Shown: positions 1 through 64,000 of the stretch, piece by piece
How positions within the stretch are numbered: the stretch's first letter is position 1
Layout of the letters: every line of letters begins with the position of its first letter
Assembly (NCBI GenBank): GCA_018714445.1
Contig: DVNK01000063.1
Coordinates: forward strand, 5,976-69,975
From: Candidatus Fimadaptatus faecigallinarum
GTDB taxonomy: Bacteria; Bacillota; Clostridia; Christensenellales; Aristaeellaceae
Direction of reading: 5' to 3'
Length of the DNA: 64,000 bases
The notes under the pieces: generated by a model
Database searches by the model: none
What the model saw: the letters and a program-made list of their open reading frames with translations, nothing else
What the model was told of the DNA's origin: nothing
Made by a program: the position numbers and the translations under genes

Positions 1-1
1 C

Positions 2-115
2 CTGACACTGCTGAGCGCCGCTTATCCGATCTATCAGCATATAACCAAAGCCGAGCGCAAGCGAATTGCGCCGGAAATAATCAGGTTAACTGAACAACTA
101 CTGGACAGAAAATGA
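2..115 (+). CDS. 3' end of an unidentified CDS entering from the left edge (...ITKAERKRIAPEIIRLTEQLLDRK*)
   Basis: Frame 2 is open from the window edge to TGA at 113-115. Too short to assign a family. Confidence 0.3.
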   Translation: MTLLSAAYPIYQHITKAERKRIAPEIIRLTEQLLDRK

Positions 116-782
116 ACTGCGCCATGTATTGCATGACGATACGCGCGTCGCATCAAATAAACATCCCGCGCGCCACCCCATTATCGAACGCCGCGATCAC
201 TGCGGCCAATCATGTGAGTTGCGCTGTCATGCACCGGCAGCGTCAGGCGCTGTTCGCGCCAGCTCAACTGCCTGATGCATTCGCGCCAACGGCAATCCTG
301 GTATTCATCAGTCAACACAACGCACAACCGCGTGTACGCATGGCCGCATCATTCTGTCGGTTCAAGCCAGTTTCCAGCGTAGGCGCTACTTCTGGCTCTT
401 ATCGATAAACAGGCATATCAGTTTTATCTCCGGCATCGGTGCGAGATAATACTGCAAATTTCATTATGCGCATATAAGAGTAATCACAGCCATCGCGTGC
501 CGCGCCGATGAAGCGGCGACAGGTCACCCCTTCAATGATTTGTCCGATTGTCATCACAGCTTCGCCTCTTGCAGCATCAGGTCGCTTCTCCCGCCGCATG
601 ACGGGTGCATTGACAACTTTTTCCATGAAGGATCGGCCTTACCCGCTTTCAATCGCCACGGCTACAATGGCCCTAGTAGCTGAGCCTAAGACAGCGTTCG
701 GCAGGCATCTTTAAACACATGAGCGCCATCCATTGAACACGCGCCCTGCTGCCGGTTGATATGCTCAGCGCCATTCTGTGGA

Positions 783-2189
783 TCAGTCCGCGGATTCCTC
801 TACTGCGATGTTGTCGTCGACCAGCCGCTTGCTGCCCAGATTCGCGCGCCGGTAGTAGGCAAGCGTCAGCACGCTGCATACCAGCCAGCCTGCCGGATAG
901 CTCATAGCCAGCGGCAAAATGGTGTTGGAAATAAAGGTGGACACGACATACAGATAGATCTGCCGGAACACCACAAACGATCCAAGCATTATTATCATTG
1001 GCGCACGGCTGTCGCCCGCGCCGCGCAGTGCGCCGGAGTACACCTGGTTGACGCAGCTGAACACATAAAAAGGAGTCAGCCAGCGCAGGAACATCGCTCC
1101 AATTCGAACTACATCCGGTTCGTCATTGAAGAACTCGACCAGGTACGGCGCTACGATCATCACCACTCCCGTAACCAGCACGGTGATGCCCATTGCCATT
1201 CCCAGCGCCATGCGCGCGCCGTACTTGGCGCGCTTGATCTGGCCTTTGCCCAGGTTCTGGCCGACAAAAGTCGTAGCCGACAATGCCAAGGACTGCATGG
1301 GCAGAAATATCAATTGATCGATCTTTGAATACGCCGTCCAGCCGCCCATGTAGTATGTGCCGAATTGATTTATATAAGACTGCACGAACACATTCGAAAA
1401 CGCCGTCACAGCCATCTGAAGCGCCGCAGGTATGCCCACTCGAATCGTCTTTTTGAGCATCTCCATATGTATCCGGATATCGCGCAGTATCACGCGAACG
1501 CAGGAATGCGAACGCATCAATGTCACCATCGTCAGCGACGCCGAAAGCGCCTGCGCTATGATCGTAGCGTACGCTACGCCCGCCACGCCCATGCCAAATA
1601 CGATGACGAATACCAGATCCAGCACCGTGTTCGTGACTGCCGCGACGAGCAGAAAGTTGAACGGCCGCTTGGAGTCGCCCACCGCACGCAGTATACCGGC
1701 GCACATATTGTAAAACAGCAGCCCTATTATGCCGGCAAAGTATATCGTCAGATACTCCTTGGCCTCGTTGTATACCTCGCCCTGCATCTTCATGAAGTTG
1801 AGCATCCACGGCGTCATGGCTATGCCGATGATCGTCATGGCCACAGTCAGTATTATCGTGAGCATGATGGCTGTATGCACGGCATCATGAACCTTTTTGT
1901 AGTCGTGCGCGCCATAATACTGCGAGATTACTACGCCTGCGCCGCTGGCCAGGCCTGTAAACAGGCCTATCAGCGTGTTGATTATCGGTCCCACATTGCC
2001 GACCGCGGCGAACGCCTCCGCGCTGACGTAATTACCGACCACCCATGTGTCGACCATGTTGTACATCTGCTGGAAGATGTTGCCTACCAGCAGCGGCAAC
2101 GCGAACGTCAGTATATGCCAGAATACGCTGCCTTCTGTCATATCGATATCGTGTTGTCGACCTTTGAAAATTCGTCCTGCCTTATTCAT
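783..2189 (-). CDS. MATE family efflux transporter
   Basis: 468 aa polytopic membrane protein with a typical MATE N-terminus (LTFALPLLVGNIFQQMYNMVDTWVVG). RBS AAGAGGGATGAGG lies upstream of the ATG. Confidence 0.9.
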   Translation of the reverse strand: MNKAGRIFKGRQHDIDMTEGSVFWHILTFALPLLVGNIFQQMYNMVDTWVVGNYVSAEAFAAVGNVGPIINTLIGLFTGLASGAGVVISQYYGAHDYKKVHDAVHTAIMLTIILTVAMTIIGIAMTPWMLNFMKMQGEVYNEAKEYLTIYFAGIIGLLFYNMCAGILRAVGDSKRPFNFLLVAAVTNTVLDLVFVIVFGMGVAGVAYATIIAQALSASLTMVTLMRSHSCVRVILRDIRIHMEMLKKTIRVGIPAALQMAVTAFSNVFVQSYINQFGTYYMGGWTAYSKIDQLIFLPMQSLALSATTFVGQNLGKGQIKRAKYGARMALGMAMGITVLVTGVVMIVAPYLVEFFNDEPDVVRIGAMFLRWLTPFYVFSCVNQVYSGALRGAGDSRAPMIIMLGSFVVFRQIYLYVVSTFISNTILPLAMSYPAGWLVCSVLTLAYYRRANLGSKRLVDDNIAVEESAD

Positions 2190-2992
2190 ACCTCATCCCT
2201 CTTACGTTTTTTGCCCGCTGCGGCAGTACCGCCAAACCGGCTGCATTTGCACTCATTATAGCACTGCATTTTACAGGAATCAATCAATTTGGACAAATAA
2301 AAGCTCTACGCAGTATTTAACCAAATCGCGCCCAGCCGTCAAATCCTCAATGGCTCTACGCGGGAGTCTGCGCAGAACCTACTACCGGGCAAGACGCGAC
2401 TTCATTCGACTCGGCAGCTGCGCCCAACGATTTCATCTCCGTTCATCTGCTTTGCAAAATCACGCACATCTGTCCCTCATAGTGTGTCAGCTCTATTTCC
2501 GCATGCTAGATTTACAGCCCGCACTGATTTGATATTACCGCGCATATACTGACATGTTGAAACGCTGCATCCGGTAAATACATGTATTACAAAGGTACGG
2601 TTGCGCAGCGGCAAACTTGAGCATAAGCATTGAGTATTTGCATTTATCTTATCCACTTATCATGTAGTTACAGTCTCGATCTATATTTCACGCAATTGCG
2701 ATACTGTCCCCATCGGTAAAGAATCCTCATTCGTCACATCTGACATTCAGCACTGCCTCCATGCTATACAAGACAAGACGGCAGTCAGATAAATCTGCTG
2801 CCGTCTGGAAACACTCTGAGCTGGTCACACCAACATTGGGATTCATATGTTTGTAACTTTGCCCCGATAAGCTTTTATGTCGCAGTATGCTAATAACCCA
2901 TTTGAGTCTGAAGCCGCACGCTCGCCGATTGTCGCCTGAATCGACCTGACAAAAGCCCAGACAGCGCGCGTCGGCTTACGCGCTTCGCTGTA

Positions 2993-3535
2993 TCAGCGCG
3001 GCATGCCCATGCGGCTAAACGCCGTCATGATGCTGTCAACGCCCAACAACACGAGATAGATGCATGCAAAGTAGCGGATCGCACTCAATGTAAACACCGG
3101 ACTCAGTAGCATCATGAAGCCCAGTACCAGTCCAATCACATTGATTATAAGCGTAATATAATACATTGCGTCGCCGGCCGTGTAGCGCACATAATTTATC
3201 TGGGACAGTTTGGAAATACAATGCGCGATGAACCAAAGCGGGAACAGAAACGTCAGCGCTATCGTAGCCGCGCTGGGGTAAACCAGCAGCACCATACCTG
3301 ACATGACGCTGAGTATGCCGGAAATCAACGATATCATGGGGCCAAATCCGGTATACCGTTCCACTTCAATGTACATTACGATATCGACCACGCCCATTAT
3401 GATTGCGGCAATTCCATAGGCAAACACCATGCCCGTCAATGCACGACCGGGATTTGCAAATGCCCATATTCCCAGTATGATCAACAGTATGCCGGTGACC
3501 AGTTCAAGCCAGCCAAACCCAGAGCGCCTTCTCAT
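2993..3535 (-). CDS. HdeD/DUF308 family small membrane protein
   Basis: 180 aa with six hydrophobic segments and a DUF308-like repeated W..L..GIL.I.LGI pattern. Its start overlaps the ftsH stop by 4 nt (ATGA), suggesting translational coupling. Confidence 0.7.
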   Translation of the reverse strand: MRRRSGFGWLELVTGILLIILGIWAFANPGRALTGMVFAYGIAAIIMGVVDIVMYIEVERYTGFGPMISLISGILSVMSGMVLLVYPSAATIALTFLFPLWFIAHCISKLSQINYVRYTAGDAMYYITLIINVIGLVLGFMMLLSPVFTLSAIRYFACIYLVLLGVDSIMTAFSRMGMPR

Positions 3536-5367
3536 CGCTTCTCGCCTCCAGTCAGAATCTTCATGAACTCCTCTCCGGTAATCGTCTCGCGCTCATAAAG
3601 GAAGCTGGCCAGCTCATCCAACTTGGCGCGGTTGCTTTGAAGTATATTGCGAGCCCGATCGTGCTGTTTCTTGATCAGGTCGACCACCTTCATGTCGATC
3701 TCCTTCTGCGTATCAGGAGAGCATGTCAGCGACGCATCGCCGCCCAGATACTGATTGTTCACGGTCTCCATGGCCACCATGTCGAACTCGTCGCTCATGC
3801 CATATCGACTTATCATCGCTCGGGCAAGCTTTGTAGCCTGTTCGATATCGTTGGATGCGCCGGTCGTCACCGAACCAAATGCGACCTCCTCAGCCGCACG
3901 TCCGCCGGTGAGAGTAGCTATCTTGTTCTCCAGTTCTTCCTTGCTCATCAGGTACTTGTCGCCGGTTTCGACCTGCATGGTGTAGCCCAGCGCGCCGGAT
4001 GTGCGAGGTATGATCGTGATCTTCTGTACCGGCGCGGAGTTGCTCTGCAGCGCCGCCACCAGCGCATGGCCAATCTCGTGATATGCCACCACGCGTTTTT
4101 CCTGGTCGGAAAGCACTGCGTTCTTCTTCTGATAGCCGGCTATGACTACCTCTATGCTCTCCTCAAGGTCGGACTGCTTGACTATCGTGCGCCCGTCGCG
4201 CACCGCACGCAGCGCCGCCTCATTGATTATATTGGCCAGTTCAGCGCCCGATGCGCCGGCTGCCATTCGCGCTATGCTGTGGAAATCGACGTCGTCCGCC
4301 GTCTTGATCTTCTTTGCGTGGACCTTCAATATGGCTTCGCGGCCCTTGAGGTCGGGCAGTTCCACCGGTACGCGCCGGTCAAAGCGGCCCGGCCGCGTGA
4401 GCGCCGGATCCAGCGATTCCGGACGGTTTGTCGCCGCCAGTATTATCACGCCGTTATTGCCTTCAAAGCCGTCCATCTCGGTCAACAGCTGATTCAACGT
4501 CTGCTCGCGCTCATCGTTGCCGCCATAGCTGCTGCCCGAATTGCGCTTTTGACCTATGGCGTCTATTTCATCTATGAACACTATGCACGGTGCCTTTTCC
4601 TTGGCCTGCTTAAACAGATCGCGCACCTTGGATGCGCCCATGCCCACAAACATCTCCACAAACTCAGAGCCCGATATCGAGAAGAACGGCACATTCGCCT
4701 CACCAGCCACAGCCTTGGCCAGCATCGTCTTACCGGTTCCGGGAGGGCCCACAAGCAGTATGCCTTTAGGCATCGACGCACCGGCGTCAGTATACTTCTT
4801 GGGATTGTGCAGATAGTCCACTATTTCCTGCAGGCTCTCTTTGGCCTCGTCTTCGCCGGCCACGTCGGTAAAGCGTATGCCCTGCGTCGACGGCACATAG
4901 ACCTTGGCATTGCTCTTGCCAAACGTCATGGCATTTTTGCCGCCAGCCTGGTTTATCAGCTTCTTGCTCATGTACTGCCCCAGTCCAACGAATATCAGTA
5001 TGGGCAGTATCGTGGTCAGGAACAGGCTCATAAGCGGCGAGGCAGGTTCCTCCATGACCCGCGTGAACTGTGCGCCCGCTTCGTGCAGCCGCTCGGTGAG
5101 CGTCGGATCATCCATAGGCACAGTCTCATATATAGAGGTGCCTTCCTTGTCGGTGAACAGTATCTGGGTATCCTCCACCTGTACCATGCCGATGTCCTTA
5201 GCATCGATCATGTCCATGAATTTGCCATAGTCCACCTCGACGACCTGCTGCTGGTACATCGACGGCAATATGAACATATTGAATATGATATTAAACAGGA
5301 AAATTACCAGCAGCACGATGCCATAGTAGTAGATAAGTGGCTTTTTGGGCGATTTAACTTCTTTCAT
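3532..5367 (-). CDS. ftsH: ATP-dependent zinc metalloprotease FtsH
   Basis: 611 aa with Walker A GPPGTGKT, the SRH region, the zinc site HEIGHA and an N-terminal TM pair. Confidence 0.97.
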
Positions 5368-5792
5368 TGCGTTCTCCCTTCTTCCTGCTGAGTCAGTTGA
5401 GCGTTGATGGCATCCATGGAGAGCAGCAGTGCCCTATCCGCCGCCTGGTGCGCAAAATCCAGCGCGTACTCGGCCAGCAGTATCTTCTCCTCCACGACGG
5501 ATTCTGCATCCGGGCTTTCCGCTGCCAGCGCCTGCAACTGCGCCTTGGATTTTTGAATTATCTGTTCCATCTGGTCATACCCCCGAGCCAGTACGGACAC
5601 CAGATCTGACTTAGAATGCCGCATGTTTAGCCTAAGAGCCGACTCGGCCGCGGCGCACTCCCGCTCAAGCATATCTATTTGCTGTTGCAATTGACTATGG
5701 CTGGCAGTTTCACTCATCTGTATGCGGCTATGCAGTCTTCCGACCCGGTCGTCCAACTGGCACAGCTTCACAGAGAGTATTCCATGTGACAT
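5364..5792 (-). CDS. hypothetical helical (coiled-coil-like) protein, translationally coupled to ftsH
   Basis: 142 aa, Q/E/L/A-rich. Strong RBS AAGGAGGAGG upstream. Its stop overlaps the ftsH ATG by 4 nt. No family recognised. Confidence 0.6.
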   Translation of the reverse strand: MSHGILSVKLCQLDDRVGRLHSRIQMSETASHSQLQQQIDMLERECAAAESALRLNMRHSKSDLVSVLARGYDQMEQIIQKSKAQLQALAAESPDAESVVEEKILLAEYALDFAHQAADRALLLSMDAINAQLTQQEEGRTQ

Positions 5793-5930
5793 ATCCTAGC
5801 ACCTCCTCCTTGGCTTTAATTATAATACCCTTTCGCCTGAAACTCAATAACCACAAACATGCAGCTGTATAGACACAAACGCCAGAGTGTAAAGCTGCTT
5901 TACACTCTGGCGCATATGACAAATTCAACT

Positions 5931-6473
5931 TCAGCAGGCGTCCCGCGGAGCAATGCCTTCCGTCATCAGGCGAAACACGGTGTGCACTATCAGATCCAGA
6001 TTCTTCGTATCCGCGTCTGTCCAGTTCCGCAGTATGCCTATTATCGCCTGACTGTGATAGCGCAATATCAGTCGTACCTCAAATCGGGTGCAGTTCTGAT
6101 ATAGTCCCTCTTCGTCGCACGCCTGCTCGAACAGCCTTTCGACGTATTTGACCAGAAACTGCTCCAACTCATCCCGATAGCTGCTGACCATGCCCTTTTT
6201 TACATATGGAAGCGCGTTGAGCGCCATGACGAACAGGTACCTGAGCCGCGCCTCGCCATTGCCCAGAGCTTTGGCTTCCAGCATCGTGCGTTCGGTGTCC
6301 CGCTCAAACATCCATCTAAACAGCGCCGGAATATCCTCAAAGTGATAGTAAAATGCCTGCCGGGTGATCTGACACTCTCCCACTATGTCCTTCACTGTCA
6401 GCTTTTTGACTCCCTTTTCCATCAACAGGGTCTTGGCCGCCTGGGCAATAGTCTCCTTCATGTCGACTGGCAC
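5931..6473 (-). CDS. TetR/AcrR family transcriptional regulator
   Basis: 180 aa with the N-terminal HTH signature (LTVKDIVGECQITRQAFYYHF). GTG start 8 nt after GGGAGGG; an alternative ATG lies 12 nt downstream. Confidence 0.9.
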   Translation of the reverse strand: MPVDMKETIAQAAKTLLMEKGVKKLTVKDIVGECQITRQAFYYHFEDIPALFRWMFERDTERTMLEAKALGNGEARLRYLFVMALNALPYVKKGMVSSYRDELEQFLVKYVERLFEQACDEEGLYQNCTRFEVRLILRYHSQAIIGILRNWTDADTKNLDLIVHTVFRLMTEGIAPRDAC

Positions 6474-6998
6474 TTTGGTTTCCCTCCCAACACATATTGC
6501 GAAGCGGTTTCGTCACATTTCGGCACTCTGTGCGCCTTATAATATTATACTGGTATTCAGTGCGGCTTTCAACCGTTTTCGTGTATCAGCGTCCGGAATT
6601 CCAGATCCCGGCATCGCATTATCAGTATGACATCACTGGCGACCTGCGCATCATGCGTTTGCCATGCTTAATATGCCGCCGCATACATTACATAATTTAA
6701 ATTTAGTCGGGTATGTGGGCGCTGCTTCAAACTGATGCAATATCAAAGTCCACGTCGATATTGGAGCATGCCGCGGCAAGCGGGCAGCCGCCAGTGCAGC
6801 ATTACAAAACGGCGCTCGCGGAACATTGTGATTACAATCAGGCACAACCCCTGCGCAAGTCCGGCAACGATGCAATTGTATTATCGCGTTTCAGCACGTA
6901 CTTACAACATCCGGACATATGTGTAAACATTGCAGAAATTGCAGCCGACAAGGAATCAATTCGCTGGTTAGTATCCGACTTCATCCTGATTTAGGCAA

Positions 6999-7025
6999 CA
7001 AAAAAGCCAGTCACTATTGACTGGC
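6999..7025 (-). terminator. intrinsic terminator downstream of tRNA-Thr
   Basis: Minus-strand hairpin GCCAGTCA-atagt-TGACTGGC followed by TTTTTT. Confidence 0.6.
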
Positions 7026-7029
7026 TAAC

Positions 7030-7105
<76 letters not shown>

Positions 7106-7149
7106 ATCACCTTTGAGTACCTTTGCCGTAGAGCGTGGCAACGGAAATA

Positions 7150-7178
7150 AGTATACCATGGATCGCGGATTTTGTCAA
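7150..7178 (-). promoter_or_regulatory. candidate sigma-A promoter for tRNA-Thr
   Basis: Minus strand reads TTGACA, an 18-nt spacer, then TGgTATACT (extended -10), about 45 nt upstream of the tRNA 5' end. Confidence 0.45.
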
Positions 7179-7375
7179 TAGCTTGCAGAATATTTTTTTC
7201 GCTTTTTTGAGCGCTTGCACATGGCGCTACTACATTTAGCGCCTGACATCTCATCATATGGCGCGCTGCGCCGGGCTCACGCTGCCTGGAGCAATTTAAA
7301 GGCGCGAACCGCTTCCGGCGATCCGCGCCCCATTATATGCTTAGACGATATCAGTCGATGCTGAACCGCCTGGAT

Positions 7376-8626
7376 TTACTTGCGCCGCTTGAGGTACTTG
7401 TCGACCTTGGCTTTCATGTCATCGGACACCTTGCCATCAAACGGGAAAACCGGCGCGTTGGCCACCTTGTCGGTAAACGTGAACGCATACCTGAGCGTCT
7501 TGCCCAATGCGTCCGCCGACAGGAAGTCCATCGTATCGCGATGGTCGTGTATGAACCCCGCGCCCGGCGCCGCAAACCGCGCAAAGTTGACCGCCGCAAC
7601 GCCATGATCTGCAAACGGTATCGAATCGCTGGAATACGTGTCGGACGACACATCCACCGGGAAGCCGTTCTCGCGCATCATGCCGCGTACATAGTGTTCC
7701 AGTGCATCGTCGCCCATGACTATGCACTTGTCGCTGCCCAGTATCGGCGCAGCCACATCCACATTTATCATGATCTTGTGGCGCTTCAGCTCAGCTTCGT
7801 GCGCCTCGCAGAAGTGCGTGCTGCCGCACAGCCCGACTTCCTCCGATCCGAACCACATGAATTTAAGCGTCCGCCGCGCCGGATGCGCGCTGAAGTGACG
7901 CATGAGCTCGGTCAATATCACGCTGCCCGCGCCGTTGTCATAAACGCCCTTGGAATACTCCACGCTGTCGTAGTGCGCGCCCAGCGACACTATTTCGTCA
8001 GGGTATGTCGTGCCCGGTATCGTCGCATACACATTATGGCTGGTCAGCTCGACATTGCGCGCGCGTACCACCATGCGCACACGGCTTGCACCGCGACGCA
8101 CCATGTCCAGCGCATCCGCCGCGCGCACATTCACCGCATACAGATCGCCGAACGCGTCGGTCATCTTGGGCCGGAGCATGCGCAGCGCCAGTTCCATATC
8201 CTCGGGGGTATCCTGTATGCTGCCCGAGAACGCTATCGCACCCAGCGCCCCCGCGCGCTTTATGCGCTCATATGGATCATAGTTCAGATAGCCATTGTAC
8301 AGCACTATCTTGCCCTTCGCATCCACAAGGTTCGCATCCAGCGCATTTTCGACATATACAAGTTCGGCCTCGATGCCCTCGTCGCCGGTATCCAGCGAGC
8401 GGCGCATGCCCGTAACCTCATACGTCTGCCGATACGGCTCCAGCACCTCAAGCGTCGCGCGCTCTACCACGCCGTCGCGCACGGTGAACGGCTCTATCTC
8501 ATGCTCTACGCCCACCGCCTGCGCCTCTTGCGCCAGTATCTGCGCCGCCTTCAATTCCTCGTCAGTGCCGCTCATGCGCGTGAACGCCAGCCTGCCCAGC
8601 AGCTCAAATGCCCGATTTGCATTCAT
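7376..8626 (-). CDS. M28 family metallopeptidase (aminopeptidase with PA domain)
   Basis: About 416 aa with M28-type motifs (GAHYDS, DNGAGS, FGSEEVGLCGS). The track start at 8632 is TTG; the ATG at 8626 sits about 9 nt after AGGGTGG. Confidence 0.85.
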   Translation of the reverse strand: MNANRAFELLGRLAFTRMSGTDEELKAAQILAQEAQAVGVEHEIEPFTVRDGVVERATLEVLEPYRQTYEVTGMRRSLDTGDEGIEAELVYVENALDANLVDAKGKIVLYNGYLNYDPYERIKRAGALGAIAFSGSIQDTPEDMELALRMLRPKMTDAFGDLYAVNVRAADALDMVRRGASRVRMVVRARNVELTSHNVYATIPGTTYPDEIVSLGAHYDSVEYSKGVYDNGAGSVILTELMRHFSAHPARRTLKFMWFGSEEVGLCGSTHFCEAHEAELKRHKIMINVDVAAPILGSDKCIVMGDDALEHYVRGMMRENGFPVDVSSDTYSSDSIPFADHGVAAVNFARFAAPGAGFIHDHRDTMDFLSADALGKTLRYAFTFTDKVANAPVFPFDGKVSDDMKAKVDKYLKRRK

Positions 8627-8657
8627 ATCCAATCGCCACCCTGTATCAAACTCCGGC

Positions 8658-9920
8658 TCAGCGCCGGGCCATTTCCGCCTCTATCTCATCTATCGACCGC
8701 GGTATGTCGCGCGACAGGTTCTCGCAGCCGTCCTCCAGCACCAGGCAGTTGTCCTCCAGCCGGAAACCTATGCCCCACTCCTCGCAGTAGATGCCAATGT
8801 CCACGCAGAATACCATGCCCGGTGCGACCGGATGCGCCATGTCCACGACGTCGTGCGTGTCAAAGCCCACATGATGCGCGCCGCCATGCCACATGTACTT
8901 GCCCACGTCCTCATACTTGTCGCACAGGCCGATGCCTTTGAGCTGCTCAAAGCAGTACCGGCGCGCCGTTTGATCGACCGACGCCATGGGCATGCCGGGC
9001 TTTATTATCGAGAACATGTAGTTGGACGTGTTGTACGCACAGGTATAGAGCAGCCGCTGCTTCTCGGAGAACTTGCCGTTGCACGGGAAACCGCGCGACA
9101 CGTCGTTGCCCAGGTTGTCCCAGCAAGCGCCCACGTCGTTGAGTATCATGTCGCCGTCCTGCGCGCGACCGGTATAGGAGTAATAATGTATGCAGAAGTT
9201 GTTATTGCCCGCGGATATTATCGGTTGGAATGCCGGCTCCAGCACGCCGTTGCGCGTGAGCGCCGCGTCAAATATGGCCTTGTACTCATACTCGTACATC
9301 CCGGGCTTGGACGCGTGCATCATGTCCAATATGCCCTCGCGGGTTATCGTCATGGCCTTGCGCATGGCCTCCAGCTCGCACGGCTTCTTGAACGTGCGCA
9401 TGGACTTGAGCAAGGGCAGCAGATTGTGCGACTCCAGCGCCGGATACGCCTTGAGCGCGCGGTTGGTGAACTCTACTGACTCATTGTCCGCTTCGGCAAA
9501 GCTCAGCCGGTCTATGTCCGTCCACAGCTCAAGCCGTGCAGCGGCGCTCGCTGCCTTGTGGAAGCGCGTCTCGAACTCGCTCAGATACGCTATGTCCTGT
9601 ATGCCGGTCAGCTCGCGCGCCTCGTCGGGCTTCATGCGACGGCCGGTCCAGCGCTCGGCATGCGCGTCGGGCGGCAGTATGAACAGCGTCTCATGCACAT
9701 CTTCGCCGTGCTTTTCAGCCATGAAGATGAACCCCTGAGTAGTGGCGTCGCACGCGCCTGTCACGTAGGCAAAGTTGCGGTTGCAGTAGAAGTTATAGTA
9801 CGCGTCGGCCGAACGCCGCGGCGCATGGCCCGCCAGCAGCACTATCAGCGCGCTTTCGCCTACGCGGCTATACAGTTCTTTGCGATTTGCGATGTAAAAG
9901 CTCTTGTCCATCTTGCCCAT
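8658..9920 (-). CDS. M24 family Xaa-Pro aminopeptidase / prolidase-like peptidase
   Basis: 420 aa with a creatinase-like N-domain and a pita-bread C-domain (DMILNDVGA, HGGAHHVGFDTHD, FRLEDN). The alternative start at 9911 has better RBS spacing. Confidence 0.9.
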   Translation of the reverse strand: MGKMDKSFYIANRKELYSRVGESALIVLLAGHAPRRSADAYYNFYCNRNFAYVTGACDATTQGFIFMAEKHGEDVHETLFILPPDAHAERWTGRRMKPDEARELTGIQDIAYLSEFETRFHKAASAAARLELWTDIDRLSFAEADNESVEFTNRALKAYPALESHNLLPLLKSMRTFKKPCELEAMRKAMTITREGILDMMHASKPGMYEYEYKAIFDAALTRNGVLEPAFQPIISAGNNNFCIHYYSYTGRAQDGDMILNDVGACWDNLGNDVSRGFPCNGKFSEKQRLLYTCAYNTSNYMFSIIKPGMPMASVDQTARRYCFEQLKGIGLCDKYEDVGKYMWHGGAHHVGFDTHDVVDMAHPVAPGMVFCVDIGIYCEEWGIGFRLEDNCLVLEDGCENLSRDIPRSIDEIEAEMARR

Positions 9921-10141
9921 CCCTTTCCAACGCCGCGCGGCGCAGATGCGCCGCGCGACCGTATGTGCTTTACGTGTCTATGGCTGTAATTGATTGATGC
10001 ATGCGCGTGCGCTCATACGCAACTGATCGCATGCGCATTGGTTGCGCGCTTACCGCATTTGCAGTTGTCCGCGTCTTCACCCGTGCGAACGCATGCGTTG
10101 AATATCGCCGCACGGGCGCATGCGTTTCACGCGTTCGCGGC

Positions 10142-12529
10142 TCACTCGAAGCTCTGCTCGGTGCGCGCGATTATCTCGTCCTGAAGCGCGCGCGACAGAT
10201 TGCGGAAGTGATCCGAATACCCCGCGACGCGCACTATCAGATCCTTGTAATCATCCGGATTGCGCTGCGCCGCCAACAGCGTCTCGCGGTCTATGACGTT
10301 AAACTGTATATGATGGCCATCCAGGTCAAAGTACGCGCGTATCAGGTCGGCCATGTGATCCAGCCCTGCCTCGCCCTTGACCACCGACGGCGTGAACTTC
10401 TGATTCAGCAGCGTGCCGCCAGTCATAAGGTGATCCATCTTGGCTGCCGAACGTATAACCGCCGTCGGGCCGCACGAGTCCGAACCCTGCGTCGGCGATA
10501 TGCCTTCGCTCAGCGGCTTGCCAGCGCGCCGGCCATTGGGCGTAGCCTGCATGACCTCGCCGAAATACACGTGGCACGTCGTCGGCAGCATGTTCACCCG
10601 ATACATGCCGCCGCGCATGTTGGGCCGGCCGCTTATCATGCCCAGGTAGTCGTGGAACACCTGGCTCATTATGGAATCGGCATAGTCGTCGTCGTTGCCG
10701 TACTTGGGCGCGCGCGTCTTGAGCAGCGCCAGCAGCCAGTCCTCGCCCTCAAAGTCATGCTCCAGTGCGTTTACCAGCCGCTCCAGCGTCACGTCGCCGC
10801 GCTCGTAAACATACTTCTTAATTGCCGCGAGCGAGTCGGTTATCGTGCCTATGCCCACGCCCTGTATATAGCTGGTATTGTAGCGCGCGCCGCCCGCGTT
10901 GTAGTCGCGCCCGCGCGCTATGCAGTCATTGGTTATGACCGACAGGAACGGCACCGGCATGTACCGCGCATACAGCGACTCAATCACGTTCGAGCCGCGC
11001 ACCTTGATGTCAATGAAATGCTTCATCTGCGCAGTGAACGCCGCGTACAGCTTGTCATAGCTATCCAGTTCAGCGAGCGTGCCCGTGTGCGGGCCCAACT
11101 GCTTGCCGGTGCGCGGATCCACGCCGTCGTGCAACGCCAGCTCCAGCATCTTGGGTATGTTGAAGTAGCCCGTCAGTATGTACGCCTCATTGCCGAATGC
11201 GCCGGTCTCGACGCATCCGCTGGTGCCGCCCTTGCGCGCGTCCGCCAGGCTCTTGCCGGCGTTCATCAGCTCCGAGATGATCGACTCGGTGTTGTAGAAC
11301 GCGGGCTGGCCCCAGCCCTTGCGCGAGATCTCGCACGCGCGCTTGAGGAACCGCCGCGGCGTCTTGCGGCTGATCTGCACGTTCGACGACGGCTGAAGCA
11401 GCTTCATCTCGTCCATGCAGTCCAGTATCAGGTAGCTGACCGGATTGACGCCGTCCTCGCCATCGGGCGTTATGCCGCCGGTGTTGATGTTGGCAAAGTC
11501 GGTATACGTGCCGCTCTCCTTGAGCGTTACACCTACCTTGGGCGGCGCGGGCTGATCGTTGAACTTGACCCACAGGCACTCCAGCAGCTCCAGCGCATGC
11601 GCATCGTCGAGTATGCCCGCCTCGGTGTCGGCCTTGTAGAACGGGTTGAGATGCTGGTCAAAGCGCCCCGGACTGTACGCATCCCACGGATTCAGCTCGG
11701 TCGTAACGCACAGATGCACAAACCAGTACATCTGTATCGCCTGCCAGAACGTGCGCGGCTTATGCGCGGGCACGACGCGGCAGTTTTCGGCTATCTGCTC
11801 GAGTTCCTTGCGGCGCGCCGGGTCAGCGGTCTGCCTGGCCATTTCGTCCGCCAACTCAGCATAGCGGCTGCCCATGACCATTATCGCGTCGCAAGCTATG
11901 CGCATCGCGCGCAGTTCCTCGGCGCGCTGGGACGCGGTAGGATCGTTCATGTAGTCCAGTGCCGCCAGCGCTGCGTCTATGTCGGCCTGGTAATCCAGGA
12001 ATCCCTTTTCGTATATCTTGTTGGAACCGACGGTGTGGCCCGGGCCGCGCTGTTCCATGAATTCGGTGAATATGCCCGCCGCGTACGCTTCCTTCCACTC
12101 GTCGGTCATGGCGCCCAGCAGTCGCGTGCGCATCGAGCGCTCCTTCCAGAACGGTATGACCGTGTCGCGCTGGTAGTCGAGCGCAGCCTCATCGACCTTG
12201 AACGATATCAGTTCGCGGTCGTTCATTATGTGCATATCCTCCAGAGTGTGGCAGCACAGCTCCGGGAACGTCGGCGCGACCTGCGGGCCCTCCGACTTTT
12301 CGCCCACTATCAGCTCGCCTTCGCCTATGTACAGCTTGCGCTGACGCATGTACTCGTAGAGCGCCGTCGCGCGCAGTTCGGGCACCGACATCGTGCCCTC
12401 GTACTTTTTATACGTCTCGGTCTCTATGCGCGCGCGCTCTATGCTTATGCGCGGCTGAGTGTCCACGCTAACCCGGCGCAGCTTGCGCACGCGCTCGTTC
12501 ATGCCTCTTTCCTCCATTTGACCGTTCAT
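10142..12529 (-). CDS. hypD: glycyl radical enzyme of the dehydratase/lyase class; probable trans-4-hydroxy-L-proline dehydratase
   Basis: 795 aa with the C-terminal glycyl radical motif IVRVAGYSDHF and a catalytic Cys-x-Glu loop (GGTSGCVETG). From memory it resembles characterised HypD along its whole length. It lies directly downstream of its activase, overlapping it by 4 nt. The best RBS-supported start is ATG at 12502 (MNERVRKL). Confidence 0.85.
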   Translation of the reverse strand: MNGQMEERGMNERVRKLRRVSVDTQPRISIERARIETETYKKYEGTMSVPELRATALYEYMRQRKLYIGEGELIVGEKSEGPQVAPTFPELCCHTLEDMHIMNDRELISFKVDEAALDYQRDTVIPFWKERSMRTRLLGAMTDEWKEAYAAGIFTEFMEQRGPGHTVGSNKIYEKGFLDYQADIDAALAALDYMNDPTASQRAEELRAMRIACDAIMVMGSRYAELADEMARQTADPARRKELEQIAENCRVVPAHKPRTFWQAIQMYWFVHLCVTTELNPWDAYSPGRFDQHLNPFYKADTEAGILDDAHALELLECLWVKFNDQPAPPKVGVTLKESGTYTDFANINTGGITPDGEDGVNPVSYLILDCMDEMKLLQPSSNVQISRKTPRRFLKRACEISRKGWGQPAFYNTESIISELMNAGKSLADARKGGTSGCVETGAFGNEAYILTGYFNIPKMLELALHDGVDPRTGKQLGPHTGTLAELDSYDKLYAAFTAQMKHFIDIKVRGSNVIESLYARYMPVPFLSVITNDCIARGRDYNAGGARYNTSYIQGVGIGTITDSLAAIKKYVYERGDVTLERLVNALEHDFEGEDWLLALLKTRAPKYGNDDDYADSIMSQVFHDYLGMISGRPNMRGGMYRVNMLPTTCHVYFGEVMQATPNGRRAGKPLSEGISPTQGSDSCGPTAVIRSAAKMDHLMTGGTLLNQKFTPSVVKGEAGLDHMADLIRAYFDLDGHHIQFNVIDRETLLAAQRNPDDYKDLIVRVAGYSDHFRNLSRALQDEIIARTEQSFE

Positions 12530-13365
12530 CCTCCAATCCTGACATCAGCGAAGCCCGCCGCGCGCCATTGGCCGGCAAGCTCTTCCATATGCTCATTTGA
12601 TGGCACTGCAAACTCATGCGCCTGATGGCCTTCCAGCCGCTCGCACTTGTCGCTGCCCAATCGGTGATACGGCAACAGGCTCACACGCACTGCCTTGACG
12701 TTTGCGCGCGCAAATTCTATCATGGCGCGCACCTCATCCGGAGTGTCGTTCACGCCCGGTATCACCGGCACGCGTATGTTGATCCGCGCGCCCGCCGCAC
12801 TCAGCCGCTTCAGATTGTCCAGTATCAGCGCATTGTCCACGCCCGTATAGCGCGCGTGTACCTGCGGATCCATGGCCTTTATGTCGTACAGAAACGTATC
12901 CGCATACGGCATGATCCGCTCGAACGCGCTCCAAGGCGCCAGTCCGCATGTATCTATGTTTACCGATATGCCCTCGCGCGCCAACCGCCGGGCAAGCTCT
13001 GCGACATAGTACATGTCCTGAGCCATGACCTCGCCGCCCGACAGCGTAACGCCGCCGCCCGATACCTCATAGCACTGCCTGTCGCGCGTAAGCAACCGCA
13101 TGAGCTCAGCCAGCGTATACACGCGTCCCACCAGTTCCCGCGCGCCGCTGGGACAGGTATCCTCGGTCAGCTCGCCCTCCCGGCACCGGCCGCAGCCTAT
13201 GCACCGGTCCTTGTAGAACATCCACTCGCGCTCAAAGCGCTGCCCCTCAGGGTTGTGGCACCACTCGCAGCTCAGCGGGCAGCCCTTGAAGAACACCGTC
13301 GTACGTATGCCGTCGCCGTCATGCAGCGAAAAACGCTGCAGGTCTATCACCAGAGGCGTATCCAA
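12526..13365 (-). CDS. glycyl-radical enzyme activating protein (radical SAM)
   Basis: 279 aa with the CPLSCEWCHNPEG radical SAM cluster motif, an additional Cys-rich ferredoxin-like insert (CIGCGRCREG), and GGGVTLSGGE. TTG start after AAGAGGTGAAGG. Confidence 0.93.
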   Translation of the reverse strand: MDTPLVIDLQRFSLHDGDGIRTTVFFKGCPLSCEWCHNPEGQRFEREWMFYKDRCIGCGRCREGELTEDTCPSGARELVGRVYTLAELMRLLTRDRQCYEVSGGGVTLSGGEVMAQDMYYVAELARRLAREGISVNIDTCGLAPWSAFERIMPYADTFLYDIKAMDPQVHARYTGVDNALILDNLKRLSAAGARINIRVPVIPGVNDTPDEVRAMIEFARANVKAVRVSLLPYHRLGSDKCERLEGHQAHEFAVPSNEHMEELAGQWRAAGFADVRIGG

Positions 13366-13694
13366 TCGCCTTCACCTCTTGCTAATGTATGTCTGCATCA
13401 AATAGTATAATTCGCACGCGCCACTCTGTCAAGCAGCCCGCGCGCTATCAAAGCGACAACGTTTCGCCGCTTTACAGCGCGCCGTTCCCGGCGTTAAACG
13501 TTTGCCAACAGTTGCGCAACCTCCGTTTAACAGCCGTGCTTCCGGCATCGCTCAGCGCGCGCAATTGCCATTGCCTCGCCATTCTCATCGCCAATGCGGT
13601 TCCTGTATGATATACCTGCAACTGAACATTTGACACGGAGCCGATATCGTATATAATATAGTATATCAACCGGCCTGAGCCACAGGAGGTCAAC

Positions 13695-14834
13695 ATGCCG
13701 CCACTCTCACTTATGATAAAGCCCGTGTCCAGCATGTGCAACATGCGCTGCAAATACTGCTTCTACGCCGACGTGACCAGCCATCGCGAGACTAAATCAT
13801 ATGGCGTCATGTCAACAGATACGCTCGACAAGCTGGTGCGCCGTGCGTTCACTTACGCAGAGGGCAGCGTAAACTTCGCGTTCCAGGGCGGCGAGCCCAC
13901 GCTGGCCGGCATAGACTTTTTCCGACGCTTTGTCGAGCTTGAGCGCCGCTACAACTCGCGCCACATACAGGTCAACAACTCAATTCAAACCAACGCGTTC
14001 GAGCTGTCCGACGAGCTGATAGAACTGTTCCGGCAGCACCGCTTTCTGGTCGGCGTGTCGCTGGACGGCCCGGCGCAGATACACGACCTGATGCGCATAG
14101 ATGCGCGTGGAGCCGGCACGTACGCTACCGTGACCCGCAACATAGACCGCCTGCGCACTGCCGGCGTCGAGTATAACATACTCTGCGTCGTAAACGGCTA
14201 CATAGCCCGCGCGCCGCACGAGGTCTGGCGCGCGCTCGCACCGCACACATACCTGCAATTCATACCCTGTCTGGATGGCTTTGACGGGCAGACTCAGGAC
14301 TACTCGCTCAACGCGGCGGATTATCTGGGCTTTTTAAAGACCACGTTTGACCTGTACTACGAGGCGTACTTCCATCGCAAGTACGTTTCGGTGCGCACAT
14401 TCGACAACTACATAGGCATACTGCTGGGTCAAACGCCCGAAAACTGCGCAATGCAGGGCCGCTGTGGCGTGTATTATCTGATAGAAGGCGATGGCGGCGT
14501 ATATCCATGCGACTTCTACGTGCTGGACCGCTGGCGCATGGGCAATATCAATGCGTCCTCATTCCATGCGCTCTCGCGCAGTCCCATAGCCGACGAGTTC
14601 CGCACGCAGTCGCACTATACTTCACCCGAATGCACAGGCTGCAAATGGGCCGGGCTGTGTCGCGGCGGCTGCAAGCGGGACCGCGAGCCCATGATACCGG
14701 TGACCGATGCCGTAACCGGCGAGGTTCGCATGCGCCCAGGACTCAATCGCTTCTGCGAGGCGTTCAAGGAATTCTTTGAGTACAGTTATCCGCGCATGGA
14801 GGAGATCGCACGCGACATCGCCGCACGACGCTGA
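13695..14834 (+). CDS. radical SAM/SPASM maturase, anaerobic sulfatase-maturating enzyme-like
   Basis: 379 aa with the CNMRCKYCF radical SAM motif, GGEPTL, and a C-terminal SPASM cysteine cluster (CTGCKWAGLCRGGC). RBS AGGAGG. Confidence 0.88.
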   Translation: MPPLSLMIKPVSSMCNMRCKYCFYADVTSHRETKSYGVMSTDTLDKLVRRAFTYAEGSVNFAFQGGEPTLAGIDFFRRFVELERRYNSRHIQVNNSIQTNAFELSDELIELFRQHRFLVGVSLDGPAQIHDLMRIDARGAGTYATVTRNIDRLRTAGVEYNILCVVNGYIARAPHEVWRALAPHTYLQFIPCLDGFDGQTQDYSLNAADYLGFLKTTFDLYYEAYFHRKYVSVRTFDNYIGILLGQTPENCAMQGRCGVYYLIEGDGGVYPCDFYVLDRWRMGNINASSFHALSRSPIADEFRTQSHYTSPECTGCKWAGLCRGGCKRDREPMIPVTDAVTGEVRMRPGLNRFCEAFKEFFEYSYPRMEEIARDIAARR

Positions 14835-15071
14835 GCATGCTGCCAGTACCATGACAGCGTCCGCCATGTACGCCGGCTTTGGCGTTAACGCCGTTTCCAG
14901 CTTCGCGCAGTCGGCTTGTTTTTGCCAGAGGCGGCGCTTAAAAATGTACCGCATAATTTGGCGCAGGCGGCAATATCCCCTGCACAATAGCATTGCTTCA
15001 TGCATTTGCGGCCATGTTCCATGCATTCAGGGTTCTGCTCCATGCGATATATCCCGCTCGGCGCATGACCA

Positions 15072-15117
15072 AAAGACGCGCTCCACCTCGGCCATTACGG
15101 TCAAGGTGAAGCGCGTC
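15072..15117 (-). terminator. intrinsic terminator after the Mrp/NBP35 gene
   Basis: Minus-strand hairpin GACGCGCTTCACC ... GGTGGAGCGCGTC followed by TTTTGG. Confidence 0.55.
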
Positions 15118-15157
15118 CTCGCATTGCTTTACATGCCCTTTTGAACCGGCATTACGC

Positions 15158-15979
15158 TTACTTGGTGATCTCGTTCAGCATCGCGTCGAGCCAGTCGCCT
15201 TCGAACAGCTCTATCGCACCGCGGTCGCACGCTGCCGCAAGCTTGGGATTGATCGGCAACTGTGCGGTGCAGGTTATGCCATGGCGCGCCGCTATTTCGG
15301 CCAGATGGCTCTCGCCGAACGGGTATATGCGCTTGCCACAGTCCGGGCAGTCGATATACGACATGTTTTCAACCAGGCCCAGTACGGGTATGTTCATAAT
15401 CGCCGCCATGTTGGCCGCCTTTTCGACTATCATGCCAACCAGTTCCTGCGGCGAGGTCACGATTATCACGCCGTCAAGCGGCAGCGACTGGAACACCGTC
15501 AGCGGCACGTCGCCGGTTCCCGGAGGCATGTCTATGAACATTATGTCGCAGTCTCCCCACAGCACGTCCGTCCAGAACTGCTTTACGGTGCCCGCGATTA
15601 TCGGGCCGCGCCACACTACCGGATCGGTGTCGTTTTCCAGCAGCAGATTCAACGACATCGCCTTTATGCCGGTCTTGGTCTGAGCCGGGAATATGCCGTC
15701 TTCCGAACCATACGCCTTATCCTTAAGGCCGAACGCCTTGGGTATCGAGGGGCCGGTTATGTCGGCATCCAGCACCGCAGTCTCCAGTCCCATGCGCCGC
15801 GCGCCTACCGCCAGCAGCGCCGTAACCATCGACTTGCCCACGCCGCCCTTGCCGCTTACTACGCCTATTACCTTCTTTACATGCGTGCCCTTATGCGGCT
15901 CGGCAAGCAAGCTCTCGCTCTTGCGGCTAGAGCAGTCCAGCGAGCAGCTGGAGCAATCGTGTGAACAGTTTTCGCTCAT
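15158..15979 (-). CDS. Mrp/NBP35 family ATP-binding Fe-S cluster carrier
   Basis: Deviant Walker A SGKGGVGKS, a Cys-rich N-terminus (CSHDCSSCSLDC) and a CPDCG motif. Start refined to the ATG 8 nt after GGAGG (MSENCSH). Confidence 0.9.
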   Translation of the reverse strand: MSENCSHDCSSCSLDCSSRKSESLLAEPHKGTHVKKVIGVVSGKGGVGKSMVTALLAVGARRMGLETAVLDADITGPSIPKAFGLKDKAYGSEDGIFPAQTKTGIKAMSLNLLLENDTDPVVWRGPIIAGTVKQFWTDVLWGDCDIMFIDMPPGTGDVPLTVFQSLPLDGVIIVTSPQELVGMIVEKAANMAAIMNIPVLGLVENMSYIDCPDCGKRIYPFGESHLAEIAARHGITCTAQLPINPKLAAACDRGAIELFEGDWLDAMLNEITK

Positions 15980-16469
15980 CGAACTAACCTCCATGGTCAT
16001 TATTGGCAAAAGCCAGAAACACATTCATTATACGCCTATGCCGCAAAATTGCAAGCACTTATTGCGCCATTGACGGTTATTTCTTACAACCGCCGGCATA
16101 AAGGCGAACCCAATCCAAGCCGTGACCAGCGCGGTGCGCACCGACCACGGCACTGGCGACGCGCAGTTTGCACTCGGCCGCGTTTATCCGATGCCTTTGG
16201 CTGATCGTTCACTGAAGTCGCAGCCTGATCACGCACTGGCGCGGCGGTATTGTATAATCAAGCTCGGCGGCATCCGATGCTCAGACTCGACCACTCGGGC
16301 GCAATGACTCGGTGGCCCCGAATACTGGTTTCAACTGCCTCGCAATGCACCGGCTCAGCATTCTACCATGCGCTGACTCTGCGCGCTGGGCGCATTTGGG
16401 GCGCATGCTGGCTCGGCAGCATCACATGCTCAGACGCCTTGACACATACTGGTTTGGTGTCTTCGCACT

Positions 16470-16675
16470 CTCCGGCTCAGCCGCCTTGTACATGCCGGCT
16501 TAGTTGCCTCGCACTCTCCGGCTCAGCCGCCTTGCACATGCCGGCTTAGTTGCCTCGCATTCTCCAGCTCAGCCACCTTGCACATGCCGGCTTAGCTGGC
16601 TTGCATTCTCCGGCTCAGCCACCTTGCGCATGCCGGCTTAGTTGCCTCGCATTCTCCAGCTCAGCCGCCTCAGCA
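16470..16675. repeat. tandem repeat, 46-bp unit, about 4.5 copies
   Basis: Units at 16470, 16516, 16562, 16608 and a partial at 16654; consensus CTCCGGCTCAGCCGCCTTGCACATGCCGGCTTAGTTGCCTCGCATT. Degenerate copies extend upstream to about 16310. The period is not a multiple of 3. Confidence 0.9.
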
Positions 16676-16713
16676 CACGTCGCAATCTTCATGCTGTCTC
16701 CCCGGCGCACAAA

Positions 16714-16740
16714 GCAGCCCCGCGCGTTACACGGGGCTGC
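16714..16740 (-). terminator. candidate terminator after the fucosidase gene
   Basis: Hairpin GCAGCCCCG-9 nt-CGGGGCTGC followed on the minus strand by TTTGTG. Confidence 0.45.
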
Positions 16741-16769
16741 GCAATTTGCCTGTGTGCAAATATTGTAAC

Positions 16770-18092
16770 TCAGATCTTGCCTTCCGGCGAGTAGTCGCGC
16801 CCGCCGCTGAGCTGCGGATAATAGCTGAACGCGTGATAGCGCGGCTTCTTATCGAATATCAGCTCAAACAGCGCCACTCCTGCCGTTTTATCCGGCGTGC
16901 GCGCGGGCAGGTTCTTGAGCAGCAACCGCTGGCCGCGCAGTTCAAAATCAACATCCTGCGGTTGACCGTCTACGTACAACTTGACTGCGACCGGCGCATC
17001 CATGTATCCGCCCAAGCCCATCTCGCCCGCCTTGGGCCAGATCCAGTTCCACAGATACACATGCGTGCCGTCCCGGCTTATCGACGTGCCGCACACGCCA
17101 TTGCCGCCGCCCATCCATCCATCGCTTAGCCGGCCACCCTTGTCGCCGTACACCGCCGCGCCATGCTTTTCAAGCCACCGGCCCACCTGCTCCAGCGGCG
17201 CTATGGCATCCTTGGGCACTGAACCGTCCGGCTCCGGGCCGATGTTTAGCAGCAGATTGCCGCCGCCCGCCGTGCAGGTGTTGAGCATCTTGAGTATGCG
17301 CGGCGCGGTATACGCATGCGGCAGCGCCTGCTCGGCGTCCACATAGCCCCACGATATGTCGTTGAACGTCATGCACGCTTCCCAATCGCGGTCTTCGGCC
17401 TTTATGTGGCCTTCGGGCGTGCCGAAGTCCTCCGCCAGACAGCTGCGGTTGTTGATGATTATGTCGGGCTGCAACGCGCGCAGGCGCTGGTTGCGCTCCA
17501 GCGAATTCCAGCCTTCCCAGCTCTCCATTGGGCAGCTCACGTCGTACCAGAGTATGTCTATCTTGCCGTAATTGGTCAGCAGTTCGGTGTTCAGCGCCTC
17601 TATGTAGTCGGTGAACCGTTTGCGGGCCTCGCTGTCAAACGCACAGCGCCAGCCATCCGGATGATGCCAGTCCATCAGCGACGAATAGAAGCCTATCTTC
17701 AGGTCGAATTCGCGGCACGCGTCTACGAACTCGCGCACTATATCGCGATGCGGCCCATAGTTGACCGAGTTAAACGGGTTGGCCTTCGAATCCCACAGCG
17801 AAAAGCCCTCATGGTGGCGCGTAGTCAACACCATGTACTTCATGCCTGCGGCCTTGGCAAGCTTCGCCCACTCGCGCGGCGCACCCGGCTTGGGGTTGAA
17901 CGTATCGGCGAGCTTGGCATACTCGTCCACGGGTATGTTCTCAAGCGTCTGCACCCATTCGTTGCGCCCCAGCTGGGAATACAGGCCGAAGTGCACGAAC
18001 ATGCCAAACCTGGCCTTGCGCCACCAGTCCATGCGCGCGTCGCGCGTCTGTGCGATGTGCTCCTCGTACTCGCTCCTGGATAATATGCGCAT
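16770..18092 (-). CDS. alpha-L-fucosidase (GH29)
   Basis: 440 aa with the GH29 N-terminal signature (WWRKARFGMFVHFGLYS ... MKYMVLTTRHHEGFSLWDS). RBS AAGGAGG. Confidence 0.92.
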   Translation of the reverse strand: MRILSRSEYEEHIAQTRDARMDWWRKARFGMFVHFGLYSQLGRNEWVQTLENIPVDEYAKLADTFNPKPGAPREWAKLAKAAGMKYMVLTTRHHEGFSLWDSKANPFNSVNYGPHRDIVREFVDACREFDLKIGFYSSLMDWHHPDGWRCAFDSEARKRFTDYIEALNTELLTNYGKIDILWYDVSCPMESWEGWNSLERNQRLRALQPDIIINNRSCLAEDFGTPEGHIKAEDRDWEACMTFNDISWGYVDAEQALPHAYTAPRILKMLNTCTAGGGNLLLNIGPEPDGSVPKDAIAPLEQVGRWLEKHGAAVYGDKGGRLSDGWMGGGNGVCGTSISRDGTHVYLWNWIWPKAGEMGLGGYMDAPVAVKLYVDGQPQDVDFELRGQRLLLKNLPARTPDKTAGVALFELIFDKKPRYHAFSYYPQLSGGRDYSPEGKI

Positions 18093-18118
18093 ACTTACGC
18101 CTCCTTATGCCGCCGGTC

Positions 18119-19180
18119 TCAGCGGCGGCAGTACTTGCGATACGCTTCCTCGTATATCAGGCAGTTTTCAACGGGTGTATTGGCCGGTATGTGATTGCCC
18201 ACCGCCATTATGAATCCCGGACACGACTTGCCTATGTCCATGCAGCGCTTGACCTCAGCTTCTATCGCCTCGCGCGTGCCGGTCAGCAGTATGCGCGTAT
18301 CCGCATTGCCTATGAACGAATGCGTGCGCCCATATTTTTCGGCAATGTACGCCATGTCGGTGCAGGGCTCCATTACAAAACCGTTCACTCCAGTGTCGGC
18401 GATGTCGTCGATAAACTCGGTATAGTTGCCATCCGACGTATATATCAGTTTTTTGCCGCTGTCGAGTATCGGCCGGAAGTACTTCTTGTAATTCGGGAAC
18501 ACATATTTGCGGTACCATTCAGGATGCAAAAACGCGCCCGATGTCCACACTATGTCGTCGTGTATCATAACGCACGGCAGATCGGCCGCCGCCAGCGCGT
18601 CCATATACTGCTGCATCCACGAAGCATAGCGGTTGGCCACCTCGCCAAATCCCTGCGGATCTATGCCGGCCGCCATCAGCAGCATGTCCCAGCCGAATAT
18701 GTCGATAAGTCCGCTTATCAGCGTCGTATATATGCCGGTCATCGCCACCTCGTCGGGCAGATACTCGCGATTTGCGCGGTAATGCTCCTCGAACTGGCGC
18801 GTCACGTCGGCCTTGTCTATCTCGCCGTACTGCTTCCACGGATCGAAATCGAGCACCTGCTCGGGTTCCTCGAATGGGCAGTGTATGTCGTTATCGAAGT
18901 CGGCGCCGCCCTCGGCATAGTCGGCATGGCCCATAGTAGTATGATAGCCGCCGAATATCTGCCCGCTGAACAGCGTGCTCCAGTTGAAATCGAACGTCCA
19001 CGCCTTGCGCAACGCCTGAGTGGCGCGCCGACGCTCCTCGACGGGGCTGTGCTGAGTCACGTGTATACCCGTCACTCGCTCTATAAGGAGCCAATGGTAT
19101 TCCGCTATCGAATACTCAGTGCGCGGCACGCGCTCGGGCATCTCGAGGTTCAGCGCGGCCCGTCCGGTCGAGTAAGACAT
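18119..19180 (-). CDS. uroporphyrinogen decarboxylase (URO-D) family protein of unknown function
   Basis: 353 aa with URO-D-like TIM barrel features in the C-terminal half (MIHDDIVWTSG, SDGNYTEFIDDIADTGVNGF). RBS GGGGGAG. The family call rests on recognition only. Confidence 0.65.
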   Translation of the reverse strand: MSYSTGRAALNLEMPERVPRTEYSIAEYHWLLIERVTGIHVTQHSPVEERRRATQALRKAWTFDFNWSTLFSGQIFGGYHTTMGHADYAEGGADFDNDIHCPFEEPEQVLDFDPWKQYGEIDKADVTRQFEEHYRANREYLPDEVAMTGIYTTLISGLIDIFGWDMLLMAAGIDPQGFGEVANRYASWMQQYMDALAAADLPCVMIHDDIVWTSGAFLHPEWYRKYVFPNYKKYFRPILDSGKKLIYTSDGNYTEFIDDIADTGVNGFVMEPCTDMAYIAEKYGRTHSFIGNADTRILLTGTREAIEAEVKRCMDIGKSCPGFIMAVGNHIPANTPVENCLIYEEAYRKYCRR

Positions 19181-19202
19181 GTTGTCTCCCCCTAATAATT
19201 AC

Positions 19203-20192
19203 TTATGCCATATGCTCGAGCATATCCATCGACACATCATAGGCAAACGGCTCGCCCGCAAGCATGCGCTCGCACTCGCCCAGCATGTACTCTCCCATGC
19301 GCATGACCTCATCGCCGGCGCTGCCCGCGATGTGCGGCGTTATAAGCACGTTGGGCAGGCTCCACAGCGGCGAGTCCTCCGGGCACGGCTCGGGCCAGGT
19401 CACATCCAGTATAGCGGTGCGGCGCGGCTGCTCGGTCAGCGCGCGCACCAGGTCGGGCTCAACCACCTGAGCGCCACGGCCGGTGTTCAGGAACGTAGCG
19501 TTGGGCTTCATGCGCCGGAACAGATCATAGTTGAGCATGCCTTTGGTCTGCTCGTTGTTGGGCAGATGATTGCTTATCGTCTGGCAGGTCTCAAATATCT
19601 CATCAAGCGTCGCGCGCTTTACATTCAGGCCGCTGAGCACCTCATCGGGCACATATGGATCGTAGGCCATCAGCTCCACGCGATACGGCTTCATGTATTC
19701 AGCCACCTTGCGGCCTATCGCGCCAAACCCTATAAGGCCGACTTTGCAGCCGAAGTTGCCCGGGTAGTCGTTAGGCGTGGACTTGCTCTTGTCGGCGCGG
19801 TAATCGTCGGCGCGCCTCAGCATGCCCTTGTTGCTGAGCAGTATCGTCGACACCGTGTATTCGGCCACCGGTATGCCGTTAGCCTGCCAGCTCGACAGCA
19901 CATGTATGCCGCGCTCAATAAACGGCCGTGCAAAGTACTGCACGCTGCCCGCCGCATAGAACACCGCTTTCAGATTCGGAAAGTACCTGTCGATCTGCTC
20001 GCCGGTAAGCGACGGCATGCCCCAAGTCGAGAATATGCACTCGGCCTGCGCGCATATGTCGGCGCGCGCGTCCAGTTCGGCGGGCGTGACCTTGCCCAGC
20101 ACATCCAGCTTGGCCGCCAGCGCCTGCTGCACTTCGGGCGAGTACACCCAGTCAACCGTCTTTATGTTTGCGTTCAGGTAAATTGCCTTCAT
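19203..20192 (-). CDS. D-isomer-specific 2-hydroxyacid dehydrogenase family protein
   Basis: NAD-binding motif GLIGFGAIGRKVA and a catalytic region ending PHIAGS. Start refined to MKAIYLNANIK, 9 nt after GAGG. Confidence 0.88.
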   Translation of the reverse strand: MKAIYLNANIKTVDWVYSPEVQQALAAKLDVLGKVTPAELDARADICAQAECIFSTWGMPSLTGEQIDRYFPNLKAVFYAAGSVQYFARPFIERGIHVLSSWQANGIPVAEYTVSTILLSNKGMLRRADDYRADKSKSTPNDYPGNFGCKVGLIGFGAIGRKVAEYMKPYRVELMAYDPYVPDEVLSGLNVKRATLDEIFETCQTISNHLPNNEQTKGMLNYDLFRRMKPNATFLNTGRGAQVVEPDLVRALTEQPRRTAILDVTWPEPCPEDSPLWSLPNVLITPHIAGSAGDEVMRMGEYMLGECERMLAGEPFAYDVSMDMLEHMA

Positions 20193-20478
20193 TTTATCAA
20201 CCTCGCTGTCTAATTCCGCTCTGTGTCCGGGTTTACATACTTCACAATTACACAACGCAATTTTACCATGAAACGTTATGCGCGTCAATCATCTAATCAA
20301 CATGTGCATCAATTTATATTCAAGTTGACATATGCCGTGCAAATCCCGGCGCAATCGAGCCGGAGCGCACAGCGGCGCGAGATTCATTATGAGCAATGTA
20401 ATCAATGCGTCCGCAGCGGATATCGCCGCGCGTTACATAACCGGAAAACAAAAATGAATATCGGCCGCATGACCACAC

Positions 20479-20512
20479 AAAAACAGGCGCGGCACACATC
20501 GCGCCACGCCTG
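20479..20512 (-). terminator. intrinsic terminator after lplA
   Basis: Minus-strand hairpin CAGGCGTGGC ... GCCGCGCCTG followed by TTTTTGTG. Confidence 0.5.
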
Positions 20513-20599
20513 TTGATACTGAATATCGCCTTGCAGCCCTGCGGCAAACACTATAACGGCGGCGTCGTCATATGCCGCGCCACTCCGGCCATGCAGCCG

Positions 20600-21583
20600 T
20601 CACGCCAGTTCACCTGCCAGCCAGGTCTGCAGCTGACTTACCTGGTCGGGCGCTACGCCCATGTCGTTAAGCGCTGCCAGCGCCTCAGGCAGTCGCGACC
20701 CAAACTCCACGCCGTCCAGCGCCGCGCTCACGCATTCCGCCAGCCGCGCATCCATCGCATCGGTGTGCAGCGCACAGCCCGCCACTCGGCACTCATGCAG
20801 CTCCAGCAGCAGCTCGACCTCGCCCCAGTCAAACCGCGTCTCGAATCGCGCGTCAAACCGCGGCGTCTGGCCAAACCGCCACTCCCACGATGCCATCTGA
20901 GCGCGCCCGGCCTCCAGCGCCATGGCATCAAACGCATTCGCATCTATTCGCTCCGCGCTGCCATACGCGCGCTCAAACGCCGCGCACAACAGTGGCCTGA
21001 GCGCATCGGGAGTCAGGCCGCTCGCCGCCTCGGCAAGGTTCATTACCCGAGCGCGCACTGACTCGACACCCTTGGCCCGCAGCTTGAGCGGACTGGGATT
21101 CAAATAGCGCGACAGGCGCTCCATGTCAACCGATATCAGCAGCGTACCATGCTGCAATGAGCGGCCCCGGCTATGCTCAAACGCATTGCCCGACACCTTG
21201 CGCCCATCGACGGCTATGTCGTTTCGGCCGGTGAAGTCGGCGCGTATGCCCACGGAGTTCAACGCGTCGATTATCACGCCCAACTGCCGTTCAAGGTCGT
21301 ATCGGTCCGAACTGGCCGCAAACGTGTAGTTGAGATTGCCCACGTCATGGAACACCGCGCCGCCGCCCGAACGCCGTCGCGCCAGACAACCTCCTTCGCG
21401 CTCGAGCAGTTCGCAGCGACACTCACGCCACGCATTCTGGTTGCGCCCAATCACAACAGTGTTCTGGTTTTGCCACAGGTATAGCGCCGCATCGCCCGGA
21501 GCTATCGACTCAAACAGACAGTGCTCCAGCGCAAGGTTATAGTACGGATCAAGTGAATGCGATTCGAGTATCAGATTGCGCAT
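20600..21583 (-). CDS. lplA: lipoate--protein ligase
   Basis: 327 aa with the LplA/LipB catalytic domain signature (YLWQNQNTVVIGRNQN ... RRSGGGAVFHDVGNLNYTF) and a C-terminal accessory domain. Confidence 0.9.
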   Translation of the reverse strand: MRNLILESHSLDPYYNLALEHCLFESIAPGDAALYLWQNQNTVVIGRNQNAWRECRCELLEREGGCLARRRSGGGAVFHDVGNLNYTFAASSDRYDLERQLGVIIDALNSVGIRADFTGRNDIAVDGRKVSGNAFEHSRGRSLQHGTLLISVDMERLSRYLNPSPLKLRAKGVESVRARVMNLAEAASGLTPDALRPLLCAAFERAYGSAERIDANAFDAMALEAGRAQMASWEWRFGQTPRFDARFETRFDWGEVELLLELHECRVAGCALHTDAMDARLAECVSAALDGVEFGSRLPEALAALNDMGVAPDQVSQLQTWLAGELA

Positions 21584-21930
21584 TTATGTCCTCCTGAGCG
21601 CGCGTACGCATGTACCATTCAAGCGCCGCGCGCATACATTCTCCATACGGCATTATAGCATATAAGCGGAGAAACAGGCAAATCAGTTCGATTGAATTTT
21701 ATAAGGCGTTTATGCGGCCGCGAATATCTGCAAGCATAAATCAGTCATGCCTGGCTCAGATTAGCGCTCAACCTGGGCCTACACAGCCGCGCAAATGTCT
21801 TTTCCAAGTTAACCAAAAGCAGCGGCGCGCCAGGCAGCCGCCTGACGCGCCAACTGATTTCTGAAACTCTAACGCCTGTCGCCCGCCAGCCGCAGCCACG
21901 GCCGCAAAGCGCACAAAGCTGATCCTGACC

Positions 21931-22974
21931 TTAAATCATAACCTGTCTGCCAGTGCGCGCCGACTCGAACGCGCAGTCCAGCACATGCATGACCGCGCGC
22001 ACCTGCTCGGGCTTGACTATCGGCTCGCACTTGCCATCGACCGCATCGCGCAGGTTCATGTAGTACTCGCGCACATCGGCAGGCGTGTCGGGCAATTCGA
22101 ACTCCATGACTTCCTCCTTGGGCCGCGGTGCGAACGTGCGCGTAGGCGTGCCCTCGCCGGTCACTACCGCTTCGCTGTGCTCGGCGGACTTCTCTATCTT
22201 GATAATCTTGCCATTGCGCGAGAAGTCGTTAATGTACGCCGTGCCCAGGTCGCCCAGTATCATCCAGCGCGGCAGCGGGTTGAGCACCCATGTGCCTATC
22301 TCCATCTGCACGTGCAGCCCGCTCTTGAGTATGTAAGTCAGATAGAAGTAGTCCTCAACGTCAGGCGTCTTGACATTCTCGATGCGGCACAGCACGCTCT
22401 CGATGCTGTCAAACCCAAACAGGTTCATTATCTGATCGGTAAAGTGCACGCCCCAGTCGTATATCATGCCGCCGCCATGCTCCGGCTCGGCGCGCCAGCC
22501 AAACATTGCGCCCCGGCTCCCGTGCAGCCGCGACTGAACCGAATATACATGGCCCAGTTCGCCGCTGTTTATGATCTCGCTTGCAATCTTATAGTCCTTA
22601 TCCCAGCGCCGGTTCTGGTGCACGGTGAATATCACGCCGCACTGCTTGGCCGTGCGCGCCATTATGTCGACCTGAGCCGCGTCCATCGCGACCGGCTTTT
22701 CGACTATCACGTGCTTGCCCGCCTTCATCGCCGCGCACGCCAGCGCGCAGTGCGTGTCGTTGGGCGTAGAGACCAGCACGACGTTGAACAGATTGCTTGC
22801 CAGGAACGCGCTGAGCGAATCAAATGCCTCCAGCCCCTCGTCGCGCGCCAGCTGCACCTTTTCGGGATCGATGTCATACGCCGCCACTACCGAAACGCCC
22901 TCCACACGGGGCGCGTTGCGCAGGTGCCAGTGACCCATGTAGCCATAGCCTATGATACCCAATTTAAGCGCCAT
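21931..22974 (-). CDS. Gfo/Idh/MocA family oxidoreductase
   Basis: 347 aa with an N-terminal Rossmann fold (LKLGIIGYGYMG) and the EKP motif (HVIVEKP). Confidence 0.9.
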   Translation of the reverse strand: MALKLGIIGYGYMGHWHLRNAPRVEGVSVVAAYDIDPEKVQLARDEGLEAFDSLSAFLASNLFNVVLVSTPNDTHCALACAAMKAGKHVIVEKPVAMDAAQVDIMARTAKQCGVIFTVHQNRRWDKDYKIASEIINSGELGHVYSVQSRLHGSRGAMFGWRAEPEHGGGMIYDWGVHFTDQIMNLFGFDSIESVLCRIENVKTPDVEDYFYLTYILKSGLHVQMEIGTWVLNPLPRWMILGDLGTAYINDFSRNGKIIKIEKSAEHSEAVVTGEGTPTRTFAPRPKEEVMEFELPDTPADVREYYMNLRDAVDGKCEPIVKPEQVRAVMHVLDCAFESARTGRQVMI

Positions 22975-23145
22975 TTCGTTTCATCCTCCATAAGCCGCAT
23001 ATGCGGCGTCTTTCCGGCATCAGTATACAACACGCGCCGCCCGAAATCAAGCGGCCAGGAGTACTCCGCGCAGATTTTATGCGCGGTGCGCCCACACAGT
23101 CCAATAAGGCCGGAAGCAGTCCGCGCTCCCGGCCTTATATTCACA

Positions 23146-24228
23146 TCAATCGAAGTATACCGGCTTGCCGGTGCGTGCGGAGGTGTATATGGCCTCGAGT
23201 ATCTCGGAGACCACGCACGCCTGCTCAGGCAGCACCACGGGGTCGGTATCGTTTTCTATCGCGTCATACCAGCGCATCTGCTCGGTGATGCCGGGAGTGA
23301 CCGCAACGCCGTCATAGAACGCCACGCCGCCCGCCGACATGTCAGGCCGCTTCTCGATCAGCCGGCCGTACTCGCCCTTGTTGATCGACACGCCGCCCTT
23401 GATCTGAGCGCCGGCCTTGCTGCCCATCAGCTGCACGCTGCCTTCGGGAATCGGCTCGATAGTGTTGAGCGCCCAGGTCGCGTCCAGCGTTATCGTCGCG
23501 CCGTTCTGCATCACTATGAAGCCGAACGCCGCATCCTCCATCGTGTGCTGCTTGGGATCCCAGCCGCCCCACGGGTTGCCGCACTCGGCGTTCTCGCACT
23601 TCTTATACGCGGTGCCCACGACCATGCGCGGCTTGTAGTTGTTCATAAGGTACAGCGTAAGGTCCAGCGAATGCGTGCCGATATCGATGAGCGGACCGCC
23701 GCCCTGCTCGTACTCGTTGAGGAACACGCCCCAGTTCGGCGTACCGCGCCGGCGTATCGCAAGCGCCTTGGCGTAGTATATGTCGCCCAGCTCGCCGGCG
23801 TCTATCGCCTGCTTCACGTACGTCGTCTCCGGCTTATGACGATGCTGATAGCCTATCGTCAGCTTCTTGCCGGTCTCGCGCGCGGCCGCGACCATGCGGC
23901 GGGCATCCTCTGCCGTCTTGGCCATGGGCTTTTCGCACATTACGTGCTTGCCCGCGTGCAGCGCGTCTATCGATATCTGCGCGTGCATGCGGTTGGGCGT
24001 CAGCACGTGCACAACGTCAATGCTCTCATCCTTGAGCAGCTCGGTGTAGTCGGTGTACACCTTTGCATCGGGCGTGCCGTACTCGCGCGCGGCCTTTTGC
24101 GCCTTTTCCTCGATCAGGTCGCAGAACGCCACCAGATCCACGCGGTTTATCGCCTTGAGCGACGGCAGATGCTTGCCGTTGGCTATGCCGCCACAGCCTA
24201 TTATGCCTACCTTCAACCTCTTGCCCAT
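23146..24228 (-). CDS. Gfo/Idh/MocA family oxidoreductase
   Basis: Start refined to MGKRLKVGIIGCGGIANG, with ATG after GGAGGTTCTT. Contains the HVMCEKP motif. Confidence 0.9.
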   Translation of the reverse strand: MGKRLKVGIIGCGGIANGKHLPSLKAINRVDLVAFCDLIEEKAQKAAREYGTPDAKVYTDYTELLKDESIDVVHVLTPNRMHAQISIDALHAGKHVMCEKPMAKTAEDARRMVAAARETGKKLTIGYQHRHKPETTYVKQAIDAGELGDIYYAKALAIRRRGTPNWGVFLNEYEQGGGPLIDIGTHSLDLTLYLMNNYKPRMVVGTAYKKCENAECGNPWGGWDPKQHTMEDAAFGFIVMQNGATITLDATWALNTIEPIPEGSVQLMGSKAGAQIKGGVSINKGEYGRLIEKRPDMSAGGVAFYDGVAVTPGITEQMRWYDAIENDTDPVVLPEQACVVSEILEAIYTSARTGKPVYFD

Positions 24229-24361
24229 AAGAACCTCCAATAACAATATTTTACGCTTGCAGATTTTTAACATATGGATTATGCCTATATAGTAGCACAT
24301 TCGCTCGCGCCATGCTATAATCGCCTTAGCCCAAAATAGCATAATTTTGCGAGGTTGCCAT

Positions 24362-25252
24362 ATGCAGTTCTATCACGAGTCGCGCAAGCCGCTGGGCACG
24401 CTTGGGTATCTGTTTGAGTGCACTATACAGCACCGCCACGGCCGCAGCATATTTGTAGCGCCTCACGTGCACGAGTACTTTGAGATACTGCTGTGCCGCG
24501 AGGGCGCGTTCCGACTGGAAACCGGAGACGCTCCGGTACACCTGGGCGTGGGCGACCTGGCGGTGATCGACCCGATGGAAGTGCACTGCACGTACGCGCT
24601 GGACAAGGGCGAAAACACGTACATGGTACTCAAGTTCGTGCCGGAGCTGATGTACAGCGCCGAGCAACCGCTCTACGAACTGGGCACCGTCTCAGCTTAC
24701 ATGCGCCTGCGCGCGTCGCACCGCCGGCTCTTTGAGGCACGGGAAGTCGAGTCGAGCGGCATGGGCGAGATAATGGAGCGCATATTCAGCGAGTACACCG
24801 CACAGGAGTTCGGCTATGCGCTCAGCGTTCGCGCCGAAATAATGCGATTGTTCGTCAAGATACTGCGCGACTGGCATGCAGGCGGCGCGCCCGAGCTGCC
24901 CGACGCCGAGTCAATGGCTCAGCTCCAGCGCGCATACGAGTTCATAGAGGCCAATTATGCCGGAGAAGTTACGCTGGATGCGGTAGCGCGCCATTGCAAC
25001 ATGTCATACACCGCGTTCTCGCGGTTCTTTTCAAAGCACGCCGGGCGCAGCTTCACTGAAGCGCTGCTGCTGACGCGCGTGAAAAAATCGATGCGCCTCA
25101 TAAACTCGACCGACATGAGCATAACCGAAATCGCCGCGCAGACCGGCTTTTCCTCGACCAGCCATTACATACGCTGCTTCAAAGCCGTGACCGGCAAGAC
25201 GCCGCTCAAGTATCGCGAGGCCGAGCGCCCACATGGCATAAAGGTCAAGTAG
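24362..25252 (+). CDS. AraC family transcriptional regulator
   Basis: Cupin-like N-domain plus a C-terminal double HTH (ITEIAAQTGFSSTSHYIRCFKAVTGKTPLKYR). Divergent from the Gfo/Idh/MocA pair. Confidence 0.9.
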   Translation: MQFYHESRKPLGTLGYLFECTIQHRHGRSIFVAPHVHEYFEILLCREGAFRLETGDAPVHLGVGDLAVIDPMEVHCTYALDKGENTYMVLKFVPELMYSAEQPLYELGTVSAYMRLRASHRRLFEAREVESSGMGEIMERIFSEYTAQEFGYALSVRAEIMRLFVKILRDWHAGGAPELPDAESMAQLQRAYEFIEANYAGEVTLDAVARHCNMSYTAFSRFFSKHAGRSFTEALLLTRVKKSMRLINSTDMSITEIAAQTGFSSTSHYIRCFKAVTGKTPLKYREAERPHGIKVK

Positions 25253-25522
25253 CACCGCCGCAGTGCCATCTGCGCCCCAAAGCAGGCGCGTTATCCGCGT
25301 GCCGCTACTCTTATCCGCGCGCTGCCGCCCAATTAAGGCGCTGACCTTATCCCCACCGGCCAGCACAATACGATCTGCGCAAAACGCGACCGCAATGCAA
25401 TCGCATCGCGGCCGCGTTTATCTTCTTATCGTCCTATAATTTCTGCCGCTACATTTGGCATTTCGACGCCGTCCGTCCTAACGCTCGATGCGCATGCGCC
25501 AGCACAATTTGCCGATGGATAA

Positions 25523-26707
25523 TCAATCCGCGCGCACATCCACAACGCCCGCGCAGTCGTTGAACCGCGCGAACCGCTCCAGACACCCTTCCAGCGCCAC
25601 GCGCGCCTCCACGCCCGGTTCCCGGCCCGGCTCATACCACGCGCCCTTCAACTCAAGCGCGCCGCCCGTGCGTCCGCGCGCCAGCTCGATCCTGCCTGTC
25701 AGCTCCTCGCCATACAGCAGCGGCAACGTATAGTACCCATACCTGCGCCTGTCGGCCGGAGTGTATATCTCCCATCGATACTCAAAGTCAAACAACGCCT
25801 CGACAAGCCGCCTGTCCCAGAGCATAGCGTCCAGCGGCGCAAGCAGCTCGGCCCGCGGCGCAAGCTCGCCCGCCAGCGCCCGCTCCAGTTCGGCCTCGTC
25901 ACATGCGCGCATGTACAGCGGCCAGCGCACGCCCTCAACCTCGAGCTCCGTCAATTCGCCCCGCGCACACAGCGCCGCAAACGCCGATTCGCGCTCGCCC
26001 GCCTTCAGGCCCGGTATGCCCAGCCATGCGTCCGATGCACGGTTCCACAGCAGCCCCACCGCGCCCACGCGCCGCATCACGCGCCATTGCCGGTGCGCCT
26101 CATCGTCTGGCAGCGGGTCCGGCGCAGTCACCATGTCGGCCGGCAGGCAGCGCTCGATCAAGTCGTAATACTTGACCGTGCCGCGCTTATGGTGTATCGC
26201 AAGCCGCCCCTCAAAGTACAGCTGCTCCAGCGCCGCACGCGCGGTCCGCGTCGCGCTCCAAAACCAATCCACCTTGCCGGGCAGATCTATATCGGCCGAA
26301 CACAGCGCCCCGCGTCGCGCTATCTCGTCGAGCACGGTCGCGCATGCACACGCCAATTCCGCTCCGCCACGCGTGTTCTGAGCATACCGCGCCCGCTCGC
26401 GCGCAAAGTACGGCCAGTCCTGCACCGCAAATATCGCCAGATTCTTGTCAAAGTAATCCACCAGTTCCCGGCGCTGATACAGCAGCGACTCCAGCATCGA
26501 CCTGCGATAGCCCGCAACGCGCGAGTTGAGCGCAATGTCCGCGCTGCGTCCGCACACGTCGACCGGGTCGTATTGCACGCAACCCGCCCTGCATATGTAC
26601 TCCAGCGTGCCCTGCTCGCCTGCAAACCGGTGCTCGCCCACCAGGCCCTGATGCGCCAGCATGAATCGCCGCGCCTGAGCCCGCGTCAACCTGCGCGCGC
26701 CGCTCAC
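25523..26707 (-). CDS. winged-helix DUF1006 / YcaQ-family protein (DNA crosslink glycosylase family)
   Basis: 394 aa with the YcaQ-like N-terminus (AQARRFMLAHQGL ... CVQYDPVDVCGRSADIAL). GTG start overlapping the RpiR stop (GTGA). Confidence 0.75.
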   Translation of the reverse strand: MSGARRLTRAQARRFMLAHQGLVGEHRFAGEQGTLEYICRAGCVQYDPVDVCGRSADIALNSRVAGYRRSMLESLLYQRRELVDYFDKNLAIFAVQDWPYFARERARYAQNTRGGAELACACATVLDEIARRGALCSADIDLPGKVDWFWSATRTARAALEQLYFEGRLAIHHKRGTVKYYDLIERCLPADMVTAPDPLPDDEAHRQWRVMRRVGAVGLLWNRASDAWLGIPGLKAGERESAFAALCARGELTELEVEGVRWPLYMRACDEAELERALAGELAPRAELLAPLDAMLWDRRLVEALFDFEYRWEIYTPADRRRYGYYTLPLLYGEELTGRIELARGRTGGALELKGAWYEPGREPGVEARVALEGCLERFARFNDCAGVVDVRAD

Positions 26708-27597
26708 AGCTTGTTCTCGACCAGCGCCTCGTTCGAGCGCGCCAGCGCCTGCTGATAGCGCTCGCCGCCGCGCAGCAATACGCTTATGAACAGGCTCTCG
26801 ATTATCACCAGCTCAGATATGCGCTTGGTTATTACCTCGCCCGAATGCTCCATAAACGATGCCGTCGTCAGCACATAGTCCGACATGCGCGCCAGCGGCG
26901 AATATGGATAGTTGGTTATGCTCACTACCGTCGCGCCCATCTCTCTGGCGCGCCGCGCAGTCGCCACAGTCGTGCGCGAACGCCCCGAATGACTGACCAG
27001 CACGCACACGTCGCCTGCGGCGAGCTGGCTGGCCTGCACCAGCTGCACATCCGGGTCATTGGACGTGTCGCACACCGCGCCCATGCGATTGAACTTGTGA
27101 TACGCCGACTCGGCCACTATCTTGGCGTCGCCTACGCCGTAAAAGCCTATCCGCCGCGCGCCCAGCAGCGCTTCGACCGTGCCGTTGAACTGCTCGCGAT
27201 CCAGCACGCACAGCAGATCCTCCATCGACTGTATCGACGCTTTGATTATCTGCGAGGCTATCGCGTATGGATCGTCGCCGGCGTTCATGTGCTGGTACAG
27301 GTCGCTGGGCAGACGCGCGTCGCGCTCGCCGGACTGCGCCTCCTTGAGCGCCGACTTGAGCTGGGCAAACCCTTCAAACCCCAGCCGCCGCGCAATGCGC
27401 ACAAACGTCGGCTGCGACACGCCGCAGGTCTGCGCAGCCTCGGCTATCGTCATCTCAGCCAGATGCGCCGGATCCGTCAGTATAAGATCCGCGGCGCTGC
27501 GCTCAGCGCGCTTGAGCTGGCCGTATATAGCACGCATATTCAGCAGCAGCTGTGCTGGCAGCGCGTTGCTCTCAAATTCATTATCCATTCTGCACAT
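26704..27597 (-). CDS. MurR/RpiR family transcriptional regulator (HTH + SIS domain)
   Basis: 297 aa with the HTH_6 signature (MTIAEAAQTCGVSQPTFVRIARRLGFEGF) and a SIS domain (GFYGVGDAKIVA ... LVSHSGRS). Confidence 0.9.
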   Translation of the reverse strand: MCRMDNEFESNALPAQLLLNMRAIYGQLKRAERSAADLILTDPAHLAEMTIAEAAQTCGVSQPTFVRIARRLGFEGFAQLKSALKEAQSGERDARLPSDLYQHMNAGDDPYAIASQIIKASIQSMEDLLCVLDREQFNGTVEALLGARRIGFYGVGDAKIVAESAYHKFNRMGAVCDTSNDPDVQLVQASQLAAGDVCVLVSHSGRSRTTVATARRAREMGATVVSITNYPYSPLARMSDYVLTTASFMEHSGEVITKRISELVIIESLFISVLLRGGERYQQALARSNEALVENKL

Positions 27598-27839
27598 CCT
27601 ATCCGCCGTATGCGCTCGCCGGCGTAATGTGTATATATAAGCTCCCTGATATTAAGATAGCACCTATGCGCGTCCATGTCAAGTTGAAAACTTTTCTATG
27701 AACACAGTATGACATTTTTGTGTGCCGGCAAAAAGTGCTTGATTGATAACATGATTTAACGTATCATTTAGTCAGGGCCCGTGCCCCGCCCGCTATGCGC
27801 TTTGGCTTGCGCGGGCACACTGCTATGGGAGGTATGGCG

Positions 27840-28535
27840 ATGTTCTTTCCATTTTTCTATGATCCGACTATACTGATAGTACTGCCCGGACTGCTGCTGG
27901 CATTGTGGGCGCAGTTCAGGGTAAATTCGACATTTTCAAAGTACTCGGAGGTAGGCACGCACCGCGGCTACACCGCCGAACAGGCCGCACGCATACTGCT
28001 GGATGAAAACAACCTGCAATCGGTGCGCATAGAGCGCGTGAGCGGCCACCTGTCCGACCACTACGATCCCCGCGACAAGGTACTGCGCCTGTCCGACAGC
28101 GTCATGAACTCGACTTCGGTCGCGGCGCTGGGCGTGGCTGCGCATGAGGCCGGCCATGCCGTACAGGACGCCAACGGCTACAAGCCGCTGGTACTGCGCA
28201 GCGCCATGGCGCCGGTTGTCAGCATAGGCTCAAACCTTGCGATACCGCTGTTCATACTGGGACTGATATTCGCATGGGAGCCGCTGGTCAACCTGGGCAT
28301 AATACTTTTCTCGCTGATCGTGGTGTTCTCGCTGATCACGCTGCCGGTAGAGTTCGACGCTTCGCGCCGCGCACTGGCTACGCTCGAGGGCAATTCGCTG
28401 CTGGATTCGGACGAGCTGACCGGCGCGCGCCGCGTGCTCAATGCAGCCGCGCTGACCTACGTCGCGGCCGCATTGCAGTCGATACTCAACCTGCTCCGAC
28501 TGCTGATACTCTCCGGCGGACGGCGCCGCGATTAG
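27840..28535 (+). CDS. YugP-type membrane zinc metallopeptidase
   Basis: HExxH motif (AAHEAGHAVQD) with flanking TM helices. Start refined to the ATG 7 nt after GGGAGG (MFFPFFYDP). Confidence 0.85.
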   Translation: MFFPFFYDPTILIVLPGLLLALWAQFRVNSTFSKYSEVGTHRGYTAEQAARILLDENNLQSVRIERVSGHLSDHYDPRDKVLRLSDSVMNSTSVAALGVAAHEAGHAVQDANGYKPLVLRSAMAPVVSIGSNLAIPLFILGLIFAWEPLVNLGIILFSLIVVFSLITLPVEFDASRRALATLEGNSLLDSDELTGARRVLNAAALTYVAAALQSILNLLRLLILSGGRRRD

Positions 28536-28637
28536 TCGCTTGCGCCCCGCACCCCGCTCGACCCACTCAAACGCTCACAGGCAAAATCGCGGCGAACATA
28601 CGCTTCGCCGCGATTTATTATGCGCAATATCCGCCCG

Positions 28638-29513
28638 TCAGATTATTTCATAGCCCATTGCGACTATGTTGTCGTATGAGGTCTTGAGGCAATCGAACAC
28701 GTCCCTGCCATACAGGTCGTCCTGTTCAATGAAGAAGTACTTCGCGCCCGACTTCAGGCTCTGCTCGATTATCGCGGGCATGTCCAGCGAACCCTCGCCT
28801 ATCTCAGCAAACTGCACGACCCCCGCAAACGCACGCTGGAAGCCCTCCATCCGCGCCTTCATATCGCCCTTGGGCGCAGCGGTGAACACATCCGGCGATA
28901 TCTGACCGATGCGGTAGTCCTTCAGATGCACCAGATCGACCTTGCCCGCGTAGTCGGCCAACACCTTGACCGGATCGTAACCGCCGCGATGTATCCAGTG
29001 CACGTCCAATTCAAAGCCCATGTCCGGCACGTTTTCGCGTATTATGTCCAGCAGCGTCTTGCCGTCGAACTTATGGAACTCTACATGGTGGTTGTGGTAG
29101 TAGAGCTTTATGCCTTTGTCGGCCAGTTTGCGCGCGGCGACCTCGGCCATACGGCAAAAATGCATCGCTGCATCAAACGACGCCATGCAGTCAAACGGCA
29201 ACATGCCGATGCGTATGAACTGGCAGTCCAGCGCGCGGCAGTCCGCCACAATCTTGTCAAAATGAGTCGCCAGCGTCTCCTGGGGCATCGGGCCATTGGG
29301 CGCAACGCCCGCCGACAGCGACGCGATCTTGACGCCAAAGTCGTCCTGCGCGCGCTTCATCGCCGCAACGTTTTCGGCCGTCATGGGTATCTGCGATATC
29401 TCAACGCAGCGGTAGCCCAGCTCGCCCACGCGCTTTAGCGTCTCATACGCGCCCAGCTCGCCGAACTTGCCCTTGAGCATCATCGCCTGCACGCCTACTT
29501 TTATCTGCTTCAT
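28638..29513 (-). CDS. sugar phosphate isomerase/epimerase (xylose isomerase-like TIM barrel)
   Basis: 291 aa with the AP_endonuc_2-type pattern (GYRCVEISQ ... YHNHHVEF ... DLVHLKD ... EIGEG ... FFIEQD). Confidence 0.88.
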   Translation of the reverse strand: MKQIKVGVQAMMLKGKFGELGAYETLKRVGELGYRCVEISQIPMTAENVAAMKRAQDDFGVKIASLSAGVAPNGPMPQETLATHFDKIVADCRALDCQFIRIGMLPFDCMASFDAAMHFCRMAEVAARKLADKGIKLYYHNHHVEFHKFDGKTLLDIIRENVPDMGFELDVHWIHRGGYDPVKVLADYAGKVDLVHLKDYRIGQISPDVFTAAPKGDMKARMEGFQRAFAGVVQFAEIGEGSLDMPAIIEQSLKSGAKYFFIEQDDLYGRDVFDCLKTSYDNIVAMGYEII

Positions 29514-29537
29514 ATAATATTATCCTCCATCTGCGCG

Positions 29538-30725
29538 TCAGTTGCGGGTGGGATACTTGCCCTCTTGGGCAATGCGCTTGTTGAGCTCGGCCAGGTACAG
29601 GTCCTCGTCGACCGGCAGATCGACCTCACAGCCCAGCCAGCTCGACAGCAGTATCGCATTTGCCAGGTTTACGCCGTTTATGCCATCGCTGCCCGGCGCC
29701 AACAGCGGCGTGCCATCCAGTATATGCGCAGCGAAGTTGGTCAACACCTGACCGTGCTGCACGCCCCAGCCATCGGTGTTCTCGAACTCCTCGACGTCGT
29801 ATATATTGCCCTCGCCTCCGCCCATGAACAGACGGCTCGTCTCCTCCTGCTTGATGGTGGCGTTTATATCGTTTTCAAAGCGCTTGAGCCGATATACCGT
29901 GGCCTTCTTGCTGTCCTCGACGACTATCTTGCCGCCGTCCATGTCTATCTCAAGGCGATCGGTACCGATTATGTCGTGCGTGCAGGTTATGAACACGCCC
30001 GTCGCGCCATTGGGATACGTAAGCGTCGCGGTCACGTCGTTGTCCACGACTATGTCACGGCCCACGCCATAGCGCACCTTTGCGTACACCTTGCACGGTA
30101 TGCCGCAGATCCACTGGAACAGGTCGAGCTGATGAGGCGCCTGATTTACCAGCACGCCGCCGCCTTCACCGCCCCATGTGGCGCGCCACGCGCTCTGGCG
30201 ATAGTAGCTGTCCGGCCGCCACCATGAGTTAATTATCCAGTTGGTGCGGCGGATCTGGCCCATTGAGCCGCCCGCGACCAGCTCGCGCAGCTGCTGGTAC
30301 AGCTTGTTTGTGCGCTGATTGAACATTATCCCAAACGGCACCTCGGGATGGCGCGCGGCGCACTCGTTCATCTCGCGCACCGCCTTGGCGTACACGCCCG
30401 CCGGCTTTTCGACCATGACCGCCATGCCGTGTTCAAGCGCATATATCGCCATCTCGGTATGCAGGTAGTGCGGCACCGTCGTGACTATCGCGTCGACCTT
30501 GCCCGAGCTTATCATGTCGCGGTAGTCGTCAAAGAACGGCACTTCCGGGTACATTATCTCGCACATCGTGCGCTTGGCCGGGTCTATGTCGCACAGCGCG
30601 CCCAACTCGGCGTTGGTCGGCGCCGCGCCCATCATGGCCATTCCGCCGGTCAGATACCGCGCATAGAAACCGCCCTGGCTGCCCACGCCGACAATGCCAT
30701 AACGAATCTTCTTCAACCTCATCAC
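29538..30725 (-). CDS. Gfo/Idh/MocA family oxidoreductase
   Basis: 395 aa with KIRYGIVGVGSQG and MVEKP motifs. The real start may be the TTG at 30716, which has better spacing from AAGGAG. Confidence 0.9.
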   Translation of the reverse strand: MMRLKKIRYGIVGVGSQGGFYARYLTGGMAMMGAAPTNAELGALCDIDPAKRTMCEIMYPEVPFFDDYRDMISSGKVDAIVTTVPHYLHTEMAIYALEHGMAVMVEKPAGVYAKAVREMNECAARHPEVPFGIMFNQRTNKLYQQLRELVAGGSMGQIRRTNWIINSWWRPDSYYRQSAWRATWGGEGGGVLVNQAPHQLDLFQWICGIPCKVYAKVRYGVGRDIVVDNDVTATLTYPNGATGVFITCTHDIIGTDRLEIDMDGGKIVVEDSKKATVYRLKRFENDINATIKQEETSRLFMGGGEGNIYDVEEFENTDGWGVQHGQVLTNFAAHILDGTPLLAPGSDGINGVNLANAILLSSWLGCEVDLPVDEDLYLAELNKRIAQEGKYPTRN

Positions 30726-30921
30726 TCCTTGGCAGATTTTCCATAATACAAATTATAACCCCGCCGTAAATTCGTGTCAAGCGTTCAGGCAGTTTGCATC
30801 ATGTGCAATCGAAAATGTTATGAAATTTATCTGTTTCAGGCAATGATCGCAAGTTGATGGCGTCGCTGATTGGCCGCTAATTACATATCAGCGTCGTTTA
30901 TTGAAACGCTTGCTCAATGTC

Positions 30922-30957
30922 AAACAAAACGGGAGCCGCCCTTAAAGCAGCTCCCTG
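30922..30957 (-). terminator. candidate terminator after the glp-like operon
   Basis: Minus-strand hairpin GGGAGC-13 nt-GCTCCC followed by GTTTTGTTTG. Confidence 0.45.
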
Positions 30958-31167
30958 GATTTAGTGACACAGCAAACCCGGCTCGCAGATCAGTCGATCC
31001 AAACCGGCAAACCGCATACTTGCGTCGGCCATGGCAAACTCACCTTGCAACATGGCCGGCATATTCTCCCTGCAAAGAACCTCGTTGCATCGCGCGGTGC
31101 CGCAGCGTCCAACGCTCTGCCCGAGCCGCTCCCTAAGCAGCCTATATCAATCACAGCGCGCCAAACG

Positions 31168-31533
31168 TCATTCCGCGCGCGGCACATTGCGCGTGGCAAC
31201 CAGGTCCACGCCGCTGCCGCAGATGTCGCGTATCACGACGTCGCCTATCTTGACCGGCGCGTCTATCACGCACGCGCGTATCGCGCTGAGCGCCTCGGGT
31301 ATCGATGCCTTTGAGATCGTATCGCGCGTCTTGACCGAGCACAGCGGCATTTTGCCGCCGCGCACGAACACGCTCGAGGTCACGGTGCGCATCGGATTGG
31401 TGAACTCCTGCCGCGCGTACTTGTCGCCGCGCGGACAGGTATTGCCGGTTACGGTAATCTCGTCGCCCTCGCGCTTAACGCTCAGGCGGCAGCCCATAGG
31501 GCACACTATACAGGTCATCTCACGGGTTTCCAT
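31168..31533 (-). CDS. DUF1667 domain protein (third component of anaerobic glpA-like flavoprotein sets)
   Basis: 121 aa with the N-terminal CIVCPMGC ... GNTCPRG cysteine motif typical of DUF1667. Confidence 0.85.
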   Translation of the reverse strand: METREMTCIVCPMGCRLSVKREGDEITVTGNTCPRGDKYARQEFTNPMRTVTSSVFVRGGKMPLCSVKTRDTISKASIPEALSAIRACVIDAPVKIGDVVIRDICGSGVDLVATRNVPRAE

Positions 31534-31546
31534 TGTGCGCGCCTCC

Positions 31547-32788
31547 TTACGCCTGCTCGACGCTTATCGATATGTCGCCGCCCTGGGGTATGTCGACGGT
31601 TACCTTCTCCATCTCGCCGGGCGTCATTATCTGCTTTTTGCGCGACACCAGCTCGCGGCCGTCGCACATGACCTTCAAACGCGCGGGCTTTACGACATTG
31701 CCCACGCGGAAGTACAGATCCACCTTGCCCGACGCCGCCGCGCTGAGCCGCTGGGGCACCACGTACCGCACCGCACCCGCAACGCTGACCTTGCGCGTCG
31801 ACGGAGCGGCTTCCACGCCGCTGAGCGCATACGCCGCCGCCGATTTGCCCGCAAGTATCGCCTCAGCCGATACGTTATCGACCAGGTCGTGCACATGCAG
31901 CACATTGCCACACGCGAACACGCCCGGCAGCGAGGTCTGTCGCGTCTCGTCCACGACCGCGCCCGACGTCACCGGATCCATCTCGACGCCTGCCGCGCGG
32001 CTGAGCTCGTTCTCGGGTATCAGGCCCACCGACAACAGCAGCGTGTCGCACTCCACGTCAAACTCGCTGCCCGGTATCGGCGCGCGCGTCGCCGGATCCA
32101 CTTCGGAGATCGTAACGCCTGTCACGCGCTCCCGACCATGTATCGCGGTCACGGTGTGGTTGAACTTGAGCGGTATGTCGTTGTCGACCAGGCACTGCAC
32201 TATGTTGCGGTTAAGGCCCGACGAATACGGCATCAGCTCGCACACCAGCTTGACCTGCGCGCCTTCCCACGTCATGCGCCGCGCCATTATCAGTCCTATG
32301 TCGCCCGAACCCAGTATAACTACCTTGCGGCCCGGCAGATACCCTTCCATGTTGCACAGCCGCTGCGCGCACCCCGCCGTGTACACGCCCGCCGGACGCG
32401 TGCCGGGTATGTTCAGCGCGCCGCGCGTGCGCTCGCGGCAGCCCATCGCCAGCACTACCGCGCCCGCCCTGAGCGTAAGCAAACCCCGGCTGGCGCACAT
32501 CGCCGTCACGAACCGCTCGGGCGATACCTCCAACACCATCGTGTCGGTCAATACCTCGATATCGGTCTTGTCCAGTTCGGCTATGAACCGGCCCGCATAC
32601 TCCGGCCCGGTCAGCTCCTCGCCAAAGAAGTGCAGTCCAAAGCCATTGTGTATGCACTGCTGCAGTATGCCGCCCAGGTCGTGGTCGCGCTCCAGCACCA
32701 GCACCTTTGCGCCGGCCTTATCGGCCTCCAGCGCCGTCGCCAGCCCCGCCGGGCCGCCGCCCACGACTATCACATCGTAGTCATTCAT
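31547..32788 (-). CDS. NAD(P)/FAD-dependent pyridine nucleotide-disulfide family oxidoreductase
   Basis: 413 aa with two dinucleotide folds (VIVVGGGPAGL; VVILGSGDIGL). Overlaps the upstream gene by 8 nt. Confidence 0.88.
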   Translation of the reverse strand: MNDYDVIVVGGGPAGLATALEADKAGAKVLVLERDHDLGGILQQCIHNGFGLHFFGEELTGPEYAGRFIAELDKTDIEVLTDTMVLEVSPERFVTAMCASRGLLTLRAGAVVLAMGCRERTRGALNIPGTRPAGVYTAGCAQRLCNMEGYLPGRKVVILGSGDIGLIMARRMTWEGAQVKLVCELMPYSSGLNRNIVQCLVDNDIPLKFNHTVTAIHGRERVTGVTISEVDPATRAPIPGSEFDVECDTLLLSVGLIPENELSRAAGVEMDPVTSGAVVDETRQTSLPGVFACGNVLHVHDLVDNVSAEAILAGKSAAAYALSGVEAAPSTRKVSVAGAVRYVVPQRLSAAASGKVDLYFRVGNVVKPARLKVMCDGRELVSRKKQIMTPGEMEKVTVDIPQGGDISISVEQA

Positions 32789-34232
32789 CGCACTTGACCT
32801 CCCCCAGCTTTCCGGCTACCATGTACGACCCGCCGCCGAACTTGGTCAGCTGCTCGGTGGGCCGATTCAGCTCGCGGCTGAGTATCTCCATCACGCGCGG
32901 CCCACAGAATCCGCCCTGGCACCGGCCCATGCCCGCGCGCGTGCGGCGCTTGACGCCGTCCACCGTGGTTGCGCCGCGGTGTATCGCGTCCACTATCTCG
33001 GCCTCGGTCACGGTCTCGCAGCGGCAGATTATGCGCCCATAGAGCGGGTTTTCCTTGTACGCCGCAGCGCGCTCGGCCGCGTCCATCAGCCGGAACGGCT
33101 TGGCATGGGGCCTGAGGTATACCGCGTCCGCACGCTCGGTCACATCCGCGCCGGCCTGACCCAGCAGTTCGCGCACATACTTGGCTATCGCCGGCGCGCT
33201 GGACAGTCCGGGCGAGCATATGCCCGCCGCATGTATTAAGCGTGGCTCCATTTCGCTGGGCCGTATTATGAAGTCGCCCGTGGACGGCTGCGCGCGCACA
33301 CCCGCGAACGAAGTTATCACCTGCCGCAGGTTGAGCGTGGGCACCGACTTGAGCGACAGGCGCTTGAGCTCGCTCATGCCTTCGGGCGTGGTGCGGGTGT
33401 CGGTTTTGTCGGTCATGTTCATGGCCGTGGGGCCGGCAAACACGTTGCCATCCACCGTCGGCGACACCAGCACGCCTTTGCCCAGCTCGTTGGGCGTCTG
33501 GAATATGACCGTGCTCACACACAGCGCCTGCTTGTCCATCAACATATACTCGCCCTTGCGCGGTGTTATCGTAAAGCTCGCATCGCCTATCATGCGCGCC
33601 ACATCATCGGCAAACACGCCCGCCGCGTTCACAATATAGCGCGCGCTGACGCTGGGCTTGCCCTCGAATTCGACTTCAAACCGCTCGCCGCTGTGAATCG
33701 CGCGCACGCGATGGTTGAGCAGTATATCAACGCCATTCGCCCGCGCGTTCTCACTCAGCGCTATCGTCAGCTCGTACGGACAGGTTATGCCCGCCGTGGG
33801 CGCCCACAGCGCCGCCGTCACATCGGGCGACAGCTTGGGTTCGAGTTCGCGCGCGCGTTCGCCGGTGATTATCTCAAGGCCCGGCACGCCGTTTTTGCGG
33901 CCGCGCTCGAGCAGATTGTGCAGCTCCCGCTCGTCCGACTCGCCAAACGCTATGACAAACGATCCTACCCGCATCAGCGGCACGCTCAGCTGCTCGCACA
34001 TCTCGTCGAACATTTCGTTGCCGCGCACGTTCAGCTTGGCCATCAAAGTGCCCGGCACGCAGTCGTAGCCGGCATGCACTATCGCGCTGTTGGCACGACT
34101 CGCACCCATGGCCACATCCTCGCACGCGTCGCACAGTGCCACGCGCAGCCCCGTGTGCGACAGCTCGCGCGCTATCGCGCAGCCGGTCACGCCCGCGCCT
34201 ATCACCAGCACGTCCAACCGGTCGGTATTCAT
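32781..34232 (-). CDS. FAD-dependent glycerol-3-phosphate dehydrogenase/oxidase-like protein with BFD-like [2Fe-2S] domain
   Basis: DAO-type N-terminus (DVLVIGAGVTGCAIA) and a C-terminal CRCE ... CQGGFC motif. Start refined to MNTDRL, 7 nt after GGGGGA. Confidence 0.85.
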   Translation of the reverse strand: MNTDRLDVLVIGAGVTGCAIARELSHTGLRVALCDACEDVAMGASRANSAIVHAGYDCVPGTLMAKLNVRGNEMFDEMCEQLSVPLMRVGSFVIAFGESDERELHNLLERGRKNGVPGLEIITGERARELEPKLSPDVTAALWAPTAGITCPYELTIALSENARANGVDILLNHRVRAIHSGERFEVEFEGKPSVSARYIVNAAGVFADDVARMIGDASFTITPRKGEYMLMDKQALCVSTVIFQTPNELGKGVLVSPTVDGNVFAGPTAMNMTDKTDTRTTPEGMSELKRLSLKSVPTLNLRQVITSFAGVRAQPSTGDFIIRPSEMEPRLIHAAGICSPGLSSAPAIAKYVRELLGQAGADVTERADAVYLRPHAKPFRLMDAAERAAAYKENPLYGRIICRCETVTEAEIVDAIHRGATTVDGVKRRTRAGMGRCQGGFCGPRVMEILSRELNRPTEQLTKFGGGSYMVAGKLGEVKCDE

Positions 34233-34259
34233 ACGCATTCCCCCGCTTTCAAATAATAT

Positions 34260-34308
34260 AAAAAAGCCCATGACAAACGCACCGCAACTGCGGCGTCTGC
34301 CACGGCTT
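34260..34308 (-). terminator. leader terminator between glpP and the glpA-like gene (candidate GlpP antitermination target)
   Basis: Imperfect long minus-strand hairpin (AAGCCGTGGCAGACGCCGC-agtt-GCGGTGCGTTTGTCATGGGCTT) followed by TTTTTT, about 25 nt before the RBS. Confidence 0.5.
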
Positions 34309-34384
34309 CTCTATATCTCTGCCATGTGGAGACTATTTTACGCCAGAATCTTTGCGCCCGGCAATATATTGGTTTACGTTATGG

Positions 34385-34969
34385 TTAAGATTCGCGCGAT
34401 TCGACAATTTCATCCCAAAGATACGCACAGCTCGTCGAAACCGCGACCGCGCCCGCGCTTAGCGCCTGCTCGACCTCAGCGCGCGTGGTTATCATGCCCC
34501 CGGCTATGACCGGCCGGCCCAGCTCCGCGCCAATGAAGCTTATCGCCTTGGGCACCAGTCCCGGCAGCACCTCTACCAGCGCACACGGCGAATTCTTGAG
34601 CAGCTTCACGCCGCTTACAAAGCTCTGGGAGTCCATCAGAAACATGCGCTGCACGGTCTCCAGGCCGCATTCGTCGGCGCATTTTATCAGCGGCGCGCGC
34701 GTCGATATCACGCCGTCGGGCCGTATCCGCGCCGCGCAATATGCCACCGCCGCCGCATCGCGCCCCAACCCTTCGCACAGATCCAGATGCAGCAACACCC
34801 GTTTGCCATGCTCATGCGCGCGCCCTACCCAGTCCTCCAACTCCAACAGCCGCCCGCCCAGCAGGAATATCACATTGGCATTTGACCGACACGCCGCCTC
34901 AAGCGACGCGCTGTCGCGCACCGCCGCTATGATCGGACGGGCTTTCAACCCATCGATAAACTCGCTCAT
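34385..34969 (-). CDS. glpP: glycerol-3-phosphate responsive antiterminator GlpP
   Basis: 194 aa with GlpP family features (RPIIAAVRD ... VIFLLGG ... HLDLCEGLGRD ... DGVISTR). Confidence 0.88.
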   Translation of the reverse strand: MSEFIDGLKARPIIAAVRDSASLEAACRSNANVIFLLGGRLLELEDWVGRAHEHGKRVLLHLDLCEGLGRDAAAVAYCAARIRPDGVISTRAPLIKCADECGLETVQRMFLMDSQSFVSGVKLLKNSPCALVEVLPGLVPKAISFIGAELGRPVIAGGMITTRAEVEQALSAGAVAVSTSCAYLWDEIVESRES

Positions 34970-35041
34970 ACCACAGCCTCCCGCACCGCAATGCGCACAA
35001 AAATGCGGCGGAACACTGCCGCCGCATATATTTTATCAGAT

Positions 35042-35272
35042 TCAGCCGCGCTTGTCACCTGCGAGTTTGCCCGCAACCGCGACAGCGCTTCCGCTCGCCT
35101 GAGCAGCTTGACCGCAACTCGCACAGCCTGGCGTACCCGCATGGGCGCAACCCGCACAGCCGGCACAACAGCCGCAGCAACCGCCGCGCTTCCTGCGCCG
35201 CCAGACCGACCGCGCCGCCAGCGCCAGCAACAGCGCCATGACCAGGCTCAGTACCACGTCCGCAACGCTCAT
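35042..35272 (-). CDS. FeoB-associated Cys-rich membrane protein
   Basis: One TM helix followed by RRRKRGGCCGCCAGCAGC, directly downstream of feoB. RBS AAGGAGG. Confidence 0.75.
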   Translation of the reverse strand: MSVADVVLSLVMALLLALAARSVWRRRKRGGCCGCCAGCAGCAHAGTPGCASCGQAAQASGSAVAVAGKLAGDKRG

Positions 35273-35298
35273 ATGTGCAACCTCCTTATATTATATCA

Positions 35299-37317
35299 TC
35301 ATACAAATCCCAACAGCAGTCCGCCCTGATAGACTATCAGCGCCACGATGTACGCCGTCAGCGTCTGGAAGCCGCCCGCCATCAGCGCGCCCTTCATGCT
35401 GCCCCACTCGCGCCGCGTCGCCGCCATCGTCGCCACGCACGGCATGTACAGCAGCACAAACGCCAGGAACGAACTGGCCTCAAGCGTCGTAAACACGCTC
35501 GGCAGCGCCGCCTCGACGCTATCGCCGGCGTTGAGCAGCACGCTCAGCGTAGATATGACCGTCTCCTTGGCCGAGAAGCCGGTTATCAGCGCCGTGGCCG
35601 CGCGCCAGTCGTCAAAGCCCAGCGGCTTGAATATAACCGATATCAGCGAGCCCAGCGCCGCCAGTATCGACTCCGACGAATCGCTCACAAGGTTGAAGCG
35701 CACGTCAAAGCTCCTCAAGAACCAGATCACGACCGACGCCATGAATATTATCGTGAACGCCCGCTGCAAAAAGTCCTTCGCCTTGTCCCACATGTGCAGC
35801 AGCACCGACTTTAGCGATGGGAAGCGATACACCGGCAGTTCCATCACAAACGGCACCGGATTGCCCTTGAACGCCCGCCCCTTGAGCAGCAGACCCATTA
35901 TCACCGCAACCAGCATGCCGCCAAAGTACAGCACTATCATCACCAGCGTGCTCTTGCCCGGGAAGAACGCCGCCGAAAACGCCGCGTATATCGGCACCTT
36001 GGCCGAACACGACATGAACGGCGTCAGCAGCATCGTCATCTTGCGGTCGCGCTCGCTGGCCAGCGTGCGGCAGCTCATTATCGCCGGCACCGAACAGCCA
36101 AACCCGATCAGCATCGGCACAAACGAACGCCCGCTCAAACCTATCTTGCGCAGCAGCGAGTCCATGACAAACGCCACGCGCGCCATGTATCCGCTGTCCT
36201 CCAGCATCGACAGGAAGAAGAACAGCACCACTATCACCGGCAGGAAGCTCAACACCGAACCCACGCCGTTGAATACGCCGTCGATTATCAGCGAGTGCAT
36301 CCACGTGGACGTGCCGGCCTGAGTGAGCGCCGCGTCGGTTATCTCGGTCAGCTTCACTATGCCGCTATCCAGCAGCCCGGACAGCGTGCCGCCCACCGGC
36401 CCAAACGTCAGGAAGAAAACCATAAGCATTATGACCACGAACACCGGCAGCGCCCATACCTTGTGCGTGAGCACCGCGTCGATCTTCTCGGTGCGCGCGC
36501 GTTCACGCGAGTGGCCGCCCTTTTTGAGGTAGCGTGCGCAGATGCCTTCTATATATTGGTAGCGCATGTCTGCGGTAGCGGCTTCACGGTCAGTGCCCAG
36601 TTCCTGCTCCATTTCGTCAACGATGTGCTCCAGCACATGCTTGTCGTCCTCGGGCAGGTTTATCTTCTTTTCAAGCGCCTCGTCGCCCTCGACCAGCTTT
36701 ACCGCGGCAAACCTCGGCGGGTAGCCTATCGCGCGCGCATGATCCTCTATAAGGTGCGCCACCGAGTGGACCGCCTTGTGGACAGGGCCCGTACAGAAGT
36801 CCATGCGCTGACCGGGATTGCCGTTTTTTATCACATCGTCCACGGCGCGTATCAGTTCCTCTATGCCCTGATTGCGGCTGGCCGATATCGGCAGCATCTT
36901 GACGCCCAGCTCCTTGGACAGTCCGCGTATGTCTATCACGGTGCCCGAGGACTGCACCTCATCCATCATGTTGAGCGCTATTACCATCGGCCGGCCCAGC
37001 TCCATAAGCTGCAGCGTCAGGTACAGGTTGCGCTCCAGGTTTGTAGCATCTATAATGTTTATTATTACCGCCGGCTGCTGCTCCAATATGAAGTCGCGCG
37101 CGACTATCTCCTCGGCCGTGTACGGCGACAGCGCGTATATGCCCGGCAGATCGACCACGACCAGGTCGTCGTGACCGCGCACGGTGCCCTCCTTGCCCTC
37201 GACCGTCACGCCCGGGAAATTGCCCACATGCTGATTCGACCCGGTAAGTTGATTAAACAGCGTCGTCTTGCCGCAGTTCTGGTTGCCCACGAGCGCCGCT
37301 TTTTTTATCGTCGCCAT
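35299..37317 (-). CDS. feoB: ferrous iron transporter FeoB
   Basis: 672 aa with an N-terminal G-domain (GNQNCGKTTLFN, DLPG) and a polytopic permease domain. Confidence 0.96.
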   Translation of the reverse strand: MATIKKAALVGNQNCGKTTLFNQLTGSNQHVGNFPGVTVEGKEGTVRGHDDLVVVDLPGIYALSPYTAEEIVARDFILEQQPAVIINIIDATNLERNLYLTLQLMELGRPMVIALNMMDEVQSSGTVIDIRGLSKELGVKMLPISASRNQGIEELIRAVDDVIKNGNPGQRMDFCTGPVHKAVHSVAHLIEDHARAIGYPPRFAAVKLVEGDEALEKKINLPEDDKHVLEHIVDEMEQELGTDREAATADMRYQYIEGICARYLKKGGHSRERARTEKIDAVLTHKVWALPVFVVIMLMVFFLTFGPVGGTLSGLLDSGIVKLTEITDAALTQAGTSTWMHSLIIDGVFNGVGSVLSFLPVIVVLFFFLSMLEDSGYMARVAFVMDSLLRKIGLSGRSFVPMLIGFGCSVPAIMSCRTLASERDRKMTMLLTPFMSCSAKVPIYAAFSAAFFPGKSTLVMIVLYFGGMLVAVIMGLLLKGRAFKGNPVPFVMELPVYRFPSLKSVLLHMWDKAKDFLQRAFTIIFMASVVIWFLRSFDVRFNLVSDSSESILAALGSLISVIFKPLGFDDWRAATALITGFSAKETVISTLSVLLNAGDSVEAALPSVFTTLEASSFLAFVLLYMPCVATMAATRREWGSMKGALMAGGFQTLTAYIVALIVYQGGLLLGFV

Positions 37318-37326
37318 ATTAACTCC

Positions 37327-37578
37327 TTATCCGCGGCCCGGCGCGCCCGCACCCTGGCTTAGCTCAACCTCTATCTGCTCCGCATCGGCGCGGCGCAGCG
37401 TCAACTCATAGCCTCTGAGCGTTATCTCCATCGGATCGCCCATAGGCGCAAACTTGTTTACCCTTACCTTCGTATGCGGCGTCAATCCCATATCCAGCAG
37501 CCGTCGACGCAGCGCGCCCTGACCGCCTACGACGGTTATCACGCCCTCCTGACCGACGCGCATTTCGCCCAGTTTCAT
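37327..37578 (-). CDS. feoA: FeoA family protein
   Basis: 83 aa SH3-like FeoA (LRRRLLDMGLTPHTKVRV), immediately upstream of feoB. Confidence 0.9.
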   Translation of the reverse strand: MKLGEMRVGQEGVITVVGGQGALRRRLLDMGLTPHTKVRVNKFAPMGDPMEITLRGYELTLRRADAEQIEVELSQGAGAPGRG

Positions 37579-37641
37579 TTGTTTCAGCCCCTTTTCATCA
37601 CAATTTGCGCCTTAAATTCGCCCAAGTTAGCCACCACTAAC

Positions 37642-37669
37642 ATTATACCATGCTGCGCTACTCTGTCAA
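37642..37669 (-). promoter_or_regulatory. sigma-A promoter of feoAB
   Basis: Minus strand reads TTGACA, a 16-nt spacer, then TGgTATAAT (extended -10). Confidence 0.55.
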
Positions 37670-37718
37670 TGGGCTTTGGCGGTTTTTGCAAACAATTTAA
37701 GATCGCTACTGACAAAAT

Positions 37719-37757
37719 ATGCGCCGCACAAAGGGCATATGCCCCATGTGCGGCGCC
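37719..37757 (-). terminator. intrinsic terminator after the acyl-CoA synthetase gene
   Basis: Long hairpin GGCGCCGCACATGGGGCATATGCCCTTTGTGCGGCGC followed on the minus strand by ATATTTTGT. Confidence 0.6.
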
Positions 37758-37783
37758 AGTATCCACATATTATATTGCCTTTG

Positions 37784-39490
37784 TCACGCGGTCTCTATCG
37801 CCGCGGCATCCTCCAGATGCAGATCGTGCACCGCCATCTCGCGCAGCTTGAACTTCTGTATCTTGCCGCTGGCAGTCATCGGGAAGGTGTCCACGAACAG
37901 CACGTAATGCGGCGCCTTGAAGCGGCTCAGGCCCTGCTTTACGAAGTCTATGAGCTCCTGTTCGGTCGCAGAGCCCTTCTCCTTGAGCACGACGTATGCG
38001 CAGACTTCCTCGCCGTACTTCTTGTCGGGCACGCCCACAACCTGCACGTCGCTGACCTTGGGATTGGTGTAGAGGAACTCCTCTATCTCGCGGGGGTAGA
38101 TGTTCTCGCCGCCGCGGATTATCATGTCCTTGAGCCGGCCGGTGATCTTGAAGTAGCCGTTGTCGTCCATGGTGCCTATGTCGCCGGTATGCAGCCAGCC
38201 TTCCTCGTCTATCGCCTGGCGAGTGGCTTCGGGCATCTTGTAGTAGCCGCGCATCAGGTGATATCCGCGCGTGCAGATCTCGCCCGGCACGCCGTGAGGC
38301 TGTTCGCGGCCGGTCTCGGGATCGATTATCTTGCCCTCGCAATGCGGCAGCAGGCGGCCCACCGTAGTCACGCGCAGCTCAAGCGGATCGGTCTTGCGGC
38401 TCATCGTCATGCCCGGCGAGCACTCGGTCTGACCATAGGTTATGACGATGTCGCGCATGTTCATCTCGTTGACGACGCGGCGCATGTAGTTTATCGGGCA
38501 CGGCGAACCCGCCATTATGCCGGTGCGCATGTGGCTCAGGTCAAACGACTTGAAGTCGGGGTGCTCGAGGTAGCCAATGAACATCGTAGGCACGCCGTGC
38601 ACAGCGGTGCAATGCTCGTCCTGGAGTATCTTGAGCACGCGGCCGGGGTTGTACAGATCGACGAACACCATCGTCGAACCATGCGTCAGGCAGGACTCCA
38701 CGCCCAGCACGCACCCGAAGCAATGGAACAGCGGCACCACTATGCACAACCGGTCCTCGGGCGTCAACTCCATGCAGTCGCCTATGCCCTGACCGTTGTT
38801 GGTTACATTGTAGTGCGTGAGCATGACGCCCTTGGGGAACCCGGTCGTGCCCGAGGTGTACTGCATGTTCACGACGTCCTGAGGCGTCAGCGACGTGGTG
38901 CGGGCCTGGTATTCCGCCTCGCTGACTTTATCGGCCATGGCGTATATGTCCTCGAAGTTATAGAAACCCTTGGGCGTATCCGCGCGCTCGCCGATGTATA
39001 CCAGGTTCTTCAGGTAGGGCAGGCGCTTGTTGTCCAGCGCGCCGGGCTCGGTTTCGTCAAGCCCCGGGCACAGCCCGCGCACATGCTCGACGTAGTTGTT
39101 GCCCTTGCACTCGCCTATCATGATGAGCGTCTGGGTGTCGGACTGGCGCAGCAGATACTCCAACTCAAACTGTTTGTAGTTGGTGTTGACCGTCACGAGT
39201 ATCGCGCCCATCTTGGCCGCCGCAAAGAACGTTATTATCCATTCGGGCACGTTGGTCGCCCATATGGCCACCTTGTCCTCCTTTTGGATGCCCATCGCCA
39301 TGAAGCCGCGCGCGACGCGGTCAGTCAGCTCGTCAAACTGCTTCCAGGTCCAGCGCTTGGCGCCCTGCGGGTATACCACGCACTCGTTGTCGGGTATCTC
39401 GCGCGCCCACTTGCGCAGCAGGTCGCCTATCGTCACGCTCATAAGCGGGCGCACATACTCTTCAGGCTGCATGTTATTTTCCTTATCCAT
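37784..39490 (-). CDS. AMP-dependent acyl-CoA synthetase (ANL superfamily, ACSF2/YngI-like medium-chain type)
   Basis: 568 aa with the AMP-binding signature YTSGTTGFPKGV, plus TGDIGTMDDNGYFKITGRLKD and GKIQKF. RBS AAAGGAGAGG. Confidence 0.92.
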   Translation of the reverse strand: MDKENNMQPEEYVRPLMSVTIGDLLRKWAREIPDNECVVYPQGAKRWTWKQFDELTDRVARGFMAMGIQKEDKVAIWATNVPEWIITFFAAAKMGAILVTVNTNYKQFELEYLLRQSDTQTLIMIGECKGNNYVEHVRGLCPGLDETEPGALDNKRLPYLKNLVYIGERADTPKGFYNFEDIYAMADKVSEAEYQARTTSLTPQDVVNMQYTSGTTGFPKGVMLTHYNVTNNGQGIGDCMELTPEDRLCIVVPLFHCFGCVLGVESCLTHGSTMVFVDLYNPGRVLKILQDEHCTAVHGVPTMFIGYLEHPDFKSFDLSHMRTGIMAGSPCPINYMRRVVNEMNMRDIVITYGQTECSPGMTMSRKTDPLELRVTTVGRLLPHCEGKIIDPETGREQPHGVPGEICTRGYHLMRGYYKMPEATRQAIDEEGWLHTGDIGTMDDNGYFKITGRLKDMIIRGGENIYPREIEEFLYTNPKVSDVQVVGVPDKKYGEEVCAYVVLKEKGSATEQELIDFVKQGLSRFKAPHYVLFVDTFPMTASGKIQKFKLREMAVHDLHLEDAAAIETA

Positions 39491-39535
39491 CCGGCACCTC
39501 TCCTTTAAATCCTACTGCTTGACCTGCGCGGCAAA

Positions 39536-39780
39536 TAAAAAAGCCTTTCATCTCTAATCAGAGACGAAAGGCTGAAGCCTTGCGCGGTACCACTCTGCTT
39601 GGGACATGCGTCCCAGCTCATACAGGCTCGCGGGACAATATCCCTAAGCCCTGATCCGATAACGGGGACCAGCCGCAGTTTTCTGTGCTCCGGAGCGAGC
39701 TTCAGCGCCCTTGAAGTACCGCCTCACACCAAACGGCGGCTCTCTGAACCCCTAATGCGCCTACTGTTCTCCATCAATGC
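39536..39780 (-). promoter_or_regulatory. T-box leader riboswitch, specifier CUC (Leu)
   Basis: Minus strand shows GATGGAGAAC-AGTA, the AG bulge AGAGAG, the distal loop TTTGGTGTGA, the specifier loop GAA-G-CUC-G (CUC at 39697-39699), the T-box AGAGTGGTACCGCG (39583-39596), and a terminator hairpin with U6 (39537-39572). Confidence 0.8.
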
Positions 39781-39818
39781 AATATGTTCAAACGCGCGCT
39801 GCGCACTTGATTGGAATA

Positions 39819-39847
39819 ATTATACGTATACCGCCGCCCGCTGTCAA
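39819..39847 (-). promoter_or_regulatory. consensus sigma-A promoter driving the Leu T-box leader
   Basis: Minus strand reads TTGACA, a 17-nt spacer, then TATAAT exactly. Confidence 0.65.
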
Positions 39848-39911
39848 GTGTGATTCCATCTTTTAACAATCCTCAAATCAACTCGTAAAACAACGTCCCG
39901 CCGCGCACGAG

Positions 39912-39940
39912 TTGACAAACCTCACGCTTTAACATATAAT
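39912..39940 (+). promoter_or_regulatory. consensus sigma-A promoter of the DUF2974 gene
   Basis: TTGACA (39912-39917), a 17-nt spacer, then TATAAT (39935-39940). Confidence 0.65.
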
Positions 39941-40003
39941 CGATTCAAATCCGGGCGCGGCGCGCTCCGAAGGAGGCTGATTGCGGCGAACATACTCGAC
40001 TAC

Positions 40004-41083
40004 ATGTACTGGCGTGGCGATGTGCCGTTGACCGTGGCGCCGTTCAACGCGGTCGACAACCTGGTGCTGTCACAGCTGGCCTACACCAGCTTTGACGGCG
40101 TAAAGCGCGACCGGCTGGGCGCCATGGCGCGCGCAAGGCTGCGGCCCGGCGACGTGCAGGGCAACGACCGGCAATTGCTCGAGTTGCTGGCCACGTCGCG
40201 CCGGCTGGGCGTTGCACGCGTGCGGCGCGCGGTCGAGCAGCTGGACGAGGAGCGTCAGATGCAGTTCGGCGCGCTGACGCTTGAGCTGGACGACGGCACC
40301 GCCTGCGTGGTATTCCGCGGCACCGACGCGACGCTGATAGGCTGGAAGGAAGATCTGAACATGTCGTTCGCCGACGAGATACCATCCCAGGCCGAGGCGG
40401 TGCGCTACTTAAACGACAGCACGCGCGATACCCGCAGGCCGCTACGCGTGATGGGCCACTCCAAAGGCGGCAACCTTGCGGTATATTCGTCGGTCAAGTG
40501 CCGGCCCGAAGTGCGCCGACGCATAATCGCAGTGTACAATAATGACGGTCCGGGCCTGAGCGAGCGCGCAATGGCCGAGCCGGGCTACGCGCGCATTGAA
40601 CGCCGCATACAGACGTTTCTGCCGCAGTCGTCGGTCGTGGGCATACTGCTGGGCACGGCCGAGCGCTACAAAGTCGTGCACGCCGAGGGCACGCTGGGCA
40701 TCGTCCAGCACGACCCATACGCCTGGCAGGTCCGGCGCGGCTGCTTTGAGTATGAACCCGGGCTCCGGCGCACAAGCCTGCTGGTCGACCGCACGATACG
40801 CGACTGGTTGGGAGGCATGACGCCCGAACGCCGCAAGGAGTTCGTCGACGCGGTGTACGATGTGCTCCATGCCACAAACGCCCGCACGCTGGACGAAATC
40901 GCCGCTGCATGGCCGCGCAATTCCATGGCGATCATATCCGCGCTGAGCCAGCTCGATCCCGAAAAGCGCCGTCATGTCCACGCCGCAATCGGCGGACTTA
41001 TATCCGCTTACGCGCGCAACAGATTCGCTCCCGGCGATGACAGCGCCACAAAACCCGATGAAACCACGCCGCCCGAAAAGTGA
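40004..41083 (+). CDS. DUF2974 (Mbeg1-like) alpha/beta hydrolase family protein
   Basis: 359 aa from the first ATG, with the nucleophile elbow GHSKGGN. The family-typical N-terminus (..NILDY.YWRGD) appears to extend upstream to an ATT at 39980, next to AGGAGG. Confidence 0.85.
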   Translation: MYWRGDVPLTVAPFNAVDNLVLSQLAYTSFDGVKRDRLGAMARARLRPGDVQGNDRQLLELLATSRRLGVARVRRAVEQLDEERQMQFGALTLELDDGTACVVFRGTDATLIGWKEDLNMSFADEIPSQAEAVRYLNDSTRDTRRPLRVMGHSKGGNLAVYSSVKCRPEVRRRIIAVYNNDGPGLSERAMAEPGYARIERRIQTFLPQSSVVGILLGTAERYKVVHAEGTLGIVQHDPYAWQVRRGCFEYEPGLRRTSLLVDRTIRDWLGGMTPERRKEFVDAVYDVLHATNARTLDEIAAAWPRNSMAIISALSQLDPEKRRHVHAAIGGLISAYARNRFAPGDDSATKPDETTPPEK

Positions 41084-41283
41084 CGCGCCGTCGGGATTTG
41101 CGCCCGCATTCACAGCTGCAATCCGAAGTTTCAGGACATCTGCGCTGCAATTTCTGGATTTGCAAAACTGCGCCAGGCGTTTCAGCAAGCCACGTATTAG
41201 CAACATCGGCGGCATAAAATGGCCCTATCTAACCTGTTTAGAGCGTCGATTATGTCGCGTTTTCACAGAATTTTTCAGGACTC

Positions 41284-41312
41284 TTGCGCCACAATTGCGC
41301 ATGTGCTATAAT
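41284..41312 (+). promoter_or_regulatory. orphan sigma-A promoter (no CDS downstream)
   Basis: TTGCGC, a 17-nt spacer, then TGcTATAAT (extended -10). Confidence 0.45.
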
Positions 41313-41497
41313 GCAACTGCAATGAGGGCAACGCACCGGCCCGCACGCCTGAAGGCCGTCTGCGCCAGCTTTTGGATATGCGCGACATTCTCATTGCATT
41401 TTACCCATCCCTTCCAGCGCATGTCCTATTCCGGTCCGCCTGCGGCTGTACCGCCGCGGGCCACAATTTTTTTACTCCGCTTTGAAGATAAAACCAA

Positions 41498-41531
41498 GCC
41501 GCCGCCCACCATTGCTGTAGTGGGCGGCGGC
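41498..41531. terminator. strong bidirectional-looking terminator hairpin
   Basis: 12-bp perfect stem GCCGCCGCCCAC-10 nt-GTGGGCGGCGGC. T-rich flank on the minus strand (TTGGTTTTATCTT) and TTT on the plus strand. Lies 19 nt beyond the stop of the 41550..42785 gene. Confidence 0.65.
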
Positions 41532-41549
41532 TTTAACCTTGCCGTTATG

Positions 41550-42785
41550 TCAGTTGGCGCTGTCCGTATCAGTAGCATCGGCTGCGTCAGCACTGTCGGT
41601 CGTACCAGTGCCGTCCGTCGTATCAGCGCCGTCAGCCGCATCAGCGCCATCTGTCGCGCCGGTGCCGTCGGTCGTGCCGGCCTCATCGCCGGTCACGTCC
41701 ACATCTACCGGGTTGGATTCGCTCCAGCTCAGCGTGGTGCCCGAGAGCTGGCCCGCGCGCGAGTATTCCAGCGCGTATTCTATATCGGGCTGCATCTGCG
41801 CCTTTACCAGGTAGAGCGCTTCCTCAAAGTCGAGCTTGACGCCCGCAAGCGCGGTTATCACGTCGCCCGCCTGCAATCCGGCGCGCGCACAGCTGCCGCC
41901 TTCGCCGACCTCTACCAGGTACAGTCCGCACGGCAGGCCATACTTGGCGCTCTCGTATTCAAATATGTACTCCACCTTCGCGCCCAGCGCAAAGCGCGAT
42001 GCGAGCGTATCCTGTTCGGCGGTGCGATTGAGCATCGCAATCGCCTCCTGGCTGGCCGACGTGCCGGTACTTGAGCCGTCGCTGCCCACCCATACGAAAT
42101 ACCGCTCGGGCACTATCAGCATCTGCGAACCCGCCTGATAGCAGTAGAGCGACGCCTCGACGCGGCTCACTCCGGTATACGCGCTCAGGTCAAACGCGCT
42201 CACGCCGCGCAGGTTGACCGTCTCGCCGCAGCCTATCGCTATGTCGCTGTACTTTGCGAACTTGGGCTCGCTGCCTATCGCTGAAGCATCCGTGCCCATC
42301 GCGGAAAGCTCCACGCCGTTTGCGTCATAGCAGCGGTAAATCACGCTCAAAAACGTTATGTCGGCCTCCTGGGGGTTGTACACCTCCACGCTGAACACCG
42401 GCCGGCCTTCATACTGTTCCAGCGTCACCGAGCGGATGACCGGCGGTTGCGCCGCGCGTGCCTGCGCGGTCTGCGCAAAGGCCATCTGTTGCGTCTGCGC
42501 CGTGGCAACTTCCGAATTGCCCAGTCCATGCTGCGCGTTGAACAACTGCACCGCCCGGGCCATGCCCGGCCCAAACATGTCGTCCACGCTGGATGTATAG
42601 TACCCCAGATCCGCCAGACGCTGCATCAGCGCCTGCACATCCTCGCCGTCCGAGCCGCGCTCGAGCGTCCGGTACTCAGTCTGCACGTCGGTCTGCTCGC
42701 CGGTCTGAGCCGCCGCACCGTCGGCCAGCGCCCCCACCGGTATCAGCGCCAGCAACACGAGCGCCAGCAGCAATATCCTCTTCAT
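41550..42785 (-). CDS. secreted protein with peptidoglycan-binding (PG_binding_1) and PDZ domains and an acidic T/D/G/A-rich C-terminal tail
   Basis: Start refined to the signal peptide MKRILLLALVLLALIPVGALA after AAGGGGGTG. PG-binding motif GEDVQALMQRLADLGYY and PDZ motif GLQAGDVITALAG. Confidence 0.8.
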   Translation of the reverse strand: MKRILLLALVLLALIPVGALADGAAAQTGEQTDVQTEYRTLERGSDGEDVQALMQRLADLGYYTSSVDDMFGPGMARAVQLFNAQHGLGNSEVATAQTQQMAFAQTAQARAAQPPVIRSVTLEQYEGRPVFSVEVYNPQEADITFLSVIYRCYDANGVELSAMGTDASAIGSEPKFAKYSDIAIGCGETVNLRGVSAFDLSAYTGVSRVEASLYCYQAGSQMLIVPERYFVWVGSDGSSTGTSASQEAIAMLNRTAEQDTLASRFALGAKVEYIFEYESAKYGLPCGLYLVEVGEGGSCARAGLQAGDVITALAGVKLDFEEALYLVKAQMQPDIEYALEYSRAGQLSGTTLSWSESNPVDVDVTGDEAGTTDGTGATDGADAADGADTTDGTGTTDSADAADATDTDSAN

Positions 42786-42968
42786 CAACGAACACCCCCT
42801 TGTGATACGCCACATTATATTGCATTTATGCTCCGCTGTCAAGGATGACCGCGCGCGCTCCACCGCCGGCGCCAAATGCGCCGTTTACGCCCAAATACCG
42901 CGCATCCGGCGCGCTGCCGTCTACAAAAATGGGGCGGCTGATCGCCACCCCCATAAACTGCCGGTTGC

Positions 42969-43961
42969 TCAGCCTACCGCCGCTTCTGTGGTTATCTCGC
43001 AGACCAGCGTGTCATACTGCACATAGCACAGTATCGTTATCTCATCATAGCCGGTGTAGCGGAAGCTGAAGTCGGTGCCGGCGTTGTAATCGGTCACTAT
43101 CGCATCGGACGAGCTTTCAACATAGCTTTCCGAATACTTTTTGCCGTAGGTATGCTTGTCGATGATCTCGATATCGTCCATGTTCTTTATCGCCAGCCAT
43201 ATCGACGAGGCAACCTGCGCCACGCCGCCGCCCACGACCTTGACGCCCCGGCCATTTACCGCGGTTTCATAGCCGTTGGACGAGGTGCGCGGACCCACCA
43301 GGTCGTTGAACGAGAACACATCGTTGTGTCCAAGCGTCGTGCCGTTTATGGCGTCGGCCGCAAGCTTGATGTTGTTGCGCTTTGCATTGGTGCCATAGAT
43401 GCTGGTCGTGCCATAGCCGGCTATCGCGCTGGACTCGTCTATCGATACGCGCAGTTCGCCGTCGTCCAGCCAGGCGTATATCGTCAGCGTACGGCCCGTA
43501 TAATTTGTAAATGCAAAGTCAGTGCCGCTCTGCCAGTCCACAACCACGGCGTCATCGCCGCTGGACACATAGTCGCCGGTATACCGGTCGCCGTAGGTGC
43601 TCAGCTCGTCGATGTACACTCCGCTTATGCCGCGCACCGCCAGGTACAGCGTCGCCGCCACCTGACCCGTGCCGCCGCCGTAGACCTTGACCCCGCGACC
43701 GTTGAGCGCGCTCTCATAGCCGCGCTCCTTGGAGCGGTCGCCCACCACGTGGTTAAACGAGAACTGCTCGCCGTCCACAAGCGTATAACCGCTTATCGCG
43801 CCCGCCGCGCGCTCTATGTTGCGCACGCGCGCGCCCGACGACTCCACGTCCGTCGCCGCATAGCCGCTCGCCGCCAGCGCGCCCGACGCCGGCAGCGCCA
43901 GCGCCATAACCATGACCAGCACCAGCGCCGCACTTATGAGTTGGCGAATGCCCTTTAACAT
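42969..43961 (-). CDS. VanW family protein (two VanW-like repeats), exported
   Basis: Start refined to MLKGIRQLISAALVLVMVMALALPASG after GGGGGAG. The motif F.FN..VG.R....GY..A.NGRGVKV.GGG.(A)QVA.. occurs twice. Confidence 0.85.
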   Translation of the reverse strand: MLKGIRQLISAALVLVMVMALALPASGALAASGYAATDVESSGARVRNIERAAGAISGYTLVDGEQFSFNHVVGDRSKERGYESALNGRGVKVYGGGTGQVAATLYLAVRGISGVYIDELSTYGDRYTGDYVSSGDDAVVVDWQSGTDFAFTNYTGRTLTIYAWLDDGELRVSIDESSAIAGYGTTSIYGTNAKRNNIKLAADAINGTTLGHNDVFSFNDLVGPRTSSNGYETAVNGRGVKVVGGGVAQVASSIWLAIKNMDDIEIIDKHTYGKKYSESYVESSSDAIVTDYNAGTDFSFRYTGYDEITILCYVQYDTLVCEITTEAAVG

Positions 43962-44187
43962 GATATCTCCCCCCTGATGACTCATTTGCTGCTGCCAGCT
44001 TATGCCTATTTGACGCAACTTCACATTAACAGGTTTCACATCCGGACAATTTATATGATACTTTTTTCAATTCGCACTAAGCGCGCCCAATTTCTGATAG
44101 ACATTTAACAATTTTTAACCGTAAATGTCTTTGGACAACCACTACGGTACTTGTACTTTTTACTGGTTTGCGGTAAAATATAGTTGA

Positions 44188-45288
<1,101 letters not shown>

Positions 45289-45333
45289 TTGGCGCACGGG
45301 CGCTGGCCTGATTAAACTCATACAATAAAGCGG

Positions 45334-45374
45334 CAGCGCCACACGCCCGATATTCGAGCTGTGGCGCTGTTTTT
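45334..45374 (+). terminator. intrinsic terminator after gap
   Basis: Hairpin CAGCGCCACA-16 nt-TGTGGCGCTG followed by TTTTT. Confidence 0.7.
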
Positions 45375-45442
45375 CGCGCAAACCATACGCCCTTGCGCTT
45401 CAAAGGCGCGCAGGGCTACAATCTAAGCGGAGGGATTCACTG

Positions 45443-46465
45443 ATGAGCATTCTGGTAACCGGTGGCGCCGGATACATTGGCTCCCATACCTGCGTGGAGC
45501 TGCTCAACGCGGGCTACGACGTGGTCGTCGTGGACAACTATTATAACAGCAAGCCCGAGGCGCTCAATCGCGTAAAGAAAATAACCGGCAAGACTTTTGA
45601 TGCCTATGATGTCGACTGCTGCGACGAAGCGGCGATGGACAAGGTGTTCACCAACCATACTATCGATGCAGTCATACATTTCGCCGGCTACAAGGCCGTG
45701 GGCGAATCCACTCAGAAGCCGCTCGAATACTACGACAACAACCTCAATTCAACGCTCACGCTGTGCCGCCTGATGCGCAAGCACGGCGTCAAGAAGATCA
45801 TCTTCTCCTCGTCGGCCACGGTGTACGGCAGCCCCGAAACCGTGCCGATCAACGAGTCCTTCCCGCGCTGGTGCGCATGCCCCTACGGCTGGACCAAGTT
45901 CATGAACGAACAGATACTCATGGACGCAGCCGCCGCGATACCCGACTGGTCGGTCATACTGCTGCGCTACTTCAACCCCGTCGGCGCGCACAAGAGCGGC
46001 TTGATAGGCGAGGATCCGCAGGGCATACCCAATAACCTCACTCCCTATATAACTCAGGTCGCCATAGGCCGTCGCGATAAGCTCCACGTCTACGGCAACG
46101 ACTACCCCACCAAGGATGGCACCGGCGTGCGCGATTACATACACGTCGTCGATCTGGCCAAGGGTCACGTCGCCGCTCTGCACTACGCCGACAAGCACAC
46201 CGGTTCTATCGCGATCAACCTGGGCACCGGCATAGGCTACAGCGTGCTGGACGTAGTAAACGCCTTCTCCCGCGCGGTAGGCCGTGAGATCCCCTACGTA
46301 ATAGACGCACGCCGCCCCGGCGATATCGCCGAATGCTATGCCGATCCCACGCTGGCCAAACAGCTGCTGGGCTGGCAGGCTGAGTACACGCTGGACGATA
46401 TGTGCGCCGACGCCTGGCGCTGGCAGCAGCAAAATCCCTACGGCTACTCCGACAAGGAGGGCTAA
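45443..46465 (+). CDS. galE: UDP-glucose 4-epimerase
   Basis: 340 aa with the SDR signature VTGGAGYIGSH, a YxxxK catalytic motif (PYGWTK) and RYFNPVGAH. Confidence 0.95.
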   Translation: MSILVTGGAGYIGSHTCVELLNAGYDVVVVDNYYNSKPEALNRVKKITGKTFDAYDVDCCDEAAMDKVFTNHTIDAVIHFAGYKAVGESTQKPLEYYDNNLNSTLTLCRLMRKHGVKKIIFSSSATVYGSPETVPINESFPRWCACPYGWTKFMNEQILMDAAAAIPDWSVILLRYFNPVGAHKSGLIGEDPQGIPNNLTPYITQVAIGRRDKLHVYGNDYPTKDGTGVRDYIHVVDLAKGHVAALHYADKHTGSIAINLGTGIGYSVLDVVNAFSRAVGREIPYVIDARRPGDIAECYADPTLAKQLLGWQAEYTLDDMCADAWRWQQQNPYGYSDKEG

Positions 46466-46468
46466 GGT

Positions 46469-47269
46469 ATGAAGATTGGCTTCCTGGGCGGCGGCAACAT
46501 GGGCGGCGCACTGATGCAGGGCATATTGAAGGCTCAGTCGCCCATGTTCGAGGCGGTCATGGCTTACGACCCCTCGCCCGCATCGCGTGCGCGCCTGGAT
46601 AAGATGGGCGTGAAAACCATGGACAGCGCCCGGGCCATGTGCATCGAGTGCGACATGATAGTGCTGGCCGTAAAGCCGCAGATACTCGAAGCTGCCATTA
46701 GGCCCTGCCAGAGCGTGCTGGGCGGCAAGTTCATAGTGTCGATAGCCGCCGGTTGGACCATAGAGCGCCTCAAGAGTAAGCTGCCCACGAACATACACCT
46801 GCTGCGCGTGATGCCCAACACGCCCGCGCTGGTGGGCTGTGGCATGACCGCGCTGTGCGAGACCGACGAGCTGTCCGACACCGAGCGCGCCGCCGCCGAA
46901 GCGCTGTTTGGCTGCGTGGGCGAGTACATATGGCTGGACGAGCACTATATCGATGCGGTGACCGGCTTGTCCGGCAGCGGTCCGGCGTATGTGTATATGT
47001 TCATGGACGCACTGGCATTGGGCGGCGTGCGCATGGGCCTGCCGCGCGATGTGGCCATGAAGCTGGCGGCGCAGACCGTCAAGGGCGCCGCTGAAATGGC
47101 GCTGAGCACCGGCGCGCATCCCGACGCACTGCGCGACGCGGTGTGCTCCCCCGCCGGCACTACGATCGAAGCCGTTCGACTGCTCGAGCAGCGTGGACTG
47201 CGCCCGGCTGTTATGGACGCTGTGATATGCTGCGCCGAAAAGTCGCGCGATATGGCTGCGGGCAAGTGA
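46469..47269 (+). CDS. proC: pyrroline-5-carboxylate reductase
   Basis: 266 aa with MKIGFLGGGNMG, RVMPNTPALVG and SPAGTT motifs. Starts 3 nt after the galE stop. Confidence 0.93.
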   Translation: MKIGFLGGGNMGGALMQGILKAQSPMFEAVMAYDPSPASRARLDKMGVKTMDSARAMCIECDMIVLAVKPQILEAAIRPCQSVLGGKFIVSIAAGWTIERLKSKLPTNIHLLRVMPNTPALVGCGMTALCETDELSDTERAAAEALFGCVGEYIWLDEHYIDAVTGLSGSGPAYVYMFMDALALGGVRMGLPRDVAMKLAAQTVKGAAEMALSTGAHPDALRDAVCSPAGTTIEAVRLLEQRGLRPAVMDAVICCAEKSRDMAAGK

Positions 47270-47351
47270 CCACGGCATGAAGCAAGCGGCGCATACGGTG
47301 TACTGTCAACCGTATGCGCCGCTAAATTTTGATTTGTATTGGAGTTAGACG

Positions 47352-47807
47352 ATGCCTGAATCCGCAAAAAAGGAAGTCACGATCTACACCGACGGCGCCT
47401 GCTCGGGCAACCCTGGCCCCGGTGGCTGGGGCGCAGTGCTGATCTACGGCGCGCACCGGCGCGAACTCAGCGGCGGCGACGCCTATACCACAAACAACCG
47501 CATGGAACTCACCGGCCCAATCGCGGCACTCGAGCTGCTGAATCAGCCCTGCCGCGTCAAGCTCTACTCGGACAGCGCATACCTCGTCAACGCCTTCAAC
47601 CAGCGCTGGCTGGATTCATGGCAGCGCAATGGCTGGCTGAACTCGCAGAAAAAACCCGTCGAAAATCGCGAGCTTTGGCAGCGTCTGCTGGAGCTGTGCC
47701 GCATGCACGATGTGACATTCATAAAGGTCAAGGGCCACGCCGACAATCGCGAAAACAACCGCTGCGACGAGCTGGCGCGCGCCGCGATAGCCGCACGCCG
47801 TGCATAG
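47352..47807 (+). CDS. rnhA: ribonuclease HI
   Basis: 151 aa with YTDGACSGNPGPGGWG, TNNRMEL and VKGHADN..N..CDELA motifs. Confidence 0.93.
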   Translation: MPESAKKEVTIYTDGACSGNPGPGGWGAVLIYGAHRRELSGGDAYTTNNRMELTGPIAALELLNQPCRVKLYSDSAYLVNAFNQRWLDSWQRNGWLNSQKKPVENRELWQRLLELCRMHDVTFIKVKGHADNRENNRCDELARAAIAARRA

Positions 47808-47921
47808 CTCACGCCGTCGCTTATGTTAAAGTGCGGCGCAGCGCATATTTATTTGAGCGCTATCGCCGCCCTTAACCTAAGCGCTATGAGCGCCTTTTGA
47901 TGCGGAGCATTTTCACTTTTA

Positions 47922-48260
47922 TTAAGCGTTATCGTCGCTCTTAATCTTGGAGAGCGCCTCGTCTATCGCCTTAATAACCTGCGCGTCCTTCTCCTGCGCG
48001 AGCTGATGCTCGAGGAATGGCCGCGAACGAGGCTGCTTTAACTCGCTGAGCGCGCCCGCAGCATGTATGCGCACATCACGATCGGCATGATGTATCAGCG
48101 GAACCAGCGCATTGAACGCATCGTCGCCTTCACACTTGCCCAGCGCGTCTATCGCCGCCAGACGCACTTCCGGCTTGCCATCGCCCACAAATCCCGCCAG
48201 CTTACCCGCGTCGCGCTTGGCTGCCAGCTTGCTTATCTTGTCCAGTTTGTTTCCGAACAT
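47922..48260 (-). CDS. HEAT repeat domain protein
   Basis: About 112 aa with PBS-lyase/HEAT-like repeats (VRLAAIDALGK ... VRIHAAGALSE). Start refined to the ATG 8 nt after GGGAGG. Confidence 0.6.
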   Translation of the reverse strand: MFGNKLDKISKLAAKRDAGKLAGFVGDGKPEVRLAAIDALGKCEGDDAFNALVPLIHHADRDVRIHAAGALSELKQPRSRPFLEHQLAQEKDAQVIKAIDEALSKIKSDDNA

Positions 48261-48321
48261 GTTGTGCACCTCCCGAACTTGACAAATCGATCAATTGATA
48301 CTATTATGTAGATGGATTTGA

Positions 48322-48361
48322 GTTTACTTTCAACTTTCGTTTACAGTAAACGCTTGTTTAC
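48322..48361. promoter_or_regulatory. candidate MarR operator: GTTTAC half-site array
   Basis: GTTTAC (48322), the perfect palindrome GTTTACaGTAAAC (48339-48351) and GTTTAC (48356), all in the HEAT/MarR divergent intergenic region. Confidence 0.35.
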
Positions 48362-48453
48362 TTTAATTATACCATGTCGTCCATTCAAGTCAAGCGCATT
48401 TTGGCGATATCGACAGTTTTCACAATTTTGTCTTAATTCAGGAGGGGTAACAA

Positions 48454-48936
48454 ATGGACAATGGGCTGACGCAAGAGCTGAGTCGACAGCTCGCCCGCAA
48501 CTACGGGCTGTACAGCGAAAAGATATCGCGCCGTATAAAAGCGATCTGCGCCGCCGAACTCAGCGAGGCGCAGTACCTGCTGCTGAGCATAATCGCGGGC
48601 ACAGAGCGCATACAGGCCAGCGAGCTGGGCGCGCGCGCACTGATGCACAAGCAACAGGTCACACGGCTGCTCAATCAGCTCGAACAGCGCGGCCTTATAG
48701 TGCGGGTGAGACTGCCCGACGACCGGCGCGCGGTCTGGCTGGAAGCCACAGATACGGCGCGCACGACGCTAAGCGAGCTGCATGCCACAATGGTTGCGGC
48801 GCTGACTGACGTGTTGGGGCAGCTCGATACAGCCACGCTGCAACGCTATCTGACGGCGCTGACGACTATAAACGATATACTGGACACGTTGCCTGCAGCC
48901 CGACCGGACGAGCCCAGGGATTGGGCGGATGAATGA
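48454..48936 (+). CDS. MarR family transcriptional regulator
   Basis: 160 aa with a winged HTH (LSEAQYLLLSIIAG ... IQASELGARALMHKQQVTRLLNQLEQRGLI.R..DDRR). RBS AGGAGGGG. Confidence 0.9.
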   Translation: MDNGLTQELSRQLARNYGLYSEKISRRIKAICAAELSEAQYLLLSIIAGTERIQASELGARALMHKQQVTRLLNQLEQRGLIVRVRLPDDRRAVWLEATDTARTTLSELHATMVAALTDVLGQLDTATLQRYLTALTTINDILDTLPAARPDEPRDWADE

Positions 48937-49062
48937 CCACGAAGCGCTTATCATGCGGCAGGACGTAATATGGCGCCTTTTTCACACCGTTGATTCGGGC
49001 ATGCGCGTCGCGCTGGCGCACGTGACCGCACAACTGGCGTTGAAGCTGGTTGGAATGCGCAT

Positions 49063-49216
49063 GTGGCTGGAGTGCAATACGTGACTGGAGCGTGTAAGTG
49101 GCTGGTGCACGCATGTGGCTGGTGCACGCATGTGGCTGGTGCACGCACGTGGCTGGTGCACGCATGTGGCTGGTGCGCGCACGTGGCTGGTGCATGCATG
49201 TGGCTGATGCGAGCTC
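49063..49216. repeat. tandem repeat, 17-bp unit, about 9 copies
   Basis: Consensus GTGGCTGGTGCACGCAT. Near-perfect copies at 49098, 49115, 49132, 49149, 49166 and 49183, with degenerate copies at both ends. Confidence 0.9.
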
Positions 49217-49512
49217 TTGACTCGAGCGCAACGGCACTGTTTGTCAGGCACGCATCCAGCATGTACGGCCTCGCGTTTGGTCGGAGCTGAGCGCGCATAC
49301 TACATAAGCGAAACGGACGATTGCTCATTCTGTATAATGCTGTTTACGCAGCTTTGCGCTACAGAATTACACGCTCACCACTGGCCCATGCCTTGCCTTA
49401 TTCGACGGCCGCATTAAAATCGCGCCCTCTACCGATACATGACCGTAACGCGTCAACGCTGATCGTACGGATCGCAAACCGACGTGCTGAGTTCGCTTTG
49501 CCTATAAACGAA

Positions 49513-49545
49513 GCGGAATGGACGATTGCCCATTCCGCTTTTCTT
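49513..49545. terminator. hairpin terminator in the cysS-distal intergenic region
   Basis: GCGGAATGG-8 nt-CCATTCCGC followed by TTTTCTTT on the plus strand, with a moderately T-rich flank on the minus strand. A degenerate copy of the same element lies at about 49307-49335. Confidence 0.5.
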
Positions 49546-49721
49546 TATATATTTTCAGTAAGGCTTTTAACCTGCCTTGCAACCGGCGCGTTTGCCACAG
49601 CGCGCATACAGCCCGGCCGACGCGTCCCATTTACCCACAAGCCATCTATCTAACTTACCGCACTTAAGCTATGCCCTTTACAAGCTCGTCCAGCACACCG
49701 CAGCGGCGCTGCACGCGCGAC

Positions 49722-51116
49722 TTACGCGCGCCGCACCTTGGGGCCCTGAGGCGTGTCCTCCAGCACAAAGCCGCGCTCGGTTATCAGGTCGCGCAGCCGG
49801 TCGGACTCGGCCCAGTTCTTTGCGGCACGCGCCTGTACGCGCTGCTCGACCAGCGCCTTTATGTCATCGGGCACCGCATCGCTCTCGCGCGACATTATGC
49901 CCAGCACGCCGGTCAGTTCCTTGAGCGTGTCCAGCATGCCCTTTATCGCCGCACGCGCGCTGTCCGCATTCAGCGAGGTGTTGCCATCCTTGATGAGTTC
50001 GAATATCACGCCCACCGCGTCTGCGGTGTTCAGGTCGTCGTCCATGGCCTCATCAAAGCGCTCCACGGCGTTGCGCGCGCGCTCCATGAGCGCCGTCTCA
50101 TCCGCGTTCAGCTCGCGCTCGGGCGCGTGGTCCAGCAGGAACAGCCAGTTGTCGCGCGCCGTGTACATGCGCTCAAGAGCCGAACGCGCCTGCTCGATCA
50201 TCTCCTTTGAGAAGTTGACTGGCGAGCGGTAATGCGCCGACACCATGAACATCCGCACCGCCTCGAGGTCGTATTCCTTGGATATGTCGCGCACCGTAAA
50301 GAAGTTGCCCAGCGACTTGGACATCTTCTGATTATCGACGTTGATATGGCCATTGTGCATCCAGTAGTGCGCAAACGGCTTGCCGGTCGCACCCTCGGAC
50401 TGCGCGACCTCGTTCTCGTGATGCGGGAAGAGCAGATCCTTGCCGCCGCAGTGTATGTCTATCGTCTCGCCCAGGTACTTCATGCTCATCGCAGAGCACT
50501 CAATATGCCAACCAGGTCGGCCCATGCCCCAGGGACTCTTCCAAGCCGGCTCGCCAGGCTTTTGCGCCTTCCACAGCGCAAAGTCCATCGGATGGCGCTT
50601 GCTGTCGTCGACGTCTATGCGCGCGCCAGCCTCAAGGTCCTCCAGATTCTGGCCCGACAGCTTGCCATAGTCGGGATACGCCTGCGTATCGAAGTACACA
50701 TCGCCATTTACCTCGTATGCAAGGCCCTTCTTTTCGAGCTTGCGGATGAGTCCTATTATATCGCCGATGTGGCGCGTCGCACGCGGATGTACCGTCGCGC
50801 GGCGAATGCCCAACGCGTCGGCATCCTTGAAGTACTCCTCAATGAAGCGGTCGCCAAGCTGCTCCACAGTGATGCCTTCCTCATTGGCGCGCTTGATCAT
50901 CTTGTCGTCGATGTCGGTGAAGTTCTGCACGAACGTCACCTCGTAGCCGCGGTACTCAAGATAGCGCCTGAGTATATCGAACATTATGAATGGCCGCGCA
51001 TTGCCGATGTGAAAATAGTTATACACAGTCGGACCGCACGAGTATATGCGCGCCTTGCCGGGCTCTATCGGCACAAACTCCTCCTTGCGCCGGGTCTGGG
51101 AATTGTAGATCTTCAT
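49722..51116 (-). CDS. cysS: cysteine--tRNA ligase
   Basis: 464 aa class I synthetase with HIGNAR (HIGH) and KMSKS motifs. Confidence 0.96.
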   Translation of the reverse strand: MKIYNSQTRRKEEFVPIEPGKARIYSCGPTVYNYFHIGNARPFIMFDILRRYLEYRGYEVTFVQNFTDIDDKMIKRANEEGITVEQLGDRFIEEYFKDADALGIRRATVHPRATRHIGDIIGLIRKLEKKGLAYEVNGDVYFDTQAYPDYGKLSGQNLEDLEAGARIDVDDSKRHPMDFALWKAQKPGEPAWKSPWGMGRPGWHIECSAMSMKYLGETIDIHCGGKDLLFPHHENEVAQSEGATGKPFAHYWMHNGHINVDNQKMSKSLGNFFTVRDISKEYDLEAVRMFMVSAHYRSPVNFSKEMIEQARSALERMYTARDNWLFLLDHAPERELNADETALMERARNAVERFDEAMDDDLNTADAVGVIFELIKDGNTSLNADSARAAIKGMLDTLKELTGVLGIMSRESDAVPDDIKALVEQRVQARAAKNWAESDRLRDLITERGFVLEDTPQGPKVRRA

Positions 51117-51119
51117 ATA

Positions 51120-51833
51120 TCAATCATCCTCTCCTGAAACTTTGAGTTCCCTAATTGGACAGTCCGCATCCGGAGCGCCGCAATGCGCACATGCGCCGCG
51201 CTCTATTATGCTGGCAATGCGCGCGTCCGCGCGGACCAGCTCGCCCCGCAGCGCCTGCAACTGTTCCATGACCGGATCGGGCAGGTGTATCTGATCCATG
51301 TCCGACGGCGCGCGCTCGGCCTTGGACGCAACGACACGCCCCGGATTGCCCACGACCGTCGCGCCCACCGGCACATCCTTGAGCACTATCGAACCTGCGC
51401 CGATCTTGGCGCCGTCGCCTATCGTAAGCGACCCCAGCACCTTGGCGCCTGCGCCGACCATGACGCGATTGCCCAGCGTGGGATGGCGCTTGCCGGTCTC
51501 CTTGCCGGTGCCGCCCAGCGTAACGTCTTGATACAGCGTCACGTCATCGCCTATTTCAGTGGTCTCGCCTATCACCACGCCCATGCCGTGATCTATGAAC
51601 AGCCTCGCGCCTATGCGCGCGCCGGGGTGAATCTCTATGCCGGTCTTTTTGCGGGTGCGCTGGCTGACTACCCGCGCCAGCAGCTTCATGTCGTGCTGCC
51701 AGAGCCAGTGCGCACGCCGGTGGCGCCGCACCGCCTTGAACCCCGGATAGCACAGCATCACCTCCAGCGCCGAGCGCGCCGCCGGATCGCGCGTGAGCAC
51801 TGCAGCTATGTCGTCTTTGAGCTGTTTAAACAT
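51120..51833 (-). CDS. cysE: serine O-acetyltransferase
   Basis: Start refined to [19 protein letters not shown] after GGGGAGG. Left-handed beta-helix hexapeptide repeats ([22 protein letters not shown]). Confidence 0.92.
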
Positions 51834-51855
51834 CGAATTCCTCCCCAAGCGGATC

Positions 51856-52119
51856 AAAAAACGGACCGTCGCCTCATCTCCAGAGGCGGCGGTCCGCGGT
51901 TCCACTCTGATTCAAGCAGATATCTGCTCATCTCAACGAAGGCCTCGTCAGCCCTCACACATATAACGGTGTTCACCGGCCGCGCCTGTGCCCGCATGTG
52001 GGTTGAGCGCGACGGCTCCCGGGTGCACTTGAGCAAAGCGCTTCCCTGCGGCGGCTTTCAGCCGGTGACCACCGCTCTCTTTCGGGCCGTATGCATTGCC
52101 TACTTTCCCGTTCATCGCC
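51856..52119 (-). promoter_or_regulatory. T-box leader riboswitch, specifier UGC (Cys), controlling cysE-cysS
   Basis: Minus strand shows GGCGATGAACGGGAAAGTA, AGAGAG, the specifier loop CAA-G-UGC-A (UGC at 52025-52027), the T-box AGAGTGGAACCGCG, and the terminator GGACCGCCGCC ... GGCGACGGTCC followed by TTTTTT. Confidence 0.85.
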
Positions 52120-52132
52120 TTTTGACAGTCCC

Positions 52133-52161
52133 ATTATATTCCGCGCCCATGCGTTTGTCAA
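52133..52161 (-). promoter_or_regulatory. consensus sigma-A promoter of the Cys T-box/cysES operon
   Basis: Minus strand reads TTGACA, a 17-nt spacer, then TATAAT exactly. Confidence 0.65.
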
Positions 52162-52388
52162 CGACCCGCGCGCGCTCAATTCGTATTTTAACAAATTCTC
52201 CGCGCGGCCATACGGCTGCCCAGAGCGAGGTTGTGGCAAAACTCTGGCGTTTTTTTACATTTTTTTGCTATCCGGTGGAACCTGCGACGCACCGCGCGCG
52301 TCAAATAAGCGTAGACAGCAAACTTGGGCGCGTCATCTGCGCCTTGCGCGGCCGGTGGGCCGGAGTCCTTTCGCGGAGGCGATTTTAA

Positions 52389-52883
52389 ATGAAAAAGCTG
52401 ATTTGCATTTTGCTGATTGCGCTGTGTCTGTGCGCCGCGCTTCCAGCGGGCGCGGACAGCACTGTGGAGTACACCCTGACTGTAAACGGCGGCGAAACCG
52501 ATGCCGGCACATGCTATAACTCGGACGGCGCGCTGTGCCTGGAACTGCTGCCGGTGGCCGAGGCGCTCGGCTATTCGGTCGACCGCAGTGAGTTGAGCGA
52601 GGGCGACGTCTGCCGCGTCGTATATACGCTGACCCCCGGTCAGGACAGCGGCGATGCCGCCACGTTTGAGTTGATGGTGGCTTATTCGATCGAGAACGGC
52701 CAACCGACCGCGGTCGCCGTGTCCAAAAACCAGATGCTGCTGCCGCTCAAGCAGTCGATGACGCTGGTCGACGAGGAGCCATACCTCCCCACCGAGTTCT
52801 TTGAGACAGGCATGTGCGTCTCGTTCACGCTGGACGAAGCCACGCAGACGCTGGACATGAGCACCATATCGTACTGCGAATGA
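52389..52883 (+). CDS. secreted hypothetical protein (possibly copper amine oxidase N-terminal 'stalk'-like domain)
   Basis: Signal peptide MKKLICILLIALCLCAALPAGA. RBS GGAGG 9 nt upstream. The antisense 248-aa ORF was rejected. Confidence 0.7.
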   Translation: MKKLICILLIALCLCAALPAGADSTVEYTLTVNGGETDAGTCYNSDGALCLELLPVAEALGYSVDRSELSEGDVCRVVYTLTPGQDSGDAATFELMVAYSIENGQPTAVAVSKNQMLLPLKQSMTLVDEEPYLPTEFFETGMCVSFTLDEATQTLDMSTISYCE

Positions 52884-53106
52884 CGCAAGCGCGCACACCG
52901 CGCTGTACATAGCGCGATTTAACGCCCGTCCCACTCAGCTGCAATAACGCAATAAGCGCACGCCGCACTCAGCTTGCGGCGGGCGCTTTGCATCCCTTTG
53001 CATGTCCGCTACCGCCATTTGCAAAAACGCCCCGCCCGGGCGGCTCATATTGAGCGCCGCGCGTGCGGGGTTCATTTTATGCATCTGTGGTCGCGCGAAC
53101 CGCCGC

Positions 53107-53559
53107 TCAGCCGTTGTTGCTGAGCGCGTTTTGCTGCTGGCGCTGCTTGCGCAGCTGCTGGCACGCCGGGCAATAGCCAAACAGCTCCAGATTGTGCGAG
53201 GTTATTTCATAGCCGGTCTCCTTCACTATCGACTCCTCGAGCTGGTTGACCGGGCAGGTCGGCAGCTGTATGCTCTTTTTGCACTCAAGGCAGATCAGGT
53301 AGTGATGGTGCACCGCCTGCACCGCTTCATAGCGCGCGGTGCCATCCGGGTACATAATGCGCTGCACAGTTTCCTGCGCCATCAGCTGTTCCAGATTGCG
53401 ATATACAGTCGTCAGGGCCATAGTGGGGCACGCCTGACGCGCGCTTTTGAGCAGCTGTTCAGCGCTCATCGGAGTATTAGCGCTCACCAGCAGACCCCAG
53501 AGTATGCGCTTTTGGCGCGTCTGCCGCTGCGCGGGTGCGGTTGAGGTATTTTTATTCAC
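53107..53559 (-). CDS. Fur family transcriptional regulator
   Basis: Contains HHHYLICLECKK and a C-terminal CPAC motif. Start refined to GTG at 53559, 8 nt after AGGAAG. Confidence 0.88.
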   Translation of the reverse strand: MNKNTSTAPAQRQTRQKRILWGLLVSANTPMSAEQLLKSARQACPTMALTTVYRNLEQLMAQETVQRIMYPDGTARYEAVQAVHHHYLICLECKKSIQLPTCPVNQLEESIVKETGYEITSHNLELFGYCPACQQLRKQRQQQNALSNNG

Positions 53560-53978
53560 GATGACACTTCCTTTGGTGCTTAGTCGATCAGGGCGCTCAA
53601 GTCGCCGGCCAACTGCCAGCCATAAGTTCACAGCCTCAGACTGGCCGTTTCCAACATTATGCACGATGAATATTAAATCTTCAACGCCGTGAAAATAGTT
53701 CTACAATGAATTAACGCCGGTGTCGAAAATTCAGTTTGACGCTGCACACGCGCCGCATTTGCGCCCTAAGCCTACGATAAGGATTAACAATGCATTTGCA
53801 TGCGCGCTGCACGTCAGGCAACATGCGCGTCCATCAAATATCCATCGGTCTTATTATACCTTACTGCAAGTGTCATTTTCGCGTACATTCAGTTGTGAGC
53901 CGTTTAAGTATCTGTTGAAATTAAGTTCAGAGCGGCTGCCGCCCAACGCTTTTTCTGGGAACTTACCGGCGGAGATTT

Positions 53979-54013
53979 AAAAAAGCGCCATCCCCGCAGC
54001 GCAGGGACGGCGC
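53979..54013 (-). terminator. intrinsic terminator after the lipoprotein gene
   Basis: Minus-strand hairpin GCGCCGTCCCTGC-gct-GCGGGGATGGCGC followed by TTTTTTAAA. Confidence 0.6.
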
Positions 54014-54036
54014 ATACAATAAATGCCACAGAGTCG

Positions 54037-54912
54037 TTATGCCGCGGGCGCAGGCGCGTCGGTTGCAGTCGCGTCAGCCGTGGCAGCCGCAGTCGGAGCC
54101 GCCGCAGCCTCATCGCCCGAAGCCGCGGTCGACTCGCCGGTCGGCGCTTCAGTAGCGGCAGCCGCAGCTGATTCAGCTGGAGCTTCAGTGGCGGCAGCCG
54201 TGGCCGATTCAGCCGGAGCTTCGGTCAAAATCGCCGTAGGACGGGGCGACGCGCTCGGATCAACGGTCGGGGTGGGCGCATATGTCGCGCCCGGCGCCAA
54301 CGTCGGGAACTCGTAGAGCATGGACGAGTTATCCTCATCGCTTATGGTGCCGTCCTGGTTGAACAGTATCTGCATTATGCTGCCGGACGAATCGATCCAG
54401 CACATGAGCCGCGACACGGTTATCGGCGACTCCTCGCGGTTTATGCGCGCCATTATCTCCAGGCCTTCGCAGCCCATTATCTCGACGATTTGAGTATAAT
54501 TCATGTCGCGCTCAATCGTATGCAGCGCGTCAAAGTCGGTCACAGGCGTAAGCAGCGCCATGACGCGCGGATCGTTGACCTCTATGGCCTTGCCTATCAT
54601 CTGACCATCGGAAAATGCGGCGCGAGTATAGACGCCGTTGCGCTCCCAGCTGAGCGTTACGCCGGTGCTCTCCTCCATGGAGACCTCCTCGCGCGAGGCG
54701 GGACCCAGCTTCGCCTCCAAATCGGCCGTAGTCATGTTGAAGTCGATCTGGTTGTACAGCTCATAGAGTTCCTCTCGGCTCTGGACCTGAGTCTGCGTCA
54801 GCGGAGGCAGCGCCGTCGCGGCAGGTTGGGTATCGGTTATGCAGCCGGACAGCGCCAGCAGCGAGCAAATCATCAACACGAGCACAACTCTCTTGGTCAT
54901 ACGAAAATACAT
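54037..54912 (-). CDS. putative lipoprotein with Ala/Thr/Glu-rich repetitive C-terminus
   Basis: Lipobox LLALSGC after a hydrophobic signal sequence. C-terminal repeats TEAPAESA(T/A)AAA. The start may be the ATG at 54900. Confidence 0.75.
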   Translation of the reverse strand: MYFRMTKRVVLVLMICSLLALSGCITDTQPAATALPPLTQTQVQSREELYELYNQIDFNMTTADLEAKLGPASREEVSMEESTGVTLSWERNGVYTRAAFSDGQMIGKAIEVNDPRVMALLTPVTDFDALHTIERDMNYTQIVEIMGCEGLEIMARINREESPITVSRLMCWIDSSGSIMQILFNQDGTISDEDNSSMLYEFPTLAPGATYAPTPTVDPSASPRPTAILTEAPAESATAAATEAPAESAAAAATEAPTGESTAASGDEAAAAPTAAATADATATDAPAPAA

Positions 54913-55137
54913 CCTCTCTTAACAGCATATGCTTTTATATTTTACCTCATATCCGGGCGCGTTGCAATCCTCTTATATTGACAAATTGATGAACAATGGC
55001 CGCGCCCTGAGAGTTTTTTGCGCGCATTATGCAATTCTCCGGCAGGAAAACCGCCGCGCATGTTGAATAACAAATATGTGTCGCGGGCAAATCCTGGCGT
55101 CCGCGCAATTGCAATTGCTATCAAGGAGGCTAGTCAA

Positions 55138-56319
55138 ATGGCCATACCACGCGTTTTCCTCTCAGGCATAGGCGGCTATGCCGCAAATTACATAACCGCA
55201 CTGCTAAACCCCAAACCCGGCTCGCTGCCCTTTAAATTCGTGGCCGCAGCCGACCCCGTGGCCGAAAAAAACCCCGCGTATCAGGCGCTCAAGGATGCCG
55301 GCGTTGAGATATACCACGACGCGTCCGAGTTCTTTGACCATGACACATGCGACCTGTGCATCGTGTCCTCGCCGATACAGTTCCACCTTGAGCAGACCCG
55401 GCTGGCCATGAGCCGCGGCGCCCGCGTGCTCTGCGAAAAGCCCATCGGCGCTACGCTCGAACAGGCTCGCGAAATGCTTGATCTGGAAAGCCAGTACGGC
55501 CGCAAGATCATGATAGGCTTTCAGTGGTCCTACGCCGAGGGCATGCTGGCGCTCAAGCGCGATATACTCGCAGGCCGGTTTGGACGGCCGCTCGAACTGC
55601 GCTCAATGATCAACTGGCCGCGCGGCGCTAAGTACTATGCCCGGCCCTGGGCTGCAAAGCTGTACGACGAAGCCGGTCGCCCGGTGTTCGACAGCATCGC
55701 CAACAACGCCTGCGCTCACTACATACACAACATGCTGTTCCTGCTGGGCGAGCGCATGGAACTCAGCGCCACGCCCGAAAGCGTGTCCGCCCAGCTCTAT
55801 CGCGCCAACCCCATACAAAACTTCGACACCGCTTTCGTTGAGATCCACGCCGATGGCGCAAAGCTGATATTCGCTGCGTCGCATGCCGGCAGCCGCAACT
55901 CCCAGCCTGCGATAGACTACCAGTTCGAACGCGCGCGCATAACGCTGGTCGGCAACAGCGAGGACGCGTTTGAGCTGCATGCCCATACGCCTGATGGCGA
56001 TATAGTCTACCCCATGCACTCCACCCATCAGGACAAGTTCTACGCTGCGCTGCACGCGCTGCGCGGCGAGCCTCAACCCTGCACCGTACGCACCGCACTG
56101 CCCCACATGCAGTGCATAGACGCGCTGGGCCGCATGCCGATAACCACGATAGCCCCCGACTACATAGACCAGCTTGAGCTGTCCCCCGGCGACCGCTTTA
56201 ACGTGGCCCGCGGCATGGACGGGCTGCTCGATTCTGCGCTGGCTACAGGCGAGCTGCCCCACGCAGGCGATGCGCCTTACGTAACCCCGACCAGCACCGC
56301 GGCAGTGACGCCTGTATGA
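55138..56319 (+). CDS. Gfo/Idh/MocA family oxidoreductase
   Basis: Start refined to MAIPRVFLSGIGGYA after AAGGAGG. Contains the VLCEKP motif. Confidence 0.85.
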   Translation: MAIPRVFLSGIGGYAANYITALLNPKPGSLPFKFVAAADPVAEKNPAYQALKDAGVEIYHDASEFFDHDTCDLCIVSSPIQFHLEQTRLAMSRGARVLCEKPIGATLEQAREMLDLESQYGRKIMIGFQWSYAEGMLALKRDILAGRFGRPLELRSMINWPRGAKYYARPWAAKLYDEAGRPVFDSIANNACAHYIHNMLFLLGERMELSATPESVSAQLYRANPIQNFDTAFVEIHADGAKLIFAASHAGSRNSQPAIDYQFERARITLVGNSEDAFELHAHTPDGDIVYPMHSTHQDKFYAALHALRGEPQPCTVRTALPHMQCIDALGRMPITTIAPDYIDQLELSPGDRFNVARGMDGLLDSALATGELPHAGDAPYVTPTSTAAVTPV

Positions 56320-56615
56320 CTTTACGCCTTGCCTGCGGACTGCCTCAGCATTGCCTCCGAGCGCCTAACGTTGGCATTTGCCAAGCTTCGTTTTGCTCAG
56401 GGAGCAAGCCGACTGGCGCAGGCGTAAAACGGCTGAGCTTCATCTGCCCAGCAGCATGCACACCGGCTACAGTTAACCGTTGGTGTGGCAATTGACGCTG
56501 CCGTTCTGCTTTATGAGCGGCTCGACTCGCGCTGCCGCGCATTGGCGGCAATGCTCACGCATCGCCTTGACCTTCCTCTCTCCTACGCGCACAGACTGCA
56601 TTGTGAGGTGTTGAT

Positions 56616-57356
56616 ATGCTCAATCCCGCTCAGATCGCCGCGATGCTGGATCACTCGATGCTCCAGCCATACCTGACCGACTACGAGATTGCGCGTGGCT
56701 GCGATATCGCGCTGGAGTACCACACTGCCAGCGTGTGCGCGCGTCCCGCCGACATGCCCACGGTCGTAAAGCGCCTGGATGGTTCCGGCATAAACGCTTG
56801 CACCGTGATAGGTTTTCCGCATGGCTCAGTGCAGCCCGACGTAAAGCTCTACGAAGCCCGCCGCGCGCTCGACGACGGCGCAAGCGAGCTGGACATGGTG
56901 ATCAACATTGGCCGCATGCGCGCGGGCGACGAGGCTTACGTGCACGATGAAATAGCCGCCATATGCGAGGCTGCACACCTCCAGAACGCCATAGTAAAAG
57001 TCATACTCGAAAACTGCTATCTGACGTTTGACGAGATAGCGCGTGCGTGCGCGATATGCAGCGACTGCGGCGCGGACTTTGTCAAGACCTCCACGGGCTA
57101 TGGCAAGTACGGCGCCAAGCTGCGCGACCTTATGCTGATGAAGCGCTCGATAGCGCCCCAAGTGCGCATCAAGGCCGCCGGCGGCATACGCACGCTGGAC
57201 ATGGCGCTGCTGTGCCGGTTCGCGGGCTGCGCGCGCTGCGGCGCGTCCGCGACCGAGGACATAATGCGGAAGGCGCTGCGCCGCGAGGCCGAGGGCACGC
57301 TGTGCGACAAGACCCAGGCCGAGTTCGACGCCGCGCTCGCCGCTGAGACATACTGA
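56616..57356 (+). CDS. deoC: deoxyribose-phosphate aldolase
   Basis: 246 aa with DHSMLQP, ELDMVINIG, the Schiff-base region DFVKTSTGY and IKAAGGIRT. Confidence 0.92.
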   Translation: MLNPAQIAAMLDHSMLQPYLTDYEIARGCDIALEYHTASVCARPADMPTVVKRLDGSGINACTVIGFPHGSVQPDVKLYEARRALDDGASELDMVINIGRMRAGDEAYVHDEIAAICEAAHLQNAIVKVILENCYLTFDEIARACAICSDCGADFVKTSTGYGKYGAKLRDLMLMKRSIAPQVRIKAAGGIRTLDMALLCRFAGCARCGASATEDIMRKALRREAEGTLCDKTQAEFDAALAAETY

Positions 57357-57761
57357 CGCCCCACTCTGCTCAAAGCGCATGACAAGCCTGTTATAGCAGG
57401 TTTCAGTCCATTGACAAAGTATGTCCCATACGGTCTGCTTGGCCAAGCATGCAAAGCAGCCGGCAAAGTATGCAAATAACAGTAGAATGCTGCTTATGTA
57501 AAACTGGTTTTGCAACATTGCCCATAGGCTGTTTCAAAAAGCTGCTTGGAATAAAACTGTATGTTCAGCCGCCGGGGTTTGTCAGTGGTCTAAAACATGT
57601 TATAGCAGGCTTTCGCTCAAGTCCCACTTCACGTTCCCGCCACCCAAATGTATTGCATCTTCACATGCGAAGGTCTCCCCCGGGCCAATCCGCAGCCTTT
57701 ACAGCCGTCCACACCTCATGCTATAATGGAACAAATACGCACTGAAAGAGAGGTCGCTAAC

Positions 57762-58184
57762 ATGCTGCTTACACCCAACTTCAACTTTGATGGACATTGT
57801 GAAGAAGCCATGGCTCTATACCAGCAGGCCTTCAATGCCCGGGTGGATTTCGTGCTCCGCTATCGGGATGCCGACCCTGAGGATCATCCCGCCCCTTGTC
57901 CCCAGGAGCAGGCGAACTACATCTATCACGCTGAGATGCACATCGCCAACCAGCGGATCATGCTCTGCGACAACCTGGATATACCATTTCAGACCAGTCT
58001 GGCACTTTCCCTCACCGTCACATTCGATACCGCAGATGAGGTGCGCCGGGCATTTGACATACTTGCTCCCGGCGGACAGATCATCTATCCGCTGCAAAGC
58101 ACCACTTACAGTTCCCAGTTAGGCGTGTTGATAGACCGCTTTGGCTTCCGCTGGGGGCTGATGACCGAGGACCCCAACGCTTGA
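57762..58184 (+). CDS. VOC family / PhnB-like protein
   Basis: 140 aa. Start refined to MLLTPNFNFDG after GAGAGG. Carries a PhnB-like signature (YHAEM.I....M..D ... DRFGFRW). Confidence 0.75.
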   Translation: MLLTPNFNFDGHCEEAMALYQQAFNARVDFVLRYRDADPEDHPAPCPQEQANYIYHAEMHIANQRIMLCDNLDIPFQTSLALSLTVTFDTADEVRRAFDILAPGGQIIYPLQSTTYSSQLGVLIDRFGFRWGLMTEDPNA

Positions 58185-58643
58185 CCATGTCGTCAAGCGG
58201 CGGTATGGCCATACGGCTGGCAGCGCCGTCCCCGGGAATCGCGGCGCTTATGGCGCAGATCGAAACCCGCTCCAGACAATCCGGCACGCGCCCGCTGCTA
58301 CTCGGCCCAGGACACACCCGCAAGCTGCATTTCCCGGTCTGCTGCCGCATCAGGCGCCCGCCCGGCGCTTGCAGTTTATCGACAAAGCAATCAGCGTACT
58401 GACGATTCCGCCTTTTTGCATTGACGACATTTAACCCCCGCACGTTGATACACTCGGTATTTCGGCATCGTTTGGCAGTGCCGTTCATGTTAGATAGGCC
58501 AGATAGGTTTGCATACATCTCGGCATTGGATACTTTGCCAGCAATCCAAAGCGCCGGACGGTCAACGGCGACCGCCCGGCTTTTCACATCCGCATCTATA
58601 TATTCTCCTGACGAGGCGCGCCCGGGGCTGTCCGCACTCTGCG

Positions 58644-59108
58644 CTAGCGCTTTACGATGCGGCGCTTGCCGGTCAGCGTCTCCAATTCCACCGCGTATAC
58701 CGCAGTCATGCCGACGCAGTCGCCCAGCTCAAAGTCGGGATAGCCGCAGTGCGCGTTGAGCCGCCTGAGCGCGTGCAGCGCCCGCTCGCCTTCCACGCGG
58801 TGCGCACGGCCATAGCCTATCACGCTCTCGTACTCGCAGGTCAGGCTGTGGCCCGTGTCGCAAAACCCCAGGCACCTCGACAGCTCCGCGCACACCCGCG
58901 CGTCGCGCGCCAGCAGCTCGTGCTTGCGCCCGACGCCTGCGCCGTGGAAGTACAGCGTGACATGCCCGTCCTGCGCGTCGTAGCCGAACGACACCGGCAC
59001 CACATACGGATATCCATCCGCGTTCATGCCCAGATGCAGTGTGTCGCAGCGCTCGATGATGCTGACTATATCTTCAAAGTCCCTTACCTCGCGGTCGCTC
59101 CGGCGCAT
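58644..59108 (-). CDS. pyridoxamine 5'-phosphate oxidase family (FMN-binding split barrel) protein
   Basis: Begins MRRSDREVRDFEDIVSIIERC ... YPYVVPVSFG. Start refined to the ATG 8 nt after GGAAGGGGGG. Lies 19 nt downstream of purB. Confidence 0.85.
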   Translation of the reverse strand: MRRSDREVRDFEDIVSIIERCDTLHLGMNADGYPYVVPVSFGYDAQDGHVTLYFHGAGVGRKHELLARDARVCAELSRCLGFCDTGHSLTCEYESVIGYGRAHRVEGERALHALRRLNAHCGYPDFELGDCVGMTAVYAVELETLTGKRRIVKR

Positions 59109-59127
59109 TGCGCGCACCCCCCTTCCG

Positions 59128-60552
59128 TCAGACCTTTACGCCTTCCATACTGGTCGCCTCGGCCGTAGCCAGCGCCGGGTCCACGCACTGCGCTATGAAC
59201 TCGTCGACCTGCGCCGGACAGCGGCCTATGAAGTTCTCCGCCTTGAGCGTGCCGACTATCTCATCTCGGCTGACCGGTATCTCGGGGTCGTTCGCCATGA
59301 GCTCTATGAGGTTGTTGTCCAGGCCGTCCTCCTTGACGCGCCGGGCAGCGGCCTGCGAATGCTGGCGTATGCGCTCGTGCACCGCCTGACGGTCGCCGCC
59401 GTGCTTGACCGCCTCCATCAGCACGTTCTCAGTCGCCATGAACGGCAGGTTCTCGTCGACGCGCCGCGCTATAACGCGCGGATACACGACCAGCCCGTCG
59501 GCCACGTTGCAGTACAGCTCCAGCACCGCATCGACCGCCATGAACGCCTCCGGCATGCATATGCGCCGCACCGCGCTGTCGTCCAGCGTGCGCTCAAACC
59601 ACTGCGTCGACGCAGTCATGGCCGCGTCCTGCGCCAGCGCCATTACGTGCCGGCTCAGCGAGCAGATGCGCTCCGAACGCATCGGATTGCGCTTGTACGC
59701 CATCGCAGACGAGCCGACCTGATTCTTCTCAAACGGCTCCTCTATCTCGCGGTAGCTCTGCAGCAGCCGCATATCCTGCGCAAACTTGTACGCGCTCTGC
59801 GCCACCGCCGACAGCGTGCTCATTATGCGGAAGTCCAGCTTGCGCGGATAGGTCTGGCCGCTGACGGCAAACACCTTGTCCATGCCCATCTTGTGCGCGA
59901 TGCGCTTTTCCAGCTCGCACACGCGCGCGTTGTCGCCTTCCATCAGCTCCATGAAGCTCGCCTGAGTGCCGGTCGTGCCCTTGTTGCCCAGCAGGCGCAT
60001 CGTGCTGAGCGTATGGTCGATGTCCTCCAGGTCCATCAGCAGGTCCTGCATCCACAGGCAGGCGCGCTTGCCCACCGTAACCAGCTGCGCCGGTTGCAGG
60101 TGCGTCAGGCCCAGCGTCGGCAGGTCGCGGTACTTTATCGCAAACCCGCGCAGCCGCCGCACCGCCTCCAGCAACTTTGCGCGCACCAGTTTCAGCGCAT
60201 CGCGGTATATCAGCACATCGGCATTGTCAGTCACGTAGCAGCTGGTCGCTCCCAGGTGGATTATGCCCTTGGCATTCGGGCAGCACAGCCCGTAGGCGTA
60301 CACATGCGCCATGACGTCATGGCGTATTTCGCGCTCCTTGCGCGCCACTGCGTCGTAGTCTATGTCGGTTATATGCGCCTTGAGCTCGTCGACCTGCGCC
60401 TGAGTCACCGGCAGGCCCAGCTCCATCTCGCTCTCAGCCAGCGCTACCCACAGTTTGCGCCAGGTTATCGTGCGCGTGTCCTGCGAAAACAGCTGCTGCA
60501 TCGCGTGGCTCGCGTATCGCGTCGTAAGCGGATTTTCATATACATCGTGCAT
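59128..60552 (-). CDS. purB: adenylosuccinate lyase
   Basis: 474 aa with the fumarate lyase signature SSAMAYKRNP and the N-terminal NPLTTRYAS. Confidence 0.95.
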   Translation of the reverse strand: MHDVYENPLTTRYASHAMQQLFSQDTRTITWRKLWVALAESEMELGLPVTQAQVDELKAHITDIDYDAVARKEREIRHDVMAHVYAYGLCCPNAKGIIHLGATSCYVTDNADVLIYRDALKLVRAKLLEAVRRLRGFAIKYRDLPTLGLTHLQPAQLVTVGKRACLWMQDLLMDLEDIDHTLSTMRLLGNKGTTGTQASFMELMEGDNARVCELEKRIAHKMGMDKVFAVSGQTYPRKLDFRIMSTLSAVAQSAYKFAQDMRLLQSYREIEEPFEKNQVGSSAMAYKRNPMRSERICSLSRHVMALAQDAAMTASTQWFERTLDDSAVRRICMPEAFMAVDAVLELYCNVADGLVVYPRVIARRVDENLPFMATENVLMEAVKHGGDRQAVHERIRQHSQAAARRVKEDGLDNNLIELMANDPEIPVSRDEIVGTLKAENFIGRCPAQVDEFIAQCVDPALATAEATSMEGVKV

Positions 60553-61252
60553 CTACAATCATCCTCCATGCGTATAGCTGCCCGCGCCCGGTCGCGGGCT
60601 AGGATATACCCAGTTTACATCAAAAGTATTATCTCTGCAACGCATTTTGTATTTATATATCGCCAACTGTGCGCCGAAGCGCAAGCCGTACGATTATGAC
60701 TTTGCAGCGCGATTCATTCGGCGTCAAAGCGCCATGCACCCCATCGCCCAGTCTGCCGCGCGACAGCGTCGGGACATGGTGAAGCTGCCAGGCGCCGCGC
60801 GAGCAGTCGCGCCGCAGCCTGTAAACTCAGCGCAATTACATCAGTCGAAACAGCCCACGCTGAATAGTCTCAGGGCTGCAACGTCGTATTGACCGTCAAA
60901 TCGAGCTGAATATATTGATTGCATCCGATGCTCCGCAATACCGGATCATGTAAACAGCTGTCGTCAGCATGGGTCTAACTGCTGATACATTGATATTTGC
61001 GCTCTGACATGCGCGTCTGTTGGGTCACAGTTTGCGTTCTGACGGTCAGCTGTACTCCGGCACTGCCGTGGATTGGCGCACTTCATGCGCGCCGCCACGG
61101 ATGGCGTTTACCGGGCCCTCGCACGCCGACGGTCGCACTGGGACGCTTAATCCAATTTCAGCATATGGCATCATGCATGGACATGTGGTACAATACAATA
61201 TAATACGCCCTCGGACAAGCGAGGCGATTCGTGCGACGACAGGAGTGTTTTT

Positions 61253-61930
61253 ATGACCAGGGACGTATACGACCTTATCGAAGGCTACATGCAGACCTGC
61301 ATGACCGACAACGCTCACGACTGCGAACACATATACCGCGTGCTGTACGTGGCGCTGGACATAGCCCGCACTGAGCCCGACGCAGACCGCGATGTGCTGA
61401 TATGCGCCTGCCTGCTGCATGACATAGGCCGCATGGAACAATTCGAAAACCCTGCGCTAGACCACGCCCAGGTCGGCGCCGACAAGGCGCTGCGCTTTCT
61501 GCGCGAACACGGCTTTGACGATGAGTTTGCCCGGCGCGTAAGCGATTGCATACGCGCACACCGCTACCGCGCCGCAAATCCGCCGCGCTCTATCGAAGCG
61601 CAGATACTGTTCGACGCCGACAAGATAGATGTATCCGGCGCGATAGGCATAGCCCGCACGCTGATATACGATGGTCAGGTCGGCGAGCCGCTCTACACGC
61701 TGGGCTCCGATGGGCAGGTGCTTGACGGCCAGGGCGGCGCCGCGCCATCGTTCTTCCATGAATACCGGTTCAAGCTTGAAAAGCTCTATGAGCGCTTCTA
61801 TACCGCCCGCGCCGCACAGATCGCCGCTCAGCGCCGCCTGGCCGCCGAGCAGTTCTATCACAACCTGCTCGACGAGGTGCGCGGCGCGTACCGGTTGGGC
61901 GCTGATCTGCTCAAGGACGAGTTGAAGTAG
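61253..61930 (+). CDS. HD domain-containing phosphohydrolase
   Basis: 225 aa with H...HD metal ligands (HIYRV ... LLHDIGR ... HR). RBS AGGAG. Confidence 0.85.
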   Translation: MTRDVYDLIEGYMQTCMTDNAHDCEHIYRVLYVALDIARTEPDADRDVLICACLLHDIGRMEQFENPALDHAQVGADKALRFLREHGFDDEFARRVSDCIRAHRYRAANPPRSIEAQILFDADKIDVSGAIGIARTLIYDGQVGEPLYTLGSDGQVLDGQGGAAPSFFHEYRFKLEKLYERFYTARAAQIAAQRRLAAEQFYHNLLDEVRGAYRLGADLLKDELK

Positions 61931-61975
61931 CCGGCTGAGCGCGATATGCGCATAGCGACTCGGCTCCGGAGGTTT

Positions 61976-62173
61976 GGCTGAGTGCCGGTGCAACTTTGAC
62001 AGACTTCTGGCGCGGCTTTGGCTGACTGCCGGTGTAGCTTTGGCTTACTGCCAGCGCGGATATGGCTGACTGCCGGTGCAACTTTGGCTGACTGCCGGTA
62101 CGGCTATGCCAGACTGTCGGTGCAGCTATGCCAGACTGCCAGCGCGGCTATGCCAGACTGCCGGCTGGTCGTA
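61976..62173. repeat. tandem repeat, 22-bp unit, about 9 copies, with two unit types alternating (44-bp higher order)
   Basis: Units start at 61976, 61998, 62020, 62042, 62064, 62086, 62108, 62130 and 62152. Type A reads GGCTGACTGCCGGTGCAACTTT and type B reads GGCTTACTGCCAGCGCGGATAT. Confidence 0.9.
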
Positions 62174-62825
62174 AGCATAATACTGACTTGGTGCCCATGG
62201 GCGCTATCCAACCGCCGTTGACCGCACGCTTGCGCGCTGAGACAAACGCCATCGTTCCAAGTTCACAAATTTGCACGCGGATGCTACAACCTGCGCACGT
62301 TACAGACCACACGCACACTGAGACGCCATGCTGCTTTCACTGCTACACGCACATACGCACACACAATATCGAACCACCGCGCGCACAAGCGCCTGTATAA
62401 CTAGGTCGGTTCGTTGCATTATGATTACGCGCGCGATGTCGACCGATTAACGCGCAGGCTTCCGCGCAAGGTCGGTTCATTTTTCAGGACCACGCACAAC
62501 ATATAGCGCCTGCGCGCACAAGTACGCACAAAGCCCTCTCACTTGCGCCCTGCCAAACGCGTACGCCATCCACCAGCGCGCTCACAACCGCACTCATTCC
62601 CCGCCGCGCGACGAAAGTGCAAATCCGTTCCGCATTGCGCCACTGGGCAATGCGCGCGCCGCCACACGCCGAAATGCGAATTATTTCTTTAAAAGTCGAT
62701 GAAACATTCGATTCTTTACGCGTGTCCGGCTTGACATGCAACGTGAAACGATGTATGCTTTATTCGTATTAGATGCAATACCGCCGGTCGGCGGCAGCTA
62801 AAGACGACGTGGAGGGATTTCGATT

Positions 62826-63536
62826 ATGGAAATGCGTCAGCAGCTATACGAGGGCAAGGCCAAGCGCGTATACGCGACGGACGATCCCAACTATGTGATA
62901 GTTGAGTACAAGGACGATGCGACTGCGTTCAATGGGCTTAAAAAGGGCACGATAGCTGGCAAGGGCGTCGTGAACAACCGCATGAGCAACCTGCTGTTTG
63001 GCTACCTGGCCGACAATGGCATACCCACGCACCTCGTAAAGGAGCTCGACGAGCGCCATACGCTGGTTAAGCATGTGAAAATAGTGCCGCTTGAGGTGAT
63101 AGTGCGCAATATAGCCGCGGGCAGCTTCTCCAAGCGCTTCGGCGTGGCCGAGGGCACAGACCTGGCCAACCCCACGATCGAGTTCTCCTACAAGAACGAC
63201 GAGCTCGGCGATCCGATGATAAACACCTCTCAGGCGCTGGCGCTGCGCTTGGCTACCAGCGAGCAGATAGAGACCATACGCACTATGGCGCTGCGCATAA
63301 ACGAGCTTATGCGCAAGTTCTTCCTGGAGCGCGGCCTGATACTGGTCGACTACAAGCTTGAGTTCGGCCTGTTTGACGGCAGGATAGTGCTGGCCGACGA
63401 GATATCGCCCGATACCTGCCGCCTGTGGGACGTGAATACCCGCGAAAAGCTCGACAAGGATCGCTTCCGCCGCGACATGGGCGGCGTCGAGGACGCTTAC
63501 AGCGAAGTATACCATCGCATGGGCTTGGACAAGTAA
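62826..63536 (+). CDS. purC: phosphoribosylaminoimidazole-succinocarboxamide synthase
   Basis: 236 aa with LYEGKAKRVY, the SAICAR synthetase signatures and LVDYKLEFG. RBS GGAGGG. Confidence 0.96.
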   Translation: MEMRQQLYEGKAKRVYATDDPNYVIVEYKDDATAFNGLKKGTIAGKGVVNNRMSNLLFGYLADNGIPTHLVKELDERHTLVKHVKIVPLEVIVRNIAAGSFSKRFGVAEGTDLANPTIEFSYKNDELGDPMINTSQALALRLATSEQIETIRTMALRINELMRKFFLERGLILVDYKLEFGLFDGRIVLADEISPDTCRLWDVNTREKLDKDRFRRDMGGVEDAYSEVYHRMGLDK

Positions 63537-63733
63537 GGCCCGCATGGCCATGCCGCGCATTGGGCGGATGACAAATCCTATGTGCGGTCTGGAGAGGTTG
63601 CATGGCCTCTCCATTTTGCATCGTTTAAGGTACTGCGGCGGCCTTGCGGCCGTCATGCAGAATTCACACGGGACGCGGTGGAGCGTTACCGCCGCCGGTC
63701 CCTGAACACAGTGTACGAGACAGGGAGTTATAT

Positions 63734-64000
63734 ATGTCTGAAGGATTCGACAGGATTCACGAGGAATGCGGCGTATTTGGCGTATACGACGTCGAGGGCC
63801 ACAACGTCGCTCCGATGGTTTACTATGGTCTGTTTGCGCTGCAGCACCGCGGCCAGGAGAGCTGCGGCATTGCGGTCTCTGATCGCGGCGTGGTGTCCTA
63901 CCACAAGGACATGGGCCTGGTCGGCGACGTGTTCGCCAAGGAGGAACTGCACCGTCTGACTGGCGATATCGCCATAGGCCATGTGCGCTATTCGACGACC
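63734..64000 (+). CDS. purF: amidophosphoribosyltransferase, 5' part (runs off the window)
   Basis: Not in the ORF track because it has no stop. Hand translation gives MSEGFDRIHEECGVFGVYD ... ALQHRGQESCGIAV ... IGHVRYSTT, the Ntn glutamine amidotransferase signature. Confidence 0.9.
   Translation, partial: MSEGFDRIHEECGVFGVYDVEGHNVAPMVYYGLFALQHRGQESCGIAVSDRGVVSYHKDMGLVGDVFAKEELHRLTGDIAIGHVRYSTT

Follow-up and report, generated by a model that had tools for sequence, protein, structure and literature searches.

The ligase gene and its transcription unit

The stretch of DNA analysed here, referred to below as the window, spans 64 kb of the genome of Candidatus Fimadaptatus faecigallinarum. On its minus strand, it carries a gene for an acyl-CoA ligase of the ANL superfamily with 568 residues (37784..39490), which is preceded by the ribosome-binding site AAAGGAGAGG (39506-39497, minus strand). 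The encoded protein matches the AMP-binding domain PF00501 with 326 bits and the AMP-binding_C domain PF13193 with 76 bits, and the ANL core motifs A3, A5, A7, A8 and A10 can be read in its translation as YTSGTTGFPKG, YGQTE, HTGD, GRLKD and SGKIQK, respectively. The top NCBIfam family for the ligase was PRK12583 ('fatty acid CoA ligase family protein'), with a score of 774 bits that does not reach the family cut-off of 832 and that leads the next family (442 bits) by more than 330 bits. Because the score is below the cut-off, we refer to the protein as a YngI/ACSF2-like ligase rather than assigning it to this family. The model for MbcS (NCBIfam NF047394) was absent among the best 25 families listed for the ligase. 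No close solved structure was found, the best PDB match being a generic fatty-acyl or feruloyl-CoA synthetase at 257 bits.

Following the stop codon of the ligase gene, a hairpin is encoded at 37721..37757 on the minus strand, after which comes AUAUUUUGU. It has a folding energy of -34.3 kcal/mol (z-score of -5.6), and none of 200 shuffled sequences was as stable. This hairpin probably marks the end of a single-gene unit, in line with the initial annotation, which had described the ligase gene as the only one between its leader and the next terminator. The next genes downstream, feoA and feoB, have a promoter of their own that matches the consensus at 12 of 12 positions (37669-37642). Open reading frames were annotated over most of the 64 kb, and they include neither an oxidoreductase gene, nor a gene for a branched-chain aminotransferase (ilvE), nor any leu gene. 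The vicinity of the ligase gene likewise lacks a LeuA-like or TIM-barrel partner. A phage-type integrase gene is located about 3.5 kb from the ligase unit and, elsewhere in the window, an open reading frame on the plus strand (10001-12625) overlaps a PFL-like gene on the opposite strand.

A T-box leader with a leucine specifier upstream of the ligase gene

The region upstream of the ligase gene is a canonical transcriptional T-box riboswitch with a Leu specifier. It starts from a sigma-70-type promoter, TTGACA-17-TATAAT, that agrees with the consensus at 12 of 12 positions (39819..39847, minus strand) and was rightly called perfect in the initial annotation. About 30 nt downstream of this promoter, a covariance search gave a significant match to the Rfam T-box model RF00230 (39557..39786, minus strand; model positions 1-219 of 219) with a score of 96.0 bits, compared to a gathering score of 93, and an E-value of 8.3e-20 as calculated for the whole 64 kb. 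The covariance alignment sets CUC (39697..39699, minus strand; context GAA-G-CUC-G), and no other codon, in the specifier columns of the model, as had been proposed. The loop has the layout expected of a T-box specifier, in which GAA and a single spacer base precede the codon and a purine follows it.

The elements of Stem I, namely the GA/K-turn motif UGAUGGAGAAC, AGUA, AGAGAG and the distal loop UGGUGUGA, are all placed in conserved columns, at high posterior probabilities. Stem I is generally marked by an AG bulge (AGAGA) and by a distal loop of the type GGUGNRA, which contacts the tRNA elbow. Stem III and a Stem IIA/B pseudoknot element (CGG...CCGUUA) are also present in the RF00230 alignment. 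The leader had been described as complete, and all elements listed for it are indeed where they were said to be. However, most of Stem II is missing when compared to the Rfam consensus, with just ACAG...CUG remaining. Some functional T-boxes have no Stem II.

The 14-nt T-box sequence itself, AGAGUGGUACCGCG, was placed by the covariance alignment at 39583..39596 (minus strand), and the UGGU that had been noted for this leader lies at 39592-39589. It is part of an antiterminator (39559..39597, minus strand) that folds with -13.7 kcal/mol into the canonical two helices with a 7-nt bulge, UGGUACC. A terminator scan identified an intrinsic terminator at 39532..39573 (minus strand), consisting of a 14-bp hairpin (39573-39542) followed by UUUUUUAUUU. 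Since the 5' arm of the terminator overlaps the 3' arm of the antiterminator, the two hairpins are mutually exclusive, and the terminator hairpin dominates both the minimum-free-energy fold and the centroid fold of the leader.

The leader of the cysE-cysS genes in the same window (51879-52124, minus strand) served well as the internal control for which it had been put forward. It matches RF00230 with 85.1 bits, which is below the gathering score, at an E-value of 5e-17, and it has CAA-G-UGC-A in the same model columns that hold GAA-G-CUC-G in the ligase leader. Its bulge is UGGA, whereas every Leu, Ile and Val leader that was examined has UGGU. No tRNA-Leu gene is present within the 64-kb window, where tRNA-Thr(GGU) is the sole tRNA gene, and none was found in five related loci that were scanned.

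Conservation of the pairing of Leu T-box and ligase

A T-box was found directly upstream of the ligase gene in 8 other genomes, including that of the cultured Maliibacterium massiliense, at protein identities of 61-91%. In this group of leaders, with that of the window included, the specifier is CUC in seven cases and CUG in two, and the leaders have diverged to a mean column identity of 49%. The genes adjoining the stand-alone units (loci L004-L006, L009 and L010) are unrelated genes, with ribosomal protein L19 and TauE exporters among their products, so that there is no conserved operon partner. Besides the stand-alone ligase, a second gene architecture carries a Leu T-box and this type of ligase, namely a fusion operon of Oscillospiraceae. 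In other genomes, 21 leaders were found to govern a ligase of this type, and in each of them the specifier column holds CUC or CUG. Reading the specifier as GCU (Ala) or UCG (Ser) was rejected, as the neighbouring frames give mixed amino acids across the leaders. The Leu reading was retained because only the middle frame gives one and the same amino acid throughout the 21 leaders.

The pairing is not universal among orthologues. No T-box was detected at the Christensenella orthologues L002, L003 and L082, which are about 65% identical to the ligase of the window, or at nine further Oscillospiraceae fusion loci when matches with E-values up to 1e-6 were admitted (eight complete fusion loci).

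A cluster with three T-boxes in Oscillospiraceae

In 12 Oscillospiraceae genomes, a Leu T-box (specifier CUC in 4 and CUG in 8) is followed by a LeuA-like gene and a gene for a TIM-barrel protein fused to the ligase. Translational coupling of the LeuA-like gene to the fusion gene is seen at every one of the Oscillospiraceae loci, whether or not a T-box is present. In another genome, the TIM-barrel protein is encoded by a separate gene after that of the ligase. An AP_endonuc_2 gene of the window (28638-29513) was considered as a counterpart of the fused TIM-barrel domain and rejected, as there was no similarity. A simple scheme of a ligase plus a VOR-type oxidoreductase does not account for why the ligase is linked so closely to a LeuA-like gene and a TIM-barrel protein.

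In two of these loci (L085 and L086), the Leu operon is divergent from two further T-box operons. The first of these has an AUC (Ile) T-box ahead of an MbcS-like ligase. The second has a GUC (Val) T-box ahead of another MbcS-like ligase, a ParA-like gene and the delta, alpha, beta and gamma subunits of a 2-oxoacid:ferredoxin oxidoreductase, the alpha subunit of which is of the VorB type, with a score of 552 bits against an NCBIfam cut-off of 399. For both the Ile- and the Val-controlled ligase, MbcS was the top family, with 422-440 bits, which is below the cut-off of 850 for this family. In this cluster, each of three different ligases has its own specifier, for Leu, Ile or Val. Purified MbcS of Staphylococcus aureus uses 2-methylbutyrate and isobutyrate well and isovalerate poorly, with a KM of more than 500 µM (PMC10026030). 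This would leave isovalerate for the third, Leu-controlled ligase.

Comparison with known systems

The neighbourhoods of orthologues in other organisms point in a similar direction. In Virgibacillus, the gene order is TetR regulator, acyl-CoA dehydrogenase, ligase, biotin carboxylase, a gap and an HMG-CoA-lyase-like gene. In Desulfobacterium, it is TRAP transporter (DctM), acyl-CoA dehydrogenase, ligase, enoyl-CoA hydratase and carboxyltransferase. As read from these gene orders, the ligase appears to stand at the entry of an isovaleryl-CoA pathway. The initial annotation had placed Bacillus subtilis yngI in an operon related to leucine and isovalerate, and this is borne out by the position of both orthologues between acyl-CoA dehydrogenase and methylcrotonyl-CoA-carboxylase-type genes. 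The Methanothrix orthologue is divergent from a gene for a class I/II aminotransferase.

B. subtilis YngI belongs to the same ligase subfamily, and the ligase of the window is about 54-57% identical to its Bacillaceae orthologues. The yngJIHGFE genes of B. subtilis form a liu-type catabolic cluster for leucine and isovalerate. In this type of catabolic setting, a TetR-type regulator is encoded nearby and a T-box is missing, whereas the ligase gene of the window stands alone behind a Leu T-box. Induction upon leucine starvation would point to an anabolic or salvage function of the latter. The role of YngI in B. subtilis is still regarded as unresolved (PMC10988940).

The leader of the ligase gene resembles the canonical Leu T-boxes, examples of which precede leuS and the ilv-leu operon in B. 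subtilis and leuA in Geobacter (the latter from PMC2700814), in its RF00230 layout, in a CUC codon that would be read by tRNA-Leu(GAG), in the UGGU bulge and in its mode of termination and antitermination. It differs from them in its reduced Stem II and in its target, since the canonical Leu T-boxes control genes for tRNA synthetases, de novo biosynthesis or transporters, and not for an acyl-CoA ligase.

A related enzymatic logic is offered by MbcS of S. aureus, an ANL ligase that uses ATP to scavenge branched short-chain acids from outside the cell (PMC10026030), and MbcS-like ligases under Ile and Val T-boxes share the Oscillospiraceae cluster with the orthologue of the window ligase. However, the latter belongs to another ANL branch, with PRK12583 as its nearest family and not MbcS or Acs, and MbcS feeds lipid synthesis and is not described as T-box regulated in PMC10026030. 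The salvage of aryl acids by an indolepyruvate oxidoreductase and an AMP-forming ligase is also similar in that a CoA ligase and a 2-oxoacid:ferredoxin oxidoreductase under amino-acid-linked control rebuild an amino acid from a carboxylic acid. The iorAB-paaK genes of Geobacter have a conserved leader that is listed under tryptophan (PMC2700814), and this system differs from the one described here in the class of amino acid, in the enzymes and in the regulatory element.

The closest metabolic parallel comes from isotope work of the 1960s, which showed that rumen bacteria carboxylate branched acids to leucine, valine and isoleucine. According to the text that cites this work, isovalerate is incorporated into leucine (Allison 1962, 1966), and valine and isoleucine are formed by parallel routes from isobutyrate and 2-methylbutyrate, respectively (all as cited in PMC7356843). 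As far as described there, carboxylation of isovalerate is followed by amination to leucine, which is what we propose for the locus in the window. Whereas the Allison pathway was defined by isotope labelling, this locus adds candidate genes and a regulatory logic.

A possible role in the salvage of isovalerate to leucine

The best explanation for these observations, to which we assign a probability of roughly 60%, is that the Leu T-box and the YngI/ACSF2-type ligase together serve the salvage of isovalerate to leucine. For this, we infer the substrate of the ligase, the fate of its product and the response of the leader in vivo. Gene context alone makes isovalerate the most likely substrate, and comparative gene context lends strong support to the proposed route to leucine.

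When leucine is plentiful, charged tRNA-Leu would fail to stabilise the antiterminator, the 14-bp terminator would form and transcription would stop before the ligase gene. When leucine is short, uncharged tRNA-Leu with the anticodon GAG or a wobble partner would pair with the CUC specifier, and the ACCA-3' end of this tRNA, with the discriminator base A73, would pair with the UGGU bulge. Both contacts together would lock the antiterminator and allow transcription of the ligase gene. The ligase would then most likely activate isovalerate from outside the cell to isovaleryl-CoA. Reductive carboxylation of this thioester by a VOR-type 2-oxoacid:ferredoxin oxidoreductase would give 4-methyl-2-oxopentanoate, and transamination of the latter would yield leucine.

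The same switch and the same thioester could also serve the membrane. In an MbcS-like, leucine-sparing manner, isovaleryl-CoA would then be a primer for iso-odd branched-chain membrane fatty acids, and scarce leucine would not need to be degraded for primer if lipids were primed with isovalerate. Christensenella-type bacteria are rich in the iso-C15:0 fatty acid, which speaks for such a use, as does the fact that no oxidoreductase is encoded beside the stand-alone ligase of the window. In addition, the use of scavenged branched acids as lipid primers has a real precedent in MbcS (PMC10026030). We nevertheless consider this use unlikely, because a VorB-type oxidoreductase shares a transcript with the Val-controlled ligase of Oscillospiraceae and a LeuA-like gene is part of the Leu operon, both of which point to amino-acid synthesis, and because the archaeal Methanothrix orthologues adjoin an aminotransferase gene. 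We know of no archaea that make fatty-acid membrane lipids, and this likewise argues against lipid priming.

It is also conceivable, but rather unlikely, that the switch is specific for leucine while the ligase acts on another acid, such as isobutyrate, acetoacetate or a medium-chain acid, and that the resulting CoA thioester feeds the LeuA-like Claisen enzyme or another leucine route without reductive carboxylation. The translational coupling of the LeuA-like gene to the ligase in all Oscillospiraceae loci, with or without a T-box, and the fusion or adjacency of the ligase to an orthologous TIM-barrel protein would fit this idea, one match carries the source name 'Acetoacetyl-CoA synthetase', and human ACSF2 is regarded as a medium-chain ligase. 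However, the liu-type clusters with their carboxylate transporter and acyl-CoA dehydrogenase fit the entry of isovalerate better than a ligase that activates an end product. Three ligases behind three T-boxes map neatly onto the three branched acids once the selectivity of MbcS is considered, and the ligase of the window has no LeuA-like or TIM-barrel partner nearby. The fusion or adjacency to a TIM-barrel enzyme and the coupling to a divergent LeuA-like Claisen-condensing enzyme also led us to the idea, which we regard as quite improbable, that the ligase opens a so far undescribed route to leucine, in which its branched acyl-CoA product would be condensed directly. For example, isovaleryl-CoA and glyoxylate could give 3-isopropylmalate, by which both LeuCD and reductive carboxylation would be avoided. 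Lastly, the T-box could be decaying or misplaced, with a ligase unrelated to leucine and a pairing that is an accident of rearrangement. The Rfam score exceeds the gathering score by just 3 bits, Stem II is reduced, a phage-type integrase gene is close by and some close orthologues have no T-box. Yet the leader has an intact promoter, specifier loop, T-box core, antiterminator and terminator, and the pairing with a Leu codon recurs in 21 other genomes and in two architectures despite the divergence of the leaders and the differing neighbours. An accident of this kind is therefore very unlikely.

Implications for T-box regulons and branched-acid metabolism

A search of the full-text literature revealed no published T-box control of an acyl-CoA ligase or oxidoreductase, although Vitreschak 2008 and Gutierrez-Preciado 2009 may hold an earlier mention. 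CoA is unmentioned in the T-box survey by Wels et al. 2008 (PMC2494555). The literature search also gave no paper that names the activating enzyme of the isovalerate carboxylation route or its regulation. The initial annotation had contrasted the ligase with the tRNA synthetase, biosynthesis and transport genes that T-boxes normally control. Control of a ligase gene by the T-box stands, but if the ligase serves the salvage of isovalerate to leucine, it would itself be a gene for amino-acid supply and the logic of the T-box would therefore be conventional. The novelty would then lie in the class of gene that is under T-box control.

Cellulolytic rumen bacteria and many gut anaerobes require branched-chain volatile fatty acids. 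The T-box can be viewed as a built-in functional label, indicating that the ligase gene is wanted when tRNA-Leu is uncharged. Together with the Ile/Val/Leu cluster and its VorB-type oxidoreductase, this label provides candidate genes for each branched acid, and it seems likely that the three ligases and the VOR, each wired to its own T-box, represent the genetic basis of the Allison pathways. M. massiliense, as a cultured organism in which the T-box and ligase are paired, is suited to testing these candidates. If isovalerate is indeed salvaged to leucine in this way, T-box regulons would widen from synthetases, de novo biosynthesis and transporters to the salvage of carboxylic acids, and the large and poorly annotated family of YngI/ACSF2-like 'AMP-binding proteins' would gain a function. 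This would also allow better metabolic models of how amino-acid fermenters and fibre degraders cross-feed in the gut and the rumen.

A leucine T-box leader precedes a single acyl-CoA ligase gene

The leader upstream of the acyl-CoA ligase gene matched the Rfam T-box model RF00230 over the full model length at 39557-39786(-), with a score of 96.0 bits vs a gathering score of 93 (E 8.3e-20, with the 64-kb window as search space). It is preceded by a TTGACA-17-TATAAT promoter with 12/12 consensus matches (39847-39819, -). In the covariance alignment the GA/K-turn motif is UGAUGGAGAAC and the distal loop is UGGUGUGA, and AGUA and an AGAGAG bulge are also present. The specifier loop reads GAA-G-CUC-G, its CUC being at 39699-39697 (-). 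Stem II is reduced, the IIA/B element has CCGUUA at its end, and Stem III is present, as is AGAGUGGUACCGCG as the T-box sequence (39596-39583, -). The antiterminator (39597-39559, -) carries the 7-nt bulge UGGUACC and has a folding energy of -13.7 kcal/mol when this segment is folded alone. The strand that makes up its 3' arm doubles as the 5' arm of the terminator, a 14-bp hairpin (39573-39542, -) with UUUUUUAUUU after it. In the minimum-free-energy structure of the leader this terminator predominates. The initial annotation, made from the sequence alone, had described a complete T-box leader with a perfect promoter, a CUC specifier and a terminator with a U-tract, and all of these elements were recovered. 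No tRNA-Leu gene was found in the 64-kb window.

Beyond the leader lie the ribosome-binding site AAAGGAGAGG and the 568-aa ligase ORF (37784-39490, -), which contains AMP-binding and AMP-binding_C domains and every ANL core motif. Its top NCBIfam family is PRK12583 ('fatty acid CoA ligase family protein', YngI/ACSF2 type), with a score of 774 bits that is slightly below the cut-off of 832; the second-best family scores 442. The stop codon is followed by a very stable hairpin (37757-37721, -; -34.3 kcal/mol, z -5.6). Downstream, feoA and feoB have their own promoter (37642-37669, -; 12/12 sigma-70 with an extended -10 TG), as does the divergent Mbeg1-like gene upstream (40004-41083, +; promoter 39912-39940, +, 12/12 sigma-70). 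The T-box therefore controls one gene only, as had been proposed. Three perfect sigma-70 promoters thus occur in 3.5 kb around the ligase, the two besides that of the T-box within 2.3 kb. No 2-oxoacid:ferredoxin oxidoreductase, ilvE or leu genes were found among the annotated ORFs, which cover most of the 64-kb window.

The window contains a second T-box (51879-52124, -) upstream of cysE (51120-51905, -) and a 464-aa gene (49722-51116, -) that we take to be cysS, following the initial annotation. This leader presents CAA-G-UGC-A in the same RF00230 columns as the leucine specifier loop and has a UGGA bulge, and it thus serves as the internal control for which it had been put forward. Because its 85.1 bits fall under the gathering score of 93, a default Rfam scan misses it, despite an E-value of 5e-17.

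Other genes of the window include a glycyl-radical enzyme (PFL-like, 795 aa) with its radical-SAM activase (10142-13365, -), followed by an ORF whose product has radical-SAM and SPASM domains (13695-14834, +). A phage-type integrase (42969-44039, -) and a small HTH_17 (excisionase-like) gene are found some 3.5 kb upstream of the ligase, where they adjoin a peptidoglycan-binding protein and two genes without known function (integrase and neighbours, L084 5153-6549); the group could represent a small integrated element. At 31168-34969 (-), a gene for a glpP-type glycerol-3-phosphate antiterminator accompanies an operon for a GlpA-like FAD/BFD oxidoreductase, Pyr_redox_2 and DUF1667 proteins.

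The pairing of T-box and ligase is conserved

Homologues put the source organism within or close to Christensenellales. A homologue scan limited to a single genome for each species gave 80 loci, and in seven of these (L001, L004, L005, L006, L007, L009 and L010; 61-91% protein identity) a T-box is located immediately upstream of the ligase. The same is true of the cultured Maliibacterium massiliense (L081; 111.5 bits), where a GlpA-like oxidoreductase operon (11780-14948) lies immediately downstream of the ligase, so that synteny with the window is partly kept. The flanking genes vary by genome (feoAB, ribosomal protein L19, TauE exporters and others), which indicates that T-box and ligase travel as one unit. 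Across the nine leaders, including that of the window, the specifier column reads CUC in seven and CUG in two, the frames on either side give mixed amino acids, and UGGU is present in all nine. No T-box was found upstream of the Christensenella orthologues (~65% identity).

Oscillospiraceae orthologues (53-55% identity) carry an N-terminally fused TIM barrel of the xylose-isomerase-like kind (at 2161-3000 in L062, for example) and are 836-838 aa long, and more than 100 protein clusters of such fusions are listed for this family. In L011 the TIM barrel is encoded separately (4663-5529; 36% identity, E 9e-53), 7 nt downstream of the ligase gene. Even the strongest database hits of the barrel are very weak (fructoselysine 3-epimerase, 46 bits; PDB 3wqo, MJ1311), and its association with the ligase is not explained by any of the schemes considered here. 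The fusion gene overlaps by 4 nt with a preceding LeuA-like gene, whose product has HMGL-like and LeuA_dimer domains and scores 304-319 bits on the 2-isopropylmalate synthase model (cut-off 532).

A T-box precedes this pair in 12 genomes (specifier CUC in 4, CUG in 8). None was found at eight complete fusion loci (L052, L057, L059, L064, L065, L067, L071 and L075; positions ~550-750), all of which retain the translationally coupled pair; a ninth scanned locus, L070, stops at the contig end. The gap upstream of the pair is short, for most loci ~170-200 nt and for L065 and L071 ~80-100 nt, and these lineages must therefore regulate the pair otherwise.

A three-T-box cluster in Oscillospiraceae

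The neighbourhoods of two Oscillospiraceae metagenome loci, L085 and L086, were examined with 10-kb flanks (1-10004 each). A leucine operon, consisting of a CUG-specifier T-box, the LeuA-like gene and the TIM::ligase fusion, is divergent from two further operons. One has an AUC (Ile) specifier T-box followed by an HTH-cupin-ligase; the other has a GUC (Val) specifier T-box and, behind it, another HTH-cupin-ligase, then a ParA/CbiA-like gene and all four subunits (delta, alpha, beta and gamma) of a 2-oxoacid:ferredoxin oxidoreductase, the alpha subunit scoring above the NCBIfam VorB cut-off (551.7 bits vs 399). For both HTH-cupin-ligases the S. aureus methylbutyryl-CoA synthetase (MbcS) model is the best match, at 422-440 bits and under the cut-off of 850. 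Such Ile/Val T-box-controlled ligases lie at 2794-5082 and 5537-7801 in L085, and at 4953-7349 in L077. Their N-terminal helix-turn-helix and cupin domains join a DNA-binding, ligand-sensing module to an acyl-CoA ligase and suggest a second, protein-level layer of regulation.

Judged by gene content, the cluster thus comprises three ligases, one per branched-chain amino acid, plus a predicted ketoisovalerate-type oxidoreductase, and together these genes resemble a complete salvage module that would turn branched acids into amino acids. Purified MbcS activates 2-methylbutyrate and isobutyrate with a KM of <10 uM and isovalerate poorly, with a KM of >500 uM (PMC10026030). By exclusion, isovalerate would then be left to the leucine-controlled YngI-like ligase.

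Proposed role of the ligase

An uncharged tRNA base-pairs with a T-box in two places, through its anticodon at the specifier and through its NCCA end at the UGGN bulge, and thereby stabilises the antiterminator. The transcriptional T-box anatomy, the leucine specifier and their conservation are observed directly. Leucine limitation would induce the ligase, which would make isovaleryl-CoA from exogenous isovalerate. Reductive carboxylation by an enzyme of the VOR type would then yield 4-methyl-2-oxopentanoate, from which an aminotransferase would form leucine. The initial annotation had named reductive carboxylation of isovaleryl-CoA as one possibility. The same route was demonstrated by labelling in rumen bacteria by Allison and co-workers, as cited in PMC7356843.

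Orthologues elsewhere bear on this view. In Virgibacillus flavescens (54% identity) the ligase gene follows a TetR regulator and an acyl-CoA dehydrogenase and precedes a biotin carboxylase and, after a gap, an HMG-CoA-lyase-like gene; in Desulfobacterium the gene order is TRAP transporter (DctM), acyl-CoA dehydrogenase, ligase, enoyl-CoA hydratase and carboxyltransferase. Both clusters are of the liu/yng type, for isovaleryl-CoA catabolism, and the ligase stands at their entry, which confirms the earlier statement that yngI belongs to a leucine/isovalerate-related operon. Methanothrix orthologues (~54% identity; L022 1594-2799, L049 1693-2880) are divergent from a class I/II aminotransferase, an arrangement that fits an acid to 2-oxoacid to amino acid route in methanogens. 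The family is thus repeatedly tied to isovaleryl-CoA or amino-acid formation; no defined substrate was found for any of its members.

Two other readings were weighed. The coupling to a LeuA-like gene raises the prospect that the ligase activates another acid for that enzyme, which we regard as unlikely given that the MbcS selectivity leaves isovalerate for this ligase. Slightly less likely still is that the isovalerate reaction takes place but supplies primers for iso-odd fatty acids, thereby sparing leucine, in line with the use of MbcS in lipid synthesis; the aminotransferase and oxidoreductase neighbours sit more easily with amino-acid synthesis.

As an RNA the leader is a typical T-box; what is new is the kind of gene under its control, with its implications. 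In a full-text literature search no T-box was described upstream of acyl-CoA ligase or 2-oxoacid oxidoreductase genes, an earlier mention being possible in two key reviews outside that search, and CoA is unmentioned in the 2008 T-box survey of Wels et al. (PMC2494555). The leucine reading would give a 60-year-old physiological pathway testable candidate genes, one of them in a cultured organism.
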